In this document: one piece after another, positions 1 to 64,000 of the stretch
Layout: each line of letters opens with the position of its first letter
Position numbering within the stretch: the stretch's first letter is position 1
Origin: Anaerolineales bacterium
GTDB lineage: Bacteria > Chloroflexota > Anaerolineae > Anaerolineales > E44-bin32
Assembly (NCBI GenBank): GCA_034430425.1
Contig: DAOUEK010000007.1
Span: 1,090-65,089 of the forward strand
DNA length: 64,000 nucleotides
Reading direction: 5' to 3'
Program-made: the position numbers and the translations under genes
Notes under the pieces: model-generated
The model's database searches: none
Told to the model about the DNA's origin: nothing
The model's input: only the letters and a program-made list of their open reading frames with translations

Positions 1-67
1 TCGAAATACCAACTTCCATGCAATGCATGGCTGTCTTAAGTTCTCAACCAATTCCACTTGCAAGTGC

Positions 68-1465
68 CTATTTGGAATAACCCGCCCGGTGGATATGTTC
101 AGCGGCGGCAGACGTGATCGGGATCGTCACCAAAACCCGCGTCCCCTTGCCTTTGACGCTCTCGATGCGCAAGAGCCCATTAACCAACTCGGCTCGCTCA
201 CGCAGATTGATCATGCCCAGAGAGCCGCGTTGATCGTAATTTTCCTCCACGGCAGCCATATCAAACCCCACGCCGTCATCTTTGATCTCCAGGTAGAGCA
301 TTTCCCCTTTACGCTTGAGCCGAACATAGATATGCTCGGCCTGCGCGTGTTTACGGGCATTGTTGACCGCTTCATCTACTATGAAGAAAATTACCCCTTG
401 CTTCCCAACCTCAATATCATTCCCAACCCCCTCATTTGCTTCTACGATCACATTCTGGTTGTGCGCCTCCTGTATCTTTTCCGCCAGTTGTTGGATTGCG
501 GGTACCAATCCTTCCGATTCCAAAACCAAAGGCCGCAGCGTAAAGAGCATCTGACGGATTTCCTTGGTGGTTCGTCGCGCCAGCTCCTCAATCTTGAAAA
601 GCTCCTCGGCGGCCGAATCGGGATCACGAGAAAGAAGGCGGCGGGCGAAATTTACCCGCATGGCGATGGCACCGATCGACTGTGTGGGCCCATCGTGTAA
701 GTCACGCGCCAGCTTTTTCTGCGCTTCCTCCTGGATCTCCATAATGCGTTCTTTTTCCTGTTCGAGCTCACGATACAGCTGTGCATTTTGCAGCGCCACC
801 ATGGCCTGGTTGGCTGCAGCAGCGATAATCTCCAACCGATCCGAGGTGAAATAATCTGCATTGGGATGGGCGAACAAGAGCAAACCATACGCTTCGATAC
901 CGACGATCAACGGCATACAGACCGCGACCTTACACGGACGCATACCTACAAGACGCTGCAGCTCGGGATCGTTGCTGGGATTGGAAACCACACGCGGCGC
1001 CCCGCTCGACAGAGAATCTTCCAGAATTCCCTGCTCACCGGAAAATTCGACCCGCATGTCCGCATGCGTGAGACCTCTGGCGGCTGCAATGTAGAGCGCT
1101 TCGTCCGTAAAGAGCAGCAAGGCACCAACGATCTTGCCGGCAGGCGAATTCGGCTCATCCAGCACGCCGTAGGTTAGATCGAGTGTCATCTCCAAGACAC
1201 GCTCGTAATTCAATGTAGCGCTGAGTGAAGCTGTCATACTCAAGAGCGAGCGTAACTGCTGCAGCTGCCGCTGTAACATTTGCTCGCGGTCGGAGGCCGA
1301 CATTTTATTCGTTTTCTCTTCCTTGGAGCTCTCGCGCCCGAAGATATCGTTCAGGAAAGCGACTACCGGAAGGACGGTCAGAAGCGAGTACGCACCCGTG
1401 TGCTGCCCGAGATAAGATGACAACTCGGTGATGATCGTTTGCAGTGATTGATTCCAATCAATCAT
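68..1465 (-). CDS. GAF-domain sensor histidine kinase (HisKA_3, NarX/DegS type)
   Basis: GAF-like central region; H-box ARDLHDGPTQ; N-box EAVNNARKHA; G boxes DDGVGF and GSLGM...GKGT. N-terminal start uncertain. Confidence 0.88.
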   Translation of the reverse strand: MIDWNQSLQTIITELSSYLGQHTGAYSLLTVLPVVAFLNDIFGRESSKEEKTNKMSASDREQMLQRQLQQLRSLLSMTASLSATLNYERVLEMTLDLTYGVLDEPNSPAGKIVGALLLFTDEALYIAAARGLTHADMRVEFSGEQGILEDSLSSGAPRVVSNPSNDPELQRLVGMRPCKVAVCMPLIVGIEAYGLLLFAHPNADYFTSDRLEIIAAAANQAMVALQNAQLYRELEQEKERIMEIQEEAQKKLARDLHDGPTQSIGAIAMRVNFARRLLSRDPDSAAEELFKIEELARRTTKEIRQMLFTLRPLVLESEGLVPAIQQLAEKIQEAHNQNVIVEANEGVGNDIEVGKQGVIFFIVDEAVNNARKHAQAEHIYVRLKRKGEMLYLEIKDDGVGFDMAAVEENYDQRGSLGMINLRERAELVNGLLRIESVKGKGTRVLVTIPITSAAAEHIHRAGYSK

Positions 1466-1702
1466 TCTCGATCTCTCCGGAGATACCCAAGCCGATACAT
1501 ATTAACCAACATTGCTCATGCAAATGAAGAAGTGACAACCCCAACAATCTTGGCAGTCTTTCTCATTTCGGCGCAGTGTTACTCCATTTCGCTTGTGTAA
1601 TCTATCCTACAAGTATGCACTATATACTCACAGAACCATGTTTACAATCAACCTACAAAACCCCCGGGCAATCATCGGCGTCCATTTGCTTCTCAAAGAC
1701 GA

Positions 1703-2398
1703 CTACTCTCCCTGACGGACCATCGAAACGAAAACCCGGTTCGTTAGTTCACGCTTAAGCGTCTGAATATCGTTCGTGTCAATCACGCGCACCTCAATCC
1801 CTTCGGAAAGCGGCAGTCGCTCAACGACTTCCACCAAGGCACCCAGATGTAAACCGATCTCCTTTAAATGGCGCAGAGCGATCGGATCATCATCCAGGAC
1901 TCGGGAGACACACACCCGCCGGCCAGTCTTGAGTTCGGTCAGGCGGGTCTCCTCAAGCTGCGGTATGTTGCCTTCCATGTCCGGGATGGGAGAACCATGA
2001 GGGTCGAGTTTGGGGTCACCAAGCTTGGCGGCGATTCGCTTTTCAAGATTCTCCGAAATCACATGTTCCAAACGGTCGGCTTCGGAATCCACCTCGTCCC
2101 ACGAAAAACCGAGCGCCTCGGTTAGGTAGAGCTCGAGAAGGCGATGGTGCCGGATGACCTCCAGGGCGATCTTTTCACCGGCTGGCGTGAGCCTGACCCC
2201 GCGGTAGCGTTCGTAATGAATCAACTGCGGATCCCAGGTCGATAGTTTCTTCAGCATGCCCGTAGCCGAAGCCCGGGTGACCTTCATCTTGTCTGCCAAT
2301 GAAGAAGTACTCACCCGCTCGTTGCCTTCTTCGCGCTGGATCTCGTAGATCGCTTTCAGATAGTCCTCCACGGCGGAGGAAAGCGGCTTCATCGACAT
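1703..2398 (-). CDS. DtxR/MntR-family metal-dependent transcriptional regulator with C-terminal FeoA-like domain
   Basis: EDYLKAIY, SATGMLKKL, RHHRLLELYL and EADRLEHVIS motifs. Start moved to ATG 2398, which has a GGAG RBS upstream. Confidence 0.92.
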   Translation of the reverse strand: MSMKPLSSAVEDYLKAIYEIQREEGNERVSTSSLADKMKVTRASATGMLKKLSTWDPQLIHYERYRGVRLTPAGEKIALEVIRHHRLLELYLTEALGFSWDEVDSEADRLEHVISENLEKRIAAKLGDPKLDPHGSPIPDMEGNIPQLEETRLTELKTGRRVCVSRVLDDDPIALRHLKEIGLHLGALVEVVERLPLSEGIEVRVIDTNDIQTLKRELTNRVFVSMVRQGE

Positions 2399-2579
2399 AA
2401 TCTCTACTCCACGCGTCCTTCCAGCTGCATTGTACTGGCGCAATGCAATCCGGTCAACGCGGCGATATGCTTGCTTCCCAGGAATTAGATTTTCTACATG
2501 ATATTGATTAAATCAGGTCAGGTTTACAAGGCCGCATGCCGGTTGTCACGCAGCCAGAAAGATTGCCCTCAATTTGATA

Positions 2580-3326
2580 TCAACGATTCAACTTCGTCCC
2601 GGGGTTATCGTTTGCGAGGAGATGCATCCCGATGAGGCTGAGCAGCAGAACAAACAATCCCGCCAGCTGCATGCTGCGTAAACCACCGAGGACGATCTCG
2701 CTGTCGCCGCGAAATGCTTCCAGGAACACCCGGCTCGCGGCGGATAATGCGGCGAAGGTGAGAATCAAGAAACCTGGAAACACGGGCGCGGACTTTATTC
2801 GATGGTTAACCCAGAATACCAGCAAGGCAGCCACAATCTCATAAAGTTGCGACGGATGCCGTTCGGCGCCCCAGATATCCAGCGACCAGGGCAGCGAGGT
2901 CGGTGCGCCATAGGCATCGCCGCTGGCAAGGTGGCATAATCCGATGAAAATCGTAAACAACGCCAGGCCGGGCGTAAGCGCGTCGAGCGTCGGCCACAAG
3001 GGCAGCTCCTTGCGCTGGGCGTAGATCAATGCCGCCAGCAAACCGAAGAGCAACCCATCCCCCGGCGATAATGCATGGGCGTTGAGTGCAAGCATATCCG
3101 GCAACGTATCACGATATACGTCGAGATGGCGAAGGACGTATCCGAGCCTCGCCCCTACGATCCCACCAATCAACCCGGTCACCACCAGGTTGTTGAGCGT
3201 ATTGGCGGATAGCTCTCTCCGGTTTGCCTCTCTGTCGAGCGTGATCATCGCCAGCCAGATGCCCAAAATGAGCAGCAGACCGGGCAACGGCAGGGCAAAG
3301 GGTCCGATGTTGATGATGGGAAGCAT
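2580..3326 (-). CDS. Lgt-like (prolipoprotein diacylglyceryl transferase fold) membrane protein, catalytic motifs divergent
   Basis: N-terminal IINIGPF, GARLGYV, RHPSQLYE and RVFLEAFRGD motifs are present. The GGMSFHGG and GRLGNF motifs are degenerate. Confidence 0.75.
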   Translation of the reverse strand: MLPIINIGPFALPLPGLLLILGIWLAMITLDREANRRELSANTLNNLVVTGLIGGIVGARLGYVLRHLDVYRDTLPDMLALNAHALSPGDGLLFGLLAALIYAQRKELPLWPTLDALTPGLALFTIFIGLCHLASGDAYGAPTSLPWSLDIWGAERHPSQLYEIVAALLVFWVNHRIKSAPVFPGFLILTFAALSAASRVFLEAFRGDSEIVLGGLRSMQLAGLFVLLLSLIGMHLLANDNPGTKLNR

Positions 3327-3901
3327 CAGGACGACTCCTCGAACATGTCTCTCACGATACTTCGAAGCGTGGCTTCATTCAACGGCCCTCCGACCAGCAC
3401 CTGGCGAATGATGCCTTCCGCGTCGATAAAAAAGGTGGTTGGCAAGGCACGCATGCGGTACGACTCGGCAATTTCACCGCTGTGATCCAGTCCAATGGGG
3501 AAGGTCAGGCCGAGTTCAGCGGCAAAGGATGACGCTTCTGCCGCAGAATCCTGGTAGGTCATATTCACAGCGAGCACAACCAGACCTTGCGAGCCAAAAT
3601 CCTCGTTGACCGCCTGAAAGGCAGGCATCTCTGCGCGGCAAGGTGGGCACCAGGATGCCCAAAGATTGACCACGACGACCCGTCCACGCAACGCAGAGAG
3701 TGTGACCGCACCGCCGTCGATGGTTTCGAGACGGAAGTCCGGCGCCAGGAAACCTACATGCGGACTGGTAATCTCCCCACTTGACATTTCTGCATCGGGG
3801 ATCCTCGACGCGGCTGCCCAGGCGATACCCAGCGACATCACCACTGCCGTGACTGCCATCCAGCGTTTTCGGTCTCGAAACCAGGAGATCATTCGTTGCA
3901 T
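3326..3901 (-). CDS. TlpA/ResA-family membrane-anchored thiol:disulfide oxidoreductase
   Basis: N-terminal TM helix, APDFRL, NLWASWCPPCRAEMP, and cis-Pro motif ALPTTFFID. Confidence 0.92.
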   Translation of the reverse strand: MQRMISWFRDRKRWMAVTAVVMSLGIAWAAASRIPDAEMSSGEITSPHVGFLAPDFRLETIDGGAVTLSALRGRVVVVNLWASWCPPCRAEMPAFQAVNEDFGSQGLVVLAVNMTYQDSAAEASSFAAELGLTFPIGLDHSGEIAESYRMRALPTTFFIDAEGIIRQVLVGGPLNEATLRSIVRDMFEESS

Positions 3902-3986
3902 CGTGAAATGGACTCTAACGTTTTACGACCTGGGATACAAGGCTTTGTTGATAACAACTTCTATGCATGGTGCAATTGAATCCGGA

Positions 3987-4697
3987 TCAGGGGATTTCCA
4001 TGCCATGCTGTGCCAACAAGCTGCGATCCGCCATCAGCGACTGGGTCGAACCATCGAAGACTATCTCACCTTCGTCGATCACCACCGTTCTTTCGAACAA
4101 CTCGGCCACCATGGGGATATCATGCGTCGAGACCAGCATGGTTTGCGGTAAATCGCTCAGCAGATGAATCAAACTACGTCGCGCTCGTGGATCCAGCCCT
4201 GCCGTGGGTTCATCGAGCACCAGGATTTCCGGATCCATGGAGAGCACCGTTGCGATGGCCACGCGCTTCTTTTCACCGCCGCTGAGATGATGGCAAACCC
4301 GATCGCCGTAACCGTTCAATTCCACCGCCTCAAGTGCGCGTTGTACACGAGAACGAATATCTTCTTCGGGCAAGCCCATATACAGCGGTCCGAAAGCGAT
4401 ATCATCAAACACCGTCGCTGAAAAAAGCTGATCGTCCGGATCTTGAAATACCAAACCCACAGCGGCGCGAATTTCGCCTAGCGATCCTTCTTCAATGCGC
4501 GTACCACACACACGGACTTCCCCCTGCCCTTTCAGAATCCCGTTGAGATGCAGCATGAGCGTTGATTTTCCCGCACCATTTGGACCCACCAGGGCGATCT
4601 TCTCTCCGGGGGCAACGAATAAATTCACACCGCGCAAAGCGACACGGCCATCCGGATACGTAAAAGTGAGATCGCGTACGTCAATCGTGTGATGCAT
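3987..4697 (-). CDS. cbiO: ECF transporter ATPase (CbiO/NikO)
   Basis: Walker A GPNGAGKST, VFQDPDDQLF, LSGGEKKR, LDEPT; lies downstream of cbiQ. Confidence 0.92.
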   Translation of the reverse strand: MHHTIDVRDLTFTYPDGRVALRGVNLFVAPGEKIALVGPNGAGKSTLMLHLNGILKGQGEVRVCGTRIEEGSLGEIRAAVGLVFQDPDDQLFSATVFDDIAFGPLYMGLPEEDIRSRVQRALEAVELNGYGDRVCHHLSGGEKKRVAIATVLSMDPEILVLDEPTAGLDPRARRSLIHLLSDLPQTMLVSTHDIPMVAELFERTVVIDEGEIVFDGSTQSLMADRSLLAQHGMEIP

Positions 4698-4700
4698 GCC

Positions 4701-5486
4701 TCATACCATCCAATCCAAACCCAGGGGAACGATCAAGAGCAGGCCGGCCAACCCGAGCGAGATCCAATCCCGCTGCCGCATCTGGAAGCGTGTGAGCGAA
4801 CGCACACACCCGTCGTAGCCTCGAGAAAGCATGGCCGCATAGACACGCTCGCTGCGTTCCAATGCCCGCAGGAACAGACTGCCAACCATGGCGCCGGCAA
4901 CCTTCCCCTGCCAGAGAATAGATCGACGGGGGGCGCCGGTAATTCGCGCGCTGCGCGAGGCACGCGCCCGCACCATCCGTGACATCTCGTCAGCCATCAC
5001 AAAAAGGTAGCGGTACATGAAACCAATCGTGGATACCAGAACGCTCGGGAATTTAAAAGACTCCAAAGCCCAGAGTATATTCGGGAAACGCGTCACCGCC
5101 GTCAGCAGGATCGCCGCCTGAACCGCCAACCAACTTCGCAATAAAATACTCAGGAAACGAATCAACCCTGGCTCGGAAACCGCCCAATCCAATCCCGGGA
5201 TGCGCCAAATAACAGGGCCAGGTGTGATAAATGGAACAGCAAGCGCTGCGAGCATGAAGGGCAGGGCAATGAACGATCTGCGGATTGTGAAGAGCGGCCC
5301 CAATCGTGAGAGATTCACCACCAAGCATAAAACGAGGAAGAAAAAAGCGAACGCCCACCAGGTGCCCTCGGGTGTCAGGCTGACGGCGAGGATATACCCT
5401 ACCGCCGTTAACACCTTCACGCGCGGATCAAGGCCGTGCAGGATACTGGTCTGATGTCGGTATTGGTCTGTGAGATCGTAATGCAA
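4701..5486 (-). CDS. cbiQ: ECF transporter T component (CbiQ/NikQ)
   Basis: LHGLDPRVK, YRYLFV, ARASR and RSERVYAAMLSRGYDG motifs. Confidence 0.92.
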   Translation of the reverse strand: MHYDLTDQYRHQTSILHGLDPRVKVLTAVGYILAVSLTPEGTWWAFAFFFLVLCLVVNLSRLGPLFTIRRSFIALPFMLAALAVPFITPGPVIWRIPGLDWAVSEPGLIRFLSILLRSWLAVQAAILLTAVTRFPNILWALESFKFPSVLVSTIGFMYRYLFVMADEMSRMVRARASRSARITGAPRRSILWQGKVAGAMVGSLFLRALERSERVYAAMLSRGYDGCVRSLTRFQMRQRDWISLGLAGLLLIVPLGLDWMV

Positions 5487-5489
5487 GGA

Positions 5490-6449
5490 TCAATCCCCTG
5501 CGGCTTCACTCCGTGTGGAGTTCCTTCCCACAAACCATGCTACCACAAACACCAGCAGGGTTCCCAGGACAACCGCAACGATTGTCGTCAGGACAGGATC
5601 TGAGATGATGGGCACCGTGTAATCCGGCAAGATCTCGTACGACGGATCGACTGCCAGATCGAGAAACCCTTTTTGTTCAGCGACGAATTCGAGGCCATCC
5701 GGATGCGACGAAGCCAGCGGGGAAAACAAGGCAACGACCAGCGCCAGGAGCAAACCTGCGGCGATGGCGTTTGCACCACGCCGACCAGGGGCGCCTTCGC
5801 CTTCTCGAAGCACACCGCTCGATGTGTTTTCCAATAAGACAAGCGCGCCGACGGTGATCACGCCTTCACCGATTCCAATCAAGGCATGCACGCCCGCCAT
5901 CGCCGGTAATCCCAGTTCGATCGGCGAGGTACCGGAAACTGCCAATTGCAGCGCTGTGGCCAAAGCAGCCACTTCAACGGAAAGCCAGGCGCCGGTAAAT
6001 GCCGCTGCCAGGTGAGAACGCTTTCCCTCTCCCGTCAATCGACGTATCAAGGAATAGGTGGCAATACCGACGAAAGCGGTGATAACTCCCATGTTGATGA
6101 TGTTCCAACCCATCACCAGCAATCCCCCATCCTGGAACAAGAGCCCCTGCATGGCGATCACCGCCGTCATGATCAATGTCGCGGCCCACGGTCCCAAGAG
6201 GATGGCGGCCAGGGCGCCACCCAGGAGGTGCCCCGAAGTGCCCGCCGCAATGGGGAAGTTTATCGCCTGTGCGGCGAAAATGAATGCCGCCAGGATACCC
6301 ATGAGGGGAACCTGCCGATCTCCCAATTGATCCCTCGTCTGGCGAACCGCAACGGCAATAAATACCAATGCAAGCACCCAGCCAGCGATGGCTACTGGTG
6401 TAGACAGAAATCCATCCGGAATGTGAAGCTTAACGGGTGATAACCACAT
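5490..6449 (-). CDS. cbiM: Ni/Co ECF substrate component CbiM/NikM fused to NikN-like PDGLE domain
   Basis: HIPDGFL, GTSGHLLG, HALIGIGEG and the C-terminal SSHPDGLE motif. Confidence 0.9.
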   Translation of the reverse strand: MWLSPVKLHIPDGFLSTPVAIAGWVLALVFIAVAVRQTRDQLGDRQVPLMGILAAFIFAAQAINFPIAAGTSGHLLGGALAAILLGPWAATLIMTAVIAMQGLLFQDGGLLVMGWNIINMGVITAFVGIATYSLIRRLTGEGKRSHLAAAFTGAWLSVEVAALATALQLAVSGTSPIELGLPAMAGVHALIGIGEGVITVGALVLLENTSSGVLREGEGAPGRRGANAIAAGLLLALVVALFSPLASSHPDGLEFVAEQKGFLDLAVDPSYEILPDYTVPIISDPVLTTIVAVVLGTLLVFVVAWFVGRNSTRSEAAGD

Positions 6450-6473
6450 GTGAAAAACCCTCCACTTTTCGAT

Positions 6474-6905
6474 TTAGCCCTCATCCTGGCAAGCGGCACA
6501 CAGACCAAACAACGTCAGGTGATTGGGGTCAACGTAGAAATTCGTTTCAGAAGCAACACTTTGTACGATTTGGGCGATGATATTCGGATCGATGTCGAAA
6601 ACCGCATGGCACTGCCTGCAGACCAGGTGTCCGTGTGGGTGATGCGGGTCGCGCATCGCAAAGAGGGCCGGGTTGGAACCATCGTTAAAAAAATCGACCA
6701 TCTCGGCTTCATGCAGCACTTCGACCGTGCGGTATACCGTGGCCAGGTTTAATCCAGGCAATTTTCTCTGCACATCAGCGTAGATATCTTGTGCGCAGAG
6801 GTGGCCATCTTTATGTGCGATGGTCTCCAGGATCACTGCACGCTGCGGCGTGACCCGGTACCCTTTCGATCGAAGTTCGTTTGCCAATCGCTCACCACAA
6901 GACAT
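6474..6905 (-). CDS. Fur-family metalloregulator (Nur/Zur-like by context)
   Basis: RVTPQRAVIL, LATVYRT, HHPHGHLVCRQC and C-terminal GLCAAC. Start set to ATG 6905 with AAGGAG RBS; the ORF-track N-terminal extension is probably spurious. Confidence 0.9.
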   Translation of the reverse strand: MSCGERLANELRSKGYRVTPQRAVILETIAHKDGHLCAQDIYADVQRKLPGLNLATVYRTVEVLHEAEMVDFFNDGSNPALFAMRDPHHPHGHLVCRQCHAVFDIDPNIIAQIVQSVASETNFYVDPNHLTLFGLCAACQDEG

Positions 6906-7096
6906 GTGCAGCTCCTTGCAGTTGCAAATTTTCGCAGATAGAATATCATTCTCCTCCCACCAAGTCAAGCGATGGCGGAATATAATCACCCTTAATCCAG
7001 GGACATCAGACGGGGTTCCACGGTACAATGGTAGGATATTAGAACCAAGTGCCCCAGAAAGGTTGGGAAGAAATTGCAAGTGTTAAGGAGTCATTC

Positions 7097-8383
7097 ATGC
7101 CGAAAGATACACTGACCATCACCGACAACCGCACAGGCAGAACTTACGAGCTGCCCATCAACCACAACACGATCCGCGCCATGGATTTACGCCAGATCAA
7201 GGTCAACGAAAGTGACTTCGGTATGATGAGTTACGATCCGGCGTTTATGAACACCGCATCTGCAAAGAGCACCATCTCGTACATTGATGGCTCCAAAGGC
7301 ATCCTGCGCTACCGCGGCTACCCGATCGAACAGCTTGCGGAGAAAAGCACCTACCTGGAGGTCGCCTACCTGCTGCTCAACGGAGAGCTTCCTACGCAAG
7401 AACAACTCGATGTCTGGGTTTCCGAAGTTACCTACCGCACTTTCATCCACGAGAATCTCCGGCGACTGATCCAGTCCTTCAGTCAATTTGCGCATCCGAT
7501 GCACATGTTCATCAGCACCCTGGCTGCCATGTCTTCCTACTATCCGGATGCCCGGCAGGTGGACGATCCCGAAGTGCGTCACCATCAAATTCGACGCATT
7601 ATCGCCAAAGTCCCTACGATCCTCGCCTACTCCTATCGGCACTTACAGGGTCTTCCGATCGTGATGCCCGACAACGATCTCACCTATTGCGGCAATTTCC
7701 TCAATATGCTCTTCAAGATGACCGAGACCAAATACACACCCAACCCCGTTTTCGAGCGTGCAATAGATGTGCTCTTCATCCTTCATTCCGATCACGAGCA
7801 AAACTGCAGCGCCAGTGTGATGCGCGCTATCGGATCGGGAAAAGCCGACCCCTTCTGCGCCTTAACAGGTGCGGCGGCATCCCTATCCGGTCCGCTGCAT
7901 GGCGGCGCAAATGAAGCTGTTCTCAGGATGCTCGAAGAAATCGGAAGCGTTGACAAGGTGCCTGCCTACATCGAACGCGTAAAGAAAGGCGAATTCCGTC
8001 TGATGGGATTTGGACATCGCGTGTATAAGAATTACGATCCGCGTGCAGCCATCGTCAAAAAGACTGCCGACCAGGTATTCGAAGTAACCGGGCGGAATCC
8101 GCTGCTCGACATTGCCCTCGAACTCGAACGCGTCGCCCTGGAGGACGAATACTTCGTCTCGCGCAAGCTGTATCCCAACGTGGACTTCTACTCCGGGATG
8201 ATCTACCAGGCGATGGGTTTACCGGTCGAGATGTATACCGTCCTCTTTGCGATGGGACGAACGGTCGGTTGGCTGACGCAATGGCAGGAGATGCTGGCTG
8301 ACCCCGAGCATCGCATCACCCGCCCGCGACAAATCTACACCGGCGCCGGCGAGCGGGTTTACGTACCGATCGAAAAACGCTAG
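7097..8383 (+). CDS. gltA: Citrate synthase (Si-type, GltA family)
   Basis: GILRYRGYP, HSDHEQNCS, GPLHGGANE, MGFGHRVYKNYDPRA and YPNVDFYSG. AAGGAG RBS precedes ATG 7097. Confidence 0.96.
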   Translation: MPKDTLTITDNRTGRTYELPINHNTIRAMDLRQIKVNESDFGMMSYDPAFMNTASAKSTISYIDGSKGILRYRGYPIEQLAEKSTYLEVAYLLLNGELPTQEQLDVWVSEVTYRTFIHENLRRLIQSFSQFAHPMHMFISTLAAMSSYYPDARQVDDPEVRHHQIRRIIAKVPTILAYSYRHLQGLPIVMPDNDLTYCGNFLNMLFKMTETKYTPNPVFERAIDVLFILHSDHEQNCSASVMRAIGSGKADPFCALTGAAASLSGPLHGGANEAVLRMLEEIGSVDKVPAYIERVKKGEFRLMGFGHRVYKNYDPRAAIVKKTADQVFEVTGRNPLLDIALELERVALEDEYFVSRKLYPNVDFYSGMIYQAMGLPVEMYTVLFAMGRTVGWLTQWQEMLADPEHRITRPRQIYTGAGERVYVPIEKR

Positions 8384-8479
8384 ATCGAACACGTTCACAA
8401 CACACTATCCATTTGACACAAAGGGGCAAGTTGGCGACATCATTTAACACACCGGCACCTATCAGCCATAAAGTACTCT

Positions 8480-8509
8480 TTGACAGGCAACCCTCATCCC
8501 ATGTATGAT
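8480..8509 (+). promoter_or_regulatory. Putative sigma70-type promoter (TTGACA-N18-TATGAT)
   Basis: Perfect -35 TTGACA at 8480-8485 and TATGAT at 8504-8509, about 50 nt upstream of the 8560 operon. Confidence 0.5.
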
Positions 8510-8559
8510 CATGGGCAGACGCGCTTGGTTGCCAGCATTAGACTTATCTTACGAGCGCC

Positions 8560-9171
8560 ATGGCATACATCCTGACAGGAAGCACTGCATTCGCCCTCAT
8601 CGCAATATACGACTGGGCTCAGATGCGCGAACATACCTGGCTCAAGCCGCTTTTCTTCCTGAGCGCGGCCGCCCTGGTCTTCGGCATCGCCGGAGTTCTC
8701 TCTGCACCATCCGAAAAAGAGTTCGTCTTATGGCTCCGAGTTGCAGCCGGGATCGGACTGGTGATATTCCTGCTGCTGCTGATTTACTCCGTCCTGATTG
8801 AGATTCCGTTAAAAATAAAACGCATCAAACACAAAACAGGCAGCAATAGCATTCTCATTGATACCGGCACATATACACTCACACGTCACCCGGGTGTGTT
8901 GTGGTTTGGCGGGGCTGCCGTCTGCATGATCTTGCTTCACCCCACCGTGCTGGCACTCAGCGCAAGTATTATATGGACGGCCCTGGACGTTTTATTGGTA
9001 TGGGTGGAGGATAGATTCTTTTTCCCAAACACATTTCCGGGCTACACTGAATACAAGATGAGAACTCCCTTCCTGATACCCAACCGGTCAAGCTTGCTCC
9101 AATGCTTGGCCACATGGAAAACCGACAACGAAAGAGAAAACGCAAGCTCCGATGTACATAATGAGCGATAA
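8560..9171 (+). CDS. ICMT/PEMT-like membrane methyltransferase-family protein
   Basis: Multiple TM helices; TGTYTLTRHPG and EDRFF...YTEYKMRTPFLIP resemble the isoprenylcysteine/phospholipid methyltransferase C-terminus. Confidence 0.65.
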   Translation: MAYILTGSTAFALIAIYDWAQMREHTWLKPLFFLSAAALVFGIAGVLSAPSEKEFVLWLRVAAGIGLVIFLLLLIYSVLIEIPLKIKRIKHKTGSNSILIDTGTYTLTRHPGVLWFGGAAVCMILLHPTVLALSASIIWTALDVLLVWVEDRFFFPNTFPGYTEYKMRTPFLIPNRSSLLQCLATWKTDNERENASSDVHNER

Positions 9172-9213
9172 CCTGCACTCAAGAGTAAACATTCTTATCG
9201 AGGAGGACATTCA

Positions 9214-10812
9214 ATGATCACCGCCAGAGAACTGCTGAAACAAGGCAAGCGCGATGAAATATGGGAGATGTATTGTGGATTTCTCGATTTGCGGCTTCCT
9301 GAATTTATAGAAATCCAACGGGAATTGCTGCTCGAACAAATTCAATTGCTCAGTCAGTGTGAGTTGGGGAGAAAATTACTCGGCAACCAAATCCCCCAAA
9401 GCGTAGCCGCTTTTCGCGAGAGCGTACCCTTGACCACATATGAAGATTACGAACCGTATCTATCGGAAAAGAATGAAGACGTTATGCCGAGCGAGATATT
9501 CGTTTGGGCGCGCACATCTGGAAAAACTGGCGGAGATACGTTCAAATGGGTTCCGTATTCGCGCAGTATGTATGAGCAGTTCGGTCGCCGGGTAATAAGT
9601 GCCATGCTCGTCGGCTCATGCAAGAACAAAGGTGAAGTACGACTCGAAAACGGAGATATTCTGCTGATGACCACAGCACCCCCTCCCTATATCTCCGCTT
9701 TTGTAAGTCGTTCAGCAGAGGAGCAAGCACCGGTGAGATTCATTCCATCACTCGCAGAGGGCGAAAAAATGGATTTCCAGGATCGCATCGAGAAGGGCTT
9801 TGAACTCGCCATCGTGGAAGGCATGGACTATTTCTACGGTTTGGCGAGTTTATTGGTGAAAATCGGCGAGCGCTTCGAACATGGTTCGGGCAGCATCTCA
9901 TTCAGCCGCAGCATGCTCAAACCCAACGTGCTCCTACGCCTTATAACTGGATTCCTCAAAGGGAAATTCAACCGCAGAGCGCTGCGGCCAAGTGACATCT
10001 GGAAACTCAAGGGAATCATGACCGGCGGAACCGATACCGATATTTACAAGGACCGTATTGAAAAATATTGGGGAATAAAACCACTCGAGGGTTATGGCTC
10101 GACGGAGGGCTTTGCCCTTGCCATGCAATTGTGGAACTTCAAAGGAATGACCCTCTATCCCGACACCAATTTCTACGAGTTCATCCCCTACGAAGAACAC
10201 AGCAAGAACAAAAAGGACCCTTCCTATACCCCAAAAACTATTCTCCTGGACGAACTACAACCCGGCATTTACGAGCTGGTCTTTACCAATTTCCACGGCG
10301 GAATCTTCACTCGCTATCGGATATTTGATTTAATCGAAGTGATTTCCCTGCGCGACGATGAACTCGATATCGATATTCCACAAATCCGATTCTACTCACG
10401 CGCTGACGACGTGATCGACCTCGCCGGAATGGTCCGTCTAACCGAAAAAACGATCTGGTACGCCATGGAATCCTCAGGTGTTCACTACGAAGATTGGACG
10501 GCCAGAAAAGAAGAGTTGAATGGTGAACCACTCCTGCATATTTACTTCGAAGAAAGTCGTCCCAACAACCGATCGTTGGAGGAGATCAAATCATCCATCA
10601 ACGAGGAACTCATGAAAGTAAGCAGTGAATATGCGGATCTGATAACCATGCTCGGTGGTGATCGCTTGAAATTAACCAGGCTGCCAACGGGCGCATTCGC
10701 CCACTATATGGAAGAACAAAAACAAGCCGGCGTCGATATGGGCATTCTCAAACCATCACGCATGCAGCCAGGCGAAGAGGCGATTCGCCGACTGATGCAA
10801 AGCATAGGATAA
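9214..10812 (+). CDS. GH3-family (ANL adenylate-forming) acyl-amido synthetase-like protein
   Basis: PLTTYEDY, TSGKTGG..KWVP, YGSTEG, FYEFIP, YELVFTN..G..RYRIFD motifs typical of the GH3 family. Confidence 0.85.
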   Translation: MITARELLKQGKRDEIWEMYCGFLDLRLPEFIEIQRELLLEQIQLLSQCELGRKLLGNQIPQSVAAFRESVPLTTYEDYEPYLSEKNEDVMPSEIFVWARTSGKTGGDTFKWVPYSRSMYEQFGRRVISAMLVGSCKNKGEVRLENGDILLMTTAPPPYISAFVSRSAEEQAPVRFIPSLAEGEKMDFQDRIEKGFELAIVEGMDYFYGLASLLVKIGERFEHGSGSISFSRSMLKPNVLLRLITGFLKGKFNRRALRPSDIWKLKGIMTGGTDTDIYKDRIEKYWGIKPLEGYGSTEGFALAMQLWNFKGMTLYPDTNFYEFIPYEEHSKNKKDPSYTPKTILLDELQPGIYELVFTNFHGGIFTRYRIFDLIEVISLRDDELDIDIPQIRFYSRADDVIDLAGMVRLTEKTIWYAMESSGVHYEDWTARKEELNGEPLLHIYFEESRPNNRSLEEIKSSINEELMKVSSEYADLITMLGGDRLKLTRLPTGAFAHYMEEQKQAGVDMGILKPSRMQPGEEAIRRLMQSIG

Positions 10813-10822
10813 TATTCGAGAT

Positions 10823-13498
10823 ATGTATTGGGGAATTAACACCGTCATTCCTCTGCTTGCCGCGCTGGCCTACGGCGCATTACTCACCATCGTTAGTCGC
10901 GCCAGGCCATTAACCAATGCCAGACGCGCATTCCGCGTTTACCTGCTGGCCATGTTCTTCTGGTCATTTGGCTCGTTCGTTAGCCACAGCGGCTTTGGCA
11001 ACACCTCCCACTGGGCGCGCCTGTTGTCCACAGCCGCGATTACTGCGCCGCTCACCATTTTCTACTTCGTCGAAAACACCCTGGATATTACGCACAAATG
11101 GGACCACTGGGCTTACCTCGTGGGTATTATCAATGCCGCACTCGCTCTCTTTACGAATCTCGTAGCGCCTTCGGCCGATATCTTAAACGGGGATTTGACG
11201 ATTGCACGCGGCTCGCTGGTCTATGTCGTAGCCATTCCAGGGTATGGATTGTTCATATACAGCCTGGTCATGCTTATCCAACGTTTTCGACAGTCCACAG
11301 ATCCTATCGAACACAACCGACTGCGCTATCTGATCTCCGGCACGACAATCGTGATCCTTACAACACTGGTCAACTTCACCGATCTGGCCAAATACCCAAT
11401 TGATATCGCAGCAAATCTCATCAACGCGATGCTCATTTCGTACGCCATCATCCGCCACGAATTGCTGGACATCAACATCGTCATCCGCAGAGGATTGTCG
11501 TACAGCACATTGATTCTCATCCTGGCCGCCACTTATGTTCTTCCCGTCATTTTCTATGATGTCCTCCATATTGAACTCGAGGTCAGCCAAACTGCGACCA
11601 GATTTACACTATCGTTCATCATTGCCTCCCTTGTTGCCATTGCCTCACACGCCCTCTACGGCAGGATTCGAGAACGCATCGATCGGTTTTTTTTTCGTGA
11701 ACGCTATGATGCCTACAAAGTCATCCAAGAACTGGGGGAGCAAATCACAGGCACACTTGATTTCGATCAAATCGTCTCCTCAATGCTGGATCGCCTCGTC
11801 GAAACCCTGCATCCAAAATGGGTTGACTTATTGCTCAAGGACCCGTCGACGGGTGATTTCCACCCAACAGCGTCAAGAGGTCTGGATGAAACGCTATCCG
11901 AATTTCACATGCGTGCAGATCACCCGATCTGCCGTTGGTTAGGTCGAGAAAACAGGATCTTAACCGCGCAGCAGTTACGTATCCATGCGTATTTCACCGG
12001 TATTTGGAATTTAGAAAAGGAGCAGCTTGAAAGACTCTCGCCCAATCTTTTCGTCGCCTTGCGTGTAAAAGACGGACTTAGCGGAATCTTGCTGATCGGG
12101 CCAAAGAAATCCGATGAGACGTACAGCCTCGAAGATATCGATCTCTATATAACCTATGCCAATCAGGTCTCTGTCGCTTTAGACAACGCTCATCTTTTTA
12201 AAGCGATCAATGCGCGTCTGGCCGAACAAATCGCCCTGCTCGAGATCGGCATCAGCCTGGCGCGCGCCTCCAATCTGGACGACATCCTGCAGCTGGTCGT
12301 CAAACACGCCTGTCCCACAGATACACCTACCGCCAAAGCGACCATTCACCTCATCGACCACGACAGCCAGCGTCTGCTGCCGCGCGCCGTTTCCCAATCG
12401 AGCGGTGAACCCGCCCAGGCCGTAGGCTTCGATCCCCGTCAAGGTATCGCCGGACGCGCCGTTCAAGAAAAGCAACTCATCTATGTGCCGGATGTGAACA
12501 AGGCACCCGATTTTGTCAACACGCAGGAGAATTTCAAGTCCCTGGTTGTAGTACCGCTCATCATCGAGGACATTCCGGAAGGCACGCTCAGTGTGACCAG
12601 CCCCCATATCGATGCCTTCGATGAAGACTTGATCCGTCAATTAACCTCTCTCGGCAACCAGGCCGCAATCGCCTTGCGCAAGGCCCAGATCACCGACAGC
12701 TTGCGAAAATCAAACGCCGAATTGGAACAACGCTCGAAAGAACTGGAAGCCAGCATCGAGGAGTTGAAGTCCACACAGCGGCAACTCGTTCAGGCCAGCA
12801 AATTGGCTTCCATGGGTACGCTTACCGCAGGAATAGCACATGAAATCAACAACCCCCTGGCCGGCATCAAACTCTTCGCGCAAAACACCAGACGTGCCCA
12901 AAACGAAGGTCGTCTCGAAACCGAGAAAATGCTTGAAAACATGGAAAAAATCAGCGCACTCGTTGACAAAGCTGCAAAGATCATCGAACACCTGCGCACC
13001 TTTTCCCGACAAGCCTCCGGCGACATGAAGTTGATCGGCGTAAATAAAGCCGTTGAGGACTCACTCAGTATGCTTCTCGAGCAATTGAAACTGCAGAACA
13101 TCGAAGTCCTTTTACAACTTGAAGAAAACCTTCCTCAAGTGCGCGGCGATATCAATCAGATCGAACAAGTCGTACTCAACCTGATCACCAACGCCCGTGA
13201 CTCTCTCGATAAAATTGAAGACAAGAAAATCTCGCTGCGCACATACCAAGACGACGAGTCGGTCGTCATTGAAGTCACTGACTCTGGGAGTGGAATCTCG
13301 CCTGATATTCTGGAGAACGTGTTCGATCCATTCTTCACTACCAAACCCGTCGATAAAGGAACAGGTTTGGGCTTATCGATCAGTCACGGGATCGTAGAAC
13401 TTCATGGCGGAGAAATCGAAGTTGAAAGTGAACCTGACAAAGGGTCCACATTCCGGATTAAATTACCCGCCGCGGAAGATGTAACAGGAAACGATTGA
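10823..13498 (+). CDS. Membrane sensor histidine kinase (N-terminal 7TM, two GAF domains, HisKA, HATPase; NtrB-like)
   Basis: Hydrophobic N-terminal third, GAF regions, [39 protein letters not shown]. Confidence 0.92.
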
Positions 13499-14205
13499 TG
13501 CAAGAGACAGCGCATATCCTGGTTGTAGATGACGAGCCTTCCGTTCGTGAAGGACTCAGCGATATGCTTTGCATTTGCGGCCATATCATCACCTGCGCCA
13601 ACGATGGCCAGGAAGGCCTGGGCCTGTTTCATAAAGCCCTCGAACGAGATGAGCTGCCTCCGTTCGATATTCTCATATTTGACATCAAAATGCCCCATAT
13701 GTCCGGGCTGGAGTTGATGGAGCGCGTCGTCAAGCTGGATCCGGAGATTCCCATCATCATCATCACCGGACACGGCGATTCACACACGGCCACCTACGCT
13801 CTGGCCGGCGGCGCCTATGATTACATCACCAAACCACTCGAACCCGATCTCGTGCTTGATGCAGTTACCCGCGCCCTGGCCATCGGCCGCTTGAAACGAC
13901 GCTTTAAAAGAATCATCCAAAATACCGGCGTCATCGGAGCGATCACATCCGGAATCGCCAACGAATTGGACACACCCCTGAACACGATAACGCGTTCTGC
14001 CGAAGAACTCTCCAAACATCTCAATCAAATCAAGCACCTCACCACGTTAACCTTACAGGCAGATGGGTCGCCAGAAGCCAATATCCCCATCGCAGATATC
14101 GACATGGACCCCGCATACAAACAAATTGAAACCATCACCCGCTCCGTACTACATTGCATTCGATTGCTCGAGGCGCTAAATATCCCTCAACCCCAGGACG
14201 ACTGA
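13495..14205 (+). CDS. Response regulator: receiver plus degenerate HisKA-like helical domain
   Basis: ILVVDDE, FDIKMP and YITKP receiver motifs; C-terminal GIANELDTPL resembles an H-box without His. ATGA overlap with the kinase. Confidence 0.85.
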   Translation: MMQETAHILVVDDEPSVREGLSDMLCICGHIITCANDGQEGLGLFHKALERDELPPFDILIFDIKMPHMSGLELMERVVKLDPEIPIIIITGHGDSHTATYALAGGAYDYITKPLEPDLVLDAVTRALAIGRLKRRFKRIIQNTGVIGAITSGIANELDTPLNTITRSAEELSKHLNQIKHLTTLTLQADGSPEANIPIADIDMDPAYKQIETITRSVLHCIRLLEALNIPQPQDD

Positions 14206-14596
14206 CTAGATACCCGAAAGACGAAAAACAGTTGTATATAATGGATCATGACGAATAGAAAAGCAGCTTTGCGCGGGAGCTATCCGTGCAGGCCTGATTG
14301 CCTCTCAGAAGCAAAACATGCGCGGTCACATTCGATATTTTTACACAGGATGACTTACCAAGAATTGGGTGACTTTCCCCACTAGGCGGGTCAACATTGT
14401 AACCTTCATGATTCTATGGAATACTAACCGCCAGCGCGGAGCTGAATTAACTCGCCAGTGCGGGAAAATTTGTATTGCGTTTCCCCTGGCCGGCGTTCAA
14501 GATAATGTAAAAATGAAGGGGAAAACGCGCAGAAGACAGGATAATAAAGACATAACACCCCCATAACCTAACCTTCGACCTTAGGAGGAAGACACA

Positions 14597-14932
14597 ATGG
14601 AAAAAATAGTGATCAATGTGCCATCCATGTATGCGGATCACCATGTTCTATCTGTCAGGAACGCGCTCGACGGCCTCGAGGGAATCGAAGATCTCTATGC
14701 CAGTTCGGCATGGAAACAACTGCTGATTACTTTTGACCCCAAGAAAATCAAACAAGCAAAGATCGAAGAAGCAATTATTGAAGCAGGGTACCCAGTCGAC
14801 GGTGCCGAACCAGCAGCGTTGGTTACCGCGAACGATATCAAGCGAGACCCGCAATGGCAAAAGCTCGGGTCTCGCTCCACGGAAACAAACATCGCGGATC
14901 TGAAGATGTCAGGCGAATTTCGTCGGTATTAA
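14597..14932 (+). CDS. HMA/CopZ-fold protein with non-canonical MYADHH motif, first gene of the CODH/ACS operon
   Basis: Pattern V.SM...HV..V..AL..LEGI...ITFDP...I..AI.EAGYPV matches CopZ; strong AGGAGG RBS; 9 nt before cooS. Confidence 0.8.
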   Translation: MEKIVINVPSMYADHHVLSVRNALDGLEGIEDLYASSAWKQLLITFDPKKIKQAKIEEAIIEAGYPVDGAEPAALVTANDIKRDPQWQKLGSRSTETNIADLKMSGEFRRY

Positions 14933-14941
14933 CCCAGGAGG

Positions 14942-16945
14942 ATGACAGCGATGGCAAAGAAAATGAGAACACCTGAAGAAGCGAGTCAAGATCAAGCCAC
15001 GATAAACATGCTTGCGTTTGCCCAGGAAATGGAATACGAGACTTCATTTTCCCGCGCAGATTCTATGGCCCCCTGCCCCATCGGCAGTGATGGAATCTGT
15101 TGTAAGGTTTGCGGAATGGGGCCATGTCGTCTGGTGAAGGATGGCCAGACCGGGATTTGCGGTGCAACCGTTGAGACCGTCGGGGCACGCAATTTCGCCC
15201 GTATGGTTGCCGCTGGCGCCGCAGCTCACTCCGACCACGGCCGTGATCTGGCCTACACACTATTGGCGGCTGCCGAAGGTCACGCTCCGGATTACCAGGT
15301 GCGGGACCCCGCTAAATTGAGAGAAATGGCCCATTATCTCGATGTTGAGGTAGATGGCAAATCATTGGAAGAACTCACTCTCGAAGTCGCCCGAAAAGCA
15401 CTGGAAGAATTCGGCAAGCCAACTGGTGAGGTCGCCTACGTCAAACGCGCACCTGAGAAACGACAACAAATTTGGCACGATCTGGGAATTACACCCCGCA
15501 ATGTCGATCGTGAAATCGTTGAGATCATGCACCGCACGCACGTCGGCAACGACCAGGACGCAGAACATATTCTTGACCAAGCCTTGCGTGCTGCACTGGG
15601 TGATGGATGGGGCGGATCGATGCTCGCCACCGATCTTTCCGATGTACTCTTCGGCACGCCCGGCCCGGTCCTTACCGAATCGAACCTGGGAGTTTTCCAG
15701 CCGGATGAAGTCAACATCGTCATCCACGGCCACGAGCCCACGCTCTCCGAGATGATCGTGGCCGCCGCGCAGGACCCGGAATTGATCGAGTATGCGAAAA
15801 CCAAGGGCGCCAAAGGCATCACCCTGGGCGGCATCTGCTGCACGGCAAACGAGACATTGATGCGTCAGGGCGTACCGCTGGCAGGCAACTTCCTGCAGCA
15901 GGAATTGGCCATCCTAACCGGAGCCGTCGAAGCCATGGTGGTCGATATCCAATGCATCATGCAGGGCATCGTGAAGCTCGCCGAACAATTTCACACCGAG
16001 GTGATCACCACATCACCCAAAGCGAAAATCACCGGCGCCACGCACATGGAATTCGATGAACACCGGGCCATGGAAATCGCCAAGGAAATCGTGCGAACTG
16101 CTTGCGACCGTTATCCCGAGCGAGGCGAAACTAAAATCCCCGATGAGCATACGCCCCTCATTCCTGGCTTTTCACATGAATACATCAACTATGCCCTGGG
16201 TGGTCTCTACCGCGGTTCGCTCCGGCCGCTTAACGACGCGATCGCTTCCGGGCGCATTCGCGGTGTCGTAGCCAATATCGGCTGCAACAACGCCCGCGTC
16301 TGCCACGACAAACTTCACCGCGAAGTTGTCACCGAGTTCATCAAGAACGACGTGCTCGTGGTCGAGACCGGCTGCGGCGCCATCGCCAGCGCCAAGCAAG
16401 GGTACATGACCCCCGAAGCGGCACTCGAACACGCCGGTCCGGGTCTCCGGGAAGTCTGTGAAGCCGTAGGGATCCCTCCCGTGCTTCACATGGGTTCCTG
16501 TGTAGATAACTCTCGGATCTTGACCGTACTCGCCCAGATGGCCACAGAAGGCGGCCTGGGAGAAGACATCAGCGACATCCCCGCCGTGGGACTGGCACCG
16601 GAATGGATGAGCGAGAAGGCCATCTCCATCGCCACCTACTGCGTTGCTTCTGGCGCCTATGTCATCCTGGGACACTCCAGTCCCGTCTCGGGCATCGAAG
16701 AAGTCACACGCCTGATCACCGACGGTTGGGAAGAGAAAGTCGGCGGCCGGTTGGAATTCTGCAACGCCAGCGACGAAATCGTTCGCCGAAGTCTGGCGCA
16801 CATCGATAAAAAGCGCGCCGACCTCGGACTGCCCGAATATGACCCAAGCAAATGGGGGAAGAGTGGTGATTGGAGAATCCATGAACTTGTGGAAATGCCG
16901 TTGCCCGAACGTATTGAAGCCGCATACGGCAACCAGGCGAAGTAG
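14942..16945 (+). CDS. cooS: Ni-dependent carbon monoxide dehydrogenase catalytic subunit (AcsA/CooS)
   Basis: D/B-cluster CPIG..GICCKVCGMGPC..ICGA; C-cluster ligands in HGHEP, GICCTANE, DIQC, IGCNN, TGCG, GSCVDN. True start may be ATG 14951. Confidence 0.97.
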   Translation: MTAMAKKMRTPEEASQDQATINMLAFAQEMEYETSFSRADSMAPCPIGSDGICCKVCGMGPCRLVKDGQTGICGATVETVGARNFARMVAAGAAAHSDHGRDLAYTLLAAAEGHAPDYQVRDPAKLREMAHYLDVEVDGKSLEELTLEVARKALEEFGKPTGEVAYVKRAPEKRQQIWHDLGITPRNVDREIVEIMHRTHVGNDQDAEHILDQALRAALGDGWGGSMLATDLSDVLFGTPGPVLTESNLGVFQPDEVNIVIHGHEPTLSEMIVAAAQDPELIEYAKTKGAKGITLGGICCTANETLMRQGVPLAGNFLQQELAILTGAVEAMVVDIQCIMQGIVKLAEQFHTEVITTSPKAKITGATHMEFDEHRAMEIAKEIVRTACDRYPERGETKIPDEHTPLIPGFSHEYINYALGGLYRGSLRPLNDAIASGRIRGVVANIGCNNARVCHDKLHREVVTEFIKNDVLVVETGCGAIASAKQGYMTPEAALEHAGPGLREVCEAVGIPPVLHMGSCVDNSRILTVLAQMATEGGLGEDISDIPAVGLAPEWMSEKAISIATYCVASGAYVILGHSSPVSGIEEVTRLITDGWEEKVGGRLEFCNASDEIVRRSLAHIDKKRADLGLPEYDPSKWGKSGDWRIHELVEMPLPERIEAAYGNQAK

Positions 16946-16959
16946 AGAGGGATAAAATT

Positions 16960-19254
16960 ATGTCACGTTACATTGCAACTCGCGCAATTCGAGGCGCTAA
17001 CGCCATCGTAGACGAAGCCGAGAAGGAACTCACCAAGGCGATTGCTGAGAAGGGTGGCGATACACCCGTTGCCTTCCCCAACACAGCCTATTATTTGCCC
17101 GTGATTCTCGGAATGCTGGGACACGAGGTCAGCAAATTGGCGGACCTCGAATTTGCACTGGACCACGCAAAAAGCTTACTCCACCCGATACCCGACGAAT
17201 CGCTCTGGACACCGTACCTCGGCGAGACACTGGACTCAGGTATGGCCACATTGCTCGCTGAAGAGATCATCGAGGGTGTCCGTTTCGTCTATGGACAAGA
17301 ACCCCAGCCCTACCCCGGGCTCGAATTGGCCGGCTCCACATCCTTCACCAGCCCCGACGCTGGAGGCAATGGCTCCAGCCCTAACGGAAATGGGTATCTC
17401 AATGGACCTATCGACGATATCCAACTGCGTTCTTGGGGAATCCAATTGGTTGATGGACGCATGCCGGGTTTCGCGGCCATCGCCGGCGCGGCGCATTCCA
17501 ATGAGGCCGCCGTCGCCATCGTTCGTGAGCTTCAAAAAAGGAACATCCTCACCTTTCTCGCGGGCAACGTCAATGGGCGTTCGATCATCGATCAATTGGT
17601 CGAAGAAGACGTGGAGATGGGCTACGACACATATATCGTTCCCTTCAGCCGCGACACCATCGGGGCCATCTACCCGCTGGGCTTCGCCACGCGATCCGCG
17701 CTCACCTTCGGGGGCATGAAGGGTGGTCAATGGCGAGATATCCTGCTCTACAATAAATTCCGAGTCTTCGCTTTCGTGATTGCCCTGGGCGAGGTCGACG
17801 ATCTTAAGTACGCCACAGCCGCCGGCGCGATTTCGTACGGATTCCCCGTAATCGCCGACACGGTGATCCCCGAAATTTTGCCCACCGGCGTGACGCGCTA
17901 CGAACATGTTATTTCCATGCCCTGGAACGAAATCGAAGGTGATACCGAAGAAGAGAAAGCCGCCAAGCTGGTCCAAAAAGCCATCGAGATACGCGGTGTT
18001 AAGGTGAAGATCAGCGAGGTCCCGGTTCCCGTTCCTTACGGATCGGCCTTCGAAGGCGAAGTGGTACGCAAGGCCGACATGCGCGTCGAGTTCGGCGGTA
18101 AACACAGCCGTGCGTTCGAATATCTCTACATGGATGATATGGACGCTGTCGAAGATGGAAAGATCGAAATCATCGGAGACGGTTTTGAAAAACTTGAAGA
18201 ACAGGGCAGTATGGATCTTTGCATTCTGGTTAAAGTCGCCGGACGCAAAATGGAGAAGGACTTCGAGCCGGTTCTCGAACGCCAGATTCACTACTTCGTG
18301 AATGGGGGATCCGGCATCCAGCACATCGGTCAGCGAGACATCACCTGGATCCGCATCAGCAATACGGCTGCCGAAAAAGGCTTCACCTTGAAGCACTTCG
18401 GCGACATCTTGCACGCGCGCTTCCATGATGATTTCGGATCGATCGTCGACAAGGTCGAAGTCGCCATCGTCACCGAACCCAAGGCGTATGCTGAGTGGCT
18501 GGAAAAAGCCCGCGCTGCCTACGACGAACGCAATCAACGCATCGGCGCAATGGTCGACGAGAGTGTGGAGACATTCTACTCCTGCACACTCTGCCAATCC
18601 TTCGCGCCGGACCACGTCTGCATCGTCAGTCCCGAGCGGCTCGGTCTGTGCGGCGCCTACAACTGGTTGGACTGCAAGGCCTCCCACCAGATCAACCCCA
18701 CCGGCCCGAACCAACCCATCAAGAAAGGCAATGACCTCGATCTGCAAAAAGGGTATTTCACCGGCATCAACGAGTACGCCGTTCAGGCATCACACGGCAG
18801 TGTCAACGAAGTCGCCATGTACTCCATCATGGAGAACCCGATGACGGCATGTGGCTGCTTTGAATGCATCGCCATGCTCATCCCTGAAGCCAACGGCATC
18901 ATGATCGTCAGCCGGGAGGACACCAGCATGACGCCAGCAGGCATGACCTTCTCGACTCTGGCGGGTGTGGCCGGCGGCGGACTGCAAACACCGGGTGTGA
19001 TGGGACACGGTAAGTTCTACATCACCAGCCCCAAATTCATTTCCGCCGACGGCGGATTCAAACGTGTGGTTTGGATGTCCTCCGTTCTGAAAGAACAGAT
19101 GGCGGAAGAACTCACCCAGGTGGCTGAGCGAGAAGGTGATCCGGGTCTGCTCGACAAGATCGCCGATGAAACCGTCTGCACCGATGTGGAAGGATTGCTG
19201 GAACACCTTCAAAAGAAGGGACATCCAGCACTCGAGATGGAACCAATGATGTAA
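16960..19254 (+). CDS. acsB: Acetyl-CoA synthase subunit (bacterial type with N-terminal domain)
   Basis: FPNTAYYLP; A-cluster ligands CTLCQSFAP, LCGAYNWLDC, TACGCFEC. Confidence 0.97.
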   Translation: MSRYIATRAIRGANAIVDEAEKELTKAIAEKGGDTPVAFPNTAYYLPVILGMLGHEVSKLADLEFALDHAKSLLHPIPDESLWTPYLGETLDSGMATLLAEEIIEGVRFVYGQEPQPYPGLELAGSTSFTSPDAGGNGSSPNGNGYLNGPIDDIQLRSWGIQLVDGRMPGFAAIAGAAHSNEAAVAIVRELQKRNILTFLAGNVNGRSIIDQLVEEDVEMGYDTYIVPFSRDTIGAIYPLGFATRSALTFGGMKGGQWRDILLYNKFRVFAFVIALGEVDDLKYATAAGAISYGFPVIADTVIPEILPTGVTRYEHVISMPWNEIEGDTEEEKAAKLVQKAIEIRGVKVKISEVPVPVPYGSAFEGEVVRKADMRVEFGGKHSRAFEYLYMDDMDAVEDGKIEIIGDGFEKLEEQGSMDLCILVKVAGRKMEKDFEPVLERQIHYFVNGGSGIQHIGQRDITWIRISNTAAEKGFTLKHFGDILHARFHDDFGSIVDKVEVAIVTEPKAYAEWLEKARAAYDERNQRIGAMVDESVETFYSCTLCQSFAPDHVCIVSPERLGLCGAYNWLDCKASHQINPTGPNQPIKKGNDLDLQKGYFTGINEYAVQASHGSVNEVAMYSIMENPMTACGCFECIAMLIPEANGIMIVSREDTSMTPAGMTFSTLAGVAGGGLQTPGVMGHGKFYITSPKFISADGGFKRVVWMSSVLKEQMAEELTQVAEREGDPGLLDKIADETVCTDVEGLLEHLQKKGHPALEMEPMM

Positions 19255-19291
19255 AACCGGGAAAGAGAGTTCAGAGGTCGGGATTCGAAAC

Positions 19292-19329
19292 CGGAATGCA
19301 CACCACCGCAATCAACGAACGGCATTCCG
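19292..19329. repeat. Intergenic inverted repeat between acsB and acsD (CGGAATGC-N22-GCATTCCG)
   Basis: Perfect 8-bp arms read directly from the sequence. Confidence 0.55.
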
Positions 19330-19389
19330 CGCCCAGATCACCGGTCTCTATGCCCTTTCTTGTCCATTACGCAGGAGGATCGAATTCCA

Positions 19390-20361
19390 ATGACAGTTGA
19401 AATCCCTAAGGTAAAGTACACCGGCAGCGTGCGCCAGGTAACCCTTGGCGCCACAGCCGACGACGGCGGAACGCGGAAAAGCACGTTAACCATCGGCGGC
19501 GAGACGACTATGCCGTTTATGCTGCATGAGGGCAACCTGCCCAACCGTCCAGCCCTCGCGCTGGAAATTCGCGATCGCAAACCGGAGGATTGGTCCGAGT
19601 TGCTCCATGAAATCTGGGGAGATGCGATCGACGATCCGGCCGCCTGGGCCAGGGCAGCCGAAGAAGCTGGCGCCGACTTGATCTATCTAAAACTCAGCGC
19701 CACGACCAGCGATGGCAATCCAAATACCCCGGAAAACGTAAAGAAGGTTGTGCGGCAAGTCCTGGAAGCCACAGGACTACCCCTGGCTGTGATCGGACCC
19801 GGGCAAGCCGACCTGGACAATGACTTGATCGTCGCCGTTGCCGAAGAAGGTAAGGGCGAACGCTTGCTGCTCGGTCTCTGTGAGGAGAACAATTACCGCA
19901 CCATCGTCGCCGCCGCCCTGGCGCACGATCACCTCGTCCAATCAAAGACCCCCATGGACGTCAATCTCTCCAAGCAGTTGGTTATCCTGATTCACGACAT
20001 GGGATTGCCGCTCGAACGCATCGTCATGGATCCAACCACAGGCGCATTAGGATACGGAATTGAATACGGATATTCCGTCATGGAGCGCCTTCGCCTGGCT
20101 GCACTGGGGGGCGATGCGATGACTCAACAACCGATGATCGTTACACCAGGTGAGGAAACCTGGAAAGTAAAGGAAGCCAAAGTCGGAGAAGGTGTCCCGG
20201 AAACATGGGGAGACTGGAAGCAGCGTGCGCTTGATTGGGAAGCCATTACGGCCACTGCAATCATTCACTCGGGAGCCGATCTCGTCGTGTTGCGACATCC
20301 CGAAACGCTCACACGCGTTCGTCACCTGATCGACGATCTGATCCAAACCCAAGCGGCCTGA
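19390..20361 (+). CDS. acsD: Corrinoid iron-sulfur protein small subunit
   Basis: IGGETTMPF, MDPTTGALGYGIEYGYSVMERLRLAAL.GD.MTQQP. AGGAGG RBS precedes ATG 19390. Confidence 0.95.
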   Translation: MTVEIPKVKYTGSVRQVTLGATADDGGTRKSTLTIGGETTMPFMLHEGNLPNRPALALEIRDRKPEDWSELLHEIWGDAIDDPAAWARAAEEAGADLIYLKLSATTSDGNPNTPENVKKVVRQVLEATGLPLAVIGPGQADLDNDLIVAVAEEGKGERLLLGLCEENNYRTIVAAALAHDHLVQSKTPMDVNLSKQLVILIHDMGLPLERIVMDPTTGALGYGIEYGYSVMERLRLAALGGDAMTQQPMIVTPGEETWKVKEAKVGEGVPETWGDWKQRALDWEAITATAIIHSGADLVVLRHPETLTRVRHLIDDLIQTQAA

Positions 20362-20379
20362 CAAGCGCGGAGGAAGAAG

Positions 20380-21723
20380 ATGGCATTAACCGGACTAGAG
20401 ATATACAAACTACTACCACAAACCAATTGCAAGGATTGCGGTTTCCCCACCTGTTTGGCATTCGCCATGAAATTGGCAGCTAAGCAAGCCTCATTGGATG
20501 ACTGCCCTCACGTAAGCGACGAAGCCAAAGCCAAACTTGAATCAGCTTCCGCACCACCGATCCGCCTGATCGAACTAACGAATGCAGATGGTGAAGTGAA
20601 AGTTGGGAACGAGACGGTTCTCTTTCGGCATGAGAAAACGTTCTATAACCGAAGTGGTCTCTTCTTAAGACTAAAGGACGATGAAGGCATTGATGCGCTC
20701 AAGGACAAAGTTACGGAGGCATGCGCCTTCCACGTGGATTACGTTGGCATTGACCTTTACCTGGACGGCTTTGCCGTCGAGGCTTCTTCGGCGGACCCGG
20801 CAACCTTTGCTGCGGCAGTGAAAGCCGTACACGAAACCGGCAAGAAGCCGCTAATCCTGATCGCCGCTTCAGCAGAACTGGCAAAGGCAGGGCTGGAAGC
20901 AGCAGAAGGTGCGCGGCCACTACTCTACACGGCCGATACAAGCAACTGGGAAGCCATGGCTGAAATCGCCAGAGAGAAAAGTGTTCCCCTGGCTGTGCGC
21001 GCCGAAACACTTGATGGCCTGGCGGAACTGACCCAACAGCTAAAAGCGGCCGGCGTTGAAGACCTCGTGCTGGATCCTCTGCTTGGTGGATATCATGATT
21101 CACTCCACAAACTCACCGCCATCCGACGTTTGGCACTCAAGGAAACATTTCGACCCCTTGGATACCCGATCATCAGTTTCCCCGGAGCTGTATCTGAAGC
21201 CGATGAAACGCTGCTCGCCACCGAACAGATTGCAAAATACGGCGGGTTGATCGTCCTCAATTCTTTCAATCCTGCCAGCCTGTACGCCTTGCTGGTGCTG
21301 CGGCAGAACATCTACACCGACCCGCAGAAACCGATCCAGGTTCAACCCGGTTTGTACGAGATCAACGATCCCAAACCCGACTCACCGCTTCTGGTGACGA
21401 CCAACTTCTCGATCACCTACTTCTCGGTCGCAAATGAAGTCGAGGGTGCTGGAAATCCCGGATGGTTGCTGGTCGCCGACTCGGAAGGAATGAGCGTGCT
21501 TACCGCCTGGGCGGCGGGTAAATTCGATGCGGAGCGAATCGCAAAGGATATCAACGCTTTCAACGTCGCTGATAAGGTCGGACATAAAAAGCTGGTCATT
21601 CCAGGTCACGTCGCCACCATCTCAGGCGAGTTAGAAGAGGAGTTACCAGGCTGGGAGATCATGGTCGGGCCGCGCGAAGCTGTTGATATTAAAGGGTACC
21701 TCGACAGCATGTGGCATAATTGA
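20380..21723 (+). CDS. acsC: Corrinoid iron-sulfur protein large subunit
   Basis: LPQTNCKDCGFPTCLAFA..DCP [4Fe-4S] motif, RQNIYTDPQKP, TTNFSITYF, VLTAWAAGKF. Confidence 0.96.
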   Translation: MALTGLEIYKLLPQTNCKDCGFPTCLAFAMKLAAKQASLDDCPHVSDEAKAKLESASAPPIRLIELTNADGEVKVGNETVLFRHEKTFYNRSGLFLRLKDDEGIDALKDKVTEACAFHVDYVGIDLYLDGFAVEASSADPATFAAAVKAVHETGKKPLILIAASAELAKAGLEAAEGARPLLYTADTSNWEAMAEIAREKSVPLAVRAETLDGLAELTQQLKAAGVEDLVLDPLLGGYHDSLHKLTAIRRLALKETFRPLGYPIISFPGAVSEADETLLATEQIAKYGGLIVLNSFNPASLYALLVLRQNIYTDPQKPIQVQPGLYEINDPKPDSPLLVTTNFSITYFSVANEVEGAGNPGWLLVADSEGMSVLTAWAAGKFDAERIAKDINAFNVADKVGHKKLVIPGHVATISGELEEELPGWEIMVGPREAVDIKGYLDSMWHN

Positions 21724-21812
21724 ACTTGCGCGCCCGGACTGATCCAACGCCGCATGGTAGATTTCGACATGCGCAGCAGGTTTCGTTCTTTGAGAGAGAA
21801 CATGAAGCAGGC

Positions 21813-21840
21813 ATCGAGACGTTGCGCGCAACGTCTCGAT
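21813..21840. repeat. 28-bp perfect palindrome ATCGAGACGTTGCGCGCAACGTCTCGAT (REP-like) between acsC and acsV
   Basis: Perfect reverse-complement symmetry checked by eye. Confidence 0.85.
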
Positions 21841-21865
21841 ACATATACCACAGGTAGAAACCAAC

Positions 21866-23794
21866 GTGGCAACCCATAAAGTGCACTTTCTGCCGATGGA
21901 TATAAGCGTTGAGGTGCCCACCGGGGCACTCATCACGGACGCCATCCACCAAGCCAAAATTGAAATACTGCAGCCTTGCGGCGGCCAGGGGCGCTGCGGT
22001 CGCTGCGCTGTCATCATCGAAGGCGAGGGCGCCCGAAGGCGTTCTACCATCCGCATCTCTGCGGAAGACGTCGCTGCCGGATACGCACTCGCTTGCCAGA
22101 CGGTCATCGAAGGCGGTCTTACGGTCACGATTCCGGAACAGGAAAAAATCGAGCGACGTCTGGTGACGGATAAATCTGCACGAAAAGTCGAGCTGCCCTT
22201 CGAATACGATCCGGCCGTACATCAAACCATACGTGTTTTTCAACTCGAACTATCACAGCCCTCGATCAACGACAGCCTGGACGACCTCAGCCGATTGCGT
22301 CAGGCACTCAAAGAACAAGGCGTGATTCATTTGGACGCACCCTTATCCGTACTGCAGCGTTTGGGAGAAACGCTGCGTCAGGCTTCCTGGTCGCCATGGG
22401 TGGTGGTCGATTTCGATGCACCAGGGAGTGAAGCAGCGGAATTGATCGATATACAGCCTGATCCCATTCAGCCCTTCGGCCTCGCTATCGACATTGGCAC
22501 AACAACCGTCACGGCATTTCTCGTCGACCTGATCAGCGGTGAAGTAAAAAACTCGGCCTCGGAGTACAACGGGCAGATCGCCCGCGGCGAAGACGTGATC
22601 TCCCGCATCGTATTCGCCGGCAAGGAAGACGGTCTGCAAACACTCAGCGCTTTGGTACGCGAGACCATCGACACCTTGCTCGACCGCCTGCAAAAACGCA
22701 CCGGGGTTTCCCCACAACAGATCTATAAGGTCAGTGTATCGGGAAACACCACGATGATGCACCTTTTTCTCGGCATCCCGCCGGAAACCATTCGTCTCAT
22801 GCCCTACGTTCCCACCGCCAACCAGCCTTCTTTCTTTCGCGCCCAGGAATTGGACCTAAATATCTACCCGCTGGCATCGGTAGACTGCCTGCCTGCCGTT
22901 GCTTCGTACGTCGGTGCAGACATCACCGCCGGGGTGCTGGCAAGTAAACTGTCTGACGCCGTAGACCTGACTCTCTTCATCGACGTGGGAACGAACGGAG
23001 AAACCGTTCTGGGAACCAATGAATGGATGGTCACCTGCGCTTGCTCGGCGGGTCCGGCTTTTGAAGGCGCTGGCGTTGTCGACGGTATGCGGGCCACACT
23101 GGGCGCCATTGAAGAGGTGTGGGTGAACACGCACACTTTCGAACCCACTATTCGCGTGATCGGGGGTGAAAAACCGACAGGGATTTGCGGCTCCGGCTTG
23201 ATATCCCTCCTGGCGGAAATGTTCGTCACCGGCGTCGTGGACCGCGCCGGCAATTTCAAGCTGGACATCGACACCCCGCGTGTACGAAAAGGGAAATACG
23301 GCCCGGAATACGTCGTCGCCTGGGGCAAAGACACCCAGCATGGCAACGACATTACCTTGAAAAAGGTGGATGTAGATAATCTCATGCGCGCCAAAGCGGC
23401 GATATATGCCGGCTTCAGCGTCTTGGCCAGCAGCGTCGGCGTCGATCTGGACGACGTACAGCAAATGCTGATCGGCGGCTCATTTGGTCAATATATCAAC
23501 GTCGAGAACGCCATCAAGATCGGTTTGCTCCCCGATCTCCCCTGGGACAGATTCCACTTTCTCGGAAACACTTCCGTTCTTGGAAGTTACATGGCGCTCC
23601 TCTCGCATGAGGCACGCGCACAAATTCTCTCCATTGCCGAAAAGATGACGTACGTGGAACTCTCAGCGGACAACACGTTTTTCGATGCCTTTACCGCCGC
23701 GCTTTTCCTGCCGCACACCGAGATCGATCGTTTTCCCAGTGTGGCTGAAATTTGGGAGCGGCATACGACAAGAAACGGATCTGGCAGCGAATAA
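21866..23794 (+). CDS. acsV: ASKHA-domain reductive activator of corrinoid protein (RACo/AcsV)
   Basis: N-terminal [2Fe-2S] CGGQGRCGRC..LACQ, DIGTTTV, DVGTNGE, CSAGPAFEG, GICGSGLI. Confidence 0.93.
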   Translation: MATHKVHFLPMDISVEVPTGALITDAIHQAKIEILQPCGGQGRCGRCAVIIEGEGARRRSTIRISAEDVAAGYALACQTVIEGGLTVTIPEQEKIERRLVTDKSARKVELPFEYDPAVHQTIRVFQLELSQPSINDSLDDLSRLRQALKEQGVIHLDAPLSVLQRLGETLRQASWSPWVVVDFDAPGSEAAELIDIQPDPIQPFGLAIDIGTTTVTAFLVDLISGEVKNSASEYNGQIARGEDVISRIVFAGKEDGLQTLSALVRETIDTLLDRLQKRTGVSPQQIYKVSVSGNTTMMHLFLGIPPETIRLMPYVPTANQPSFFRAQELDLNIYPLASVDCLPAVASYVGADITAGVLASKLSDAVDLTLFIDVGTNGETVLGTNEWMVTCACSAGPAFEGAGVVDGMRATLGAIEEVWVNTHTFEPTIRVIGGEKPTGICGSGLISLLAEMFVTGVVDRAGNFKLDIDTPRVRKGKYGPEYVVAWGKDTQHGNDITLKKVDVDNLMRAKAAIYAGFSVLASSVGVDLDDVQQMLIGGSFGQYINVENAIKIGLLPDLPWDRFHFLGNTSVLGSYMALLSHEARAQILSIAEKMTYVELSADNTFFDAFTAALFLPHTEIDRFPSVAEIWERHTTRNGSGSE

Positions 23795-23862
23795 ACTCGT
23801 TGTAGAATCGATTTATAAAGACGATTACACAAGGATTTGTTGAAGCTTACTAGGTGGTAGAA

Positions 23863-24630
23863 ATGACAAAAATCATTGCAATCGCCGGCAAAGGCGGCAC
23901 GGGGAAAACAACGCTCGCTGCGCTGCTCATTCAAACATTGAGTCAACGCCTGCCCGGTCCGCTTCTGGCGATCGATGCAGACCCGGCCACGAATTTGCAT
24001 ATGGCACTCGGAGTGCCCAGGCCGGAAACGGTTGGAGAAATCCGTGAATTGATGTCCGAAACAGCGCAGGCCGGTGAGCTCGGCGTTTCGATCAGCCGCC
24101 ATGATTATCTAAATCGCGAGGTGCGCCTGGCCATCGAAGAGGGAGAAACCATCGATTTGCTCGCCATGGGGCGGCCGGAAGGCCAGGGTTGTTACTGCGC
24201 CGTTAACCACATGCTGCGGCAAATCGTGGACGAGATCGGCCGCACATACGACACCATCATCATCGACAACGAGGCCGGTATGGAACACATCAGCCGACGC
24301 ACGACTCGCGATGTCGATCTTCTCTTGCTCATCACGGATCCCACCTTGCGCGGTGTGCGCACTGCAGCTGAAATGGCACAATTGGCAGAAACGCTTGAAG
24401 TAAACGTCAAACGCACACAATTGATCGTAAATCGGGTTAAAGGGGAAATGCCGCAGCCATTGCAGGATGCCATCGATGAGTTAGGTCTCGAGATCGCGGC
24501 ACTCATTCCTGCTGACGAGAATATCAACCGACTCGACGCACTGGGGATGCCGCTCGTGCAACTTAATGGAGATTCACCTGCCGCCCAAGCAGTAGAGCAA
24601 TTAATCGAACGGATTGTAAGCGAGCTCTAA
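23863..24630 (+). CDS. acsF: CooC/AcsF-type Ni-insertion ATPase
   Basis: IAGKGGTGKT, IDADP, GRPEGQGCYCAVN, DNEAGMEHISR; sits inside the acs cluster. Confidence 0.88.
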   Translation: MTKIIAIAGKGGTGKTTLAALLIQTLSQRLPGPLLAIDADPATNLHMALGVPRPETVGEIRELMSETAQAGELGVSISRHDYLNREVRLAIEEGETIDLLAMGRPEGQGCYCAVNHMLRQIVDEIGRTYDTIIIDNEAGMEHISRRTTRDVDLLLLITDPTLRGVRTAAEMAQLAETLEVNVKRTQLIVNRVKGEMPQPLQDAIDELGLEIAALIPADENINRLDALGMPLVQLNGDSPAAQAVEQLIERIVSEL

Positions 24631-24665
24631 TCGAACTACGTATTTCATACGACAGGAGAAGGTTA

Positions 24666-25589
24666 ATGTACAAAATCGGAGAGAACATCCATATCGTCTC
24701 ACCGAAGGTGAAGGAAGCCCTCAAAGATCGCGATGGGGGATTCTTCGTCGACCTGGCCCGCCGGCAAAAAGAAAGCGGTGCGGATGTGATCGACTTAAAC
24801 ATCGGGCCGCGAAAGAAGGATGGCCCTGAAGTCGTTGATTGGCTGGTAGACTGCATGCAGGAAGCCGTTCCGGGCATGACCCTGAGTTTCGACACCACCA
24901 ATCTGGCGGCTATTGAAACAGGACTGAAACGAGTGGGATCGAACGCCATGGTCAACTCCACCTCCGCCGAAGAAGAACGCCTGGCGAACGTACCACCCCT
25001 GGCAGCGAAGTACGACGCAAAAATGATCGCACTGTGCATGGAGAAGAGCGGCATTCCCGTCAGTGCAGATGAGCGCGTTGGCATCGCCATGGAAAAGCTC
25101 ATTCCTCGTGCCCAGGAAGTGGGTATCCCGATGGAGAATCTGTATGTCGATCCATTGATCCTCACCGTTTCCGGATGCCAGGAATACGTGCCCGAATCGA
25201 TTGAGACCATTCGCATGTTGAAGATGGTCATGGATCCGCCGCCGATGACGACTGTGGGACTATCCAACGTATCCAACCAGGTTCCCAATGATATGCGTCC
25301 ACTCATCGATCGTGTATTTGTCGTCATGTTAATGGCCGTCGGCTGCGACTCGGCGATCCTCAATCCGCTTGACAAGAAATTGACCGACACCATCAAAGCC
25401 GTCGAGGTCCGCGATGAGAGCACGCCGGTCAAAGCCCTGAATCTGAAGATTTTCGACGCAGTAGCTGCCATGGAGGAACCGACCGAAGACTTGGTGGATA
25501 TGTCGGATCCTGACCAGGTTGAAATCTGGAAAACGGTCCAGATTCTACTCAACAAGGTTATTTACGCAGATTCGTATTTACGGCTGTGA
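24666..25589 (+). CDS. acsE: Methyltetrahydrofolate:corrinoid/Fe-S protein methyltransferase
   Basis: Pterin-binding TIM barrel motifs IGENI, DLNIGP, SFDT, VNSTS, DPLIL, GLSNVS; operon context. Confidence 0.9.
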   Translation: MYKIGENIHIVSPKVKEALKDRDGGFFVDLARRQKESGADVIDLNIGPRKKDGPEVVDWLVDCMQEAVPGMTLSFDTTNLAAIETGLKRVGSNAMVNSTSAEEERLANVPPLAAKYDAKMIALCMEKSGIPVSADERVGIAMEKLIPRAQEVGIPMENLYVDPLILTVSGCQEYVPESIETIRMLKMVMDPPPMTTVGLSNVSNQVPNDMRPLIDRVFVVMLMAVGCDSAILNPLDKKLTDTIKAVEVRDESTPVKALNLKIFDAVAAMEEPTEDLVDMSDPDQVEIWKTVQILLNKVIYADSYLRL

Positions 25590-25712
25590 CGTCGATCGCA
25601 ACCTCGCCGGCAGGGAGAAATGGGACAACCCAGCAGGATCGGTTGTCCCGAGGCTGAAAACAACCATTCAAGACCCGGCCTTCATCGTTCGTTTCAAAAG
25701 GAGGGTATTCGT

Positions 25713-27080
25713 GTGGCTGAAGACACATCTCCACTCAACATTGAAGAATTACTGGCAAAAGCTGAAAAGCCATCCAAAGATGCGATGCGTTTGCATCCCT
25801 TCTACCAGGGAAAGGTTGAAGTAGCAATTAAGGCTCGCGTACGCGATTTTAATGACTTCGCCATCTGGTATACACCAGGAGTTGCCGCTCCCTGCCGGGC
25901 AATTGAAGCAGACCCCGATCTTGTATATGAACATACACACAAAGGTAACACCGTAGCTGTTGTATCCGACGGTACCCGTGTGCTCGGTTTGGGTGACATC
26001 GGCCCAAAAGCCGGTTTGCCGGTCATGGAAGGCAAAGCCTTGCTGTACAAATACCTGGGGGGTGTGGATGCCTGGCCGATCATGCTTGGCACCAAAGATC
26101 CGGATAAAATCATCGAAACCGTATTGCTGCTGCAGCCCGGGTTTGGCGGCGTCAATCTAGAAGATATTTCTCAACCCAAGTGCTTTCGGATACTCGACAC
26201 CCTGCGTGCTGAAGCGGAAATTCCCATCTGGCACGACGATCAACAAGGAACTGCGACCGTTACATTGGCAGCCTTGCTGAATGCATTAAAAATCGTTGGC
26301 AAAAAAATCGATGAAGTCCAGATCGCCTTCATCGGGACGGGAGCTGCAAATGTGGCTTGTGCGCGGCTGATATTCGCTTCAGGCGCCACACCGGCCATCT
26401 GCTACATGGTCGACAGCAAAGGCATATTGCACAAGGGCCGCAAAGACCTGGAGATGCGTAAGGCGGAATACGTCGACAAGTGGAAATTCTGCCAGATCAC
26501 GAACGAGGAAGGTCGAGAAGGCGATACCGCTGCTGCCATGCGGGGAGCGGATGTCGTTATCGCACTATCGAAACCAGGTCCCGGAACCATCCTGCCCGAA
26601 TGGGTTTCCGCCATGGCCAAGGATGCGATCGTCTTCGCCTGTGCAAATCCCGTTCCGGAAATATGGCCGTGGGAGGCGCAGAAAGCGGGTGCTGCCGTGA
26701 TCGCCACTGGGCGCTCTGACTTCCCCAATCAAGTCAATAATTCTCTTGGTTTTCCTGGCATTTTCCGCGGCACACTCGATGTGCGCGCCCAAACCATCAC
26801 CGACTCAATGTGTATGGCAGCGGCCGAAGCACTCGCCTCAATGGCCGAGAAAAAAGGATTAAACAACAAATACATCCTACCCAACATGGATGAATGGGAA
26901 GTATTTCCGAGAGAAGCCGCTGCGGTTGCCACAAAAGCAGTCGAAGAGGGCATCGCCCAAAACCCCATGACGTACGACGAAGAACTTCGAAACGCCGAAG
27001 CGATCATCCGTCGCTCACGAGATCTAACTGCGTCCATGATGGCCGAAGGCTTTATCGCCATGGCAAACGGGGAGGAGTAA
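25713..27080 (+). CDS. NAD(P)-dependent malic enzyme (MaeB N-terminal type, no Pta domain)
   Basis: YTPGVAAPC, VSDGTRVLGLGDIG, PVMEGKALL, NLEDISQPKCF, HDDQQGTA, ATGRSDFPNQVNN. GTG 25713 follows AAGGAGG. Confidence 0.93.
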   Translation: MAEDTSPLNIEELLAKAEKPSKDAMRLHPFYQGKVEVAIKARVRDFNDFAIWYTPGVAAPCRAIEADPDLVYEHTHKGNTVAVVSDGTRVLGLGDIGPKAGLPVMEGKALLYKYLGGVDAWPIMLGTKDPDKIIETVLLLQPGFGGVNLEDISQPKCFRILDTLRAEAEIPIWHDDQQGTATVTLAALLNALKIVGKKIDEVQIAFIGTGAANVACARLIFASGATPAICYMVDSKGILHKGRKDLEMRKAEYVDKWKFCQITNEEGREGDTAAAMRGADVVIALSKPGPGTILPEWVSAMAKDAIVFACANPVPEIWPWEAQKAGAAVIATGRSDFPNQVNNSLGFPGIFRGTLDVRAQTITDSMCMAAAEALASMAEKKGLNNKYILPNMDEWEVFPREAAAVATKAVEEGIAQNPMTYDEELRNAEAIIRRSRDLTASMMAEGFIAMANGEE

Positions 27081-27085
27081 AGACG

Positions 27086-27994
27086 ATGTACGATTTAATC
27101 ATCTTGGGTGGAGGACCTGCTGGTCTTACTGCGACGATTTATGCACTGCGCAAACGTCTCAACGTGTTATTAATCACTCGCGATCTGGGTGGCAAGACCA
27201 ATTACCGTCTCCAACTTCCTTTCGTGAATCAATACCTCGTCATCTCCGGTGAGGAAATCGTCACCCGCTTCATCAGCGAAATCAATTACCTGGAATTCGC
27301 CCGGGATATAGACAAAGCTGAAAAGGTCAAGAAGATCAAGCACGGCTATGAAGTCACGACCCGAGAGGGGAAGAAGCATCAAACGAAGTCTTTGATTATT
27401 GCCACAGGTGCATTGGGTAGATTACTCGATGTCCCCGGCGAGAAAGAATATATGATGCGCGGCTTGTGCTACAGCGCGGTGTCGTATGCGCCGCTTTTTA
27501 TCGACCGTAATGCAGTCGTCATCGGCGACACGCACCTGGCACTCCGTTCGACGGCCGAGTTGGCGCGCATCGCCAAGAAGGTCAGTCTGGTCGCGCCTTC
27601 GCATGGCGACCTGGACTCCGTCATGGGGCGTAAAGTGCGATCGGCACCGAACGTGGAAATCCTGGAAGGCTTCAGAGTCAACGCTGTAATGGGAGATGAC
27701 TACGCGCGAAAAATCGTCATTCAAAGGAACGACGAAGAACGAGAGCTCGAAGCGGATGCGTTCTTCGTAGAACTTGAATTGCAGCCCCAATCGCAGATTG
27801 TCGCCGATCTGGTGGATTGTGATGAATTGGGCCGTATTAAAGTAGACAGCAGCAATAAGACCTCCGTCGAAGGCGTCTTCGCCGCAGGTGATGTTACCAA
27901 TGTGATGGCCGAACAGGTCCTCATTGCCGTTGGGGAAGGTGTAAAAGCCGCTCTCTCCGCCTACGAATACTTATTAGAGTATGCGGACGATTGA
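27086..27994 (+). CDS. Thioredoxin-reductase-fold FAD oxidoreductase lacking the CXXC active site
   Basis: GGGPAGLTA, IIATGA, TSVEGVFAAGDV. The usual GVSYCATCD position reads GLCYSAVSY. Confidence 0.88.
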   Translation: MYDLIILGGGPAGLTATIYALRKRLNVLLITRDLGGKTNYRLQLPFVNQYLVISGEEIVTRFISEINYLEFARDIDKAEKVKKIKHGYEVTTREGKKHQTKSLIIATGALGRLLDVPGEKEYMMRGLCYSAVSYAPLFIDRNAVVIGDTHLALRSTAELARIAKKVSLVAPSHGDLDSVMGRKVRSAPNVEILEGFRVNAVMGDDYARKIVIQRNDEERELEADAFFVELELQPQSQIVADLVDCDELGRIKVDSSNKTSVEGVFAAGDVTNVMAEQVLIAVGEGVKAALSAYEYLLEYADD

Positions 27995-28086
27995 AGGGGA
28001 CAGGGTCGCCAAAAAGAGGGGATTTACAAACCGCCTTTGACCGGGAAGTATCTGGGTGTCATCTCTGGTGATGCCCCCTCCAAAGT

Positions 28087-28806
28087 TCATCCATCGAGAG
28101 AAGTCTGGGTTGACTTTGCCGATACGATGAATCGTACCGTGCCAAAATTAATTCGGATGTGGTTCAATATCGAATACATGAAGATACCCATACCTAGCAG
28201 TTCAAGCCCCTCTTCCAAGACCACGAACGCCTGATAAGCAAAATTCCCAATGCCGTACAATGCATCCTGCCGCCCACCTAGATACTCGAAGCCAGCGACA
28301 CCCGAAAGATAGACCAGTCCAGAAACAATGAATAACACCTTTGTCTCACCAGGTAGGCGCAGGACAAACCGCAAGTAAATGACTCCAACCAAAATAGCGA
28401 GTGCGCCGTACGGAATCAGCCATACCATGTCATAGAGCGCTTCAGGATTATATACTCCCCGCAGCGGTCCGCCCAACTTCTCATGGATTCGGACGGTCTC
28501 ATCCACCGCCATGTACAAGAAAAGAATAGCGAGACCGATCCAATAAAGAAAGCCCGAGGATCGATTTCGTTTTACAAGATGGGCGACGACGAACAACAAA
28601 AGACTACAAATCCCCAGCCCCATTGAAGAAACGAAAGTGGGGATACTATCCTCACGATTGAGATCAAAGAAATAGAATCCAAATGTCCTGCCGTAGAAAT
28701 GATCAGTAATTCGTCCCCCGATATGACCCAGTACCATAATGAGGGAGACGGTGAGAAATATCATCGCCACTCTCTTCGGTTTCACCGAAATATCCATTAT
28801 CACCAA
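28087..28806 (-). CDS. Hypothetical multi-pass membrane protein
   Basis: About 6-7 hydrophobic helices; motifs EDSIPT, DE..RIHE, EEGLE; no function recognised. Confidence 0.7.
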   Translation of the reverse strand: MVIMDISVKPKRVAMIFLTVSLIMVLGHIGGRITDHFYGRTFGFYFFDLNREDSIPTFVSSMGLGICSLLLFVVAHLVKRNRSSGFLYWIGLAILFLYMAVDETVRIHEKLGGPLRGVYNPEALYDMVWLIPYGALAILVGVIYLRFVLRLPGETKVLFIVSGLVYLSGVAGFEYLGGRQDALYGIGNFAYQAFVVLEEGLELLGMGIFMYSILNHIRINFGTVRFIVSAKSTQTSLDG

Positions 28807-28961
28807 TCCCTTTCATCTCGCAGGGCAACCGAGTGTGTTGCGAGGAACAGCTTCCAATTTACACAACCTTGAAACGCCACAAGGGTAGCCAGTACTACTC
28901 TTCACGTCAAGTATCAATCTGGAAAATAAAAATGTGACTCAGTTTCCCGATACTTGCGGAA

Positions 28962-29744
28962 TCAATCTATCAAACCTTGATTCTTAATGTACTGCATAAA
29001 GGCATTCTTAGTTTCTGAACTGGCAAGCAAGTCGGCCACGATTTCGAGTTCAAGATCCTGGCTTTCGCGCAAGCTCAGGTCATAACCGGTATGGATGATC
29101 CGTTTGGATAGTTCCAAAGCTTTCGCAGGCACTTCAAGCAAGCGTCTGGCCAGATCCAATGCGGTTTGATCCAGTTCATCTGGCGCAACAATCTGATGAA
29201 TCAATCCATACCGCAGCGCCTTTTCTGCCCTGAAGCGCCCACCGAAATAAAGGATTTCCTTCGCTGCCGCCATGCCAGCCAGGCGCGTGATGCGTTTCGT
29301 GCCCCACAGTATCGGAAGCCCCATTTTGATCTCCGGTAGACCGAAAACCGTACGTTTGCTGGCGACCCGAAAATCACAACACAGCGCCAGCATCAATCCG
29401 CCCCCGAGGCAAAAACCATGCAGCTTGGCGATCGTCGGTTTCCCCAGAGATTCAAAATCATCCACACATCGCTGCATCTCGGCAATAAACCGGCGGTTAT
29501 CTTCTGCAGAAAAATCCATCCTTTCCGAAAGCATCTGGATATCAAGACCCGCTGAGAAATGGCGCCCTTCTCCCTGAAGGATGACCACTCTGGCATCGTC
29601 GTCTTCATGCAATTGTGTGGTGATCTCCTGCAGCTCGATCATTGAATTGAAATTCAGGGTATTGAGTGGATCGACGCCCTGGATGGCAAGCGTAAGGATT
29701 TGATCTTCTTTACTTACTTCCCAACTGCGGTATTCCATCGGCAT
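28962..29744 (-). CDS. Enoyl-CoA hydratase/isomerase (crotonase) family protein
   Basis: FSAGLDI, CLGGGLMLALCCDFR, FGLPEIKMGL, AEKALRYGLI. Confidence 0.92.
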   Translation of the reverse strand: MPMEYRSWEVSKEDQILTLAIQGVDPLNTLNFNSMIELQEITTQLHEDDDARVVILQGEGRHFSAGLDIQMLSERMDFSAEDNRRFIAEMQRCVDDFESLGKPTIAKLHGFCLGGGLMLALCCDFRVASKRTVFGLPEIKMGLPILWGTKRITRLAGMAAAKEILYFGGRFRAEKALRYGLIHQIVAPDELDQTALDLARRLLEVPAKALELSKRIIHTGYDLSLRESQDLELEIVADLLASSETKNAFMQYIKNQGLID

Positions 29745-30009
29745 CCTCTTTCTGAATTCATTTTACCGCTGCGCAATCAATGTTCTAGGTCAACGTAGAA
29801 AACCATTAGACGAGTTTCAGCTGATATCGGACTATTGTACAATAACGAAAAGCTTCCATTTGATTGTGCAGTAGGGTAATGGAGCTTATTGTCGTTTCCA
29901 GATCTACCAGTAGCTCTTTCGGATTTACAGATCTTCAACCTTGCATCTGTAGAACAACAATGAGCATATACACAGGATGGTTTGAGATATCCTCCAGGAG
30001 AATGCAATC

Positions 30010-30186
30010 ATGGTCGAATACAATGGGAAAGAAATCCGCTGTGGGGAATGTCCTCTACGTAAACGTGCAGAGGCCAGGCCGAACTCGCTGATTGCCCGTT
30101 TCTGGCGCTGGCATACCACCTGGTGTCCCGGATGGAAAGTTTATCAGCAATACTTATCCGAACAGGAAGGCTCGCCTGAAGGATAG
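30010..30186 (+). CDS. Small 58-aa protein with CxxC and WRWHxxWCPGW motifs (below ORF-track cutoff)
   Basis: Manual translation MVEYNGKEIRCGECPLRKRAEARPNSLIARFWRWHTTWCPGWKVYQQYLSEQEGSPEG*; AGGAG RBS at 29996-30000. Confidence 0.8.
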   Translation: MVEYNGKEIRCGECPLRKRAEARPNSLIARFWRWHTTWCPGWKVYQQYLSEQEGSPEG

Positions 30187-30491
30187 CATCCAACCGGAGT
30201 AAATGTACCCACAAGATTGAATGTTCGTCCTGAAAAAATATTAGGTTCAAGTTGCGAGATCAATTGCGAATTGTGAATTCTCTCTTTGCATATTTCCGTG
30301 TGTTACATTCCACCTGCCGTCTCGATCCAATCGCCGAGCGGCCACCCCCATGCTAAAATTGCCGCGTTGCTACAATTCTCGGTGCCGCGAGATAGGGAGC
30401 ATTATTCACTTCGTGTGCCACATGCCGAAGATCTGCCTGAGAGCAGGACTCAAACGCCAACTTCCAGGCATGAGAACACGGAGGTAACTTC

Positions 30492-31490
30492 ATGCCAGCA
30501 GCGAAGGAATTGAATTATAAGTTTCGCTTCGTTCGCAATAAAAACGCCATTGGATTATTCGCCAAAAAAGCCACCGCTACAGACCGGGAATTAATCCTCG
30601 CTAAAGAACCAATCGACTACGCCGACATCATTAACAGCACCTGCCGAGATCAACGCATTGCTCTTTCAATCGCGCCGGAAGCAACTTTAGGCGAAAATAC
30701 GCGCAAAGCCCTCCAGGCAGATCAGATTTTGGTCCTGGAAGTCTCCCAAGGTAGAACCAATGACCTGGAGAGGCACATTGATCGTGCATCCTCGGCGATT
30801 CAAGCCGAGCAGCATCGTCAGGAACTGATCAACGCTGGCAAAGCCAACCGCTTCCACAGTATCCAATGTTCAAATTGTCAGGCAACTATTGATCTCTCGG
30901 ATTTCAACCGTACGTCTTACGTTTATTGTCGATACTGTGAATCGATCATCAAATCAAGCGGTGAGATTGTCACACCCGGCGATTCATACCGCATTTGTGA
31001 TGAATGCGGAATGTTCGATCGCGTCCGAGAGTATACCCACTTCAACTTCTATTTTCTACTTGTTGTTTACGGTTTTTCCTACCACCGCGTTCATGTCTGT
31101 GATAACTGTGCCGTGCATCTAGCCAAACTCGCGCTGCCGCGAAACCTGGTCTTCATCCTGGGTGTACCCTCGGCAATCTACATGTGGATCAAAGCCATTA
31201 CCGGGCGTGATCCTTCTCTGCGAGCCTTAGCCAAGGCCAACGCCCTCGCCCGCAAAGGGAAATTCAAAGAAGCGGATGAAATCTACGTCCAATTTGCTGG
31301 ACCATACCCCGAACATCCCGCGCTGCTGCGCAACCGCAGTCTTGGACATCTCTACGGAAACAACCTCAATGCCGCCGCCAGTCTGCTCAGCCGCTCGCTT
31401 AAATCCTGTAACAACTACCTACCATCGTTACAACTTGCACGCCGGTTGAAACAGGCTGCTTCGAAAGTCAAAGAACCCAATCACATCTAA
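30492..31490 (+). CDS. Hypothetical protein with two Zn-ribbon CxxC pairs, TM hairpin and C-terminal TPR-like helices
   Basis: CSNC..CRYC, CDEC..CDNC, hydrophobic segments, helical A/L-rich tail; GAGG RBS. Confidence 0.7.
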   Translation: MPAAKELNYKFRFVRNKNAIGLFAKKATATDRELILAKEPIDYADIINSTCRDQRIALSIAPEATLGENTRKALQADQILVLEVSQGRTNDLERHIDRASSAIQAEQHRQELINAGKANRFHSIQCSNCQATIDLSDFNRTSYVYCRYCESIIKSSGEIVTPGDSYRICDECGMFDRVREYTHFNFYFLLVVYGFSYHRVHVCDNCAVHLAKLALPRNLVFILGVPSAIYMWIKAITGRDPSLRALAKANALARKGKFKEADEIYVQFAGPYPEHPALLRNRSLGHLYGNNLNAAASLLSRSLKSCNNYLPSLQLARRLKQAASKVKEPNHI

Positions 31491-31599
31491 GCCCTCCCGG
31501 TAATTGGAACGAAATCCAGTTCACATCGACATCACCTGATTTAGCTGTTGTAAAGCAGCGGATAGGGATTCTGATGTTTTGAAGAACCTCCCCATATCC

Positions 31600-31617
31600 C
31601 TGTGACATATTTCACTA
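31600..31617. promoter_or_regulatory. Putative Rex/CRP-like operator CTGTGACATATTTCACTA upstream of hdrA
   Basis: 15/18 match to the Rex consensus TTGTGAAATATTTCACAA; TGTGA-N6-TCAC geometry; about 105 nt upstream of the hdrA start. Confidence 0.5.
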
Positions 31618-31722
31618 TCCACATCCACCTTCCGGGTCTAATATATTGGACAAGATTAGGCAAATATCCCACCTGCCTGGCGCCAATCGCGCCATTTGGG
31701 TTGTTTTTGGTGAAGGTACAAG

Positions 31723-34700
31723 GTGCCAGGAGATTGTCGTCCATTCCCCAGTAACGGAAGAGAGAAGGCCGAAAGCGTCCTCGTGATCGGAGGCGGCGTT
31801 GGTGGTATGCGTGCCGCCATCGATCTGGCTGAGGCCGGAATCCACACCTATTTACTCGAACATACCCCCTCGCTGGGTGGGCGCGTCTCCCAACTCGGTT
31901 TCATGTTTCCAACACACGACTGCGTACTCTGCCGGGGTACCTCCGACCATGGATTCGGTTGTACACGGCCTTCAATCACCCCCGCCTTACTGGATCAAAA
32001 CAAACACCCCAACATCACCATCCTCACTTCAACCGACCTGATCAGCTTCGAGGGGCAGGCTGGCGATTTCAGGGTGACACTTGGCGAGCGAGCGAAAATC
32101 GTCAACCCAAGCCTTTGCATAAATTGCGGTCGATGTGCCGAAGTATGCACGCAAGTCCGTCCCAGCGAATTTCAACTTGGATTGAGCACTCGCAAGACCA
32201 TCGATAAATCGGCTCCTCGCTCCCTGCCGAATGCATATTACATATTGGAGAAAAGCGACTACTGCGATGACTGCCGAAAATGCCTGGCCGTTTGTCCTAC
32301 ACAGGCTATCGATCTCGATGCTCAACCGAGAAACCACGAGATTCATGTCGGCGCAGTAATCCTGGCGATGGGATTCCAGCCCTTCGATCCATCCTCGATG
32401 CCAGAATTAGGCTACGGCCGGATTCCGAATGTGATCACTTCGATGCAGTACGAGCGCCTGGCCTCCCGTTCAGGTCCCACGGAAGGTATCGTCAGACGCA
32501 TATCGGATGGGGAAGTCCCAAAACGCATTGCCTGGCTGCAATGCATTGGCTCACGCGATCAAGTAAATCCATACTGCTCATCCATCTGCTGTATGTACGC
32601 CACCAAAGAAGCCATGCTGGCCAAACAACGCGATTCCAGCATCGACTGTCACATTTTCACAATGGATGAGCGGGCTTTTAATAAGGAATACAATCAATAC
32701 TACCGTCAAGCCCGAGATGATTTCGGCATCCATTACACACGCTGCCGCATCTCATCTATCGACGAAGACCCATCGACAGGAGAAGCCATCCTGCGCTACC
32801 CCTCTGGGCGCATGCACGGTGAATCTTCTCCCGGCCAGGGTAGAGTGCAAGAAGCGCGCTTCGATCTTATCGTCCTGGCCGTGGGTATTCGGCCTCCAAA
32901 GGGCGCCATCGATATTGCCAAGAAGCTGGGGATCGCCATCAATGAATATGGCTTCTGTGAAACAGATAAATTTTCGCCCCTGGCCACTTCCCGTCCGGGC
33001 GTTTTCGTCTGCGGTGCTTTCGCTTCCCCCAAGGAGATCGCAGAAACCATCCTGGATGCATCAGGTGCAGCGGCCGAAGCCATGCGTATCATGCACGACC
33101 ATCTCGGGGAAAATACCTTCAGTCGGGCACAGCCCTTTCTGACAACACTTGATCCAGTCCAGGAGATGGAAGCAGATCACCTCGACCCAAAGATAGGTGT
33201 CCTGCTCTGCGGGTGCGCCGGCGAAATATCACAAGTCATCGACCTGCACAAAGTCGCCGATTTCGCCAGGACGTTGCCGGCGGTGGATCAAGTCGAGATT
33301 CATCCCCTCGCCTGTCTCGAAGACGGACAGGCTCAATTGCAGCGAATGGTGACCGAAGGTAAAGTCAACCGTATCGTCATCGCAGCCTGCAGCCACCGCA
33401 TGCATGAACCGCTTTTCCAGCGACTTGCATCAGAAGCGGGGCTCAATCCCTACTGGATCGAAATCGTCAACCTGCGCGAACACTGTTCCTGGGTACATGG
33501 CAACGATCCGAAAGGCGCCACGCGCAAGGCACGCGAACTGCTCCGAATTGGTGTCGAGCGCGTTCGTCAAGCAGATACCATTCACAAATTCCAGCGCCAA
33601 CCCAACCGGGCTGCCCTGGTGATTGGCGGAGGGGTGGCGGGAATGACATCCGCTCTAGGCATCGCCGACGCAGGTTTCGAAGTGCACCTGGTGGAGAAGA
33701 GTGGTGAATTAGGCGGCAATCTACATCATATTTACTTCGTCGCCGAGAATGCCAATCCCCAACGCCTTCTGCGAGATCTGGTTAACCGCATCCTGAGCCA
33801 TAAGCGCATCACCCTCCACCTGCACAGTCAAATTGTGCATCACACCGGAAGCGTGGGCGATTTCCGCGCGCGCATTCGCACAGTTAACGGCGATGACACT
33901 TATCAAGAGAGAGAAATTCGGCACGCAGCGGTTATCGTAGCAACGGGCGGCCAGGAGGCCAATGCGGACCGTTACCTGCTTGGACAGGATCCGAGTATCC
34001 TGCGTATGTCGGAATTGGAGGAAATGCTCGCACACCAACCCGAGCGTATAACGCGTCTGAAGTCCGTGGTGCTTATCCAGTGTGTGCAGCCCAAGGGTGA
34101 AGAAGAATATTGTTCACGAATTTGTTGCACCAATACGATTAAAAATGCCTCGCGCTTGAAAATGCTCAACCCACAATGCCAGGTAATCATCCTTTACAAA
34201 AACATCATCACCTACGGATTTCGAGAAAAATACTACCTGGATGTGCGTAAAAGAGGTGTGCTCTTCGTGCGTTACACCGATGCCACTCCGCCTCGGGTCC
34301 GTCTCGAAAAGAGGAACGACGGCATGAAAACCGTCGTCGAGGTAGACGAACATATCTTCGGGCGAACGCTGGTGTTCGAACCCGACATGATTGCATTGAG
34401 TATGTCGATTCAACCCTCGGTTGGCACCAGTAAACTAGCGCAGGTGTTAGGCGTCCCCAAATCACAAGAAGGCTTCTTCCTCGAGAGCCACTTGAAGATG
34501 CGGCCTATGGAATTTTATGATGAAGGTATCTTCCTGGCCGGCATGGCACATTATCCCAAATTCATCGAGGAAACAATCACGCACGCTATGGCCTGTGTTG
34601 GAAGAGCACTGACAATTCTAAGCCGCCCCAGTATCCAATTGGGCGGTGTTGTGGCAGAGATCGACCCTCAACGTTGCACCGGCTGCCTCACCTGTGTTCG

Positions 34701-34947
34701 CACCTGCCCATTCGGCATCCCTGAAATGCGTTACGACCAATGCGGTGTAGGACAACTCGGCGGAGCGGCCTGGATCGATCCGGCTCGCTGCCATGGTTGT
34801 GGAACCTGCTCGGCGGAATGTCCGGCCCGCGCCATTCAACTCATACAATATCGCGACGAGCAAATCAATTCTGCCCTCGGACAGTGGGTGCCCGACCTGC
34901 CGGTGGGGAATGAAACACAATCCCAATCCTTGAGGCTCGAGGAGTAA
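31723..34947 (+). CDS. hdrA: HdrA-family flavoprotein with two FAD modules and ferredoxin-like domains (no NAD(P)H-binding insert)
   Basis: Two GGGVxGM FAD motifs, WLQCIGSRD..YCSSICCMYATK, VNLREHCSWVH, C-terminal CTGCLTCVRTCP and CHGCGTCSAECP. Confidence 0.9.
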   Translation: MPGDCRPFPSNGREKAESVLVIGGGVGGMRAAIDLAEAGIHTYLLEHTPSLGGRVSQLGFMFPTHDCVLCRGTSDHGFGCTRPSITPALLDQNKHPNITILTSTDLISFEGQAGDFRVTLGERAKIVNPSLCINCGRCAEVCTQVRPSEFQLGLSTRKTIDKSAPRSLPNAYYILEKSDYCDDCRKCLAVCPTQAIDLDAQPRNHEIHVGAVILAMGFQPFDPSSMPELGYGRIPNVITSMQYERLASRSGPTEGIVRRISDGEVPKRIAWLQCIGSRDQVNPYCSSICCMYATKEAMLAKQRDSSIDCHIFTMDERAFNKEYNQYYRQARDDFGIHYTRCRISSIDEDPSTGEAILRYPSGRMHGESSPGQGRVQEARFDLIVLAVGIRPPKGAIDIAKKLGIAINEYGFCETDKFSPLATSRPGVFVCGAFASPKEIAETILDASGAAAEAMRIMHDHLGENTFSRAQPFLTTLDPVQEMEADHLDPKIGVLLCGCAGEISQVIDLHKVADFARTLPAVDQVEIHPLACLEDGQAQLQRMVTEGKVNRIVIAACSHRMHEPLFQRLASEAGLNPYWIEIVNLREHCSWVHGNDPKGATRKARELLRIGVERVRQADTIHKFQRQPNRAALVIGGGVAGMTSALGIADAGFEVHLVEKSGELGGNLHHIYFVAENANPQRLLRDLVNRILSHKRITLHLHSQIVHHTGSVGDFRARIRTVNGDDTYQEREIRHAAVIVATGGQEANADRYLLGQDPSILRMSELEEMLAHQPERITRLKSVVLIQCVQPKGEEEYCSRICCTNTIKNASRLKMLNPQCQVIILYKNIITYGFREKYYLDVRKRGVLFVRYTDATPPRVRLEKRNDGMKTVVEVDEHIFGRTLVFEPDMIALSMSIQPSVGTSKLAQVLGVPKSQEGFFLESHLKMRPMEFYDEGIFLAGMAHYPKFIEETITHAMACVGRALTILSRPSIQLGGVVAEIDPQRCTGCLTCVRTCPFGIPEMRYDQCGVGQLGGAAWIDPARCHGCGTCSAECPARAIQLIQYRDEQINSALGQWVPDLPVGNETQSQSLRLEE

Positions 34948-35030
34948 AGTGAAGGATAAGCTTCGTGACTTCCCATCCCACTCTCGCCCTGTCCTTCCTC
35001 CTTCAAGGTAGAGAACATCGAGTTTGAGAA

Positions 35031-35258
35031 GTGAAAAGTGCAGACACACAACTCAGACAGCAATATCTCGTTGAGCTGGATGAAACGCTCTGCGATGGAT
35101 GTCGTAAATGCCTGCCTGTATGCAGCTTTAGGGCATTAACTTGGGTGCGCGCCGATAATGAGCTGCTGATCGACACCTGGGCGTGCACTGGATGCGGGAC
35201 CTGTCTGACAGTGTGTCCCCAAAAAGCACTTACACTTCAACCCAGAGGCTCCAAATGA
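35031..35258 (+). CDS. 2x[4Fe-4S] ferredoxin
   Basis: CDGCRKCLPVC and CTGCGTCLTVCP motifs. Confidence 0.9.
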   Translation: MKSADTQLRQQYLVELDETLCDGCRKCLPVCSFRALTWVRADNELLIDTWACTGCGTCLTVCPQKALTLQPRGSK

Positions 35259-35704
35259 CTCCTGCTGATGATTTCTCGCCCGAAATCACTGTCTTCTCAT
35301 GCATATACTGCGCATCTATGGCCGCCGATACCGCCGGCGCATTACGCCTCGAATATCCCGCCAACATAAAGATCATCCGCCTGCCCTGCACAGGCAAGAC
35401 CGACGTGCAATACCTTCTCAACGCCTTTGAAGAAGGCGCCGATGGCGTTTACATCGTTGCCTGCAGCATGGGTAACTGTCACCATGAGCGGGGCAACGAG
35501 CGTGGATACGCAAGAGTGCAACGGGCAAAGAGCCTGTTGGAACAAATCGGCATCGAACCGGAGCGGTTGGAGATGTACTTCGTTTCAGGCGGTATGGGAG
35601 CTACCTTCGCCGAGATCGCCCGGGACATGACCGAACGCATTCGTGAACTTGGTCCCAATCCACTTAAGAAGAACTCGCCTCTACCCCAAAAAGAGCAAGC
35701 CTGA
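35255..35704 (+). CDS. mvhD: MvhD-family [2Fe-2S] subunit, Cys form
   Basis: FSCIYC, RLPCTGK, GADGVYIVACSMGNCHH; ATGA overlap with the ferredoxin stop. Confidence 0.92.
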   Translation: MTPADDFSPEITVFSCIYCASMAADTAGALRLEYPANIKIIRLPCTGKTDVQYLLNAFEEGADGVYIVACSMGNCHHERGNERGYARVQRAKSLLEQIGIEPERLEMYFVSGGMGATFAEIARDMTERIRELGPNPLKKNSPLPQKEQA

Positions 35705-35816
35705 CCGGTTTTCAATAACTCATACGCTTTAAGTTAAAAATTATCCGGAAAGATGAAATTTTCAGAGCGGAATTCAATGATCCGTCAACCAGATCATATT
35801 GGTGGCTGTTCTTAGT

Positions 35817-36848
35817 TCAAAGGTTTATCTTTATTGAACGCAAACGCTCCGCCACATCTTCCGCAGTCAGATCGCGCTGCGCTTCGGCCAACATCTCGAA
35901 TCCCACCAGGAATTTCTTTACCGTCGCCGAACGCAATAACGGGGGGTAATAATGGGCATGCAACTGCCAATGATCATTTGGTTCTTCACCGCATGGCGCA
36001 CCGTGCCAGCCCATCGAATACGGAAACGAAACATCGAAGAGTGCATCGTAGCGTAATAACAACTCTTTCATCACCTGCGCAAGTTGTTTTCGCTCTTCAT
36101 CACGTAAATCAGGCAACCTGAGAACATGGCGTTTGGGCAGAAGTAATGTTTCAAAAGGCCAGATCGCCCAAAAGGGAACCAATGCCACCCAACCCTCGTT
36201 TTCAACGACCACACGCTCACCAATCTCACGCTCTTCCTGCAGGTAATCCAGAAGTAACACGCCCCCTTCGCCTTCGGTGTACGCTCTCTGACTACGGTCT
36301 TCTTTCATCGGCTCGTTGGGTAATGTATCCAGCGCCCAGATCTGGCCATGGGGATGCGGATTCGAAGCCCCCATCATCGCGCCTTTATTCTCAAAGACCT
36401 GCACCCAACGATATGTCTGGCCCAAATCCGAGACCTGTTCCGCCCAACAGTCAATCACACGTCGGATCATCTCTGGATTCATTTCCGCCAACGTTAGATC
36501 ATGACGCGGGGAGAAACAAACCACCCGGCACGTCCCGCGAACTCCTGCGGAACGCAGCAGCCCGTTTTCCTCATCCGATGAATCAACGCCCTCCGGCAGC
36601 AAGGCCTGAAAATCGTTGGTAAAGACATACGTTTGTTCATACATGGGATTGACCACACCACCCACTCTTTGATTTCCCGGACAAAGGTAGCAATCCGGAT
36701 CGTACTTGGGGCGGTCCTCTCGAACTCGATCCTCGACCTCCCCCAGCCACGGTCGTTTGGCACGGTGGGGGGACACGAGCACCCATTCCCCGGTCAGGGC
36801 ATTATAACGTCTGTGCGGCTGTTCACGAAACGATTGCATATTATCCAT
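35817..36848 (-). CDS. galT: Galactose-1-phosphate uridylyltransferase
   Basis: [51 protein letters not shown]. Confidence 0.97.
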
Positions 36849-36899
36849 TCCCGAATACGATCCAAATTGCATCGACCCAGATCACAAAACCGTTTACGC

Positions 36900-36916
36900 T
36901 AACGTTATCGGTAACA
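36900..36916. promoter_or_regulatory. Second putative LacI operator (TAACGTTATCGGTAACA) upstream of galT
   Basis: 16/17 identical to 37063-37079 of the large palindrome. Confidence 0.6.
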
Positions 36917-37053
36917 ATATAACGGTCCGTACTCTTTATCGATTGAATTATTTCTCCTGCCCTTCCGTCAAAACCAGTACTACTACCCTGTAATATGACG
37001 AAAATCACTTGATTCGAAATCACTCGTTAGGGCATGCTAATAAATACAGCATA

Positions 37054-37079
37054 TGTTATCGATAACGTTATCGATAACA
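37054..37079. promoter_or_regulatory. 26-bp perfect palindrome TGTTATCGATAACGTTATCGATAACA, putative LacI/GalR operator
   Basis: Perfect symmetry; central TAACGTTA core typical of LacI-family operators; 13 nt upstream of the lacI-family gene. Confidence 0.75.
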
Positions 37080-37092
37080 ATTATAGGCAATT

Positions 37093-38127
37093 ATGGACCT
37101 AAAAACAAGAATCACGATCAAAGACGTTGCCCGCGAAGCGGGTGTTTCCACACAAACTGTGTCTCGTGTGTTAAATGAGCGGCCAGATGTCTCCTCCGAG
37201 ACGCGCTTGCGTGTGCAGCAGGTGATCGTCGAATTGGGATACTCGCCTAACGTTGTCGCTCGCAACTTGAGCCGCGGGCGCACCAGCACACTTGGCGTCA
37301 TCAGTTACGGTCTGATCTATTTCGGCTCATCAGGCGTTATTGCAGGTATCGAGAATAAAGCCAACGAACTTGGTTATTCCCTCACCCTCAGCCTGATTGA
37401 CCGCGTCGAACCTTCCAGAGTCGAAAGCATTATATATGACTTCCTGTCACGCCGTGTGGAAGGCATTATCTGGGCGGTGCCGGGAAATATCAATGTCGCT
37501 GACTGGCTGACAGAAAAATTTTCCGACGTACACATTCCAGTTATGTACATCAACATGGGCCACAATGGATCGGATTTCGTTGCCGCAATGGACAATCGCC
37601 TCGGCGGCCGACTCGCCACGGAACATCTGTTGCAGGTCGGTTACCAACGTGTTGGTATCATCACCGGTCCATATCACTGGTGGGAAGCACAGGAACGATT
37701 AATGGGCTGGCAGGAAACCGTCGAAGCGGCAGGATATTCCGATATCGACAGACTGATCGTCGAAGGCGATTGGAACGCGGCCAGCGGAGACGTCGGGCTG
37801 CACTCGCTGCTCGATCAAAGCCCGGAAATCGACGCCGTCTTCGTCTCCAACGATCAGATGTCGCTTGGAGCGCTTCAAGCCGCACGACGTCTGGGCTTAA
37901 ATGTGCCAGAAGATCTGGGCATCGTCGGTTTTGACGACATACCGGAGGCGGCGTACTTCTACCCATCCCTCACCACCGTCCACCAAGACACACAGAAATT
38001 GGGGGCGCTGGCCGTACAGCAACTCCATACCCTCATCCAAGCCGAGCAACGTGATGAAGCTCTTGAGCCGGAGATCGCGTGGGTAAAACCCCGCCTGATC
38101 ATCCGCAAGAGTTCCGCACGAACATGA
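37093..38127 (+). CDS. LacI-family transcriptional regulator (GalR-like by context)
   Basis: TIKDVAREAGVSTQTVSRVLN HTH, YSPNVVARNL, VGFDDI, PSLTTV. Confidence 0.95.
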   Translation: MDLKTRITIKDVAREAGVSTQTVSRVLNERPDVSSETRLRVQQVIVELGYSPNVVARNLSRGRTSTLGVISYGLIYFGSSGVIAGIENKANELGYSLTLSLIDRVEPSRVESIIYDFLSRRVEGIIWAVPGNINVADWLTEKFSDVHIPVMYINMGHNGSDFVAAMDNRLGGRLATEHLLQVGYQRVGIITGPYHWWEAQERLMGWQETVEAAGYSDIDRLIVEGDWNAASGDVGLHSLLDQSPEIDAVFVSNDQMSLGALQAARRLGLNVPEDLGIVGFDDIPEAAYFYPSLTTVHQDTQKLGALAVQQLHTLIQAEQRDEALEPEIAWVKPRLIIRKSSART

Positions 38128-38387
38128 ACCAACTATCGAGATTTTTGTTTACATCCCGTAAATGCGAGGCTCGATGGAGAATTCATTCAAGAACACCAAG
38201 GATATCGTTGCAGCCCCAAAATCTGAAACAAGCATGCAGCAATTACAAGCCACAAAGTGTAGTCCGTGAGCAATCGCGCCAATGAACCCGATACAGTAAA
38301 CGTGGGAGGAGGTGTCAATAGATCAATCACATCAGGTCCAACTTTGGAAAACGATACGGGTAAACCAAATCACATGAGGAGGATAGA

Positions 38388-39467
38388 ATGAGGAAATTAC
38401 ACTGGCTCTTGGCCGCGCTGCTGGTTTTCAGCCTAATACTGACTGCCTGCGGCAAAGCCGAAACCCCCACCGATGAAGGTGTCGCAGAAGAACCATCAGA
38501 TGTCACCGTTGATGAACCTGGTGACACCGAGGGTCCTGCACCCGCGGCGGATGACAAGTGGTGCTCAGGCACAAATATCATCTTCTTCCCCGGCGGTTCC
38601 CCAGGTGGCCCCTTCGCCACCGTTGTGTACAATGGCGCCCTTCAAGCCGAAGATGACTTGGGCCCGAATGTCGAATATGTCTGGTCCGACTGGAATCCCG
38701 AGAACATGATTACCCAGTTCTCAGAAGCCGTCGCCACAGCGCCCGATGGCATCGCCATTATGGGGCATCCAGGTGATGATGCATTCGCCCCGTTGGTCGA
38801 AGAAGCTGAAGCACAGGGCATCGTCGTCACCAGCATGAACACCCAGCTGGCCAATCTACAAGCGATGTACGCTTCCAACGGCTTTGGCTATGTCGGCGCC
38901 ATCCTGTATGACGCCGGGTATGCACTCGGTTCAGAGGCGGTTAACCGCTTCGGTCTGGTAGCAGGCGACCAGGCGTTCGTCTGGGGCCTCCTGGCACAAG
39001 CCGGGCGCGGTGAACGCACACAGGGTGTAGTTGATGCACTCGAAGACGCCGGCCTGGAAGTCATCTATCAGGAGATCGATGACGCCACCAACGCCGACGC
39101 CGCGGCTGGCGTCCCCACCTTCACGGGTATCATGTCCGCCAATCCAGGTATCAAGCTGGTCGTCACCGACCACGGTGCGCTGACAGCTACCCTGGAGACG
39201 TATCTGACGAGCGCCGGCCTTGGCCCGGATGATGTCTACGCCATTGGCTTCGACCTCTCCTCCGCCACGGTGGAAGCCGTACGCGGTGGTTGGACCGACC
39301 TGGTGATCGATCAGCAGCAGTGGCTGCAGGGTTACATGGCTGTGCTGCAAATCTGCCTGACCCACAACTACGCATTCACTGGCCTGCAAATTGACACCGG
39401 CGCCGGCTTCCTGCACGCCGGAAACGTCGATCTGTTGGCCGCTTTGGTCGAAGAGCAGATTCGCTGA
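38388..39467 (+). CDS. Sugar ABC transporter substrate-binding lipoprotein
   Basis: Lipobox LILTACG, acidic linker, periplasmic binding protein type 1 features (GFDLS, IDQQQWLQGY). Confidence 0.9.
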   Translation: MRKLHWLLAALLVFSLILTACGKAETPTDEGVAEEPSDVTVDEPGDTEGPAPAADDKWCSGTNIIFFPGGSPGGPFATVVYNGALQAEDDLGPNVEYVWSDWNPENMITQFSEAVATAPDGIAIMGHPGDDAFAPLVEEAEAQGIVVTSMNTQLANLQAMYASNGFGYVGAILYDAGYALGSEAVNRFGLVAGDQAFVWGLLAQAGRGERTQGVVDALEDAGLEVIYQEIDDATNADAAAGVPTFTGIMSANPGIKLVVTDHGALTATLETYLTSAGLGPDDVYAIGFDLSSATVEAVRGGWTDLVIDQQQWLQGYMAVLQICLTHNYAFTGLQIDTGAGFLHAGNVDLLAALVEEQIR

Positions 39468-39481
39468 TCCAATGCATTGGC

Positions 39482-39523
39482 GTCGCAGACGTATAAAAAC
39501 CGGTCATCAAACGAGTCTGCGAC
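39482..39523 (+). terminator. Stem-loop after the substrate-binding gene (GTCGCAGAC-N24-GTCTGCGAC); attenuating or mRNA-stabilising
   Basis: Perfect 9-bp arms just after the stop; no clear U-tract. Confidence 0.45.
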
Positions 39524-39774
39524 CATAAATCATGAGGACTAGATGACTGCAACAAATAGAGACAGATCAAAATCCCATCATTGCTTTAACACAGTCATCT
39601 AGTCCCCACCAGTATAATATGACTTACACAATCGTGGTTCATCACTTTCTCACACCTAGACGCAAGGGCGGCAAATCCACAAACCCCTCGGATACGCTTT
39701 ACGCCCTGGCGTCTCTATGTGAGTGAAAGCACTCTTACTCGCTGAGCGTGAAACCATTGACGGGAGATGATTTT

Positions 39775-40530
39775 ATGGACTATCGCCTGGAATTGAATAA
39801 TGTTTCGAAGTCATTTGGAAAAGTGAAAGCGCTGCAAGATATTAATTTTCAACTCGGACAAAACGAAGTTGTCGGCTTGCTGGGAGATAACGGTGCCGGA
39901 AAATCAACCATGATCAAGATCATGACCGGTTACTTTCGACCGACAGCTGGGCAAGTTCTCTTCGGCGGCCAGCGGATTGACAATCTAACTGTCCCCAGAG
40001 CCCGTCAAATGGGGGTGGAAACTGTTTACCAGGAACGTGCCCTGGCTGAATTGCAAACTCTCTGGCGCAATATTTTCTTGGGACGCGAGCTAAATAACCG
40101 GTGGGGCTTTCTCGATGTCAAGAAAATGAAGGCGGAAACCCATCGCCTGATGACGCAGTCGATGGGATTTACATCGACAGCTATAACTCCCAATTCAAAA
40201 GTTGGGAAGTTCTCGGGCGGCGAACGACAGGGCGTCGCCATCGTACGTGCACTTTACTTTGACGCAGATATTATCGTACTCGACGAACCCACAATGGGCC
40301 TCTCACTTAAAGAAACCGAAAAATTGCTAAGTTTCGTGCGTGATATCAAAGCGGCTGGTAAATCTGCCGTTTTTATCGACCACAATATTTACCACGTCTA
40401 CTCAGTCTCCGATCGGATTGTGGTTGTTGACCGCGGCAAAATCGCGGGCGAGTTCTTAACCAAAGACATCACCCTGGAAACCCTGATGGAAAAAATGATC
40501 CATGTTGCCGAAACGGGCACTTTGGACTAG
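39775..40530 (+). CDS. Sugar ABC transporter ATP-binding protein (single domain)
   Basis: GDNGAGKST, FSGGERQ, LDEPT. Confidence 0.93.
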   Translation: MDYRLELNNVSKSFGKVKALQDINFQLGQNEVVGLLGDNGAGKSTMIKIMTGYFRPTAGQVLFGGQRIDNLTVPRARQMGVETVYQERALAELQTLWRNIFLGRELNNRWGFLDVKKMKAETHRLMTQSMGFTSTAITPNSKVGKFSGGERQGVAIVRALYFDADIIVLDEPTMGLSLKETEKLLSFVRDIKAAGKSAVFIDHNIYHVYSVSDRIVVVDRGKIAGEFLTKDITLETLMEKMIHVAETGTLD

Positions 40531-40556
40531 CCACTTTCATACAAAAGGATTAAGCA

Positions 40557-41576
40557 ATGACCTCGAAAACGAATGAAATTTCCGTAGATGCCGGCCGGGC
40601 CTACAAGGAAAGCTTCAATTTTGTGAACTTTGTGCGGTCCTATGGCACCCAACTCGGTATCGTGGGCGTTTTCTTCGGCATGTGGATCTTCTTTATCGTT
40701 ATGGCACCGAACACCTTTCTCTCACCCAATATCTATTATTCCTTCATGTCTACCATCCCCTTTTTCGCCATGATGGCCATGCCCCTTACCGTCCTTGTGA
40801 TTGCAGGGGAGATGGATTTGTCCTTCCCTTCCATCATGGCTATGGGCACGGTGACTTTTCTGCTGACCTACAATGAAGTCCAGAATGTTTGGCTGGCATT
40901 TGCCGCAGCGCTCGTGACCGGCTTGTTCATCGGCTGGCTAAATGGGATTATCGTGGTCAAGTTTGGCATCCCTTCCCTGGTGGCTACGATTGGCACCCAA
41001 TTCTTCTGGCGGGGTGCAGTGTTGGTCCTCTCTGAGGGACACAGCGGGACCCTGGTTTACACCAAAGAAACCTTCCTACGTCCACTACTGGTCGGTAAAA
41101 TCGGTAACGTTTTCCCCATGCAGATGCTGTGGCTAATCATCATTACTGTCGGATCCTGGGTGTTGCTCAACCGGCATCGTTTTGGAGCGCACATCTACCT
41201 GATCGGGGATAACGCCAACAGTGCCGAGTTGATGGGTGTAAACACCGGACGCGTGCGCATACAGGGTTTTATGCTCGTTGGTTTGATCGCAGCCTTCGCC
41301 GGCATCGTCGCCAGCCTACACGTGACCTACTTCTGGCCCAGCCAGGGTGAGGGGTACTTACTGAAAACATTGGCATCGATCTTCCTCGGCGGCACATCCG
41401 TATTCGGCGGTGTCGGGACGATCCTGGGCACCTTCGTCGGCGCTTTCATGATCGGCGCCATCGAGGCCGCCACAGTCGCCATCGGCTGGACCGGGTTCCT
41501 AACCCAATTGATCTACGGCTTAATCATTGTGCTGTCGGTCATCATGCACACCTATCTCGGCAAGCGTTTGGGGTAG
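40557..41576 (+). CDS. Sugar ABC transporter permease (RbsC family)
   Basis: GEMDLS, GIPSLVATIG, GDNANSAELMGV, FLGGTSVFGG.GT. Confidence 0.93.
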   Translation: MTSKTNEISVDAGRAYKESFNFVNFVRSYGTQLGIVGVFFGMWIFFIVMAPNTFLSPNIYYSFMSTIPFFAMMAMPLTVLVIAGEMDLSFPSIMAMGTVTFLLTYNEVQNVWLAFAAALVTGLFIGWLNGIIVVKFGIPSLVATIGTQFFWRGAVLVLSEGHSGTLVYTKETFLRPLLVGKIGNVFPMQMLWLIIITVGSWVLLNRHRFGAHIYLIGDNANSAELMGVNTGRVRIQGFMLVGLIAAFAGIVASLHVTYFWPSQGEGYLLKTLASIFLGGTSVFGGVGTILGTFVGAFMIGAIEAATVAIGWTGFLTQLIYGLIIVLSVIMHTYLGKRLG

Positions 41577-41662
41577 CGTAGATACAACCTGGCTTATTCA
41601 ATTTAACTATCGCGGATGACTCTTCCCACACCGTTTAGCCAAACGAATTTTCTTCTGGTGCG

Positions 41663-42853
41663 ATGATGCAACGACAACAACGCAGGGAATTACTCGAAAA
41701 CGAATTCGAAAAACGATACAAGGCAGCCCCCAGCAAATGGGTTCGTGCTCCCGGACGCGTGGACTTAATCGGCAGCCACACGGATTACAATCAAGGCTTT
41801 GTCCTCATTCAAGCCATCGATCGAGACATCTGGATCGCCGCTGCCCCTCGCAGTGATGGCATCGTGCGAATTTCCTCGCTCAACGCAGAAGGGATGCGGG
41901 AATTCAAACTAGCTGAGATTTCCTTCGACACTGATATGACCTGGACGAATTACGTTCGAGGCGTAGCACACATTCTTCAACTAGAGGGGTATGCGCTGAC
42001 GGGATTCGATGGCTTGATTCACAGCACGATTCCCTTCGGCAGCGGTTTGAGTTCCTCCGCCGCGCTGGAAGTATCCACGGCGGTGCTTTTTAAAGAACTG
42101 GCGGATTGGTCCCTTGATCCTGTTCAACGAGCATTGCTTTGCCAGCGCGCCGAAAATGAATTCGTCGGTATGAACTGCGGCATCATGGATCAATACGCTT
42201 CCTCGGTTGGGCAAGAGGATGCCGTGCTGCTGCTCGATTGTCGTTCGATCACCAGCCAGGTAAAACCCTTTGCGCCCGGGGTACAGGTCATAGCTTGCGA
42301 CACGCGCGCCGAACGCAGTCTTGTCGATTCCGAATATCACGAACGCCGGTCGCAATGTGAACAAGGAGTCGCCGTGCTTGCGAACGTCTATCCGGAAATT
42401 CAATCCCTGCGTGACGTCAGTCTGCAGCAGATCAACGAACACAAGGCGGATTTGGATGCGGTAGTCTACAACCGCTGCCGCTTTGTGATTGAGGAGAATC
42501 AGCGTGTATTGGCGGTCGCCGAGGCAGTCTCCTGTGGAGATTATGCCCGCGCCGGACAAATGATGCTGGATTCATTCCAGGGTGCGCATGATTTGTATGA
42601 GATCGTATCCGGCGAAATGATCGCCATGAAGAATGCGATTATGTCCGCTCCGGGTGCACTCGGCACGCGCGGCGCAGGCGCCGGCTTCGGAGGCTGCCTG
42701 GTGGCTCTCGTGGAAGACGAACACGCAGAAACCTTCTCCGACCAGGTCCTCGGAACTTATAAAGAATACACCGGTATCGATGCGCGGGTTTTCCCCGTGC
42801 GAGCGGCTGCCGGCGCAGGTGTTCTCACCTTTCCAAATATTGAAATTCAGTAA
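41663..42853 (+). CDS. galK: Galactokinase
   Basis: RAPGRVDLIGSHTDYNQG, GSGLSSSAALE, CGIMDQ, GAGFGGC. Confidence 0.95.
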   Translation: MMQRQQRRELLENEFEKRYKAAPSKWVRAPGRVDLIGSHTDYNQGFVLIQAIDRDIWIAAAPRSDGIVRISSLNAEGMREFKLAEISFDTDMTWTNYVRGVAHILQLEGYALTGFDGLIHSTIPFGSGLSSSAALEVSTAVLFKELADWSLDPVQRALLCQRAENEFVGMNCGIMDQYASSVGQEDAVLLLDCRSITSQVKPFAPGVQVIACDTRAERSLVDSEYHERRSQCEQGVAVLANVYPEIQSLRDVSLQQINEHKADLDAVVYNRCRFVIEENQRVLAVAEAVSCGDYARAGQMMLDSFQGAHDLYEIVSGEMIAMKNAIMSAPGALGTRGAGAGFGGCLVALVEDEHAETFSDQVLGTYKEYTGIDARVFPVRAAAGAGVLTFPNIEIQ

Positions 42854-42868
42854 ACTGATCGATCGCCT

Positions 42869-43840
42869 TCAAGGCACAAGATCGATTTCCCAATCCGCAC
42901 TTGCCACATTAATCGTCGTGCTGTTTCCCGGCCAGTACAAGTGGCTCCAATAATTTGCGCCTCGCAGTGTGGAGGGATTGCGCCCCAGCGTAACGATTAT
43001 TCGATCGGGATTGAAATACGCAAAGTACGTATCTCGGTTGATCGGCGAACGCCCCAGTGTGGGATCCATCGACACCCAGCCAACCGCAGGGAAGTACACT
43101 TCCAGCCAGGCATGTTCGAATGGCATTTTTGCCACTTCATCCGCCTCCGGGTATCGCAAACCAGCTATATAGCGCGCTGGAATCCCCGCCGCCCGGCTGA
43201 GTGCCATCATCAGCGAGGCGAATTCACTGCAGTCCGCCCCCATGACACCAAAAGTGGCCTGCGCGCCCCAATCGTCCGCATTGGTGCTGTAGACCAGGTT
43301 TTCGGCGACATAATCATAGAAAGCACGTACCTGTTCGCATACGGTCTGCTTTCCCGCCGCCAGTTCCCGCGATAAAGATACGATTTGTGGATTGGCAGAT
43401 TCGATGTGCAGCTCAGCATGCGTGAACTCATCCGGCAGGTCGCCTTCGCACTGCGACCAGGAGTACACCACCTCGAATACCTCAACTTCTGTTTCGATGG
43501 TCACTTCGAGTGTTTCACCAGGAGCATGCTCGGAGAGCTCGAACTCCGCATACAAATTGCCATATTCGTCTGTGAGCAGCACGTAGGAGTCGGGTGAAAT
43601 CTCACGCCACTGAACCTGCTGAAAAGGCTGCAGATCGCGGATCAACGCCACCCACAGATTTTGTTTCTCGGGTTGTCCCGTTCCGATGTTTGACAGAATC
43701 AGATGCTGCCGTACGAGGTACCGCCGGGATTCCCCCAGCGAAACCCCATCGGGATTCGGACCCGCCTCCGTCGCAACGACCTTTGGAGAAGCGCAGGCAG
43801 CAAACAAACTCAACAACCCGATGTATAACACTTTTCGCAT
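42869..43840 (-). CDS. Transglutaminase-like domain lipoprotein
   Basis: Lipobox LFAAC; catalytic triad motifs GADCSEFA, HAWLEVY, MDPT. Confidence 0.88.
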   Translation of the reverse strand: MRKVLYIGLLSLFAACASPKVVATEAGPNPDGVSLGESRRYLVRQHLILSNIGTGQPEKQNLWVALIRDLQPFQQVQWREISPDSYVLLTDEYGNLYAEFELSEHAPGETLEVTIETEVEVFEVVYSWSQCEGDLPDEFTHAELHIESANPQIVSLSRELAAGKQTVCEQVRAFYDYVAENLVYSTNADDWGAQATFGVMGADCSEFASLMMALSRAAGIPARYIAGLRYPEADEVAKMPFEHAWLEVYFPAVGWVSMDPTLGRSPINRDTYFAYFNPDRIIVTLGRNPSTLRGANYWSHLYWPGNSTTINVASADWEIDLVP

Positions 43841-43891
43841 AACTTCATTATAGGAGGAATACAATTGATGTGTTACTCAATACTGATGCTT

Positions 43892-44425
43892 TCAATCTCG
43901 AAACAGCAGCTTATGTTTCAAAGGTCCGGACCAGACGTAATCGTTTCGATCGGCCTCACCGGGGCCCTTGAAATCATCGATCGGGCAGATTAAGGTTTCT
44001 TTCTCCCCGATCCGAAAGACGATTTCGTCCCTGAGCACCTTGCCTACGAACTTATAGGCAAGATCAGCTGAGTCAAATCGAAGCTCCGTGTGTGTTCCGA
44101 TTTGCACGATCACTTCCTGCCACACAAACATCATACGCACATTCCCAACCGCGGAATTTATTGGGGGGATAATGTATGGCTCATCACGTGAATGCTCAAA
44201 GTATCCCCAATATTCTTCCGGAACAAAGATCGCAAGCCGCTCAAGACCGATTCCGGGCACGAACGGAATCCCTGCGAGATTCTCATCGCTTTGGAGATCC
44301 TGGTCCTGGCTCTCCTCACCGAAAGAGAAATCGTCATCACGCTCATCCGTGGGCTGAATGGAACGCACGACGCTAATGATCAAAGTAACTGCCAAAATAA
44401 AAATAAACAGCGTAACGAAATCCAT
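43892..44425 (-). CDS. Hypothetical protein with N-terminal TM anchor
   Basis: Single hydrophobic N-terminal helix followed by an acidic linker; no family recognised. Confidence 0.65.
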   Translation of the reverse strand: MDFVTLFIFILAVTLIISVVRSIQPTDERDDDFSFGEESQDQDLQSDENLAGIPFVPGIGLERLAIFVPEEYWGYFEHSRDEPYIIPPINSAVGNVRMMFVWQEVIVQIGTHTELRFDSADLAYKFVGKVLRDEIVFRIGEKETLICPIDDFKGPGEADRNDYVWSGPLKHKLLFRD

Positions 44426-44581
44426 CTTATTTCCCAACCCATACCTTATCTTCGCCGTGCTTACACCATACAAGCGGTATTGGAGTCGTCGTCCTGAACA
44501 CAGTTACCATCAGATCATCGACGATCATCCTCATCGATTTAATGAAACATCGGGAATATGAAACTCCAGAGCTGAGATCGA

Positions 44582-45948
44582 TCAGGCCTCCGTGGTCCCT
44601 TGATCTGTCAATTCGATCCTTGGAAGCAAGCCACGCACAGCCCGCCACGAGATCGTCCCGGCGATCGCTCCCGCCACCAAACCACCGATCGCGGCCGGCC
44701 AGACGGCGAGCGCAAGCTGGCTTACCTGCGCCGACTTATCCAGCATTTCCACGTATCGTTGCGCCAGATAAAATATTACCAGCGCGGTGCTTGCTCCACC
44801 AACACTTCCAATCCACCAGCCTGTGAGATTATCTCCCACCCATCGATTGGCCTTCTCAACCCTCTCTCGCAGCACAAGCCACTGCATAACGGCCATCCCA
44901 ACGGCGAAGATAAGTCCGACCACAACACCAAAAATCACTAAAAAGAGCCGCTCCGGCTCATCGTTCTTGAGCGCCGTGCTTATCACCGATTGAACGTTCA
45001 ATAAAATCGCCAATGCCGGTGCAGAGCCGAGTGCGGTTGCCAGCAGCCACCATCTGAGTTCGATGCTATCTCGCAACACGAGCCACTGCATCGAACCCAG
45101 GACGCAACCATAGAGAACGCCACTCCAAGTCAATGCGCCCATGCTATCGATTTTCTTCATCGCCACAGCCGATGCGCCGGAGGCGATGGCGACACCAAGT
45201 GTGGTTACCAGGATCCAACTACTTTTCCTTATCTTCACGGCAGGAAGGAGCTTCTCTTTTATGGCGGTAAATTTCTCGGAGACGATACGCACTTTCACTC
45301 TGGATGTATCCACAAACTCACTGACATGCTCTGTGATTTCAGCTTGAGGTCCCGGCCGTTGTTGTCTCAAAATAATCCGTAACGTAAAACCAGAAATTAA
45401 TGCTGGGAACAACCCCAACATCATCACCAACGAAGGGATAAACGCTACATAAAGAACAATCCCCCCCAGAGGTGTTGAGCCCCACCGATATCATAGGCAA
45501 AGACTCTTTCGGTATAACCGAGGACATACACAGGAACGACAGCGCCCAGGCCCCAGCCAACTGTGTTGGCCACTACCCAGAGACCTGCTTTTCGGTAGCG
45601 CCGGAAGAGAGCTAGTGATTGAGTAGCCCCAAGCACCAAACCGGCTACGGTGTAACACCAGATCATCCCGCGCGCATCCGACTCGTAATCGCCTAACGAC
45701 AAAATCACCGACACAAGAACATAACCCCACACACTTAAAAGAAACCAGGAGCTGGGCAATCGACCCCTGAGTAGCCAGAATTGCATCAAAGTCGCGATCC
45801 CCCCAATGATGAGTGAATATGCAGTGAGTATCCAGTGCCAATGTCCTTCATAGAGCATAGGACTAAAGAGGAAAAAACTTACCACCAAATGGATCAGAAA
45901 CCATCGCCCGAATGGAAATTTCCGTGTGATATTTTTATTCTCCCTCAT
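44582..45948 (-). pseudogene. Membrane protein gene split by a frameshift in a G7 tract (ORFs 45445-45948 and 44582-45430)
   Basis: One extra G in the C7 run at 45461-45467 joins ...QHLWGG to IVLYVAFIPSLVMML..., which is open into the downstream ORF. Both halves share QWLVLR/QFWLLR..W repeat helices. Confidence 0.65.
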
Positions 45949-46014
45949 GAGTTCCCCCTCCCTTCATAGCAGCGAATTGATTTCCCCCTTTTACTGATTT
46001 AGTAAACCCATACG

Positions 46015-46030
46015 TGTAAGATTCGTTACA
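46015..46030. promoter_or_regulatory. Putative CRP/Rex-like inverted repeat TGTAA-N6-TTACA upstream of hdrL1
   Basis: TGTAAGATTCGTTACA in the AT-rich divergent intergenic region. Confidence 0.4.
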
Positions 46031-46256
46031 TATTGTCTGGACAAATTTATGGTGAAAAAAACGACGAAGACGAACCGGATGCATCACAACACAACAAGAT
46101 CAGCGAACTTACCTTCAAAATCGGACGAGGTTTATCCACTCTGCAGGTGACATCCTGCACTGCCCCACAATCCCCCCTGCTCCTATCATTATTCCATACC
46201 GAATCTCGTCGCAGAGCGCAAGAAAATCAAGCGCTCCCAGCCCACGGGAGGGGCCC

Positions 46257-49200
46257 TTGTCATCAAAGCAAAGGGCGCAGGCAGACCCCCTCGATCGGGC
46301 CCAAAACGACCCGCCCGCTCCCGTCGGAGCGGTCTTGGTCGTCGGCGGTGGCATCGCCGGCATGCAGGCCAGCCTCGATCTGGCCGACCAGGGCTACAAG
46401 GTCCACCTGGTGGAGACGAAGTCCGCCATTGGCGGACACATGGCACAACTCGATAAAACGTTCCCCACGAACGATTGCGCCATGTGCACCATCAGCCCGA
46501 AACTCGTCGACATCGGCCGCCACCTCAACATCGATCTGCGCGTCGACACCGACGTACTCAAAGTCGATGGCCAGCCCGGCGATTTCACGGTCACCCTGCG
46601 TCATAAACCTCGCTACATTGATCCCTTAAAATGCGTCGGTTGTGGTGATTGCGTCGATGTCTGCCCGGTCGTGCTGCCCGACCCGTTCAATGAATCGCTA
46701 TCCTCGCGCCGCGCGGCGCACAAGCTGTACCCACAGGGCGTTCCCAACGCATTTGCCATCTCCAAATTGGGCATCTCTCCCTGCCGCGATGCCTGCCCTG
46801 CCGGCCAGCGAGCCCAGGGTTACATCGCCCTGATCCGCGAAGGCCGCTACGATGACGCCCTGCGCGTGATCAAGGAGGACAATCCCTTCCCCGGTATATG
46901 CGGCCGCATATGCAACCACCGCTGCGAAGATGCCTGCAATCGTGGCCTGATCGACGAGCCGATTAATATCCGCGCTTTGAAACGCTTCGTGACCGATAAG
47001 GTCTACCAGAATCCTCGCCAGGTGCGCGAACCCGTCGAAATCACCCGGAAAGCAAAGGTAGCTGTGATCGGCGCCGGACCGTGCGGCCTGACCGCCGCAC
47101 AGGATCTGGCCATGCTGGGTTATCCGGTTACTGTTTTCGAGGCGCTGCCCGTCGCCGGCGGAATGCTGCGCGTCGGGGTGCCTGAGTATCGCCTGCCGAC
47201 TGAGATCATCGAACGCGAGATCGCCGACATCCTCGACCTGGGCATTGATTTGAAACTCAACACCACGGTTGAGGACATGGATGAGTTATTCGACCAGGGC
47301 TATGAGGCGGTGCTCGTCGCGGTCGGCGCCCATGAGGGGATCCGTCTGCCGATCCCGGGCGCCGACCTTGAGGGCGTTCTGATCAATACCCGCTTCCTGC
47401 GCGATGTCCGCCTGGATAACCCGCCGGCGATCGGCGATCGTGTTCTTGTACTCGGGGGCGGTAACGTGGCTATCGACTGCGCCCGTACCGCCGTACGCAT
47501 GGGCGCCGAAGTGCACATGGCATGCCTCGAGCCGCGCGACAACTTGCCCGGCCATGCCTGGGAAGCTGATGCTGCCGAAGAGGAAGGCGTGGTCATTCAT
47601 GCTGACCGCACTTTCATCCGCATCGTCGATGACGGCAGCGGGCACGCGGCCGGCGTGGAATGCGCACAGGTCGCCCACTTTGATTTCGATCATGAAGGTC
47701 GCTTATCGGTTGAGACAGTTCCCGATTCGGAGCATGTGATCGAAGCGGGCACGATCATTTTTTCCGTTGGTCAGCGCGCTGGTCTGGCTTTCATCCCCGA
47801 TGACGCCGGTGTGGGCGTCACCGCCCAACGCACTATAGCCATCAACCCCAACACCATGGCTGCCACACGACCGGGCGTTTTCGCCGCCGGTGACAGTGTC
47901 TCTGGCACAGCGTTCGTGATCGAAGCCGTGGCCTCCGGCCATCAGGCGGCCGAAAGCATCCATCGCTATTTGCGCGGCGATGAACTCGAGCCGGAGCCCA
48001 AACCCGAACTGCCGGTGGTGAAGTTCAGCCACACCGAGCTTCAGGCGCGTGTTCGCTCCGGTGAGATTAAGCCCACGGGACGGATCCCATTGCCCGAGCT
48101 TCCCGTCGAAGAGCGTAAGGGCTGCTTTGCCGAAGTCGAAGGCGGCTACAGCGACGAAGCGGCGCAAGCCGAAGCAGCTCGCTGCCTGGCCTGTGCGCTG
48201 TGCTCCGAATGTCTCTCCTGCCAGTATATCTGTGGGCGCGACGCCATCAATCACGACGAAGTAGCATCGATCGAGCAGCTGCGTGTGGGTGCGGTGATCC
48301 TGGCCCCCGGCTATGAAATCTACAACGCCGAGCTTTCAGCCGAGTACGGCCTGGGACGCTACCCCAACGTGATTACCGCCTTGCAGCTTGAGCGTTTGCT
48401 TTCTGCCTCCGGTCCTACAGCAGGGCATGTCAACCGGCCCTCCGATGGATCACCGGCGAAGAAGGTGGCTTTCCTGCAGTGCGTCGGCTCGCGCGACAAA
48501 AGTCATGACTACTGTTCCTCAGTATGCTGCATGTACGCCGCCAAAGAAGCGATCATGATCAAAGAGCACGATCCCGAAGCCGAAGTGCACGTGTTCATGA
48601 TGGACATGCGCGCCTTCAGCAAGGGATACGAAAGCTACTACCGCCGCGCCCAGCAGCAATACGACATCCAATACACCCGCTGCAGGGTCTCCGAATTCAA
48701 AGAAGACCCGGACAGCCAGGACATCGTGGTTCGATACGCGAGTCAATCTCCCACAAATGGAAACGGAGTAACTGGCTCCAAGTCGCTGACCCCTGGGTTA
48801 TTGATCAGCGAAGAACACTTCGACCTGGTCGTGCTCTCCGTCGGCATGGAAATATCCGAAAACGTGAAGGCCCTGGGTCGAGATCTCGGTATCCAGCTGG
48901 ATGAATACGGCTTTTGCCATACGGCATTCTTCAACCCATTGGAAACCACCCGCCCGGGGATCTACGCCGTCGGGCCCTTTCGCGAACCGAAGGACATCCC
49001 TGAATCGGTGGTGGACGCCAGCGGCGCCGCAGCGCGGGCTGCCGGCTTGCTCGCCTCCGCACGCCACTCGCTTACCAGCTCACCGGAATACCCACCCGAG
49101 CGAGACGTAACAGGAGAAGATGCGCGCGTAGGCGTCTTCGTCTGTCACTGCGGCTCAAACATCGGCGGTTTTCTGGACGTGCCCAGCGTAGCCGAATACG

Positions 49201-50879
49201 CCAAATCGCTGCCCGGCGTGGTCCACGCCGAGGACAACTTGTACACCTGTTCGCAGGACACTGTGGCGCATATTACCGAGACGGTAAAAGAAATGAATCT
49301 CAATCGTGTCGTCGTTGCCTCCTGTACGCCGCACACCCACGGCCTGCTCTTCCAAGACTGCATCCGCGCGGGTGGGCTTAATCCGGCATTGTTCGATATG
49401 GCCAACATCCGCAATCAATGCTCCTGGGTGCACTCCCACGACAAGCAAGCCGCCACGAGCAAGGCGCGTAGCCTCGTTCGAATGGCCGTGGGCCGTGTGA
49501 TCACACTGGAACCGATCCACACCAGCGAAGTTGAAATCGAACACAGCGCGCTGGTGGTCGGCGGAGGGGTCTCGGGCATGACGGCTGCCCTTTCCCTCGC
49601 CGAGAACGGCTTCGATGTCCATCTGGTCGAGCGGGAAGGACAGCTGGGCGGCAATTTCAACAAGGTGCACTATACCGTAAGCGGCGATGAGCCGCGCGAA
49701 CTTTTGGAAACCCTGATTGCCGATGTCGAGGCGGAAACCCGGATTAAAACCTATCTAAACCATGAAGTAGTCCACACCGACGGATTCATGGGAAAATTCA
49801 CCACCACACTGCGAGATCGAAAAGGGGAAACGCAGGTCGCACACGGCGTGACCATCATCGCCACCGGCGCCCAAGAGTATCACGGATCAGAATACGATTA
49901 CGAGAACAACCCGCGTGTGGTCACCGGTCTGGAATTGGAAGCGCTGCTTGCCAGAGCGCATGGATCCAACATCGATCTCGAAGATCGCGCTGCCGAAGCC
50001 TGGGAAGCGATTGGCAGACAGCTTCCCGCTGAAGTGGCGATGATCTTGTGCGTAGGTCCGGCAGAGCGCTTCTGTGCACGCCTGTGCTGCACCACGGCCT
50101 TGAAACAAGCCTTGACGATCAAGCGTCTCAAACCCGAGGCGGTCATCACGGTACTTTACAAAGACATCCGCACGTATGGCTTCAAGGAATCGCTCTACAC
50201 CGAGGCGCGTGGGGCCGGGGTTCGCTTCGTTCGCTACGACGACGACAACCGACCTGTCGTACGAAGTGTTGAGGCAGGATTGGAAATCGAAATCCGGGAT
50301 CACGTCTTGGGTGAAAACCTAACCTTGTATCCGGGCTTGCTCATGTTAAGCACACCGGCCGTGCCGGCCGAGGGCTCGCGTGAGTTGGCCTCCAAATTCA
50401 AAGTCTCACTCGATCAGGACGGATTCTTCATGGAAGCGCACATTAAACTGCGCCCGGTGGATTTTGCCTCCGACGGCTATTTCATGGCCGGCATGGCACA
50501 TTATCCCAAGTTCGTCGACGAGAGCATCGTCCAGGCTCAGGCGGCCGCCTCGCGTGCCGCGCGTATCATCTCTCGCCCCACGCTGACGGCAGGTGGCGTG
50601 GTTGCCCAGGTCGACCCAACGAAATGTGTCGGCTGCCTGACATGCGTTCGCGTCTGTCCTTATGGTGTGCCCAGGGTGATACCCAATACAACCGGCGTGG
50701 GGGAGATCAGCGGGGCAGCGTATATCGAACCCACGGTTTGCCACGGCTGCGGATCGTGCGCTTCCGAGTGCCCCGCCAAGGCCATCAGCGTCATCCACTA
50801 TCGTGACAACCAGATTACAATCAAATTGGATGCTTTACTGTCGGAGACATTTGATGATAAGGTCAAGGAGAAGGTGTAG
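46257..50879 (+). CDS. hdrA: HdrL-type large HdrA (two HdrA FAD modules plus GltD/NfnB-like NAD(P)H-binding insert), copy 1
   Basis: LDKTFPTNDCAMC; CRDACP..CGRICNHRCEDACNR; GAGPCGL; GGGNVAID; FLQCVGSRD..CSSVCCMYAAK; C-terminal 2x[4Fe-4S]. Confidence 0.93.
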   Translation: MSSKQRAQADPLDRAQNDPPAPVGAVLVVGGGIAGMQASLDLADQGYKVHLVETKSAIGGHMAQLDKTFPTNDCAMCTISPKLVDIGRHLNIDLRVDTDVLKVDGQPGDFTVTLRHKPRYIDPLKCVGCGDCVDVCPVVLPDPFNESLSSRRAAHKLYPQGVPNAFAISKLGISPCRDACPAGQRAQGYIALIREGRYDDALRVIKEDNPFPGICGRICNHRCEDACNRGLIDEPINIRALKRFVTDKVYQNPRQVREPVEITRKAKVAVIGAGPCGLTAAQDLAMLGYPVTVFEALPVAGGMLRVGVPEYRLPTEIIEREIADILDLGIDLKLNTTVEDMDELFDQGYEAVLVAVGAHEGIRLPIPGADLEGVLINTRFLRDVRLDNPPAIGDRVLVLGGGNVAIDCARTAVRMGAEVHMACLEPRDNLPGHAWEADAAEEEGVVIHADRTFIRIVDDGSGHAAGVECAQVAHFDFDHEGRLSVETVPDSEHVIEAGTIIFSVGQRAGLAFIPDDAGVGVTAQRTIAINPNTMAATRPGVFAAGDSVSGTAFVIEAVASGHQAAESIHRYLRGDELEPEPKPELPVVKFSHTELQARVRSGEIKPTGRIPLPELPVEERKGCFAEVEGGYSDEAAQAEAARCLACALCSECLSCQYICGRDAINHDEVASIEQLRVGAVILAPGYEIYNAELSAEYGLGRYPNVITALQLERLLSASGPTAGHVNRPSDGSPAKKVAFLQCVGSRDKSHDYCSSVCCMYAAKEAIMIKEHDPEAEVHVFMMDMRAFSKGYESYYRRAQQQYDIQYTRCRVSEFKEDPDSQDIVVRYASQSPTNGNGVTGSKSLTPGLLISEEHFDLVVLSVGMEISENVKALGRDLGIQLDEYGFCHTAFFNPLETTRPGIYAVGPFREPKDIPESVVDASGAAARAAGLLASARHSLTSSPEYPPERDVTGEDARVGVFVCHCGSNIGGFLDVPSVAEYAKSLPGVVHAEDNLYTCSQDTVAHITETVKEMNLNRVVVASCTPHTHGLLFQDCIRAGGLNPALFDMANIRNQCSWVHSHDKQAATSKARSLVRMAVGRVITLEPIHTSEVEIEHSALVVGGGVSGMTAALSLAENGFDVHLVEREGQLGGNFNKVHYTVSGDEPRELLETLIADVEAETRIKTYLNHEVVHTDGFMGKFTTTLRDRKGETQVAHGVTIIATGAQEYHGSEYDYENNPRVVTGLELEALLARAHGSNIDLEDRAAEAWEAIGRQLPAEVAMILCVGPAERFCARLCCTTALKQALTIKRLKPEAVITVLYKDIRTYGFKESLYTEARGAGVRFVRYDDDNRPVVRSVEAGLEIEIRDHVLGENLTLYPGLLMLSTPAVPAEGSRELASKFKVSLDQDGFFMEAHIKLRPVDFASDGYFMAGMAHYPKFVDESIVQAQAAASRAARIISRPTLTAGGVVAQVDPTKCVGCLTCVRVCPYGVPRVIPNTTGVGEISGAAYIEPTVCHGCGSCASECPAKAISVIHYRDNQITIKLDALLSETFDDKVKEKV

Positions 50880-51000
50880 GTTCTTATTACCATCCTTCGA
50901 CTTCACCTTCGGTTCCACTTAGGATGAATAGAGATCGCTTGATTTATTAGCGGTTGCGGAAAAAGATTAATAGATCATTGAACAGGATCAGGAAGGGAAT

Positions 51001-51477
51001 ATGGCCGAATTCGAGTCGCAAGTCGTCGCTTTTTGCTGCAGCCACTGCGCCTACAACGCTGCCGATCTCGCCGGCAGCCTGCGTATTCAGTACCCGGCGT
51101 CGATAAAAATCATCGAAGTGCAGTGCACCGGGCGTGTAGATATCGAACACATGCTCCATGCTTTCGAAGGCGGCGCCGACGGCGTAATGGTTGCGGGTTG
51201 AATGCCCGGCGACTGTCATTACCTGGAAGGTAATACAAACGCAAGACGACGGGTGGAATTCGCCCGCAAACTTTTGGAAGAAATCGGTCTCGAAAGCCAG
51301 CGGCTGCAGATGATCAACATATCCGCCGCCATGGCTGGCGAATTTTCCTTTGCCGCGGCAGAGATAACGGCAGAGATTCAACGTCTGGGACCCAATCCAC
51401 TACGTATCAACGGCGCCGGACAATCCGACGGTAATGCACCCGCCGTTGAGATAGCGAAAGCGGATGGCGAAAGTTGA
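51001..51477 (+). CDS. mvhD: MvhD-family subunit, selenocysteine form, copy 1 (in-frame UGA 51199-51201)
   Basis: ORFs 51001-51201 and 51202-51477 are in frame and read GADGVMVAG-UGA-MPGDCHY; UGA aligns with the Cys of the 35255 paralog. Confidence 0.93.
51214..51237 (+). other. Putative bacterial SECIS element (TGTCATTACC-TGGAA-GGTAATACA)
   Basis: Hairpin starts 12 nt after the UGA; 9-bp stem with one bulge; G-containing apical loop. Confidence 0.8.
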
Positions 51478-52657
51478 TTCCCTCAAACGCTTCGATGTTT
51501 TCGCAGAGCTTCCCGAGGATGCTCTGATGGAAATTTCGCGCCTGGCCAAACAGGAAGAACATCCTGAAGGAACGGTTCTTTTTCAGGAAGGTGCCACAGC
51601 GCATCAACTCTACCTGATATTGGATGGCAAGATCTCACTCGAGATGCTCGTGCAATTGGGCAGCACAGGCACACCCCGTCGCGCGGCGCTTAATATCGCC
51701 GGCCCAGGCAACGCCGTCGGCTGGTCGAGTATTGTCCCTCCCTATCTCTACACATCCTCCGGTGTGTGTATTGAAGATGTCAACCTGCTGACACTTCCCG
51801 GCGAAGATATACGCAGCTATATTACAGAACATCCCGACATCGGATGTGCAATTTACCAGCGTACGGCATCCTTGATCCGCGGACGAATGAGTAATGCCAC
51901 ATCGATGCTGATGTACTTCCTCTTCATCGTCTCCCATGAATTGAAACGACCCCTGGCCGCTGTGGAAAACTACCTGCAAATACTGTCCGGCGGTTATGCC
52001 GGCGAACTCAGTCCCAAACAAACCCACCTGATCGAACGTAGTACGCTGCGCATCGCCGACCTGCGCAACCTGATCAGCGACATTCTCGATTTCGCCCGCA
52101 TGCAGCCCGAGCAGATTCGCGCAGACTTCGAAAGTCTCGATCCGACTGAGCTCGGCGCCGAAGCGATCGAGGAAGTACGCTTGGCGGCGTCAGAGAAGAA
52201 CGTGCAGCTCAAAGTCATCGGGCCAACTGAATATCGGCCCATCGTCGTCGCTCGACGCCGGCTGCGGCAAGTCATCGCCAATATCCTGGCCAACGCAGTC
52301 AAGTTTTCCCCCGAGGGGAGCACCGTCACCCTAACCGCCCATGACACACCTAAAGCCCTGGTAATCGAAGTGATGGACGAGGGTATCGGCATCCCTGATG
52401 ATGAGCAGGAACACATATTCGATGATTTCTTCCGCGCCAGCAACGTGGGCGAATTCAGGGGCGCCGGCCTGGGTCTCTCCATCGCATATAAAATCATCGA
52501 AGCCCATGAGGGCTCGATCGAAGTCAAGAGCCCCTACGAAAAAGCGAAACCCGGAACCAAGTTCACCATCACCATCCCTCGGACGCTCCCTCTGCCTGGT
52601 CAGAGTAGGAAGTCTGAGCCCGGAACCCATGAGGAGAGGGGGGGATCACATGCGTGA
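51464..52657 (+). CDS. Soluble histidine kinase with N-terminal cNMP-binding (CRP-like) domain
   Basis: LFQEG...LYLILDGKISL cNMP fold; SHELKRPL; NAVKFS; DEGIGIP; GAGLGLSI. Overlaps the mvhD stop. Confidence 0.9.
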   Translation: MAKVDSLKRFDVFAELPEDALMEISRLAKQEEHPEGTVLFQEGATAHQLYLILDGKISLEMLVQLGSTGTPRRAALNIAGPGNAVGWSSIVPPYLYTSSGVCIEDVNLLTLPGEDIRSYITEHPDIGCAIYQRTASLIRGRMSNATSMLMYFLFIVSHELKRPLAAVENYLQILSGGYAGELSPKQTHLIERSTLRIADLRNLISDILDFARMQPEQIRADFESLDPTELGAEAIEEVRLAASEKNVQLKVIGPTEYRPIVVARRRLRQVIANILANAVKFSPEGSTVTLTAHDTPKALVIEVMDEGIGIPDDEQEHIFDDFFRASNVGEFRGAGLGLSIAYKIIEAHEGSIEVKSPYEKAKPGTKFTITIPRTLPLPGQSRKSEPGTHEERGGSHA

Positions 52658-53414
52658 GCAACCATATATTTTGATCGTGGACGACGATCCGGATATCGTC
52701 GAGGGGATTACCGCCGTGCTGGAAACGCGAGACTACCGCCTTGCCAGCGCTGGCGATGGCATTGCCTGCATGAAACTTATCCGGGAGAAGACCCCAGATT
52801 TATTGATCCTGGACATGATGATGCCGCGCATGGACGGTTTCGCCGTCATCCGCGAGCTTCGCGGCGATCCGAAGTATGTTGGTCTGCCCATCATTATTCT
52901 CACCACGGTCATTGAAGATGCCGCCTACCGCCGCTATGAACTTGAGACAGGGCTGGCTATGGATGTGCAAGCCTATATCGAGAAACCGGCACCGCCGGAT
53001 GTGTTGCTGCGCCACGTCACAGCGGTAGTCGATCTGCCCTATATTATTGTCGCCGATGACGACCCGGATATCGTTGCCGCGCTTACCACGGTCCTTGAAT
53101 CCAGGCCCTATCGGGTCAGCTCGGCCGCCAACGGTCAGAGCTGCATCGAACTGGTGCGCAAGCGCAAACCCGATCTACTCATCCTGGATTTACTCATGCC
53201 GCACATGGATGGTTTTGCCGTGATTCGCGAGCTGCGCAGCGAACCCCAATTTACCGATCTACCCATCATCATCCTCACTACCGTGGTTGAAGATGCCAGC
53301 CGCCGGCGTTACGAACTCGAGACGGGTCAGGACATGGCTGTTACACGATACATGCAGAAACCCGTGCCACCCAAGATGCTGCTCAAGCAAGTGAATGAGG
53401 TGTTGAAAAAATGA
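52650..53414 (+). CDS. Tandem REC-REC response regulator without output domain
   Basis: Two near-identical receivers (VDDDPDI..LLILDMMMP..EKP and ADDDPDI..LLILDLLMP..QKP); GAGG-rich RBS before ATG 52650. Confidence 0.9.
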   Translation: MREQPYILIVDDDPDIVEGITAVLETRDYRLASAGDGIACMKLIREKTPDLLILDMMMPRMDGFAVIRELRGDPKYVGLPIIILTTVIEDAAYRRYELETGLAMDVQAYIEKPAPPDVLLRHVTAVVDLPYIIVADDDPDIVAALTTVLESRPYRVSSAANGQSCIELVRKRKPDLLILDLLMPHMDGFAVIRELRSEPQFTDLPIIILTTVVEDASRRRYELETGQDMAVTRYMQKPVPPKMLLKQVNEVLKK

Positions 53415-56400
53415 GCGCGGACAAGGTCACCGGCGCAGTGATGGTCGTAGGCGGCGGTGTCGCCGGCATGCAGGCCAGTCTCGATCTGGCCGAGCAGGGA
53501 TTCCGGGTATTCCTGGTGGAAAGCCAGTCCGCCATCGGCGGTCACATGGCCAAACTGGACAAGACATTCCCCACCAACGACTGTGCCATGTGCATCATCA
53601 GCCCCAAGCTGGTTGAAACCGGTCGTCACCTCAACATCGACTTGATGGTTGACAGTGAAGTCGATAAGGTCGATGGGCAAGCGGGAGACTTCACCGTTAC
53701 CGTGCGGCGTAAACCGCGCTACATCGACATCGAGAAATGCGTTGGATGCGGAGATTGCGCTGAAGTGTGTCCGGTCGTGCTCACCGATAGGTTCAACGAA
53801 GGTTTGGCACCGCGCAAGGCGGTCTACAAACTCTATCCACAGGCGGTCCCCAATGCCTACACGATCGACAAGTTGGGCATTGCCCCTTGCCGCAACGCCT
53901 GTCCCGTCGATCAACGCGCCGAGGGTTACATCGCATTCATTGCAGAAGGCCGCTACCGCGAGGCCTACCGTGTGATCAAGGAAGACAATCCCTTCCCCAG
54001 TGTGTGTGGACGCACCTGCCATCACCCTTGCGAAGGCCACTGCGCTCGCGCCCTAGTCGACGAGCCGGTGAGCATCATGGCCCTGAAACGCTTCGTGATG
54101 GATTACGCCCTGGCCTACGGGCGCGAGAAAGTCGAACCCGTACCCCGCACACGACCGGAGTGGATCGCCGTGGTCGGTGCTGGGCCAGCCGGATTAACCG
54201 CCGCCCACGACCTGGTGAGAATGGGGTACGGCGTGACGGTCTACGAAGCGCTTCCCGTCGCCGGCGGGATGATGCGCGTCGGCATCCCCGCTCATCGTCT
54301 GCCCAAGGGCGTTTTACAGGACGACATCGACGACATCCTCGCGCTGGGCGTGGTGCTGAAAACCAACTCGCCGATTTCCGATCCCACGAAGTTGCTTAAG
54401 GAAGGTTACGACGCCGTTTGTCTGGCGACGGGGATTTCCACCCGCGATCATTCGTTGACCGTGGAAGGCGAGGACGCCGAGGGTGTACTCTCCGCAGCGA
54501 CCTTCCTGCGCAAAGTCAACCTGGGAGAACCGATCACCGTCGGCGAGCGCGTAGCTGTGATCGGCGGCGGCGTGACCGCCCTCGACGCAGCCACCGTTGC
54601 CCGACGTCTGGGCGCGGAAGAAGTTATCCTGGCCTACGACCGCCCACGCGGCGAGCTACCCGCCTACCAGTGGGAAATGGACGCCGTCGAAGCTGAAGGC
54701 ATCCGCCAGCTCGAACACACAACACTGACGCGCATCCTGACCAAAAACGACAGGGTGGTCGGTGTCGAACTGGCCCGCACCGGCCGCGGTACGACTAAAG
54801 ACAAACATGGCCGCCGACGCCCCAAGATCGAAGCCGGCAGCGAATTCACCCTCGAAGTCGATACCGTGATCGGTACCATCGGTCAGCAGTCCGACTTGAA
54901 CTACCTGCACCCTGCGTTCGAGGATCTAAACGGCGACAGCAGAACGCTGGCTTGTGAAGACGCCCCCGGATTGTTCGTCGTCGGTGGGCGCAAGACCGGC
55001 GCCAGCTTCATCGTCGAAGCCATTGCCCTGGGACATCGCGTGGCGAAATCGATTCATCATTATCTACAGGGCACATTCGACAAAATGGAAAAAATCACAC
55101 CACCGGTGGTCAAAGTCACACGCGAGGACATCGAGCGCCGCGTTAAAACGGGGGAGATCGAACTGCTGCCGCGCAACGAATCCAGGCTGCTGCACATGGA
55201 CGAGCGCGTGACAAGTTTTCGTGAAGTGGTTTTGGGGTTGACCGAACGCCAGGCGCGCGCCGAAGCCAAGCGCTGCCTGCAGTGCGGGAACTGTTCGGAA
55301 TGCCTGGCCTGCGTCTATGCTTGTGGCGCGGACGCCATCGATCACGAGATGGTCGAGACCATCCAGGATGTAAAGGTCGGCGCCATCATCCTGGCTCCCG
55401 GTTACCAGACCTATCAGGCTGAACTCTCCGCGGAATACGGTTTGGGCCGCTATCCCAATGTGATCACCGCACTGCAGCTCGAGCGTTTGCTCTCCGCCTC
55501 CGGACCGACCACAGGGCACGTAGTGCGCCCTTCGGACGGGCGCCCGGCGAAGAAAATCGCCTTCCTGCAGTGTGTCGGCTCCCGAGATCAGAATCACGAT
55601 TACTGCTCGGCCGTATGCTGCATGTACGCCACCAAGGAAGCCATTCTGGTCCGAGACCATGATCCCGAAGCCGAAGTGGATATCTTCATGATGGACATCC
55701 GCGCCTTCAGTAAAGGCTACGATGCCTATTACCAGCGTGCCCGGGAACAATTCGACATCCAGTACACCCGCTGCCGAGCATCTGAATTCAAGGAAGCCCC
55801 GGACACCAAGAACATTACGATCCGATATACAGAAGAACAAGGTGTCGGGGTTCGAAACCAGCCTGATTCCGATTTGCCCGAAACACGCATAACCGAAGCG
55901 GAATACGACCTCGTCGTGCTGTCGGTGGGCATGGAAATTTCACAATCCGTTAAAGAGCTCGGCCAGAGATTGGGCATCGAGCTCGACGACTACGGTTTTT
56001 GCAAAACGGCTTTCTTCAATCCCGTTGAAACCTCACAGCCGGGAATCTACGCTGCGGGACCTTTCCGTGAGCCTAAAGACATTCCCGAATCCGTGGTCGA
56101 CGCCAGCGGCGCAGCGGGTCAAGCTGCAACGCTGCTCGCCTCGGCTCGTGACCAACTGACACGCCAGGCCAGTTATCCGCCCGAAAAAACGGTCGGCGAA
56201 CCACGTGTAGGCGTCTTCGTTTGTCACTGCGGCTCCAACATCGCCGGTTACATGGATATCGAAGCCGTCACGGATTACGCCGCCAATCTGCCGCATGTGG
56301 TCCATGCCGACCACATGCTTTACACGTGCTCGCAGGACAGCACGGCGCAGATCCAGGCTTGCATCGTCGAACACGATTTGAACCGCGTCGTGGTGGCTTC

Positions 56401-57973
56401 CTGCACACCGCGCACGCACGGCTCGCTCTTCCGTGACGTGGTGCGTCAGGCGGGTTTGAACGAGTACCTGTTCACAATGGCCAACATCCGCAACCACTGC
56501 TCGTGGGTACACTCGCATGAACCCGATATCGCCACAGAAAAGGCGCAGGATTTAATCCGCATGTCCGTCTCCCGCGTGGTGGGCCTCGAGCCGCTGCACA
56601 CGCAGCCGGTTCCGGTGTGCCAGCAGGCGCTGGTCATCGGCGGCGGTGTGGCAGGCATGAACGCCGCGCTTGCGCTGGCAGAACAGGGTTTCCCCGTCCA
56701 CCTGGTCGAGAAAGAAAAAACCCTGGGCGGCAATTTGCGCGGGGTCTATTTCAATCATGATCCTGGTGATTCGAACGCCGGGCGCGATCCCCAGAATTAT
56801 TTACGGACGTTGATCAAAGAGATTGCAACTCATCCTGCGATAACGACGCACCTATCGAGCCAGGTGCTTCACACCACAGGCTTCGTCGGCAATTTCATCA
56901 CCATGCTGCAGAAGGAAAACGGCAGCCAGGCGGAAATCCAGCACGGTGCCACAATCGTCGCCACGGGCGGCCAGGAGTATCGCGGGGAGGAATATGGTTT
57001 TGCGGAAAGCCCGTGCGTGGTCACTGGACTGCAGTTCGAGGCTCTGTTGGCCAAAACTGGCCGCAAACGGGTGAAACTCGACGAGAAAACGAGTGCGACC
57101 TGGAAGTTGTTAGATAAAAAACCGCCGGATCAGGTGCTGATGATCCAATGCATCGGCCCGGCGGAGGAGACATGCGCCCGCACATGCTGCACCACCGCCT
57201 TGAAACAGGCTCTGCAGCTAAAAGCCCTGCATCCCGAGGCGCGCGTCGTCATGCTGCATCGCGACATGCGTACGTATGGATTCAAGGAGCGTCTTTACAA
57301 GCAGGCGCTCGAGCAAGGCGTGCTTTTCGTGCGCTACGACCCGACGCATAAACCCCAGGTATCTATCAAGGCTGACGGCCAAGTCCACGTGAACGTGCAG
57401 GATCCCGTACTCGGTACGCCGTTGAACTTCAAACCCGACTTACTCGTGCTTTCCACACCTCTCATCCCGGCGAAAGAAAATCAGACGTTGGCCACGAAGC
57501 TAAAGGTGCCCGTCGATTTGGATGGTTGGTTCCTGGAGGCGCACGTCAAACTACGGCCGGTGGATTTCTCCAACGAGGGCATTTTCCTGGCTGGGGCTGC
57601 CCACTACCCCAAACTGCTCGACGAGAGTATCGTACAAGCCCAGGCGGCCGCTTCGCGGGCTGCAACCATCCTGTCCCGCCAGACCTTAGATGCCGGCGGT
57701 TCCGTCGCCCGCGTTGATCCTGAAGCCTGCGTTGGCTGCCTGACGTGCGTGCGCATCTGCCCATATGGTGTGCCGCAGATGCAAATTAATCTTACCGGGG
57801 TTGGTGGCATCGTGGGCGCGGCCTACATCGAACCCGCTGTTTGCCAGGGATGCGGGACATGCGTTGCCGAGTGCCCCGCCTACGCCATCGAACTGCTGCA
57901 TTATCGCCACGACCAGTTGGAGGATGAGGTGGGTGCCTTATTCGAAACGAAGATTGAAGTACGTGAAGGGTGA
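53411..57973 (+). CDS. hdrA: HdrL-type large HdrA, copy 2
   Basis: Same domain order as copy 1: LDKTFPTNDCAMC, CRNACP..CGRTCHHPCEGHCAR, GAGPAGL, CSAVCCMYATK, terminal ferredoxin motifs. Confidence 0.93.
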   Translation: MSADKVTGAVMVVGGGVAGMQASLDLAEQGFRVFLVESQSAIGGHMAKLDKTFPTNDCAMCIISPKLVETGRHLNIDLMVDSEVDKVDGQAGDFTVTVRRKPRYIDIEKCVGCGDCAEVCPVVLTDRFNEGLAPRKAVYKLYPQAVPNAYTIDKLGIAPCRNACPVDQRAEGYIAFIAEGRYREAYRVIKEDNPFPSVCGRTCHHPCEGHCARALVDEPVSIMALKRFVMDYALAYGREKVEPVPRTRPEWIAVVGAGPAGLTAAHDLVRMGYGVTVYEALPVAGGMMRVGIPAHRLPKGVLQDDIDDILALGVVLKTNSPISDPTKLLKEGYDAVCLATGISTRDHSLTVEGEDAEGVLSAATFLRKVNLGEPITVGERVAVIGGGVTALDAATVARRLGAEEVILAYDRPRGELPAYQWEMDAVEAEGIRQLEHTTLTRILTKNDRVVGVELARTGRGTTKDKHGRRRPKIEAGSEFTLEVDTVIGTIGQQSDLNYLHPAFEDLNGDSRTLACEDAPGLFVVGGRKTGASFIVEAIALGHRVAKSIHHYLQGTFDKMEKITPPVVKVTREDIERRVKTGEIELLPRNESRLLHMDERVTSFREVVLGLTERQARAEAKRCLQCGNCSECLACVYACGADAIDHEMVETIQDVKVGAIILAPGYQTYQAELSAEYGLGRYPNVITALQLERLLSASGPTTGHVVRPSDGRPAKKIAFLQCVGSRDQNHDYCSAVCCMYATKEAILVRDHDPEAEVDIFMMDIRAFSKGYDAYYQRAREQFDIQYTRCRASEFKEAPDTKNITIRYTEEQGVGVRNQPDSDLPETRITEAEYDLVVLSVGMEISQSVKELGQRLGIELDDYGFCKTAFFNPVETSQPGIYAAGPFREPKDIPESVVDASGAAGQAATLLASARDQLTRQASYPPEKTVGEPRVGVFVCHCGSNIAGYMDIEAVTDYAANLPHVVHADHMLYTCSQDSTAQIQACIVEHDLNRVVVASCTPRTHGSLFRDVVRQAGLNEYLFTMANIRNHCSWVHSHEPDIATEKAQDLIRMSVSRVVGLEPLHTQPVPVCQQALVIGGGVAGMNAALALAEQGFPVHLVEKEKTLGGNLRGVYFNHDPGDSNAGRDPQNYLRTLIKEIATHPAITTHLSSQVLHTTGFVGNFITMLQKENGSQAEIQHGATIVATGGQEYRGEEYGFAESPCVVTGLQFEALLAKTGRKRVKLDEKTSATWKLLDKKPPDQVLMIQCIGPAEETCARTCCTTALKQALQLKALHPEARVVMLHRDMRTYGFKERLYKQALEQGVLFVRYDPTHKPQVSIKADGQVHVNVQDPVLGTPLNFKPDLLVLSTPLIPAKENQTLATKLKVPVDLDGWFLEAHVKLRPVDFSNEGIFLAGAAHYPKLLDESIVQAQAAASRAATILSRQTLDAGGSVARVDPEACVGCLTCVRICPYGVPQMQINLTGVGGIVGAAYIEPAVCQGCGTCVAECPAYAIELLHYRHDQLEDEVGALFETKIEVREG

Positions 57974-57981
57974 AGGCGAAA

Positions 57982-58422
57982 ATGGCCGAAAATGGAAAAG
58001 ACCTGCAGATCGTCGCCTACTGCTGCCATCATTGCGCTTACGCTGCCGCAGATCTGGCTGGTGTGTTACGCATCCAGTATCCGGCGCAGACCAAGGTCGT
58101 CGAAATTCCCTGCTCCGGACGTTTGGATGTGCTCGAGGTGCTGCATGCCTTCGAACGCGGTGCTGACGGTGTAATGGTCGCCGGTTGACTGCCCGGTGAC
58201 TGTCATTACCTGGAAGGTAATGTTAACGCCAAACGTCGCGTGGAGAAACTCAAACAACTATTGGACTCGATCGGGCTGGAACCCGAGCGCGTGGAGATGT
58301 TCAATCTCTCCTCGGCAATGGCTGCACAATTCGCCGAAACGGTGAGGAACATGGTAGCGCAGATTCAAAGTGTTGGCCCGAGTCCCTTGCGGCTCGCTGC
58401 TGAGGGAATAACCGAACCATAA
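57982..58422 (+). CDS. mvhD: MvhD-family subunit, selenocysteine form, copy 2 (in-frame UGA 58186-58188)
   Basis: YCCHHCAY..IPCSGR..GADGVMVAG-UGA-LPGDCHYLEGN continues in frame into ORF 58240-58422. Confidence 0.93.
58201..58225 (+). other. Putative bacterial SECIS element (TGTCATTACC-TGGAA-GGTAATGTTA)
   Basis: 7-bp perfect stem CATTACC/GGTAATG; 21 nt identical to copy 1; same 12-nt offset from the UGA. Confidence 0.8.
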
Positions 58423-58485
58423 AATTATTGGTAACAGGATTCCGGATACAATCAATACCCATCCGGTATTCAAGGAGAGCGAAGT

Positions 58486-59172
58486 ATGATCATTGCAGAA
58501 CAAAAACCACTGGAGGAGATCAAGGCTTTGATCGCGGATGCCGAAAATGTATTGGTCGTTGGCTGCGGCACCTGCGTGACGGTATGCTTTGCCGGCGGGG
58601 AGAAGGAGGCCGGCATCCTGGCCAGCAGCCTGCGCATGTCGACCAAACTCGACGGCGGCCCCAAAGCTGTGGAGCATGTTACCGTGCAGCGCCAGTGCGA
58701 ATGGGAGTATATCGACCCCATCGGGGATCGTGTCGCTGAGGCAGATATGGTGCTTTCGATTGGATGCGGTATCGGTGTGCAGGCGCTCGCCGAACGCTTC
58801 CCGGATGCCATTGTCGTTCCCGGGTTAAATACCTCCTTCTTGGGCTTGCCTACGGAACAAGGTGTTTGGGAAGAACGCTGCGCCGCTTGCGGCGAGTGCA
58901 TCCTCGGATTGACGGGTGGAATCTGCCCCATTGCTCGCTGCGCCAAACAGCTGCTCAATGGACCTTGCGGCGGGTCGCAAAACGGTGTTTGTGAAATCGA
59001 CCCGGATACGCCCTGCGCCTGGCAGTTGATCTACGACAAACTGAAATCACAAAATCGTCTGCACCTGCTGACGGAAATTCAAGCGCCGAAGAACTGGTCC
59101 AGCAGCCGCGACGGCGGTCCTCGAAAAATCACCCGTCAGGATTTACGTCTGGCGGCGGAAGAATCTGAGTAG
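58486..59172 (+). CDS. metV: Methylene-THF reductase Fe-S/Zn subunit MetV
   Basis: GCGTCVTVC, RQCE, CGIGVQ, CAACGECIL..GICPIARCAKQLLNGPCGG..CE..CAW. Confidence 0.93.
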   Translation: MIIAEQKPLEEIKALIADAENVLVVGCGTCVTVCFAGGEKEAGILASSLRMSTKLDGGPKAVEHVTVQRQCEWEYIDPIGDRVAEADMVLSIGCGIGVQALAERFPDAIVVPGLNTSFLGLPTEQGVWEERCAACGECILGLTGGICPIARCAKQLLNGPCGGSQNGVCEIDPDTPCAWQLIYDKLKSQNRLHLLTEIQAPKNWSSSRDGGPRKITRQDLRLAAEESE

Positions 59173-59190
59173 GCGAAAAGGAGCGAAGCC

Positions 59191-60180
59191 ATGACAAAAA
59201 CATCGAGCAATGGATACAAATCCGGCTCTCGCCTGGAACGCCTGCTGCGCACCGGCGAATTCGTGGTCACCGGCGAGTTGGGCCCGCCGCAGGGTGCTGG
59301 CGGGGACGTCATCCGTGAGAAAGCTGTCCTGTTAAAAGGCGTAGTCGATGCGGTAAATATCACCGATAATCAGACTGCCATCGTACGCATGTCCTCGATT
59401 GGCGCCGGTACGATCACCGTGCAGGAGGGTGTGGAACCGATCATCCAGATGACCTGCCGCGACCGCAACCGTCTGGCGATCCAATCCGATCTACTGGGCG
59501 CCTACGCCCTGGGCATGCGCAACGTGCTCTGCCTGACCGGCGATCACCAATCCTTCGGCAACCACCCTACCGCCAAGAACGTCCATGATCTGGACTCGGT
59601 GACGTTGATCCAGATGGTAGTGAAGATGCGAGATGAAGGCAAGTTTGAATGTGGAGATGAAATGAAAGGGATCGAACCGCGCTTCTTCGTCGGCGCAGCG
59701 GCCAATCCCTTCGGCGATCCTTTCGAATTCCGCCCACTCCGTCTGGCAAAGAAAGTCGCCGCCGGCGTGGATTTCATCCAGACACAGTTGATCTACAACA
59801 TCGAACGCTTCGCCGAATACATGCAGAAAGTGCGCGAACTCGGCCTGCACGAGAAGGTATACATTTTGGCCGGCTTGGGTCCGCTGAAGTCTCCGGGCAT
59901 GGCGCGTTACATGCGCGATCAGGTGCCGGGCCTGGACGTACCCGATATCTACGTCGACCGCATGATCGAAGCCGCCAAGGGCATCGATAAAGAAGACAAG
60001 AAAGCCCGTTCCCAGGCCTGGCGTGAGGAAGGCATGAAAATCACCATCGAGCAGATCAAGCAGATGCGCGAGATCGAAGGCGTCGCCGGTGTGCACGTGA
60101 TGGCAATTGAATGGGAAGAGGCAGTCAAACCGATCGTCGAGGGCGCCGGATTGCTGCCGCGTCCGGAACCGGCGGCGTAA
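59191..60180 (+). CDS. metF: Methylenetetrahydrofolate reductase MetF
   Basis: ELGPP, NITDNQ, QMTCRDRNRLAIQSDLLGA, LTGDH, KKVAAGVDFIQTQ. Confidence 0.95.
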   Translation: MTKTSSNGYKSGSRLERLLRTGEFVVTGELGPPQGAGGDVIREKAVLLKGVVDAVNITDNQTAIVRMSSIGAGTITVQEGVEPIIQMTCRDRNRLAIQSDLLGAYALGMRNVLCLTGDHQSFGNHPTAKNVHDLDSVTLIQMVVKMRDEGKFECGDEMKGIEPRFFVGAAANPFGDPFEFRPLRLAKKVAAGVDFIQTQLIYNIERFAEYMQKVRELGLHEKVYILAGLGPLKSPGMARYMRDQVPGLDVPDIYVDRMIEAAKGIDKEDKKARSQAWREEGMKITIEQIKQMREIEGVAGVHVMAIEWEEAVKPIVEGAGLLPRPEPAA

Positions 60181-60190
60181 GGAGATGTCT

Positions 60191-61585
60191 ATGGAGACAA
60201 AACTCAGCACCGATCTGGCCGAACGCATCCGGGAAGCCACCGGTGAGAACGTGTTCCTCTGTTATCACTGCGTGAAGTGCACCTCCGGTTGCCCCCTGAT
60301 GGAGCATTTCGACCTGGCGCCCAACCAGGTGATGCGCGCCGCTCAGTTGGGTATGGAAGACATGATCTTCGAGAGCAAATCGCCCTGGCTGTGCGCCTCC
60401 TGCCAGACCTGCACCACTCGCTGCCCGCAGGGCATCGACATCGCCCGTGTGATGGACTTTATCGTCGGCGAGGCGATGGCCAAAGGCATCAAACCCAAGG
60501 TGCCCGAAGTCGCCCTGTTTAACAAGGTCTTTTTACGCGACATCGACATACTGGGCCGCTCCTACGAGCTGGGGTTGATGGTCGAGATGAACATACGCAC
60601 CAGGCAGCCCTTCAAGGACGTCGGCCTGGGGCTAGACATGATCAAGCACGGCAAGATCGCCTTCCTGCCCTCCGTGATCCGCAAACGCAAGCCGAAGGCG
60701 GAAAAACCACCTCCAGAACGGGAGTCTAAAGAGGTTGGTTATTATCCCGGCTGTTCGTTACATTCCTTGGCCAGGGAGTTTAACCTCTCGGCATTGGCGA
60801 CGCTGGAAGCGCTCGATCGCAAGCCCGTGGAGCCGAAAAACTGGATTTGCTGCGGTTCTTCGCCCGCCCACCGCGTGGACCACGAGCTTGCGGTGCAGAT
60901 GCCGCTCGAAAGCCTGGCACTTTATGAAATGGAAGGCGTTAGCGAGGTTACCCTGCCCTGCGCCATGTGCTTCAACCGCTTCAGGGCCGCGGCGAGAGAA
61001 GTGCGCCTCGATCCCGAATTGAAACAGGAAATGGACCAGGAGTTGGGCTATGCGTATCAAGACAGCCTGGCGATATCATCGCTGCTGGATTACGTCGTCG
61101 AGAACATTGGCCTGGAAGCCGTAGCCGAGAAGGTCAAAAAGCCGCTCGCAGGGTTGAAAATTGCCTGCTATTACGGCTGCCTGCTAACCCGTCCACCCGA
61201 AATCACCGGATCGAAAGAACCGGAATACCCCATGTCCATGGACCGTTTGATGAAGGCGCTGGGGGCAGAGCCAATCGACTGGGACCGTAAAGTGTCCTGC
61301 TGCGGCGCGTCCCTGTCCCTTACGGCGACCGGCATCGTACTCGAAATGAGCGCTGATATCATCGAAAACGCACACGCCCGCGGCGCCGATCTCGTGGCCG
61401 TGGCCTGCCCGATGTGCCACGCCAATATCGACGGACGCCAGGTACAAATGGACATCACACAACCGGTCCCGGCGCTGTATTTTACCCAGCTGATGGCCCT
61501 GGCCTTCGGCATGCCGGAGGAAGCTGCGTTGAAATTCAACATGGTTGATGCGCGACCACTGCTGAAGGAACGAGGTTTCCTATAG
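60191..61585 (+). CDS. Fused HdrC-HdrB heterodisulfide-reductase-like subunit
   Basis: HdrC motifs CYHCVKCTSGCP and CASCQTCTTRCP, followed by two CCG domains (YYPGC..CCG..CAMC; YYGC..CCG..CPMC). AAGGAG RBS. Confidence 0.92.
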   Translation: METKLSTDLAERIREATGENVFLCYHCVKCTSGCPLMEHFDLAPNQVMRAAQLGMEDMIFESKSPWLCASCQTCTTRCPQGIDIARVMDFIVGEAMAKGIKPKVPEVALFNKVFLRDIDILGRSYELGLMVEMNIRTRQPFKDVGLGLDMIKHGKIAFLPSVIRKRKPKAEKPPPERESKEVGYYPGCSLHSLAREFNLSALATLEALDRKPVEPKNWICCGSSPAHRVDHELAVQMPLESLALYEMEGVSEVTLPCAMCFNRFRAAAREVRLDPELKQEMDQELGYAYQDSLAISSLLDYVVENIGLEAVAEKVKKPLAGLKIACYYGCLLTRPPEITGSKEPEYPMSMDRLMKALGAEPIDWDRKVSCCGASLSLTATGIVLEMSADIIENAHARGADLVAVACPMCHANIDGRQVQMDITQPVPALYFTQLMALAFGMPEEAALKFNMVDARPLLKERGFL

Positions 61586-61611
61586 AATACCTGCGCACAA
61601 CGGAGCGCTCC

Positions 61612-62235
61612 TTGCGTAAAGCGCATACTAAAATGATTCGGGCGGCAAGGGAACGCAAGAGTCAAATGCACTCACGACTATGCGAGTTGAGAACCCGTCA
61701 TCCGCTGCAAGGTCGAGAGCTGCCCCCGATTCGCGAGACCGTTGGCCATTGGGTCGACCGTTGGCAGTTGAACCACTTCATCCAGCGCATATCACCGTTT
61801 CAATCCGAAGCGGTCGAGCGCGGTCCGCTGCCGTTCATCATTCTGGCCGAGACCGGCCAGGACGTGCGCCACTGCGCCAACTGCCGCAACTGCGAGGACT
61901 GGACAACTCCCGGTATGGATCTCAACTTTGGAGAGATTCTGCGCGCCGCGGCGCGGAACGACCCCATCGCGCTGCAGAATCAGTCCCTGTGGAACTGCGA
62001 CGATGTGTTCACAAACACGATCCATTGCCATCAAGGCTTCGACATCCCGGCCGTGATCCGTACGCTGCGTCGTGAGGCGAAACTGCGCGGCTACCACAAG
62101 CGCATTTATCGGCTGCGCGCCCTGCACTCGCGGATCCCCAATTGGAGACCACCGATACGATCTCCCCGAATCGACCGAGAACGGATAGAATCCCTGCGTA
62201 GGAAGCTGGAAAACATCAACCGCTTCAAATCATAG
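61612..62235 (+). CDS. Degenerate HdrC-like protein retaining ligands for only one [4Fe-4S] cluster
   Basis: CANCRNC..MDLNFGEILR..SLWNC..IHCHQGFDIPAVIRTLRREA aligns with HdrC. Start codon uncertain. Confidence 0.7.
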   Translation: MRKAHTKMIRAARERKSQMHSRLCELRTRHPLQGRELPPIRETVGHWVDRWQLNHFIQRISPFQSEAVERGPLPFIILAETGQDVRHCANCRNCEDWTTPGMDLNFGEILRAAARNDPIALQNQSLWNCDDVFTNTIHCHQGFDIPAVIRTLRREAKLRGYHKRIYRLRALHSRIPNWRPPIRSPRIDRERIESLRRKLENINRFKS

Positions 62236-62253
62236 CTAAACCCGAGGAAACCA

Positions 62254-63033
62254 ATGAAACTCGCCATCACCGGAAAAGGTGGTGTGGGCAAAACCACGCT
62301 CACTTCCCTACTAGCCTATGCCTACGCCGAAAAAGGCTTTCAAGTTCTGGCGATCGACGCCGATCCCGCCCCCTGTCTGGCCGAAGCGCTGGCCTTCCCC
62401 AAAAAACTACTGGAGGGATTGACCCCCATCGCCCGCATGGACGACCTGATCTACGAACGCACCGGCGCCAAGCCGGGTGCAACCGGAGGCTACTTCAAGC
62501 TCAACCCGCGCGTGGACGACATCCCGGATCAATTCTCGGCCGTGCATCGCGGCATCCGTTTACTGGAGATGGGCGCCGTAGAGATGGGTGGATCGGGCTG
62601 CATCTGTCCCGAGAGCGCCATCCTGCGCGCCCTGACCACCCACATTCTCCTGCAGCGCAACGAAGTCATCCTGCTCGACATGTACGCCGGCGTGGAACAT
62701 CTCGGCCGCGCCACGGCGGCCGCCGTCGACGCCATGCTGATTGTGGTCGAACCGACCAAACGCAGCCTGACCACCGCCGAACAGATCAAATCGCTGGCGG
62801 AGGACATCAAACTGAAGAACCTATACATCGTGGGCAGCAAGGTACAGGGGGAAGAAGATCGGGCCTTCATCGAAAGCAACAGCCCCGGGCTGCCGGTGAT
62901 CGGGCACCTGCCGCACGATCCGCATGTGCGCCAGGCCGATCGGGACGGCGCGGCGCTCTATGATCTGGCACCTGAGATGGCGAAAGCCACACAGGCCATT
63001 ATGCAGGCGTTGGAAGCGAAGCGCGAGGACTAA
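62254..63033 (+). CDS. cooC: CO dehydrogenase Ni-insertion ATPase CooC (second paralog)
   Basis: GKGGVGKTT, IDADP, KLNPRVDDIP, GSGCICPES, AGVEHLGRAT. Confidence 0.92.
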   Translation: MKLAITGKGGVGKTTLTSLLAYAYAEKGFQVLAIDADPAPCLAEALAFPKKLLEGLTPIARMDDLIYERTGAKPGATGGYFKLNPRVDDIPDQFSAVHRGIRLLEMGAVEMGGSGCICPESAILRALTTHILLQRNEVILLDMYAGVEHLGRATAAAVDAMLIVVEPTKRSLTTAEQIKSLAEDIKLKNLYIVGSKVQGEEDRAFIESNSPGLPVIGHLPHDPHVRQADRDGAALYDLAPEMAKATQAIMQALEAKRED

Positions 63034-63100
63034 AAACTGCCTTTATTAAATGCCCTCATCTGAGATTCCTTGGGGTGACCGGCCAGCCGTCCTGTTGTTC

Positions 63101-63646
63101 TTACTCCCGCCAGTATTCAGGTCGATCCAGCGCATCCGCACAAATGACTTTGCCACGCACACGACCGATCAGGCCAGGACGAAGCTCCAGGACCATCCAC
63201 GCTCCTGCGGCTTCCTCGGGGATGGGGTAGGGCGCTTCAAAACCGAGTACGCCCGCGGGTCGAAAACCACAGCGAGGATAGTACGTTGGATGGCCCAGAA
63301 CGAACACCAACTCGACGCCCGATTCTGACAGCAACCGCAGTCCCTCACGGACAAGTTGACTACCAATCCCCTGGGACCGGGATTCAGGAAGGACTGCCAG
63401 CGGGGCGAGGATTGATACAGACAAAGATTCATCTGAACCTGAAAGCTGCGCCTTTGTGAAGAGGACATGTCCCACTACTCTATCGTCGTGGACAGCAAGC
63501 AGTGAGAGCAACAGCTTTGCGCTCGGATCTCCTAACAACGCGTTCACTAACTCAATAATTTCTGCTTCCTCTTCTTTCCCAAATGCCTTTGCCTCAACGT
63601 GCAGCAATGCATCCAAATCTGATTTCATCGACGGTCTGATATTCAT
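63101..63646 (-). CDS. GNAT-family N-acetyltransferase (YhbS-like)
   Basis: VVGHVLFT, LAPLAVLPESRSQGIGSQLV, VLGHPTYYPRCGF. Confidence 0.92.
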   Translation of the reverse strand: MNIRPSMKSDLDALLHVEAKAFGKEEEAEIIELVNALLGDPSAKLLLSLLAVHDDRVVGHVLFTKAQLSGSDESLSVSILAPLAVLPESRSQGIGSQLVREGLRLLSESGVELVFVLGHPTYYPRCGFRPAGVLGFEAPYPIPEEAAGAWMVLELRPGLIGRVRGKVICADALDRPEYWRE

Positions 63647-63664
63647 CGTTATTCTCCGCGCGAA

Positions 63665-63692
63665 TAGGGGCAGGTTTGAAACCTGCCCCTAC
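63665..63692 (-). repeat. GTAG-type REP-like palindrome GTAGGGGCAGGTTTCAAACCTGCCCCTA
   Basis: 13-bp perfect arms with a 1-nt loop; starts with GTAG on the minus strand; intergenic. Confidence 0.8.
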
Positions 63693-63713
63693 AAGAGCCT
63701 AATATACAAATAC

Positions 63714-64000
63714 CTACTTTCGTTTCTCGATCAATTCCGCCACGTCCGGGAAATCGATGCCCAGCTGCCTGACGGTCTCCAGTGTCGGCACGCCGTCCTT
63801 GTCCCAGCCGCGGCGCTCATAGACGGCGTCCATCAGCCGCTCATAGCGTTCCTCTCGCTGCGCTCGCAGCTTGGCCATCTTCTCCTCGGTCGAGAGCCCT
63901 TCGATATCGATCCCCAGTTCCTGTAATTGCCCGTCGTAGCGCTCGATACGCGATTCATACTCCTCGACCGTCACCGGGCCCATGGCGCGGTAGGGCGGAT
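63714..64000 (-). CDS. Aldehyde:ferredoxin oxidoreductase family protein, C-terminal fragment (runs off the window)
   Basis: Frame is open to the window edge (PPYRAMGPVTVEEY...). The C-terminal YERRGWDKDGVPTLETVRQLGI is typical of AOR-family ends. Confidence 0.75.
   Translation of the reverse strand, partial: PPYRAMGPVTVEEYESRIERYDGQLQELGIDIEGLSTEEKMAKLRAQREERYERLMDAVYERRGWDKDGVPTLETVRQLGIDFPDVAELIEKRK

Follow-up and report, generated by a model that had tools for sequence, protein, structure and literature searches.

JAR1, a plant member of the GH3 family, makes the receptor ligand JA-Ile. Bacterial GH3 proteins, to our knowledge, have no known role apart from that of OlsH. OlsH joins a fatty acid to ornithine at the expense of ATP, yielding N-acyl ornithine, and its gene shares an operon with that of an N-methyltransferase (PMC12493201). 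The locus described here resembles the OlsH-OlsG-OlsI system of Singulisphaera acidiphila in that a bacterial GH3 is co-encoded with a methyltransferase (PMC12493201, PMC12971839). It differs from that system in that no OlsI-type acyltransferase is present, the constant partner is a receptor with nine transmembrane helices and a GAF domain (9TM-GAF), and the carriers belong to other phyla. With JAR1 and other plant GH3 enzymes it shares the family, the retained nucleotide-binding motifs, and the idea that a GH3 product may serve as a receptor ligand. However, the similarity to JAR1 is distant, and in the present locus the adjacent gene encodes the receptor, a bacterial membrane protein predicted to bind the enzyme itself.

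In the Phc system of Ralstonia, the methyltransferase PhcB makes methyl 3-hydroxymyristate, which is sensed by the kinase PhcS (PMC8578825, PMC11960443). Both systems combine a methyltransferase gene with genes for a membrane histidine kinase and for receivers, the lipid-like signal being that of Phc. In contrast, Phc operates without a GH3, its sensor family and outputs differ, and signal export or density dependence would be hypothetical for the present cassette.

The polymorphism of the ComQXPA pherotype loci of Bacillus subtilis ends inside comP. In these loci the signal-making genes and the sensor part of the kinase are strongly diverged, with conservation of the regulator and the flanks (PMC4408185, PMC4008528), a pattern to which the present locus is similar. 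In contrast, ComQXPA has a peptide pheromone and an isoprenyl transferase, and the divergence here lies between species of a genus rather than between strains.

The window, the whole stretch of DNA that was analysed, comprises 64,000 nt of contig DAOUEK010000007.1 (assembly GCA_034430425.1; positions 1,090 to 65,089, forward strand) from an uncultured Anaerolineales bacterium (Chloroflexota; Anaerolineae; E44-bin32). The locus consists of four co-oriented open reading frames on the + strand, coding for 203, 532, 891, and 236 residues and separated, in order, by 42 nt, 10 nt, and a 4-nt overlap. Its features are as follows.

8480..8509, + strand: predicted sigma-70-type promoter, TTGACA-18-TATGAT with TG before the -10 hexamer (11/12 matches)
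8500..12100, + strand: block diverging fast within the genus, spanning methyltransferase, GH3, 9TM, and GAF1 (nucleotide and amino-acid identities)
8560..9171, + strand: predicted ICMT/PEMT-like integral-membrane methyltransferase, 203 aa (family profile, invariant residues)
9214..10812, + strand: predicted GH3-family acyl-acid amido synthetase, 532 aa (N and M domain matches in Pfam)
10823..13498, + strand: receptor, a predicted 9TM-GAF-GAF histidine kinase, 891 aa (Pfam domains, AlphaFold model)
10823..11692, + strand: receptor residues 1-290, predicted nine-helix membrane domain, HisKA_7TM plus two helices (hydropathy, AlphaFold)
11693..12202, + strand: receptor residues 291-460, GAF1, the predicted GH3 docking site (GAF fold, Z 17.6)
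12269..12676, + strand: receptor residues 483-618, GAF2 (GAF_2, 79.8 bits)
12812..13498, + strand: receptor residues 664-891, HisKA plus HATPase_c transmitter (38.4 and 99.1 bits)
13495..14205, + strand: predicted response regulator, 236 aa (Response_reg, 89.4 bits)

Methyltransferase, GH3, and 9TM-GAF receptor thus stand in this order on one strand, the arrangement by which the cassette is defined in this analysis; the grouping is not a published family. The initial annotation had given the promoter, four genes, gaps, and domains as they are found here, save for the helix count of its "7TM" sensor: the Pfam 7TM model covers seven helices, yet hydropathy and AlphaFold both predict nine. A GAGGAGG ribosome-binding site precedes the GH3 frame. 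With an alternative receiver start at the ATG at 13498, the overlap shrinks to 1 nt (TGATG); the receivers of relatives begin MQETAH. The promoter is kept in 5/5 loci of the genus, with no change in the -35 hexamer and with TATGAT, TATTAT, or TATCAT as the -10 hexamer, inside a spacer that is otherwise poorly conserved. Overall, the promoter scan was not enriched (5 sites vs 6.6 +/- 2.8 in shuffles).

The 9214-10812 product can be assigned to the GH3 family on the basis of its domains (N domain 45.7 and GH3_M 41.3 bits, cut-off 23.6; GH3_C 19.5 bits, below cut-off) and its nucleotide-binding motifs, and its catalytic activity is predicted. Plant GH3 structures are its only PDB matches, with JAR1 (5ech) aligned over about 150 residues at E 1.3e-7. 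Across 24 sequences, T101, G103, K111, E292, Y294, E298, R367, Y368, R369, and D372 are invariant; they fall in what we take to be the nucleotide-binding motifs, P-loop-like TSG..G..K, Y..TE, and YR..D. The OlsH lyso-ornithine lipid synthetase model (NF052613, an equivalog) was considered and rejected, with a match limited to residues 30-152 at 50.4 bits vs a cut-off of 620; because the score lies far below this cut-off, the OlsH substrate cannot be transferred to the cassette enzyme. Among larger proteins (932-2660 aa searched), no fused GH3 was found, which is weak evidence.

By itself, the 203-aa methyltransferase gives sub-threshold family matches only (DUF1295, 16.5 bits vs cut-off 20.4). 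When 28 members of the family are combined into a profile, this matches the solved ICMT 4a2n over 146 positions (E 1.1e-8), with the G.Y...RHP stretch aligned, and a second structure, 5v7p, at E 7.6e-4. Residues G103, Y105, R109, H110, P111, G112, Y162, and Y165 are invariant in the 28 homologues, some of which pass the PEMT cut-off of 25 bits (e.g., L072 with 36.6 and L064 with 31.7 bits). The 8560-9171 product can therefore be placed among the ICMT/PEMT-like integral-membrane methyltransferases, with methyl transfer as its predicted activity. Upstream methyltransferases in relatives are of two kinds, membrane ICMT-like (32 loci) and soluble class I (37 loci), and both match lipid methyltransferase families, PEMT and PmtA. 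A methyltransferase-GH3 fusion protein also occurs (P0050). This fused form and the non-homologous replacement underline the need for methylation.

The HisKA_7TM family (PF16927) matches receptor residues 11-217 with 39.6 bits (gathering threshold 28.6), and its model is reported for 31 of 57 receptors scanned. Papers found in a search of the literature outside subscription journals mention this domain by name only, and we know of no ligand for it. In structural superposition, residues 1-227 align with GPCR-like 7TM bundles (Z 15.5, rmsd 3.9, 207 aligned), a likeness of fold only. The fold search of the receptor model returned the GAF fold and a generic GPCR-like bundle and no hint of function, helices 8 and 9 being barely tested by it. 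In GAF1, P368 is invariant and W395 is 91% conserved.

The kinase and the receiver have the features expected of a two-component pair: HisKA harbors the H-box histidine next to HATPase_c, and the receiver pocket residues D12, D13, D63, T91, and K113 are present and invariant across the genus. The C-terminal part of the response regulator is 26% identical to the DHp region of the kinase (E 1e-4), and the phospho-histidine position is occupied by asparagine here and by asparagine or lysine across the genus. Atlas clusters nearest to the regulator are REC+HisKA proteins. No DNA-binding domain was found in it, and residues 131-236 match no Pfam family. The regulator is thus best described, from its sequence, as a receiver with a degenerate DHp-like C-terminal domain and without a DNA-binding output.

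Relatives were drawn from Chloroflexota, Bacillota, Izemoplasmatales/Mycoplasmatota, and Spirochaetes, mostly as metagenome-assembled genomes; 118 GH3 relatives were confirmed and the best 80 loci kept. Among these best 80 of 118, 71 loci extend for 1 kb or more downstream of GH3, and in 70 of them the next gene codes, on the same strand, for a 9TM-GAF receptor (69 by count, with L077 added afterwards); 75 extend for 700 nt or more upstream, and in 69 of them the gene immediately before GH3 codes for a methyltransferase. The six others (L039, L042, L053, L059, L074, and L093) have no recognised upstream methyltransferase, L053 having one downstream. The initial annotation had read GH3, methyltransferase, and membrane receptor as one unit, which the complete trio in 63 of 68 loci assessable on both sides bears out (59 scripted and 4 rescued by hand, again from the best 80 of 118). 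A fourth conserved gene (transporter, acyltransferase, or thioesterase) was not found in this set of 80 from 118, where the next gene cluster covers 8 loci. Strong 9TM matches occur in exactly those 7 of 41 related genomes that have a full GH3.

Of the 67 receptors typed by output, 29 carry HD_5/HD-GYP only, 24 GGDEF plus HD_5, 2 GGDEF only, and 12 HisKA; c-di-GMP outputs are therefore found in 55 and a kinase output, as here, in 12. The GH3-kinase linkage that had been put up for checking accordingly holds for the receptor but not for the kinase, the conserved partner being the 9TM-GAF input. Of the receptor, only this input module is kept, and the output is swapped. On a GH3 tree with 70 rows, at least 3 changes of output type and at least 3 of methyltransferase type are counted, and the present copy combines an ICMT-like enzyme with a kinase output in a Chloroflexota clade otherwise of class I and HD-GYP type. 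A literature search within its coverage, which excludes subscription journals, found no paper on a GH3-methyltransferase-9TM/GAF cassette.

Within the genus, nucleotide identity to L027 is 49-67% across 8800-12100 vs 89-95% across 12400-14200. At the amino-acid level, the window proteins compared with G001, G005, and G002, respectively, show 58/61/60% for the methyltransferase, 58/63/86% for GH3, 50/57/80% for receptor residues 1-430, 90/83/84% for residues 431-891, and 94/87/89% for the receiver. The baseline, the median of the other window genes, is 87/84/82% (n = 35/36/10), and in G002 the methyltransferase alone is an outlier. Divergence of the enzymes, 9TM, and GAF1, with a stable kinase core, receiver, and flanks, resembles by analogy the pattern of quorum-sensing pherotype loci.

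Complex prediction with receptor residues 1-460 and GH3, for which the analyst's own unpaired alignments were used, gave a score of 0.69 (runs 0.68, 0.69, and 0.69), the best of 3 controls being 0.00. In the benchmark, 116 of 157 solved complexes score this high, as do 2 of 215 mismatched pairs. The runs have at least 93% of contacts in common, and partner pLDDT is at least 78. On GAF1, the predicted interface comprises residues 366, 368, 371, 383, 386-390, and 392-396, on helices between strands 2 and 3, and on GH3 it is formed by the N-terminal helices. On the GH3 side, conservation is higher at the interface than elsewhere in the protein (mean entropy 1.28 vs 1.82, one-sided p 0.02), with G22, D25, L26, I34, L38, E41, and P316 at least 90% conserved in 70 rows; the receptor-side interface shows no such enrichment over the rest of GAF1 (2.26 vs 2.26, p 0.62). 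The model supports docking of GH3 on GAF1. A synthase docked on its own receptor, as modelled, would be unusual for a diffusible signal; a classical synthase would not need docking.

The explanation favored here, to which we assign a probability of about one half, is a widespread and undescribed cassette in which the methyltransferase and GH3 work with the nine-helix/GAF1 input module of the adjacent receptor. It builds on the observed gene linkage, output swapping, methyltransferase replacement, co-occurrence, and divergence, and on the predicted GH3-GAF1 contact. Because the trio recurs in several phyla with different outputs, it is likely to produce and detect a small lipid-like molecule of its own. 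GH3 would adenylate a carboxylic acid, probably lipophilic, and conjugate it to an amino acid or amine; the methyltransferase would cap the product, presumably an N-acyl amino acid derivative; and the capped molecule would be the ligand of the membrane/GAF1 module. With GH3 docked on GAF1, synthesis and sensing would be physically coupled, and in this genus the receptor histidine kinase would phosphorylate the receiver with the His-less DHp-like domain. Both this chemistry and the direction in which information flows are inferred, as would be any release of the molecule from the cell.

The cassette ties a bacterial GH3 to the HisKA_7TM sensor in several phyla. Its carriers include gut Lachnospiraceae and Erysipelotrichaceae as well as the Anaerolineae that abound in digesters and sediments. 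Should the ligand of the receptor be a product of these enzymes, it would represent a new class of signal in bacteria, coupled in most cases to c-di-GMP, and the cassette would parallel the conjugation of plant hormones by GH3; the role of GH3 and the ligand of HisKA_7TM would then be directly testable with three genes from cultured carriers, among which are Pelolinea submarina, Alkaliphilus transvaalensis, and Lactonifactor longoviformis. A more specific proposal, which we hold only tentatively, is that GH3 remains docked as a catalytic subunit on a GPCR-like nine-helix/GAF receptor, where a lipid-like, methyltransferase-capped acyl-amino-acid derivative is made or processed, and that enzymes and sensor co-diversify into lineage-specific "dialects". 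If true, uncultured anaerobes would possess private chemical channels feeding c-di-GMP or phosphorelay outputs.

The predicted contact on the helices between GAF1 strands 2 and 3 would also suit an arrangement with the enzymes as output. Here the nine-helix domain would sense an external or membrane cue and GAF1 would switch GH3 on or off, with the kinase or c-di-GMP domain as a parallel output; or GH3 would be a trigger enzyme whose substrate-bound state is read by the receptor without a dedicated signal. The conserved receptor part is exactly the membrane domain and the part predicted to contact GH3, as this arrangement would have it. However, it leaves the near-constant, non-homologously replaceable methyltransferase unexplained and does not readily account for the joint fast divergence of the enzymes and sensor part, and we consider it unlikely.

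Less probable again is a pathway for membrane aminolipids resembling that of OlsH and OlsG, in which a methylated N-acyl amino acid would be a structural lipid and the receptor would monitor membrane state or lipid abundance for homeostasis. OlsH, the only characterised bacterial GH3, is in an operon with the lipid N-methyltransferase OlsG (PMC12493201), and OlsG is related to phospholipid N-methyltransferases (PMC12971839). The lipid-family matches of both methyltransferase kinds and the integral-membrane character predicted for the enzyme of the window point the same way. However, neither an OlsI-kind O-acyltransferase nor another fourth gene is conserved, which would leave the product with a single chain; the match to the OlsH equivalog falls far short (50.4 vs 620 bits); Anaerolineales and the Bacillota orders are absent from the orders with OlsH homologues listed in a review (PMC12971839); and faster divergence than in the flanks is unexpected for structural-lipid genes.

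The initial annotation had also suggested that a quorum-sensing-style system might gate Wood-Ljungdahl expression; in such a circuit, kinase and receiver would control transcription of the adjacent CODH/ACS operon. The receiver is followed after 391 nt by an HMA gene (14597-14932), CODH (14942-16945), and ACS (16960-19254). The module lies constantly between citrate synthase and HMA-CODH-ACS in the genus (window, L027, and L038), and the + strand beyond the receiver showed no terminator-like site, both in favor of gating. However, acs genes follow the module in 2/2 genus loci with enough downstream sequence and in none of the other loci, so their adjacency would be genus-specific synteny outside the system. 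The receiver lacks the DNA-binding domain that direct transcriptional control would call for; relatives with a kinase output use OmpR-type regulators or a REC-GGDEF-EAL protein, with unrelated genes adjacent; and most receptors have c-di-GMP outputs. A permissive Rfam scan of 8000-15200 found no RNA family, hence no riboswitch or leader in the 391-nt spacer. For these reasons, gating of Wood-Ljungdahl expression is unsupported and very improbable.

A CheR/CheB-like covalent adaptation, with GH3 amidating and the methyltransferase methyl-esterifying receptor carboxyls, is the least credible explanation: GH3-receptor contact is predicted and both enzyme types can act on carboxylates, but we know of no GH3 enzyme that modifies proteins, soluble and membrane methyltransferases are unlikely to reach the same receptor site, and the complex model has the interface on the GH3 N-terminal helices and no receptor carboxylate in the active site.

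Outside the genus, the dip in identity is absent in L017/L029 and L016/L019, and nine other pairs are uninformative because their flanks are non-homologous. It is seen in L018/L043 and L018/L090, which represent one other lineage, and mildly in L024/L028. The CODH gene is also mosaic within the genus, indicating that recombination is common in the region.

The locus is best supported as an enzyme-plus-receptor cassette consisting of a methyltransferase, a GH3 protein, and a nine-helix (9TM)-GAF receptor, which is a histidine kinase in the window. The GH3 and the methyltransferase would synthesize or process a small molecule of the acyl-amino-acid type, probably a lipophilic one, the 9TM/GAF1 module (GAF1 being the first GAF domain of the receptor) would read this product, and the GH3 would sit docked on GAF1. 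By ORF calls and domain searches, four plus-strand genes lie between citrate synthase and the HMA-CODH-ACS (acs) genes:

7049-8383, citrate synthase, upstream flank
8480-8509, + strand, promoter-like site TTGACA-18-TATGAT, score 11/12
8560-9171, + strand, membrane protein, 203 aa
9214-10812, + strand, GH3 protein, 532 aa, with a GAGGAGG ribosome-binding site
10823-13498, + strand, HisKA_7TM-GAF-GAF-HisKA-HATPase kinase, 891 aa
13495-14205, + strand, receiver protein, 236 aa
14597-19254, HMA-CODH-ACS genes, downstream flank

The promoter, gene order, and spacing agree with the initial annotation: the genes are separated by 42 nt, 10 nt, and a 4-nt overlap (1 nt if the receiver starts at the ATG at 13498), and 391 nt separate the receiver from the HMA gene. 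The promoter-like site comes from a scan that is overall not enriched (5 sites vs. 6.6 expected) and is retained in 5/5 loci of the genus within a poorly conserved spacer. The genome of the window, from an uncultured member of the Anaerolineales, carries a single copy of each cassette gene.

The GH3 protein passes the cutoffs for the Pfam N and M domains, and its nucleotide-binding positions are invariant in 24 relatives, in line with the original GH3 call. The only structures it matches in the PDB are those of plant GH3 enzymes (JAR1, E 1.3e-7); the matched JAR1 entries are complexes with a glutathione transferase. Since these domains and motifs are present and the OlsH curated model scores the protein far short of its cutoff (50.4 bits vs. 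620), OlsH identity is rejected, and the protein is a GH3 but not an OlsH. JAR1 makes a receptor ligand and is thus a precedent for a GH3 product in this role. In two protein clusters, a class I methyltransferase is fused to this GH3.

The 203-aa protein alone gives only subthreshold matches to ICMT and DUF1295. A profile of 28 homologues, however, matches the solved ICMT 4a2n with E 1.1e-8 over 146 positions (5v7p, 7.6e-4), which bears out the proposed ICMT/PEMT-like gene; G103, Y105, R109, H110, P111, G112, Y162, and Y165 are invariant across the alignment. The protein is therefore accepted, at the level of sequence, as an ICMT/PEMT-like membrane methyltransferase. OlsH, the one characterized bacterial GH3 (PMC12493201), is with OlsG a precedent for the proposed chemistry (PMC12493201, PMC12971839), and PhcB with PhcS is one for a methyltransferase-made lipid signal paired with a membrane kinase (PMC8578825). 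A rival explanation for the same enzyme pair is that its product is a structural aminolipid.

Conservation of the linkage was assessed by a pattern scan run on a single genome per species, which confirmed 118 GH3 relatives; a separate search gave roughly 2,900 homologues. The best 80 loci were retained, from Anaerolineae, Dehalococcoidia, Erysipelotrichaceae, Lachnospiraceae, Oscillospiraceae, Alkaliphilus, Lactonifactor, Izemoplasmatales, and two Spirochaetes. Cultured carriers include Pelolinea submarina MO-CFX1, Alkaliphilus transvaalensis, and Lactonifactor longoviformis. Linkage was counted by local tblastn, crude ORF calling, clustering, and a tally script, the exceptions of which were checked by hand. 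Of these 80 loci, 71 extend 1 kb or more past GH3, and in 70 of them the receptor gene comes next, on the same strand. L053 alone departs from this: a class I methyltransferase lies on its downstream side, and a 7TM/GAF gene follows on the opposite strand after another few kb. Upstream, 75 loci extend 700 nt or more, and in 69 of them GH3 is directly preceded by a methyltransferase (37 soluble, UbiE-like class I enzymes and 32 ICMT-like membrane proteins); none was recognized there in L039, L042, L053, L059, L074, and L093. The full trio is found in 63/68 loci assessable on both sides (59 by script and four rescued by hand). Clustering of the 80 loci found no fourth conserved gene, the next largest cluster comprising 8 loci. 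Of 41 related genomes, seven contain a full GH3 and an eighth has one cut by a contig end; strong matches to the membrane domain are confined to exactly those seven. A search of the open literature found no paper on the methyltransferase-GH3-9TM/GAF cassette.

Variations on this arrangement are also seen. Three Chloroflexota loci (L049 3134-5836, L050 4309-7218, and L092 3922-6888) carry a second 7TM-GAF paralogue immediately before the methyltransferase, which places a receptor on either side of the enzyme pair. Genomes G036 (C1:3818149-3837170), G011, G027, and G033, which are without this GH3, harbor tandem arrays of ~410-550 aa proteins weakly matching receptor helices 5-9 (E 1e-12 to 1e-6); by sequence, these look like a separate expanded membrane-protein family.

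The initial annotation had tied its signaling circuit to conserved GH3-kinase linkage. The linkage to the receptor is retained, but the kinase output is present in only 12 of 67 typed receptors (HisKA/HATPase); 29 end in HD_5 (HD-GYP), 24 in GGDEF plus HD_5, and two in GGDEF only, one of the latter being cut by a contig end. The GYP motif is found in 13/13 sampled receptors, and GGEEF is intact in 4/7 sampled GGDEF receptors. The conserved part of the receptor is the input only. In a 70-row GH3 tree from a quick LG+G4 search, output type and methyltransferase type each change at least three times. The genus of the window forms a four-row clade (99% support) inside a 32-row clade (100% support), the remainder of which has HD-GYP outputs and class I methyltransferases. 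Because the input module is constant, the outputs are interchangeable, and the same enzyme pair is always alongside, these data point to the enzymes as part of the input side. The rival assignment is that they are a regulated output rather than an input.

In the AlphaFold model of receptor residues 1-460 (mean pLDDT 83.7), nine helices are accompanied by a beta hairpin (117-128) and a GAF domain; the predicted helices of the sensor number nine rather than the seven first described. Structural comparison places residues 292-460 with GAF structures (Z 17.6, rmsd 3.4, 163 aligned) and residues 1-227 with GPCR-like seven-helix bundles (Z 15.5, rmsd 3.9, 207 aligned), the latter at a level slightly above that given by arrangement alone for helical bundles. 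Complex prediction of this segment with GH3, using alignments made within this analysis, scored 0.69 (runs 0.68, 0.69, and 0.69), while the best of three controls scored 0.00; this mark is reached by 116/157 solved complexes and 2/215 mismatched pairs. The three runs share at least 93% of contacts, with partner pLDDT of at least 78. The modeling supports the putative binding of GH3 to the receptor. In the predicted interface, the N-terminal helices of GH3 (2-41, plus 118, 316-317, and 361) pack against GAF1 helices 366-396. The GH3 side is more conserved than the remaining protein (p 0.02); the receptor side has no conservation excess (p 0.62) and includes the invariant P368 and the 91%-conserved W395. 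To our knowledge, there is no solved GH3-GAF complex. A further rival to a product read by the 9TM/GAF1 module is covalent modification of the receptor itself.

Across 8500-12100, identity to three congeneric genomes falls; it recovers within the kinase gene, near residue 425, where GAF1 ends.

Amino-acid identity (%) to three congeneric genomes
Methyltransferase: G001 58, G005 61, G002 60
GH3: G001 58, G005 63, G002 86
Receptor 1-430: G001 50, G005 57, G002 80
Receptor 431-891: G001 90, G005 83, G002 84
Receiver: G001 94, G005 87, G002 89
Other window genes, median: G001 87 (n=35), G005 84 (n=36), G002 82 (n=10)

The dip is weaker in G002, where the methyltransferase is the sole outlier; outside the genus, informative pairs show it in one further lineage only. 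The four alleles of the genus are mutual closest relatives on the GH3 tree, so the block diverged in place, and its import is rejected. Such within-genus divergence follows the same pattern as pherotype loci, comQXPA among them (PMC4408185), a comparison that calls for caution given the weaker dip in G002, its narrow spread outside the genus, and the mosaic CODH of G001.

The canonical acidic pocket, Thr, and Lys are all present in the receiver. Its C-terminal 106 residues (13885-14202) resemble the DHp helix region of the cognate kinase, but the phospho-His is replaced by Asn, or by Lys in two congeners. The closest Atlas clusters consist of REC+HisKA proteins that lack an ATPase domain. At 86-94% identity over its full length within the genus, the receiver is more conserved than most neighboring genes. 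On sequence grounds, the C-terminal domain may pair with the DHp domain of the kinase. The suggested gating of Wood-Ljungdahl expression is unsupported because no DNA-binding domain was found in the receiver, no RNA family was found in the spacer before the HMA gene, and HMA, CODH, and ACS follow the module in 2/2 same-genus loci with enough sequence and in no other locus. No plus-strand terminator-like site was found after the receiver, so read-through into the acs genes is possible. Other kinase-type cassettes are accompanied by OmpR-type regulators or a REC-PAS-GGDEF-EAL-type protein. In L048 (11859-14886), the genes after the cassette encode a stand-alone receiver and a REC-PAS-PAS-GGDEF-EAL protein; hence even a kinase version can feed c-di-GMP.

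Against L027, window positions 14800-17200 show CODH as a second mosaic block (67-83% nucleotide identity) beside an ACS at 91-95%, a pattern that suggests recombination within the acs cluster. The small HMA-domain (CopZ-like) protein directly before CODH (14597-14932), a position retained in congeners, may be a metal chaperone for nickel enzymes. Upstream of the cassette, the minus strand of 5490-7079 encodes CbiM and CbiN as one fused protein, for cobalt or nickel uptake, and a Fur-family regulator extended by 60 residues at its N terminus. Two ORFs of ~330 aa each, 24563-25555 (-) and 30492-31490 (+), have no Pfam match at E 1e-5. Near the acs genes, two paralogous ORFs of about 1,520-1,540 aa (46257-50879 and 53411-57973) encode unusually long fused flavin/iron-sulfur proteins with several pyridine-nucleotide-disulfide oxidoreductase, GltD-like, and 4Fe-4S domains.

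Follow-up and report, generated by a model that had tools for sequence, protein, structure and literature searches.

What does the small protein encoded at the head of a Chloroflexota CODH/ACS operon do for the enzyme encoded behind it? CODH/ACS is the key enzyme of the Wood–Ljungdahl pathway and needs three Ni per AcsA/AcsB pair, and sediments, digesters and the subsurface harbour abundant Chloroflexota (Anaerolineae and their relatives). To our knowledge, how Ni is delivered to the C- and A-clusters has been worked out in just a few model organisms, through CooC/AcsF and, in a few clades, CooT/CooJ. The DNA analysed here is a stretch of 64,000 nucleotides from an Anaerolineales bacterium (the window, in what follows). 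An earlier note on this DNA had pointed to the first gene of its CODH/ACS operon as a candidate nickel chaperone. The product of this gene, which we call DHH-HMA, combines an HMA fold with an Asp-His-His motif, and its gene, site, tail, relatives and neighbourhood were examined.

The gene and its operon

The features of the operon region and of a second ATPase locus are listed below in window coordinates.

10823-14205, upstream of the leader: 7TM-GAF histidine kinase and response regulator (Pfam)
14206..14596, + strand: leader/promoter region upstream of the operon, 391-nt intergenic, without an ORF that gives a family hit
14583..14588, + strand: Shine–Dalgarno sequence AGGAGG of the DHH-HMA gene, 8 nt before the ATG (direct reading)
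14597..14932, + strand: DHH-HMA gene, heading the CODH/ACS operon; product of 111 aa without Cys (ORF, Pfam, dN/dS)
14936..14941, + strand: Shine–Dalgarno sequence AGGAGG of cooS, abutting ATG 14942 and 9 nt before ATG 14951
14942..16945, likely start 14951, + strand: cooS/acsA, Ni,Fe-CODH catalytic subunit (Prismane 551 bits; TIGR01702 608.7 bits)
16960..19254, + strand: acsB, acetyl-CoA synthase (NF040764 962 bits; Pfam CODH_A_N, CdhC, ACS_CODH_B_C)
19360..20361, + strand: acsD, corrinoid Fe-S protein small subunit (Pfam CdhD)
20380..21723, + strand: acsC, corrinoid Fe-S protein large subunit (Pfam FeS and CdhD)
21866..23794, + strand: RACo, reductive activator of corrinoid protein (Pfam Fer2, RACo_linker, Raco_middle, RACo_C_ter)
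23854..24630, + strand: CooC/AcsF-type MinD-family ATPase with a GCYC (CxC) motif (Pfam CbiA; translation)
24666..25589, + strand: acsE, methyltetrahydrofolate:corrinoid methyltransferase (Pfam Pterin_bind)
62254..63033, + strand: second CooC-type ATPase, GCIC motif, outside the operon (Pfam CbiA; translation)

Translation of the ORF at 14597..14932 (+) yielded a 111-aa product ending in RRY, which contained no Cys and only two His (H15 and H16). Same-length relatives at 50–87% identity fell into 105 clusters in a word-indexed search, and dN/dS against four orthologues was 0.10–0.21, with similar values for core and tail where these were measurable. The ORF is therefore a real gene, far beyond chance, and it is under strong purifying selection.

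The earlier note had the gene heading a CODH/ACS operon behind a strong RBS, and this is what the annotation gave: cooS, acsB, acsD and acsC lie downstream on the same strand, and an AGGAGG stands at 14583-14588, 8 nt ahead of the ATG. It had also placed the gene 9 nt before cooS. This distance is right for the first ATG of cooS (14942), which lies 9 nt past the DHH-HMA stop codon but abuts the AGGAGG at 14936-14941. ATG 14951 is the likelier start because it leaves a 9-nt spacer from the AGGAGG, whereas 14942 leaves none, and the gap after the DHH-HMA stop then becomes 18 nt. The CooS/AcsA of the window is canonical: its closest solved structure was 6YTT (C. autoethanogenum CODH/ACS), and the HMGSCVDNSR motif is retained.

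In the 391-nt leader, no riboswitch or other known RNA was found: Rfam gave no match at E ≤ 1 between 14150 and 14650 and no hit at gathering thresholds in the whole window. A scan of the leader for consensus promoters and terminators gave nothing above shuffled sequences.

The window encodes two standard Ni-insertion ATPases of the CooC type, one in the operon and a second that matched C. hydrogenoformans CooC1 (3KJE) with an E value of 3.9e-40 and has metV, metF and hdr-like genes as neighbours. DHH-HMA is a different kind of protein from these, having neither the MinD-type P-loop nor the CxC motif of CooC/AcsF (no P-loop, no Cys in 111 aa). It also does not show the features of CooT (about 65 aa, an essential Cys2, a match to the family profile) or those of CooJ (a His-rich tail and a coiled-coil dimer), its own tail being free of His. 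The statement of the earlier note that CooT and CooJ are absent from the window held up: no CooT/CooJ-like ORF was seen in the 64 kb, ORFs of at least 90 aa gave no hit to either family, and the intergenic small ORFs, scanned by profile in part, were unconvincing. No in-frame His-rich ORF was found in the window; the His-rich stretches that it contains lie out of frame inside other genes.

An HMA core with Asp-His-His in place of the Cys pair, and a conserved tail

Three segments of the protein are used below.

14597..14794, + strand: HMA core (beta-alpha-beta-beta-alpha-beta), residues 1-66 (Pfam, AF2, Foldseek)
14627..14644, + strand: M11-Y-A-D14-H15-H16 motif at the loop1/helix1 junction, candidate metal or ligand site (invariance, ATP7B alignment)
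14795..14929, + strand: tail at the C-terminus, conserved, residues 67-111 (..IKRDPQW..R.T.TN.AD..MSGEFRRY), which probably docks a partner (alignment, dN/dS)

HMA (PF00403) was the sole Pfam match of the 111-aa protein at E ≤ 0.01, covering residues 5-65 with 26.3 bits, a small margin over the cutoff of 24.8, and for many relatives no HMA hit is precomputed. AlphaFold, run with 37 relatives, modelled the core (residues 1-66) with a pLDDT of about 90 and placed strands at 2-7, 30-36 and 41-46 and helices at 14-24 and 53-62; the last strand was too short to be listed by DSSP. Foldseek matched this model to MerP, CopZ and the metal-binding domains of ATPases, with target TM scores of 0.85–0.91 and rmsd of 1.0–1.9 Å. 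By its modelled structure, the window protein is a member of the HMA superfamily with a ferredoxin-like fold.

The two-Cys motif of HMA proteins, GMxCxxC, is absent, and the window protein reads SMYADHH. In the profile alignment, 'myaDHHv' was placed over 'mtcqscv' of ATP7B, so that Cys1 corresponds to Ala13 and Cys2 to His16, with Asp14 and His15 between them. D14, H15 and H16 were invariant in three family alignments (A1, A2 and A3), and Asp-His-His was kept in all 179 family copies extracted, in the form xx[AG]DHH. ORF, translation, Pfam match and ATP7B alignment thus agree with the earlier description of a 111-aa, Cys-free HMA protein that carries MYADHH in place of MxCxxC. Judged by its sequence, the protein lacks the CxxC feature that defines the HMA family.

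Beyond the core, residues 67-111 form the C-terminal tail of about 45 aa that had been noted before, and they are conserved. D84, P85, W87, R93, T97 and D101 were invariant or nearly so in the alignment of relatives, and dN/dS indicated purifying selection on the tail. AF2 modelled residues 70-111 with low confidence (pLDDT 53–61), and the tail of the type c relatives described below was likewise placed with low confidence. Taken together, the tail is probably a partner-docking segment. A docking role fits the observation that the copies found away from cooS are tail-less only.

The DHH-HMA family

The 105 clusters of the word-indexed search came from Chloroflexota metagenome-assembled genomes, and nearly all had lengths of 103–111 aa. 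Their alignment showed D14, H15, H16, P9, G29, A35, A63, G64, W87 and R93 to be invariant and M11, S36-S37-A38-W39, Y65, D84-P85, T97 and D101 to be nearly so; the C-terminus MSGEFRRY was conserved among relatives of the window type. An exhaustive profile search of 1.84 billion representatives returned 2277 hits at E ≤ 1e-3, 297 of them at E ≤ 1e-10, and nearly all of the best 150 representatives had [ML][YWF][AG]DHH at residues 11-16. Scanning one genome per species, relatives were found in 502 genomes.

Three tail types were distinguished. Type a, that of the window, ends in MSG[ED]FR[RK]Y, and the shorter type b stops at ..RMTQTHPAD. The most numerous, type c (2793 hits at E ≤ 1e-5), comprises proteins of 122–133 aa that end in ..FRHT..SF.Q..RPLWPCPGMG with an invariant Cys-Pro-Gly. 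The absence of Cys emphasized in the earlier note is consequently a property of the window protein and of the type a tail and does not extend to the sister type c, where the Cys-Pro-Gly may plausibly provide an extra metal ligand.

The domain also occurs in fusions. About 12 of the best 150 representatives, clustered at 50% identity (about 8%), carry an N-terminal HTH of the BldC/excisionase type (NF033787, 66.5 bits), as in P0102 and P0106, and such fusions occur with each of the three tail types. The window protein has no N-terminal HTH and begins directly with the first HMA strand. In three of the 150 representatives (P0109, P0139 and P0146), the N-terminal extension is a Cys-rich domain, for which no Pfam or NCBIfam hit was obtained and the word-indexed homology search was empty.

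Named records of the family were from Chloroflexota throughout and included Anaerolineae, Caldilineae, Thermoflexales, Ardenticatenaceae, Promineifilaceae, Aggregatilineaceae and Chloroflexia. One contig assigned to a 'Methanosarcinales' MAG (L041) encodes a CooS 80% identical to that of the window and was probably mis-binned. Many members bear the JGI name 'copper chaperone CopZ'.

Gene order across genomes and metagenomes

In the 80 best genome loci, taken from the 502 genomes, the DHH-HMA gene immediately preceded cooS, in the same orientation, in every case (80/80), and acsB followed cooS wherever the contig continued. Scanning metagenomes with the type c alignment added 80 loci, in 75 of which the next gene was cooS; the other five contigs ended within 300 nt of the DHH-HMA gene, so that the evaluable count was 75/75. 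These counts concern the best 80 loci of each scan, approached from the DHH-HMA gene, and weaker members could differ. The variant forms sampled had the same position: type b (P0183), type c (P0244, P0256 and P0331) and the Cys-rich fusion P0109 were all encoded directly 5' of cooS-acsB, and the HTH fusion P0102, present on four contigs, stood 150 nt from cooS with no stand-alone copy in the locus.

In most of the 179 extracted copies, −20 to +40 nt separate the stop codon from the point that corresponds to codon 1 of cooS, a spacing suggestive of translational coupling with cooS. The place of cooC varied among loci (within the operon, upstream of it, or on the opposite strand), and the adjacency to cooS was constant. 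Two exceptions were found, each tail-less and on one short contig: P0192, in which the domain is fused to a methyltransferase domain, and P0210, a bare domain of 69 aa adjoining gcvH/lplA.

In P0231, seen on five contigs from independent samples, the domain is joined to a CooS-derived polypeptide that lacks residues ~246-402 (about 157 residues) and every C-cluster Cys. It looks like a fusion of the two genes that has since decayed, and it is weak Rosetta-stone evidence.

Linkage and gene order with cooS-acsB are thus essentially obligatory. The co-occurrence with cooS/acsB that the earlier note proposed to look for with a MY[AG]DHH search was strongly positive (80/80 in genomes, 75/75 in metagenomes, and all variants sampled), and the distribution that it named as counting against its proposal, homologs lying mostly away from CODH genes, was not what these loci gave, the two tail-less copies aside.

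A putative metal carrier dedicated to CODH/ACS

We propose, as the simplest account of fold, triad, tail, linkage and fusions and with a probability of roughly 45%, that DHH-HMA is a metal carrier or accessory protein dedicated to the CODH/ACS of Chloroflexota, and that it handles a divalent metal, likeliest Ni. According to this model, the Cu(I)-binding Cys pair of a CopZ-like scaffold would have been replaced by Asp14-His15-His16 at the same loop/helix-1 position, and the resulting N/O site would hold a divalent metal, most likely Ni(II), with further ligands probably supplied by the other half of a dimer, by the tail or by a partner protein. The conserved, intrinsically unstructured tail would dock the protein on its client, either CooS or a CooS–CooC maturation complex, and ligand exchange would pass on the metal, which would be inserted into the C-cluster and perhaps into the A-cluster as well. 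CooC/AcsF would supply the ATP-dependent step, with the stand-alone protein acting upstream of, or together with, CooC. In the minority of members fused to a BldC-type HTH, metal occupancy would set the transcription of the operon, following the logic of CopZ/CopY.

Metal binding, the choice of Ni, delivery to CooS/CooC and the docking function of the tail are inferred. Ni is the favoured metal since the C-cluster and the A-cluster of the enzyme both require it and Asp and His suit Ni(II) better than Cu(I). Coordination chemistry makes such ligands suitable for Ni(II), Co(II), Zn(II) and Fe(II), not for Cu(I), and Zn, Fe(II) or Co may be the metal instead. The model is also favoured by the constant adjacency to cooS while the position of cooC varies, and by the occurrence of the same domain alone or fused to an HTH, which resembles the behaviour of known metal-binding modules. 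Since two CooC-type ATPases are already encoded in the window, DHH-HMA would be an added factor rather than a substitute for them.

Several points speak against the model. H15 and H16 are adjacent at the N-terminus of the helix, and the site of a monomer may be incomplete. Known Ni carriers of CODH use thiolates (the CxC of CooC, Cys2 of CooT) or His-rich tails (CooJ), not Asp-His-His, and the window has both of its CooC-type ATPases. Many CODHs mature with CooC alone, and no maturation step is known to be missing. The gene adjoins cooS, not cooC, and HMA domains can serve as protein-interaction modules that are free of metal.

The closest functional parallels would be CooT and CooJ of the Rhodospirillum type, which, like DHH-HMA, are small non-ATPases whose genes accompany cooS and cooC. 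The role proposed here for DHH-HMA, binding Ni and feeding CooC-dependent insertion, is the same as theirs (PMC6006190). CooT is a small beta-barrel dependent on Cys2 and CooJ a coiled-coil dimer with a His-rich tail (PMC6006190), whereas DHH-HMA is unrelated to them in sequence and fold, being an HMA-fold protein with no Cys and two His. CooT and CooJ have been reported in clade E/F operons only (PMC13056359); DHH-HMA, by contrast, heads ACS-linked operons of Chloroflexota. A bolder version of the proposal, which we regard as possible but doubtful, is that DHH-HMA would be a third, hitherto unrecognized class of CODH nickel carrier, with an N/O ligand set on the scaffold of a copper chaperone and confined to the CODH/ACS of Chloroflexota, which would also serve as the Ni-sensing domain of BldC-type regulators of the operon and so form a CopZ/CopY-like circuit of Ni trafficking and sensing.

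Alternative readings

An unlikely, though still substantial, alternative is that DHH-HMA is a sensor or regulatory module, which would take Ni, another metal or the state of CODH as its signal and control the expression or activity of CODH/ACS without transferring metal, directly in the case of the BldC-type HTH fusions and through binding to CooS or to a regulator in the case of the stand-alone form. The HTH-bearing members, about 12 of the best 150 representatives and with all tail types, speak for this reading, and the fused P0102 stands in the identical position, 150 nt upstream of cooS, where no stand-alone copy exists. The gene is, moreover, always the first of the operon, beside the promoter region. 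Yet more than 85% of the members have no DNA-binding domain, the gaps of −20 to +40 nt to cooS suggest expression tied to that of an abundant enzyme, something uncommon among regulators, and other regulators are encoded upstream: the two-component system in the window and a PAS-GerE protein in other loci (L081-84).

The roles of chaperone and sensor are in any case compatible, as known from CopZ/CopY and from the archaeal TRASH-domain proteins CopM/CopT. DHH-HMA resembles the Enterococcus CopY/CopZ and archaeal CopT/CopM pairs in that one metal module occurs both alone and linked to a regulator. Those are copper systems with Cys ligands, whereas the HTH linked to DHH-HMA is of the BldC/excisionase type and the presumed client is a Ni enzyme.

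Somewhat less probable again is that DHH-HMA serves in Chloroflexota as a small stoichiometric subunit, or as an assembly factor, of CODH/ACS, in which HMA core and tail would form a protein–protein module and Asp-His-His would hold a structural metal or none. Such a role would explain the invariant adjacency and gene order with cooS at gaps in the coupling range, and a tail that is conserved yet unstructured alone is what one typically sees in segments folding upon contact with a partner. The natural ORF P0231, which joins the domain to a CooS-derived polypeptide on five contigs, points the same way; its CooS part, however, is a decayed remnant without residues ~246-402 and without any C-cluster Cys. 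The HTH-fused and Cys-rich-fused forms are hard to square with a structural subunit, no subunit of this kind is required in the CODH/ACS structures of bacteria, the CooS of the window is canonical, and an invariant triad at the canonical metal site of the HMA fold favours chemistry over packing. The archaeal epsilon subunit CdhB of ACDS would be a loose analogue, as it too is a small protein encoded beside the CODH catalytic subunit, and it binds the CODH alpha subunit in archaea. CdhB nevertheless has another fold and no sequence similarity to DHH-HMA, whose only Pfam hit is HMA, and its gene follows cdhA instead of preceding it; HTH-fused forms of CdhB are not known.

That the protein is an ordinary copper chaperone CopZ, as the JGI label of many members and the best NCBIfam hit would have it, is highly improbable, given that Cys is absent and CxxC replaced, that the scores were far below the cutoffs (NF033795 35.4 vs 91, NF033794 25.4 vs 95 and TIGR00003 31.4 vs 62 bits), that no copA-type P-type ATPase was present in the approximately 19 loci with Pfam-annotated neighbours, and that cooS was the adjoining downstream gene in about 170 loci. 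An identity as CopZ or MerP was rejected accordingly (no Cys, 25–35 bits against cutoffs of 62–95, no copper- or mercury-gene context), and the database label 'CopZ' is, on this comparison, a misannotation.

The kinship to the CopZ/Atx1/MerP metallochaperones (PF00403; NF033795, TIGR00003, TIGR02052) lies in the scaffold: the beta-alpha-beta-beta-alpha-beta fold, the Met, Gly and 'AGY' positions, the placement of the motif at loop1/helix1, and the nature of a small soluble protein that is also found fused to other domains. DHH-HMA differs from them in having Ala13 and His16 for the Cys pair with Asp14-His15-His16 invariant, in the extra conserved tail of 35–65 aa, in scores far under the CopZ and MerP cutoffs, and in being tied to cooS-acsB with no P-type ATPase or mer neighbour in the loci examined.

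Significance

No mention of an HMA- or CopZ-like gene beside cooS turned up in literature searches. In a genomic-context survey of 1376 [NiFe]-CODHs, the main text contains no mention of HMA, CopZ, copper or Chloroflexota (PMC13056359). DHH-HMA is probably an undescribed helper of CODH/ACS, possibly a nickel-handling one, and appears to combine a known scaffold with a new ligand set, tail and client. Its gene occurs in at least 502 species-level genomes and in thousands of metagenomic sequences. The finding also corrects a widespread 'CopZ' misannotation. If the preferred reading of a dedicated metal carrier is true, a copper-chaperone fold would have been re-tuned to another metal by a swap of ligands. 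As the conserved first gene of the operon, DHH-HMA is a concrete and easily testable candidate for a missing step in the maturation or control of CODH/ACS in Chloroflexota, and the protein could matter for the heterologous production of active CODH/ACS.

Start of cooS and operon variation in relatives

The DHH-HMA gene and cooS share a common reading frame. The listed start of the cooS ORF, ATG 14942, is directly touched by an AGGAGG at 14936–14941, and a second in-frame ATG at 14951 leaves a spacer of 9 nt. This spacer is normal, and the true start of cooS is probably ATG 14951.

Among the loci of DHH-HMA relatives, several (in the set L081–L084, L096, and L098) have one or two CBS-domain proteins between acsB and acsD, and AcsB and AcsD of L096 were called as a single 1273-aa fusion. 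Just 5′ in L081–L084 are an aldehyde:ferredoxin oxidoreductase, a CooC-like gene, and a PAS-GerE regulator. The DHH-HMA gene is also present in locus L041 (JAIWHF010000047.1), from a MAG labeled as a Methanosarcinales archaeon. Its cooS and acsB each showed 80% identity to the window's copies; the contig probably comes from Chloroflexota and was mis-binned.

Fused DHH-HMA proteins

P0231 (531 aa; L085–L088), present in five contigs from independent samples, joins the DHH-HMA domain to a CooS remnant in one intact ORF. The CooS part lacks the middle domain and all C-cluster Cys, reading HLGSYLDNGR where CooS has HMGSCVDNSR. The gene adjoins a GH94 phosphorylase gene outside any acs operon. Its product is a pseudo-enzyme or, alternatively, a relic undergoing decay.

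P0109, P0139, and P0146 have a Cys-rich domain of ~70 aa N-terminal to DHH-HMA (e.g., L095 5574–6257), with the pattern CW..R...C..C....SCWE..C.CCAP..VTCDFC..YIEHR, which gave no match in Pfam, NCBIfam, or homology search. This fusion gene is also located immediately 5′ of cooS.

Genomic context of the operon

Three genes lie just 5′ of the operon, an arrangement that no relatives but the closest (L001, L003, and L004) conserve:

9214–10812 (+), GH3-family (acyl-amido synthetase-like) protein, 5′ of the histidine kinase
10823–13498 (+), 7TM-GAF-GAF histidine kinase
13495–14205 (+), response regulator, 3′ of the histidine kinase

The C-terminal ~110 aa of the response regulator had no family match. 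Across the ~750 nt at 29745–30491, no ORF matched a family and Rfam gave no match; all ORFs there, on either strand, are short and overlapping.

Metal-uptake and regulation genes occupy 1703–7079 (−), ~8 kb 5′ of the acs operon:

1703–2443 (−), DtxR-family repressor with FeoA domain
3987–4697 (−), CbiO ATPase
4701–5486 (−), CbiQ
5490–6449 (−), CbiM fused to CbiN/PDGLE domain
6474–7079 (−), Fur-family regulator

This cluster could encode an ECF importer of Ni or Co for the Wood–Ljungdahl enzymes.

The window encodes two CooC-type ATPases, the second 37 kb from the acs operon and beside metV, metF, and an HdrC/B-like gene:

23854–24630, operon copy, GCYC motif; probably an AcsF-type paralogue
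58486–59172, metV
59191–60180, metF
60107–61585, HdrC/B-like CCG protein
62254–63033 (+), second copy, GCIC motif; 3KJE CooC1 match (E 3.9e-40)

Large flavin/Fe-S oxidoreductases were also identified:

31723–34947 (+), 1074 aa, third of the same kind
35183–35704 (+), MvhD/FlpD-like gene, 3′ of the 1074-aa oxidoreductase
46257–50879 (+), giant multi-domain protein, 1540 aa
53411–57973 (+), giant multi-domain protein, 1520 aa

The two giants are paralogues of each other, both comprising Fer4_20, several Pyr_redox_2/NAD_binding_8, and Fer4 domains in an HdrA/GltD-like manner. These oxidoreductases probably serve MetF or CODH as electron-bifurcating partners.

Follow-up and report, generated by a model that had tools for sequence, protein, structure and literature searches.

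[quoted passage not shown] In anoxic sediments and digesters, Anaerolineae rank among the most abundant bacteria. The MetFV-HdrABC-MvhD reductase of Moorella thermoacetica is NADH dependent and has been proposed to work by electron bifurcation (Mock et al. 2014, PMC5861303). [quoted passage not shown] 2009, PMC2702500) and Syntrophobacter fumaroxidans (PMC5947623); mvhD always follows these genes, and some of the HdrL and MvhD proteins contain selenocysteine (PMC2702500, PMC5947623). For marine Anaerolineae, Sewell et al. 2017 (PMC5736913) depicted in their Fig. 2 the hdrA(BC)-mvhD-metVF clusters of DscP3, An-B22, SM23_63, and 4484-236, with one sentence, left uninterpreted, stating for DscP3 only that a “phoBR” pair flanks metF_1.

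We analyzed a window of 64,000 nucleotides (the whole stretch of DNA under study) from an uncultured Anaerolineae bacterium. It contains, almost certainly, a Wood-Ljungdahl methylene-tetrahydrofolate reductase operon with the gene identities listed in Table 1 and with a conserved association to a dedicated two-component system. The order hdrL-mvhD-histidine kinase (HK)-response regulator (RR)-hdrL-mvhD described in the initial annotation is real, runs on through metV, metF, and hdrCB on the same strand, and is translationally coupled: mvhD1 and the HK gene overlap by 14 nt, the HK and RR genes by 8 nt, and the RR gene and hdrL2 in the sequence ATGA, while hdrL1 and mvhD1 are spaced by 121 nt. 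hdrL1 starts with TTG, 5 nt downstream of a GGGAGG Shine-Dalgarno sequence, and this start position is kept in relatives. Further Wood-Ljungdahl genes (cooS, acsBCDE, RACo, and cooC) lie at 14942-25589 of the window.

Table 1. Features of the reductase operon (positions in the window)
Feature	Position	Strand	Remarks
Conserved region 5' of hdrL1, including Shine-Dalgarno	46108-46256	+	Alignment of relatives, nhmmer
hdrL1	46257-50879	+	1540 aa; Pfam Pyr_redox_2, Fer4_20, Fer4
mvhD1 (FlpD, [2Fe-2S] subunit, predicted Sec)	51001-51477	+	In-frame TGA 51199-51201; SECIS-like hairpin ~51218-51234
Histidine kinase (HK)	51464-52657	+	Pfam cNMP_binding + HisKA + HATPase_c
Response regulator (RR)	52650-53414	+	Pfam Response_reg x2 only
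hdrL2, paralog of hdrL1	53411-57973	+	1520 aa
mvhD2 (FlpD family, predicted Sec)	57982-58422	+	TGA 58186-58188; SECIS-like hairpin ~58204-58222
metV (MTHFR_C/DUF5981 Fe-S subunit)	58486-59172	+	Pfam PF12225, E=8e-38
metF (methylene-tetrahydrofolate reductase)	59191-60180	+	Pfam PF02219, E=2e-36
hdrCB fusion (4Fe-4S dicluster + two CCG domains)	60185-61585	+	Pfam CCG, Fer4_17; syntenic in relatives
Conserved gene, 207 aa	61612-62235	+	No Pfam match
cooC/CbiA-type P-loop ATPase (Ni-insertion accessory type)	62254-63033	+	Pfam CbiA; syntenic in relatives

In the published account of the Moorella complex (PMC5861303), metV, metF, hdrB/C, mvhD, and a gene for an HdrA-type flavoprotein that oxidizes pyridine nucleotide form one cluster beside Wood-Ljungdahl genes. 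The same gene set is complete in the single cluster found here and shows conserved synteny across more than 100 loci. Judged by its gene content, the operon is a predicted variant of the Moorella-type MetFV-Hdr-MvhD reductase in which HdrL replaces HdrA, and pyridine nucleotide input would be common to the two systems. Compared with the complex as portrayed in that account, HdrC and HdrB are fused here, MvhD is a predicted selenoprotein, and the HdrA-type flavoprotein is an HdrL of 1500 aa into which a GltD/NfnB-like module is inserted. Instead of a single HdrA in a cluster free of regulatory genes, we found a duplicated, paralogous HdrL-MvhD pair, and between the two copies lie the kinase and receiver genes of a two-component system.

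With the HdrL proteins of D. autotrophicum and S. fumaroxidans, to which ours are likened by description, the locus shares the type of fusion, the mvhD gene that comes after it, and predicted selenocysteine in MvhD. The genes of the sulfate reducers, however, adjoin dsr, fdh, or hdrABC rather than metVF, and neither an embedded two-component system nor a tandem pair is reported for them (PMC2702500, PMC5947623). The clusters of Sewell et al. represent the same cluster in the same lineage; the “phoBR” layout of DscP3 corresponds to our variant D, and our kinase search recovered the SM23_63 protein. The architecture had been thought undescribed, and this holds in part: the clusters had been drawn and the “phoBR” pair noted, but the large gene was treated as hdrA, and tandem paralogs, divergence of the GltD module, the missing output domain, and strict co-occurrence were not reported there (PMC5736913). 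In our literature search, no paper dealt with HdrL and Chloroflexi together, and a link between mvhD-metF clusters and a histidine kinase or receiver was made by Sewell et al. 2017 only.

By homology, both HdrL proteins are predicted HdrA-type flavoproteins with an inserted GltD/NfnB-like NAD(P)H:FAD module. When compared with PDB entries, the hdrL1 product matched HdrA (5odc_A, E=7e-175) in four stretches and NfnL (5jca_L, E=5e-74), and the inserted module, which carries the Pfam domains Fer4_20, Pyr_redox_2, and Pyr_redox, matched GltD (6s6s_G, E=9e-50). The HdrA core, which comprises one or more thioredoxin-reductase-like FAD domains, an N-terminal Cys cluster motif, and a C-terminal ferredoxin domain, is present in both paralogs with all cysteine columns, and thus all Fe-S cysteines, retained, and each hdrL copy is followed by a FlpD-family gene, mvhD. 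Both inserts align over their full length with NfnB/NfnL and GltD (4ylf_B, 5jca_L, and 2vdc_G), across the pair of [4Fe-4S] cysteine motifs as well as the FAD site and NAD(P)H Rossmann folds. They differ at the nucleotide site: with NfnL 5jca (“LYRRTR”) and NfnB 4ylf (“VYRRTE”) as references, the NADPH-specifying Tyr-Arg-Arg is C423-L424-E425 in HdrL1 (type I) and Y409-D410-R411 in HdrL2 (type II), and the FAD GD motif of the GltD module has lost its aspartate in HdrL2 (G525-G526-R527-K528). Type II proteins carry Tyr/Leu-Asp-Arg at the former position and GGRK at the latter, and in other lineages the second head is of an NADPH-like “YRR” type instead of type II.

All 46 positions that separate type I from type II fall within residues 200-654, that is, in the GltD/NfnB-like insert, and among them are the counterparts of the NADPH-binding YRR of NfnB/NfnL and of the GD motif. 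This distribution backs the earlier proposal of two alternative electron-input heads, and we consider it probable that HdrL1 and HdrL2 are functionally distinct, alternative heads. Since Cys-Leu-Glu replaces the Tyr-Arg-Arg of NADPH-dependent relatives, the sequence of HdrL1 suggests NADH as its donor; the Asp-Arg pair of HdrL2 is ambiguous as to nucleotide preference. With the GD aspartate lost, HdrL2 may have an impaired rather than an alternative FAD site. Two heads that differ exactly at their nucleotide and flavin sites would imply that the reductase step can be run with different reductants or in different directions, and such natural paralog pairs offer material for dissecting the donor specificity of HdrL.

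The two paralogs are 57% identical in protein sequence overall, with a longest identical run of about 30 aa; the long near-identical blocks mentioned in the initial annotation are actually conserved protein motifs. At the DNA level, the best blocks are 68 to 76% identical, and identity peaks at 87% over 53 nt. These values point to an old duplication and rule out recent duplication, gene conversion, and mis-assembly. Phylogeny likewise answered the question of a recent or ancient duplication in favor of an ancient one, with type II HdrL forming a monophyletic group (bootstrap, 100/100), and orthologs are 66 to 75% identical, versus 57 to 61% for paralogs. Type II HdrL was never the sole HdrL of a locus and had the two-component genes directly upstream in 33/33 cases with upstream context. 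On these comparisons, HdrL2 is an old accessory paralog, predicted to deviate from type I almost exclusively within its GltD-like module, and in our best explanation HdrL1 would be the ancestral, general-purpose head.

Both MvhD proteins are predicted selenoproteins, with an in-frame UGA at a conserved Cys position and a SECIS-like hairpin downstream. The halves of mvhD1 that flank the TGA match positions 1-59 and 62-123 of Pfam FlpD, and the UGA aligns with the Cys of the motif G-[U/C]-x-P-G-x-C-H. A TGA was present in 74 of the 82 mvhD genes scanned; the hairpin core CAYUAYCUNGANGGNAA occurred in all 74 of these and in none of the 8 Cys-coded genes. No tRNA-Sec, nor any other tRNA, was found within the window.

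Well over a hundred related sequences show this layout. Among species-representative genomes with tandem hdrL, the two-component genes lie between the copies in 25/25, while single-hdrL loci lack them in 31/35, and the four exceptions carry or probably carry duplicated metVF. The presence of the two-component system is thus associated with a duplicated module (Fisher's exact test, P=5e-13, shared ancestry ignored). In a set of 80 metagenome loci selected through the kinase, mvhD, hdrL, or metF adjoined the kinase gene in 80/80 wherever flanks existed, and the kinase family occurred in this gene context only. The system, called dedicated in the initial annotation, is cluster specific among these 80 loci and tracks the duplicated module. 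Assembly artefact, or chance placement of an unrelated two-component system beside a recently duplicated gene, can be dismissed for practical purposes: the low DNA identity of the paralogs speaks against it, as do the identical gene order in independent assemblies from many environments, including dozens of metagenome contigs besides the 25 genomes, and kinase and receiver families that are specific to this context. Because the arrangement is conserved, it is not unique to this assembly. The contig L084 carries the variant that we designate A.

The kinase is soluble, without a transmembrane segment, and consists of a CAP/cNMP-binding-like sensor followed by HisKA (His158) and HATPase_c, both of which score above the Pfam cutoffs. 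It has an H-box histidine together with N, G1, F, and G2 boxes, and 37 orthologs conserve the sequences SHELKRP, NAVKFSP, DEGIGIP, and GAGLGLS. The sensor is a PF00027 domain (40.7 bits against a gathering cutoff of 27.5), to which the Geobacter domain 3mdp is related. In the phosphate-binding cassette of such domains, a Glu contacts the ribose 2'-OH and an Arg the cyclic phosphate. Aligned with GlxR (4cyd/4byy), however, the G-E-L-S / P-R-T-S-S of the cassette reads G-W-S-S / L-Y-T-S-S in the kinase, as it does in the orthologs. The earlier label of a cNMP kinase thus stands as to the domain, but with Glu replaced by Trp and Arg by Tyr both key contacts are gone, which rules out canonical cAMP or cGMP sensing; the ligand of the CAP-like domain is probably another intracellular metabolite.

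The receiver consists of two REC domains and nothing else, with Asp55 and Asp180 as phospho-acceptors. Compared with CheY, the pockets are complete (D11/D12 or D12/D13, D55, T85/T86, Y109, and K112, with likewise equivalent residues in REC2), and alpha4 carries a 5-residue insertion and an invariant motif, LTTV(I/V)EDA(A/S)(Y/R)RRYELETG, found in each REC domain. The description of a signaling pair without a DNA-binding domain is borne out: only PF00072 was detected in the RR, and the best 120 of 1190 relatives (E<=1e-10) are all REC-only and have no output or DNA-binding domain, as are the regulators of cluster variants with extra kinases. CheY, Spo0F, and DivK are stand-alone receivers that have full phospho-acceptor pockets and no effector domain and work through protein-protein contact or phosphotransfer, and FrzZ of Myxococcus is, like the RR here, a protein of two fused receivers. 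None of these four is known to have its gene within the operon of a metabolic redox complex or to be devoted to such an operon, and the family described here differs from them by its own invariant alpha4 insertion.

The region upstream of hdrL1 is nearly invariant in five relatives, whereas the sequence farther upstream cannot be aligned, and in 19 loci nhmmer located it immediately 5' of hdrL1. It contains palindromic, CRP/FNR-like blocks. A structured leader RNA was considered and rejected, as RNAalifold gave only 9 pairs with 1 compensatory change; because of this scant covariation, we prefer to read the region as probably a promoter/operator with the Shine-Dalgarno sequence. Searches for riboswitches or other known RNAs gave no Rfam match in the cluster at E<=1, and a scan of its forward strand for sigma-70 promoters and terminators gave no more hits than shuffled sequence. 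Before hdrL2, no conserved promoter/operator was found in variant-B loci, where the gaps of 11 to 115 nt do not align. Given that hdrL2 overlaps the RR gene and that there is no conserved internal promoter, hdrL1 and hdrL2 would be hard to transcribe differentially. The strong conservation upstream of hdrL1, which extends to loci L016 and L022 without the two-component genes, argues for transcriptional or translational control of the operon that is independent of the two-component system.

The layout suggests a so far undescribed regulation of an electron-bifurcating enzyme. As a whole, it is best explained by a MetVF-HdrCB reductase with two nonequivalent HdrL-MvhD(Sec) inputs and a signaling pair, a reading to which we give an even chance. 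Either head would feed electrons to one shared MetVF-HdrCB acceptor part. The kinase, sensing a metabolite through its CAP-like domain, would phosphorylate the receiver, and the invariant alpha4 surface of the phospho-receiver (EDAxxRRYELETG) may then dock on a component common to all complex variants; docking would shift the use or activity of the input module, or of the acceptor module where metVF is duplicated, and control would be exerted through protein-protein contact rather than transcription. Post-translational switching, as raised initially, is plausible. A direct action of the receiver on the enzyme complex is a tentative reading that falls somewhat short of an even chance, and the fuller proposal that a metabolite-driven, stand-alone phospho-receiver binds the bifurcating reductase and selects an HdrL-MvhD head or MetVF module remains rather doubtful.

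The main rival to post-translational switching follows from the fact that stand-alone receivers are often phosphorelay intermediates or phosphate sinks, so that a DNA-binding regulator with its gene elsewhere may provide the true output. The embedded system would then be the entry to a phosphorelay or branched pathway whose receivers relay, sink, or connect, and the choice of head would be made through expression of the operon or of the Wood-Ljungdahl regulon. We rate this possible although on balance unlikely. Receivers without an output domain resemble relay proteins of the Spo0F type, variants with two kinases and two receivers are typical of multi-input relays, and promoter-like blocks lie upstream of hdrL1; yet no Hpt protein or DNA-binding regulator is encoded in the cluster in about 150 loci, the promoter-like region is shared with loci free of the system, the confinement of the kinase family to this context among the 80 loci sampled also speaks against a distant output, and the overlap of hdrL2 with the RR gene makes differential transcription difficult. 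Less probable still is co-assembly, in which HdrL1 and HdrL2 would be simultaneous subunits of one larger hetero-oligomer, for instance handling two pyridine nucleotides at once in a transhydrogenase-like reaction coupled to methylene-tetrahydrofolate reduction, with the two-component system only tuning activity or expression. Cotranscription and translational coupling of the two genes in one operon would suit such an assembly, as would their different nucleotide-site signatures and the dimerization of HdrA-type proteins in solved complexes (5odc family). Many related species, however, run the cluster on just one HdrL, either type I or type III, and the close relatives L016, L021, and L022 have lost exactly the HK-RR-hdrL2-mvhD2 block and kept the remainder; moreover, each HdrL is accompanied by its own MvhD, and elsewhere it is metVF rather than hdrL that is duplicated around the same two-component system.

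If the receiver does select a module, it would provide the first known case of a two-component system that remodels a redox complex of central metabolism at the post-translational level. An outputless pair between alternative modules makes phospho-signaling onto a bifurcating complex rather than DNA, which is rarely considered, directly testable, and the partners are well defined: a single kinase, a single receiver, and five or six subunits as candidate targets. Downstream of hdrCB, the 207-aa gene has no detected match in more distant loci, partial matches in several others, and full-length matches in the closest relatives.

ORF listing, translation, and Pfam searches placed the genes from hdrL1 to a cooC-like gene in a single operon-like, co-directional block on the + strand. 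HdrL is an HdrA with an inserted GltD/NfnB-like NAD(P)H module, and the two-component system (TCS) between the two copies consists of a histidine kinase (HK) and a response regulator (RR) with receiver (REC) domains. Three junctions overlap (mvhD1/HK by 14 nt, HK/RR by 8 nt, and RR/hdrL2 by 4 nt, ATGA), and a consensus scan for terminators and promoters within the block found no excess over shuffled sequence. The AT-rich 121-nt gap between hdrL1 and mvhD1 (50880-51000) is confined to the window and its closest relatives, most other relatives with the same layout having fewer than 30 nt there. The product of the gene at 61612-62235, which has no Pfam match, aligns along its full length at 70-82% identity in the closest relatives and in part in several others.

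Features of the hdrL1-cooC block
Feature	Coordinates	Strand	Remarks
hdrL1	46257-50879	+	1540 aa
mvhD1	51001-51477	+	in-frame TGA at 51199
HK	51464-52657	+	soluble; cNMP_binding-HisKA-HATPase_c
RR	52650-53414	+	two REC domains only
hdrL2	53411-57973	+	1520 aa
mvhD2	57982-58422	+	in-frame TGA at 58186
metV	58486-59172	+	
metF	59191-60180	+	
hdrCB	60185-61585	+	fused
gene without Pfam match	61612-62235	+	207 aa; between hdrCB and cooC-like gene
cooC-like ATPase	62254-63033	+	

Because a complete acetyl-CoA synthase/CO dehydrogenase cluster (cooS, acsB, acsD, acsC, RACo, cooC, and acsE; 14942-25589) lies upstream in the window, we assigned the block to the methylene-THF reductase part of the Wood-Ljungdahl pathway. 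The enzyme is a variant of the Moorella MetFV-HdrABC-MvhD reductase (PMC5861303), with an HdrA of the HdrL kind as in Desulfobacterium autotrophicum, where that name was first given (PMC2702500). Clusters of marine Anaerolineae were drawn by Sewell et al. in 2017, including a "phoBR" pair flanking metF_1 in DscP3 (PMC5736913). Our kinase search retrieved a protein of SM23_63, a genome in that study, and the contig of locus L084 carries the window layout. The literature searched contained nothing on tandem HdrL paralogs, module-specific divergence, the missing output domain, or the co-occurrence rule described below. The arrangement poses a well-defined, testable regulatory question on a known enzyme system.

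In each mvhD, TGA replaces the first Cys codon of the G-C-x-P-G-x-C-H motif and so breaks the single FlpD domain. Across all fetched loci, TGA occupies this position in 74 of 82 mvhD genes, and a hairpin core, CAYUAYCUNGANGGNAA, lies approximately 15 nt 3' of it in all 74 of these genes and in none of the 8 Cys-coded ones. Judged from this sequence pattern, the hairpin behaves as expected of a bacterial SECIS element.

To examine conservation of the layout, an HdrL1/HdrL2 alignment was searched against one genome per species, yielding 77 loci, almost all in Anaerolineae or Chloroflexota MAGs, onto which the window proteins were mapped by tblastn. With L, D, V, F, and CB for hdrL, mvhD, metV, metF, and fused hdrCB, variant A, L-D-HK-RR(2xREC)-L-D-V-F-CB, is the window layout; variant B is L-D-RR(1xREC)-HK-L-D-V-F-CB. 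One rarer layout has two kinases and two receivers, and another interleaves a duplicated metVF with the TCS (L-D-V-HK'-HK-F-REC-REC'-V2-F2-CB), HK' being a 6-TM membrane kinase. At L137:8603-13004 (likewise L120, L139, L140, L150, L031, and L038), the order metV1-HK'-HK-metF1-REC-REC'-metV2-metF2 combines the window kinase family with a PilS-like 6-TM kinase and two separate REC-only proteins. The initial annotation had proposed a synteny search and named uniqueness of the arrangement to this assembly (mis-assembly or chance) as a refutation; instead, it recurs, with the TCS between two full-length hdrL genes at 25/25 genome loci. A single HdrL followed by mvhD-metV-metF had no TCS at 31 loci; the four single-HdrL loci with a TCS have, or probably have, a duplicated metVF. 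The association of TCS with a duplicated module gave p=5e-13 (Fisher's exact test, shared ancestry ignored). Scanning metagenomes with 13 aligned kinases gave a consistent picture: among 80 loci (47-92% identity), the kinase adjoins mvhD, hdrL, or metF wherever flanking sequence is available, so the TCS is dedicated to the cluster. The protein database contained 1987 kinase relatives (E<=1e-20), the best 120 being at least 59% identical. Locus L008 (JAIWHF010000006.1), labelled "Methanosarcinales archaeon", carries an Anaerolineae-type cluster with 60-73% protein identity to the window and is probably mis-binned.

Full-length identity between HdrL1 and HdrL2 is 57%, and the best-matching DNA blocks show 68-76% identity; the paralog blocks previously described as near-identical are conserved protein motifs. 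In a neighbour-joining tree of 103 HdrLs (bootstrap of 100), all window-type second copies form one clade (100/100), while first copies cluster with single-copy HdrLs of related species. Identity is 66-75% between orthologs and 57-61% between paralogs, so the duplication predates the split of these lineages, answering the earlier question of a recent or ancient origin; by these sequence comparisons the tandem is no artefact. Variant-A first copies group with L016, L021, and L022 (93/100), close kin of tandem carriers (HdrL1 is nearly identical in L016 and the related locus L003) in which mvhD1 runs directly into metV. Because exactly the HK-RR-hdrL2-mvhD2 block is missing there, recent, secondary loss of the accessory head and TCS is suggested.

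We typed HdrLs by the residues that occupy the alignment positions of the NADPH-binding Y-R-R in NfnL (5jca_L, LYRRTR) and NfnB (4ylf_B, VYRRTE). Type I (C-L/V-E) comprises HdrL1, all first copies, and most single copies; type II (L/Y-D-R, with the GltD-module FAD motif GD changed to GGRK) comprises HdrL2; type III (Y-R-R) occurs as second copies in other lineages and sole copies in Thermoflexus-like genomes. Wherever context is available (33/33 cases), type II follows the TCS, and it never occurs as the sole HdrL. All 46 positions discriminating types I and II (at least 90% conserved within each, different between them) fall in residues 200-654, the GltD-like insert, and both types retain all Fe-S cysteines. 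This confinement of divergence to the NAD(P)H/FAD module lends support to the initial proposal of two alternative heads. In Rossmann folds, preference for NAD(H) generally goes with an acidic residue at the beta2 end and preference for NADP(H) with Arg residues; by this rule type I looks NADH-like and type III NADPH-like, and type II is ambiguous.

The kinase has no membrane segment, and its H-box (His158) and ATP-binding boxes are conserved. Its sensor domain scores above the Pfam cNMP_binding threshold; aligned with cAMP-binding GlxR, the cassette Glu is replaced by Trp and the Arg by Tyr, and a "GWSSL..PY.YTSS" motif is kept in all HK orthologs. The closest solved structure to the sensor (51464-51898) is 3mdp (3mdp_A), a Geobacter "CNMP-BD protein" from structural genomics, which shares the non-canonical cassette G-V/W-S-S-L..P-Y-x-Y-T-S-S. 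This cassette defines a CAP-like subfamily whose ligand is probably something other than cAMP or cGMP.

Both receivers have the full phospho-acceptor set, and relative to CheY each has 5 residues inserted in the beta4-alpha4 region, where the sequence is an invariant LTTV(I/V)EDA(S/A)(R/Y)RRYELETG. This region is part of the alpha4-beta5-alpha5 face, the usual signalling surface of receivers. Because the motif does not change between loci with HdrL type II, HdrL type III, or MetVF2 as second module, the receiver target is probably common to all variants or outside the cluster. Both HdrL-MvhD pairs may serve as alternative input heads for one MetVF-HdrCB core, with the phosphorylated receiver acting on the complex through protein contact. 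Such a post-translational switch, with output at the protein level, is a reasonable but unproven hypothesis. It is favored by the absence of an output domain from the window protein, the variant loci, and the best 120 of 1190 receiver relatives (E<=1e-10; PF00072 only), by translational coupling of the TCS genes between structural genes, and by the lack of a conserved regulatory spacer before hdrL2. However, stand-alone receivers are frequently relay proteins, and the strongly conserved, apparently non-RNA region 5' of hdrL1 shows that operon expression is also controlled separately.

That region, about 150 nt abutting the hdrL1 start (46108-46256), is nearly invariant in five relatives and was detected by nhmmer 5' of hdrL1 at 19 loci, some of them without a TCS. 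Three blocks in it are conserved: GGAYGAAGTTTRTCC, RTGACATCYNSCAC, and a hairpin (CTCCY...GGGAG) covering the Shine-Dalgarno sequence. The second block, RTGACATCYNSCAC, contains CRP/FNR-like half-sites centered approximately 42 nt 5' of a TATCAT hexamer. Because almost no covariation and no Rfam match were found, the region has the appearance of a promoter/operator and not of a riboswitch. A third Hdr module (31723-35704) consists of a gene for a 1074-aa HdrA-HdrA-like protein, which lacks the GltD-like insert, and an uninterrupted MvhD/FlpD gene after it; in many relatives this pair lies immediately 5' of hdrL1. In the window, a stretch of approximately 10 kb that may be an insertion separates the pair from hdrL1, and most of its genes are for galactose utilisation (galT, a lacI-type regulator, a sugar ABC transporter, and galK).

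Follow-up and report, generated by a model that had tools for sequence, protein, structure and literature searches.

Is the in-frame TGA at positions 51199–51201 the end of a short reading frame, or is it a selenocysteine (Sec) codon inside a longer gene? The question is raised by mvhD copy 1, one of three mvhD genes in the 64-kb stretch of DNA from an Anaerolineae bacterium that was analysed here over its whole length and is called the window in the following. The original prediction had proposed Sec recoding at this codon together with a SECIS-like hairpin. Our sequence comparisons support that interpretation and make it very probable that the TGA of copy 1 encodes Sec and that its SECIS is functional.

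The frame of mvhD copy 1 is set by the ATG at 51001 and, as had been claimed, contains the TGA at 51199–51201 in frame. It is open on both sides of this codon, with 91 more sense codons following before a TGA stop is reached at 51475–51477. When Cys was substituted at the internal stop, the product matched PF02662 (FlpD, methyl-viologen-reducing hydrogenase delta subunit) over the full profile (1–123 of 123, E 6.5e-48), and the residues around the site read V-A-G-U-M-P-G-D-C-H-Y-L-E-G-N, with U as residue 67. We thus describe the two ORFs as a single gene, copy 1 (51001–51477, forward strand), which comprises 158 codons and has Sec at codon 67. The start at 51001 is preceded by the Shine-Dalgarno-like sequence AGGAAGGG at 50990–50997 on the same strand, as read from the sequence, and a promoter and terminator scan around the gene returned nothing above chance. 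In GCA_964385395.1 (contig CAYLOZ010000001.1), which is 99.2 % identical, the deposited annotation divides copy 1 into a 66-aa and a 91-aa FlpD fragment.

This split coincides with an ATG at 51202, directly 3' of the TGA, which the original prediction had named as the cause of a divided gene call. The ATG and the 66/91-aa division in GenBank are both there, while the ATG itself is a coincidence: a start codon (ATG or TTG) follows the TGA in only 6 of 118 Sec forms among the matches listed, and the codon after the TGA of copy 2 is CTG. These same two observations weigh against a truly split gene, in which a 66-aa and a 91-aa peptide, the second starting from ATG 51202, would be made apart and then assemble. 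The position of the ATG directly after the TGA is what such an arrangement would need, but on inspection of the sequence 51202 was found to lack any Shine-Dalgarno-like site upstream, unlike 51001, and the protein requires a conserved Cys or Sec in the TGA column. We consider two separate peptides very unlikely.

How well that residue is conserved was seen in an alignment of 34 sequences, comprising the three window copies and 31 Cys-type homologs that are up to 70 % identical. The TGA of copy 1 falls on column C67, a nearly invariant Cys, just as had been expected from the motif G(C/U)xxGxCHY, and the homolog comparison that had been suggested as a check indeed returned a nearly invariant Cys at this column among the 31 Cys-type sequences. 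At the level of codons, 108 Cys-form genes carry TGC or TGT where copy 1 has its TGA. The Methanococcus VhuD 9sfi_K, with the sequence VAGX KPNEC, places its X (Sec) on the same column, which agrees with the earlier statement that methanococcal VhuD is a selenoprotein. UGA 51199–51201 (forward strand) can thereby be assigned as probable selenocysteine at residue 67, in line with Cys67 of the homologs and the Sec of VhuD. The remaining conserved cysteines of the MvhD alignment are C13, C42, C67 and C72, and for this reason these four, residue 67 among them, are presumably the cluster ligands. One homolog, P0002, has been deposited with W at the TGA column; its locus reads TGA, so the gene caller had applied a different code. 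A second Sec site considered in another homolog, P0001, was rejected, as the W at its second Cys is truly encoded by TGG, on a contig of low coverage.

Copy 1 is not alone in the window. The original prediction was made for this copy, but the case is not peculiar to it: mvhD copy 2 (57982–58422, forward strand; 146 aa, Sec at codon 69; PF02662 1–123 of 123, E 2.4e-49) has a TGA at the identical codon, 58186–58188 on the forward strand, in the context UGA-C and in the same alignment column as 51199–51201, and it is likewise followed by the hairpin. The UGA of copy 2 is accordingly also a likely Sec codon by homology. In the stretch from the TGA to GGTAAT, only 2 of 36 bases differ between the two copies, as against 80 % identity over the whole genes. 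In GCA_964385395.1, copy 2 is represented solely by a 68-aa N-terminal fragment. The third copy (35255–35704, forward strand; NF045873 VhuD, E 1.4e-41) is a Cys paralog and served as internal control. It has TGC at 35462–35464 in the motif VACSMGNCHH, and in the same register only one of the six stem pairs of the hairpin is able to form.

Beyond the window, we scanned one genome per species with the pattern GGNGTNNNNNTNGCNGGNTGANNNNNNGGNNNNTGYCAY, in which the TGA was fixed and the 3' half of the hairpin as well as the wobble bases were left free. The scan yielded at least 120 loci with 121 matches listed, of which 119 proved to be genuine mvhD genes, with the TGA at this codon and an intact frame on either side of it. 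In all, TGA occupies the mvhD Sec codon in at least 118 distinct homologs from four phyla, the listed Sec forms belonging to Anaerolineae and other Chloroflexota, Desulfobacterota, Peptococcaceae, Moorellaceae, Desulforudis, Desulfosporosinus and Thermodesulfovibrionia. As judged from these sequences, chance, pseudogenes and sequencing errors cannot yield such a recurrence of TGA among the listed mvhD matches.

Two further explanations have to be measured against this result. If the TGA were a true stop, copy 1 would be a pseudogene or give a truncated 66-aa product only, as is suggested by the gene callers, which end the ORF there, and by the lack of sel genes in the window described below. 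The 91 open codons downstream, however, match the C-terminal half of PF02662, a truncated product would be without the conserved Cys72, and the paralog as well as the distinct homologs counted above have the same TGA with intact downstream frames, which makes a true stop highly improbable. That the TGA stands for a TGC or TGT misread in sequencing or assembly would require a single wrong base only, and the contig of GCA_964385395.1 does differ from the window at other places. The TGA together with the next 48 bases, on the other hand, shows no difference in this independent assembly, both paralogs have the TGA, and among the matches listed it is found at this codon in more than 100 other genomes. 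An error at this site can be regarded as practically negligible.

The second part of the case is the hairpin. In copy 1, the arms TGTCATTACC (51214–51223) and GGTAATACA (51229–51237) flank TGGAA (51224–51228) and start 12 nt after the TGA, as had been described, with the addition of one bulged C. In detail, the core stem is formed by AUUACC (51218–51223) with GGUAAU (51229–51234) around the apical loop UGGAA (51224–51228); C51217 is bulged, and a middle stem of UGU (51214–51216) with ACA (51235–51237) and a lower stem of GCG (51209–51211) with CGC (51240–51242) follow below. The putative SECIS of copy 1 thus spans 51209–51242 on the forward strand, an assignment based on fold energy and on conservation among the Sec forms. 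Its counterpart in copy 2 (58195–58230, forward strand) has the same core stem and loop, with an upper stem of CAUUACC (58204–58210) and GGUAAUG (58216–58222), the loop UGGAA at 58211–58215 and a lower stem of GGUG (58195–58198) with CGCC (58227–58230).

According to the published model, a bacterial SECIS has a loop of 3–9 nt, an upper stem of 4–16 bp, a G in the first two loop positions, a spacing of 16–37 nt between UGA and apical loop, and a minimum free energy (MFE) of −7.5 kcal/mol or lower (PMC13188914). Both window copies agree with this model, which speaks in favour of the predicted SECIS-like nature of the hairpin. The loop UGGAA has 5 nt, with the G at position 2; should the U-A pair close, the loop would shrink to the 3 nt GGA and the G would come to position 1. 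The stem has 6–7 bp and in copy 1 gains 3 more pairs beyond the bulge. In both copies the UGA is separated from the apical loop by 22 nt, and the MFE over 48 nt amounts to −12.0 kcal/mol for copy 1 and −13.4 kcal/mol for copy 2. The energies of the bare hairpins are borderline with −7.3 kcal/mol (copy 1) and −7.8 kcal/mol (copy 2). Compared with shuffled sequences, copy 1 reached a z of −0.5 for 42 nt, and −17.8 kcal/mol with a z of −2.6 for 62 nt. As a single sequence, the copy 1 hairpin is thermodynamically ordinary and the minimal hairpin is weak (−7.3 kcal/mol, z −0.5), and therefore the case for a SECIS rests on comparison. In searches against Rfam, nothing in the whole window reached the gathering score, and around the two sites no SECIS family appeared even when E values of up to 10 were allowed, which is expected because bacterial SECIS elements vary in sequence between gene families.

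For this comparison we set 114 distinct Sec forms among the matches listed against 108 Cys forms, the latter obtained by a metagenome scan for the same pattern with TGY. The stem is made of the codons for H-Y-L-E-G-N (cAU UAC Cug gaa GGU AAU), and pairing therefore needs His, Gly and Asn codons that end in U. All six stem pairs are present in 106 of the 114 listed Sec forms, as against 2 of the 108 Cys forms. The wobble bases follow the same trend: the His codon is CAT in 107 of 114 listed Sec forms and 49 of 108 Cys forms, and the Asn codon is AAT in 113 of 114 and 39 of 108, respectively. For Gly, the listed Sec forms use GGT 93 times, GGA 15 times and GGC 6 times, as opposed to 46 GGC, 23 GGA, 22 GGT and 17 GGG in the Cys forms. 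Outside the hairpin region, the GC3 of both sets is similar (0.64 for Sec forms vs 0.60 for Cys forms).

Changes on both sides of the stem point in the same direction. All 15 listed Sec forms that have Phe (UUC for Tyr UAC) contain GGA instead of GGU, a compensatory change from A-U to U-A. In the alignment of 119 sequences from the matches listed, pair column 23–33 is accordingly AU in 97, UA in 16 and other in 6, the last being Firmicutes sequences with a different hairpin; altogether, seven listed Firmicutes sequences have the replacement hairpin GCCACUA-UGU-UAGUGGC in the same place. In the 119 listed sequences, conservation reaches 90 % or more at G27 and at G28 of the loop, and likewise at the C that follows the UGA. 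Clear covariation on both sides is seen for only one stem pair, most stem positions being also fixed by the amino-acid motif. Taken over the two sets, the structure is conserved in the Sec forms beyond what the protein requires.

The hairpin is nonetheless not Sec-specific in each gene, and this stricter idea was rejected. Five close Cys orthologs (P0044, P0004, P0047, P0024 and P0065) have the same hairpin, CAT TAC CTG GAA/GAG GGT AAT, despite their TGC or TGT codon, and P0001 has it too; the five lie in the contexts hdrL-mvhD-regulators or hdrL-mvhD-metVF, as the Sec copies do. It follows that the hairpin alone is no proof of Sec in an individual gene. When stem retention was compared with protein identity to the nearest Sec form, motif residues being masked, the full stem was found in 4 of 4 Cys forms with at least 80 % identity to a Sec form and in 2 of 105 below 75 %. 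This pattern fits a remnant, or fossil, SECIS left after a recent Sec-to-Cys change, and remnant SECIS elements after such conversions are already known (PMC1794560).

These orthologs, and the homolog deposited with W, are also what would favour a reading of the UGA that does without Sec machinery, either with TGA as Trp or Gly or by near-cognate suppression, the hairpin being incidental to conserved codons. TGA is, however, the stop codon of 24 of the 50 ORFs in the window, mvhD copy 1 included, from which it follows that the genetic code is standard and not reassigned. The column in homologs holds Cys, not Trp or Gly, and the solved VhuD has Sec there. Neither the compensatory change nor the Firmicutes replacement hairpin is explained by incidental codon conservation, and the stem decays in Cys forms with divergence from Sec forms, so that we give read-through of this kind very little chance. 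As a separate matter, the whole window was searched for further recoded genes, i.e. same-frame ORF pairs joined by one TGA; all but the two mvhD sites were dismissed, since they either marked the border between genes known to be separate (acsD/acsC, acsE/malic enzyme, cbiO/Q/M) or were chance stretches out of frame.

As regards the decoding machinery, no selA, selB or selD turned up in the 64 kb when 40 of its ORFs were scanned with NCBIfam. ARAGORN detected no tRNA-Sec in the window, which is without any tRNA gene, nor in the retrieved homolog loci that were scanned, i.e. all except L001. The use of Sec has been recorded in marine Anaerolineae (PMC5736913) and in other Chloroflexota (PMC13326102).

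The window is a Wood–Ljungdahl locus, with genes for CODH (start 14942), ACS (start 16960), acsD (start 19360), acsC (start 20380), acsV (start 21866) and a methyltransferase (start 24666). Its closest relatives among the named genomes in the matches listed are Anaerolineae MAGs, with about 77 % nucleotide identity to L021, an uncultured Anaerolineaceae bacterium. Copies 1 and 2 of mvhD each lie directly 3' of an HdrA/HdrL-type ORF. For copy 1 this upstream partner is a gene of 1540 aa (46257–50879, forward strand; Pfam Pyr_redox_2, Fer4_20, FAD_oxidored and Fer4), in which HdrA-like and GltD-like NAD(P)H/FAD modules are fused to ferredoxin domains; for copy 2 it is a gene of 1520 aa (53411–57973, forward strand), of which GCA_964385395.1 encodes an identical protein. 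Both hdrL ORFs are uninterrupted. Downstream of copy 2 follow the methylene-tetrahydrofolate reductase genes metV (58486–59172, forward strand, PF12225) and metF (59191–60180, forward strand, PF02219), and then an hdrCB-like fusion with 4Fe-4S dicluster and CCG domains (60191–61585, forward strand), assigned by domain profile matches with the gene call taken from GCA_964385395.1. The Cys paralog, copy 3, is preceded by an HdrA-like gene of 1074 aa (31723–34947).

What was observed directly is the reading frame, membership in the MvhD family, the homology of the UGA position and the SECIS anatomy with its Sec-linked conservation, and from here a mechanism can be proposed. Copies 1 and 2 of mvhD would both encode selenoproteins, the stem-loop AUUACC / UGGAA / GGUAAU within the coding sequence acting as a bacterial SECIS. 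It would bind SelB-GTP-Sec-tRNA(Sec), delivering selenocysteine when the UGA enters the A site, and the selABCD genes would be present elsewhere in the genome. Translation would then continue to full-length MvhD, 158 aa long for copy 1 and 146 aa for copy 2, in which Sec takes the place of Cys67. Sec67 would be one of four ligands of the [2Fe-2S] cluster of MvhD, which may hand electrons to the flavin of the adjoining HdrA/HdrL-type subunit. Copy 2 is part of an HdrL-MvhD-MetVF-HdrCB methylene-tetrahydrofolate reductase module of the Wood–Ljungdahl pathway.

The fragment annotation in the near-identical contig means that the electron-transfer subunit of two Hdr-type complexes is absent when the metabolism of this Wood–Ljungdahl bacterium is reconstructed. 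The same miscall is likely in more than 100 species of Chloroflexota, Desulfobacterota, Firmicutes and Nitrospirota, and the signature UGA(C)-N18-AUUACC-UGGAN-GGUAAU offers a simple means to rescue such genes. A selenium requirement is implied for these Hdr/MetVF modules. As a bolder idea, which we put forward tentatively and on balance rather doubt, the [2Fe-2S] cluster in electron-bifurcating HdrL-MvhD(-MetVF) modules could have a selenolate ligand, and one SECIS locked into the H-Y-L-E-G-N codons could in addition allow single-base switching between Sec and Cys (TGA to TGC/TGT and back) without rebuilding the element. That the SECIS is shared with little change across four phyla and kept by recent Cys converts is the reason why lineages could switch by a single base in this way. 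If true, part of the Wood–Ljungdahl methyl branch of this Anaerolineae bacterium would be selenium-dependent, and the Cys paralog at 35255–35704 would be a possible selenium-independent alternative, as with Vhu/Vhc.

Copies 1 and 2 are ordinary members of the known FrhD/MvhD/VhuD selenoprotein family, using the known bacterial mechanism. Among bacterial selenoprotein families it already ranked third in size in a survey of 2006 (PMC1794560), and it is covered in a 2026 review too (PMC13188914). VhuD of Methanococcus maripaludis (PDB 9sfi chain K) contains Sec and is the delta subunit of the F420-non-reducing hydrogenase; its [2Fe-2S] cluster supplies electrons to HdrA (PMC13518236). It matches PF02662 like the window copies (E 1.5e-37). 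It differs from them in having Sec also at the Cys16 column (CYQX), a position at which they retain Cys, and in its partner, a [NiFeSe] hydrogenase, which has no counterpart in the window. The SECIS of the archaeal VhuD gene is expected in an untranslated region, in contrast to the position within the coding sequence in bacteria.

A further parallel is found in Desulfobacterium autotrophicum HRM2, in which MvhD1, 2, 3 and 5 contain Sec and are encoded after hdrA/hdrL; its hdrL is an HdrA-glutamate-synthase fusion, and Sec and Cys mvhD paralogs share the genome (PMC2702500). The window likewise has Sec mvhD genes directly after hdrL-type genes and Sec and Cys paralogs together, and the Desulfobacterota mvhD homologs from our scan have the same SECIS core as the window copies. 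D. autotrophicum belongs to another phylum, however, and some of its HdrA/HdrL partners contain Sec, in contrast to the uninterrupted hdrL ORFs of the window.

With regard to copy 2, the HdrCBA-MvhD-MetVF complex of Moorella thermoacetica has to be mentioned, a hdrA-mvhD-metVF cluster being also described for the marine Anaerolineae DscP3 and An-B22, where Sec in mvhD is not mentioned (PMC5736913). Copy 2 similarly lies in a hdr-mvhD-metV-metF-hdrCB cluster beside acs/CODH genes; unlike in Moorella, its HdrA partner is the HdrL-type fusion of 1520 aa. The Moorellaceae MAG L056 has the TGA with the alternative hairpin.

For the hairpin, a comparison is offered by the experimentally defined bacterial SECIS of Escherichia coli fdhF, which is also an intragenic stem-loop close to the 3' side of its UGA, with an essential G in the apical loop; both are in accordance with the bacterial SECIS model (PMC13188914). 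The two differ in that there is no sequence similarity and that the window elements, whose SECIS role is predicted, place the loop UGGAA on an A/U-rich stem of 6–7 bp. The 2026 review sees Sec-containing MvhD confined to sulfate reducers and methanogens (PMC13188914), a statement that is modestly widened by Sec MvhD in Chloroflexota, Firmicutes and Nitrospirota. Against this background, what is modestly new is the explicit and near-universal SECIS signature, its retention in recent Cys converts and the wider taxonomic occurrence.

The second mvhD copy of the window (57982–58422, forward strand) shares with copy 1 its SECIS hairpin and its in-frame TGA (here at 58186–58188), and in a public near-identical contig it is annotated solely as a 68-aa N-terminal fragment. 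When the listed Sec-form mvhD genes, i.e. those with TGA at the equivalent of codon 67, were aligned from the UGA onward (alignment A3, 119 sequences), the base 3' of the Sec-UGA in column 4 was found to be C in more than 90% of them, with mvhD copy 1 as an exception that reads UGA-A.

The SECIS-like hairpin is kept intact in the close Cys-form mvhD orthologs at loci L242, L243, L245, L248 and L249, which lie in identical gene contexts, and it is missing from nearly all Cys forms whose identity to their nearest Sec form falls below 75%. In Firmicutes Sec-form mvhD genes, the common hairpin is replaced by GCCACUA-UGU-UAGUGGC at equal distance from the UGA (loci L004, L040, L045, L056, L062, L085 and L121), the taxa concerned being Desulforudis, Desulfosporosinus, Moorellaceae and Peptococcaceae, and the motif found in these genes is H-Y-V-S-G-N.

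At least one public mvhD protein record features a tryptophan at the Sec position. For protein record P0002, the DNA (locus L247) has TGA under the recorded tryptophan, showing that the gene caller applied a different genetic code. Tryptophan also occupies the Sec column of P0003, as read from the protein record alone, and in P0001, whose contig has a coverage of about 3x, the codon for the second conserved Cys is a genuine TGG.

Two further ORFs weakly match NCBIfam models whose members are Sec-containing relatives, with the motifs WAxxUGC and UxxU. They encode a ResA-like thiol-disulfide oxidoreductase (3326–3901, reverse strand), which has Cys at its motif WASWCPPC, and a CopZ-like protein (14597–14932, forward strand); neither ORF contains an internal stop. 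The complete acs/CODH set of the Wood-Ljungdahl carbonyl branch (14942–25589; acsA, acsB, acsD, acsC, acsV, a cooC-like ATPase and acsE) has a cobalt ECF transporter beside it (3987–6449, minus strand).

Compared with the elsewhere near-identical GenBank contig L001 (GCA_964385395.1), 139 of 150 mismatches fall within bins 46000–47500. Identity over 46257–47500 is 89%, with 138 nucleotide differences and just 26 amino acid differences, a pattern that resembles mosaicism between strains or a join made during assembly rather than conversion from the hdrL paralog (64% identity). In L001, a stretch of 10 N close to window position 48557 breaks hdrL-1 up into two called genes.

The two giant HdrA/GltD-type fusions (46257–50879, 1540 aa; 53411–57973, 1520 aa), between which a cNMP-binding histidine kinase (51464–52657) and a double-receiver response regulator (about 52650–53414) are encoded, are of the same kind as HdrL of Desulfobacterium autotrophicum. 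A third Hdr unit (31723–35704) comprises an HdrA-like protein of 1074 aa, a small 2x[4Fe-4S] ferredoxin ORF with an ATGA overlap at its end and a Cys-type mvhD (35255–35704), and the coexistence of Sec and Cys mvhD paralogs in this genome recalls the Vhu/Vhc selenium-backup arrangement.
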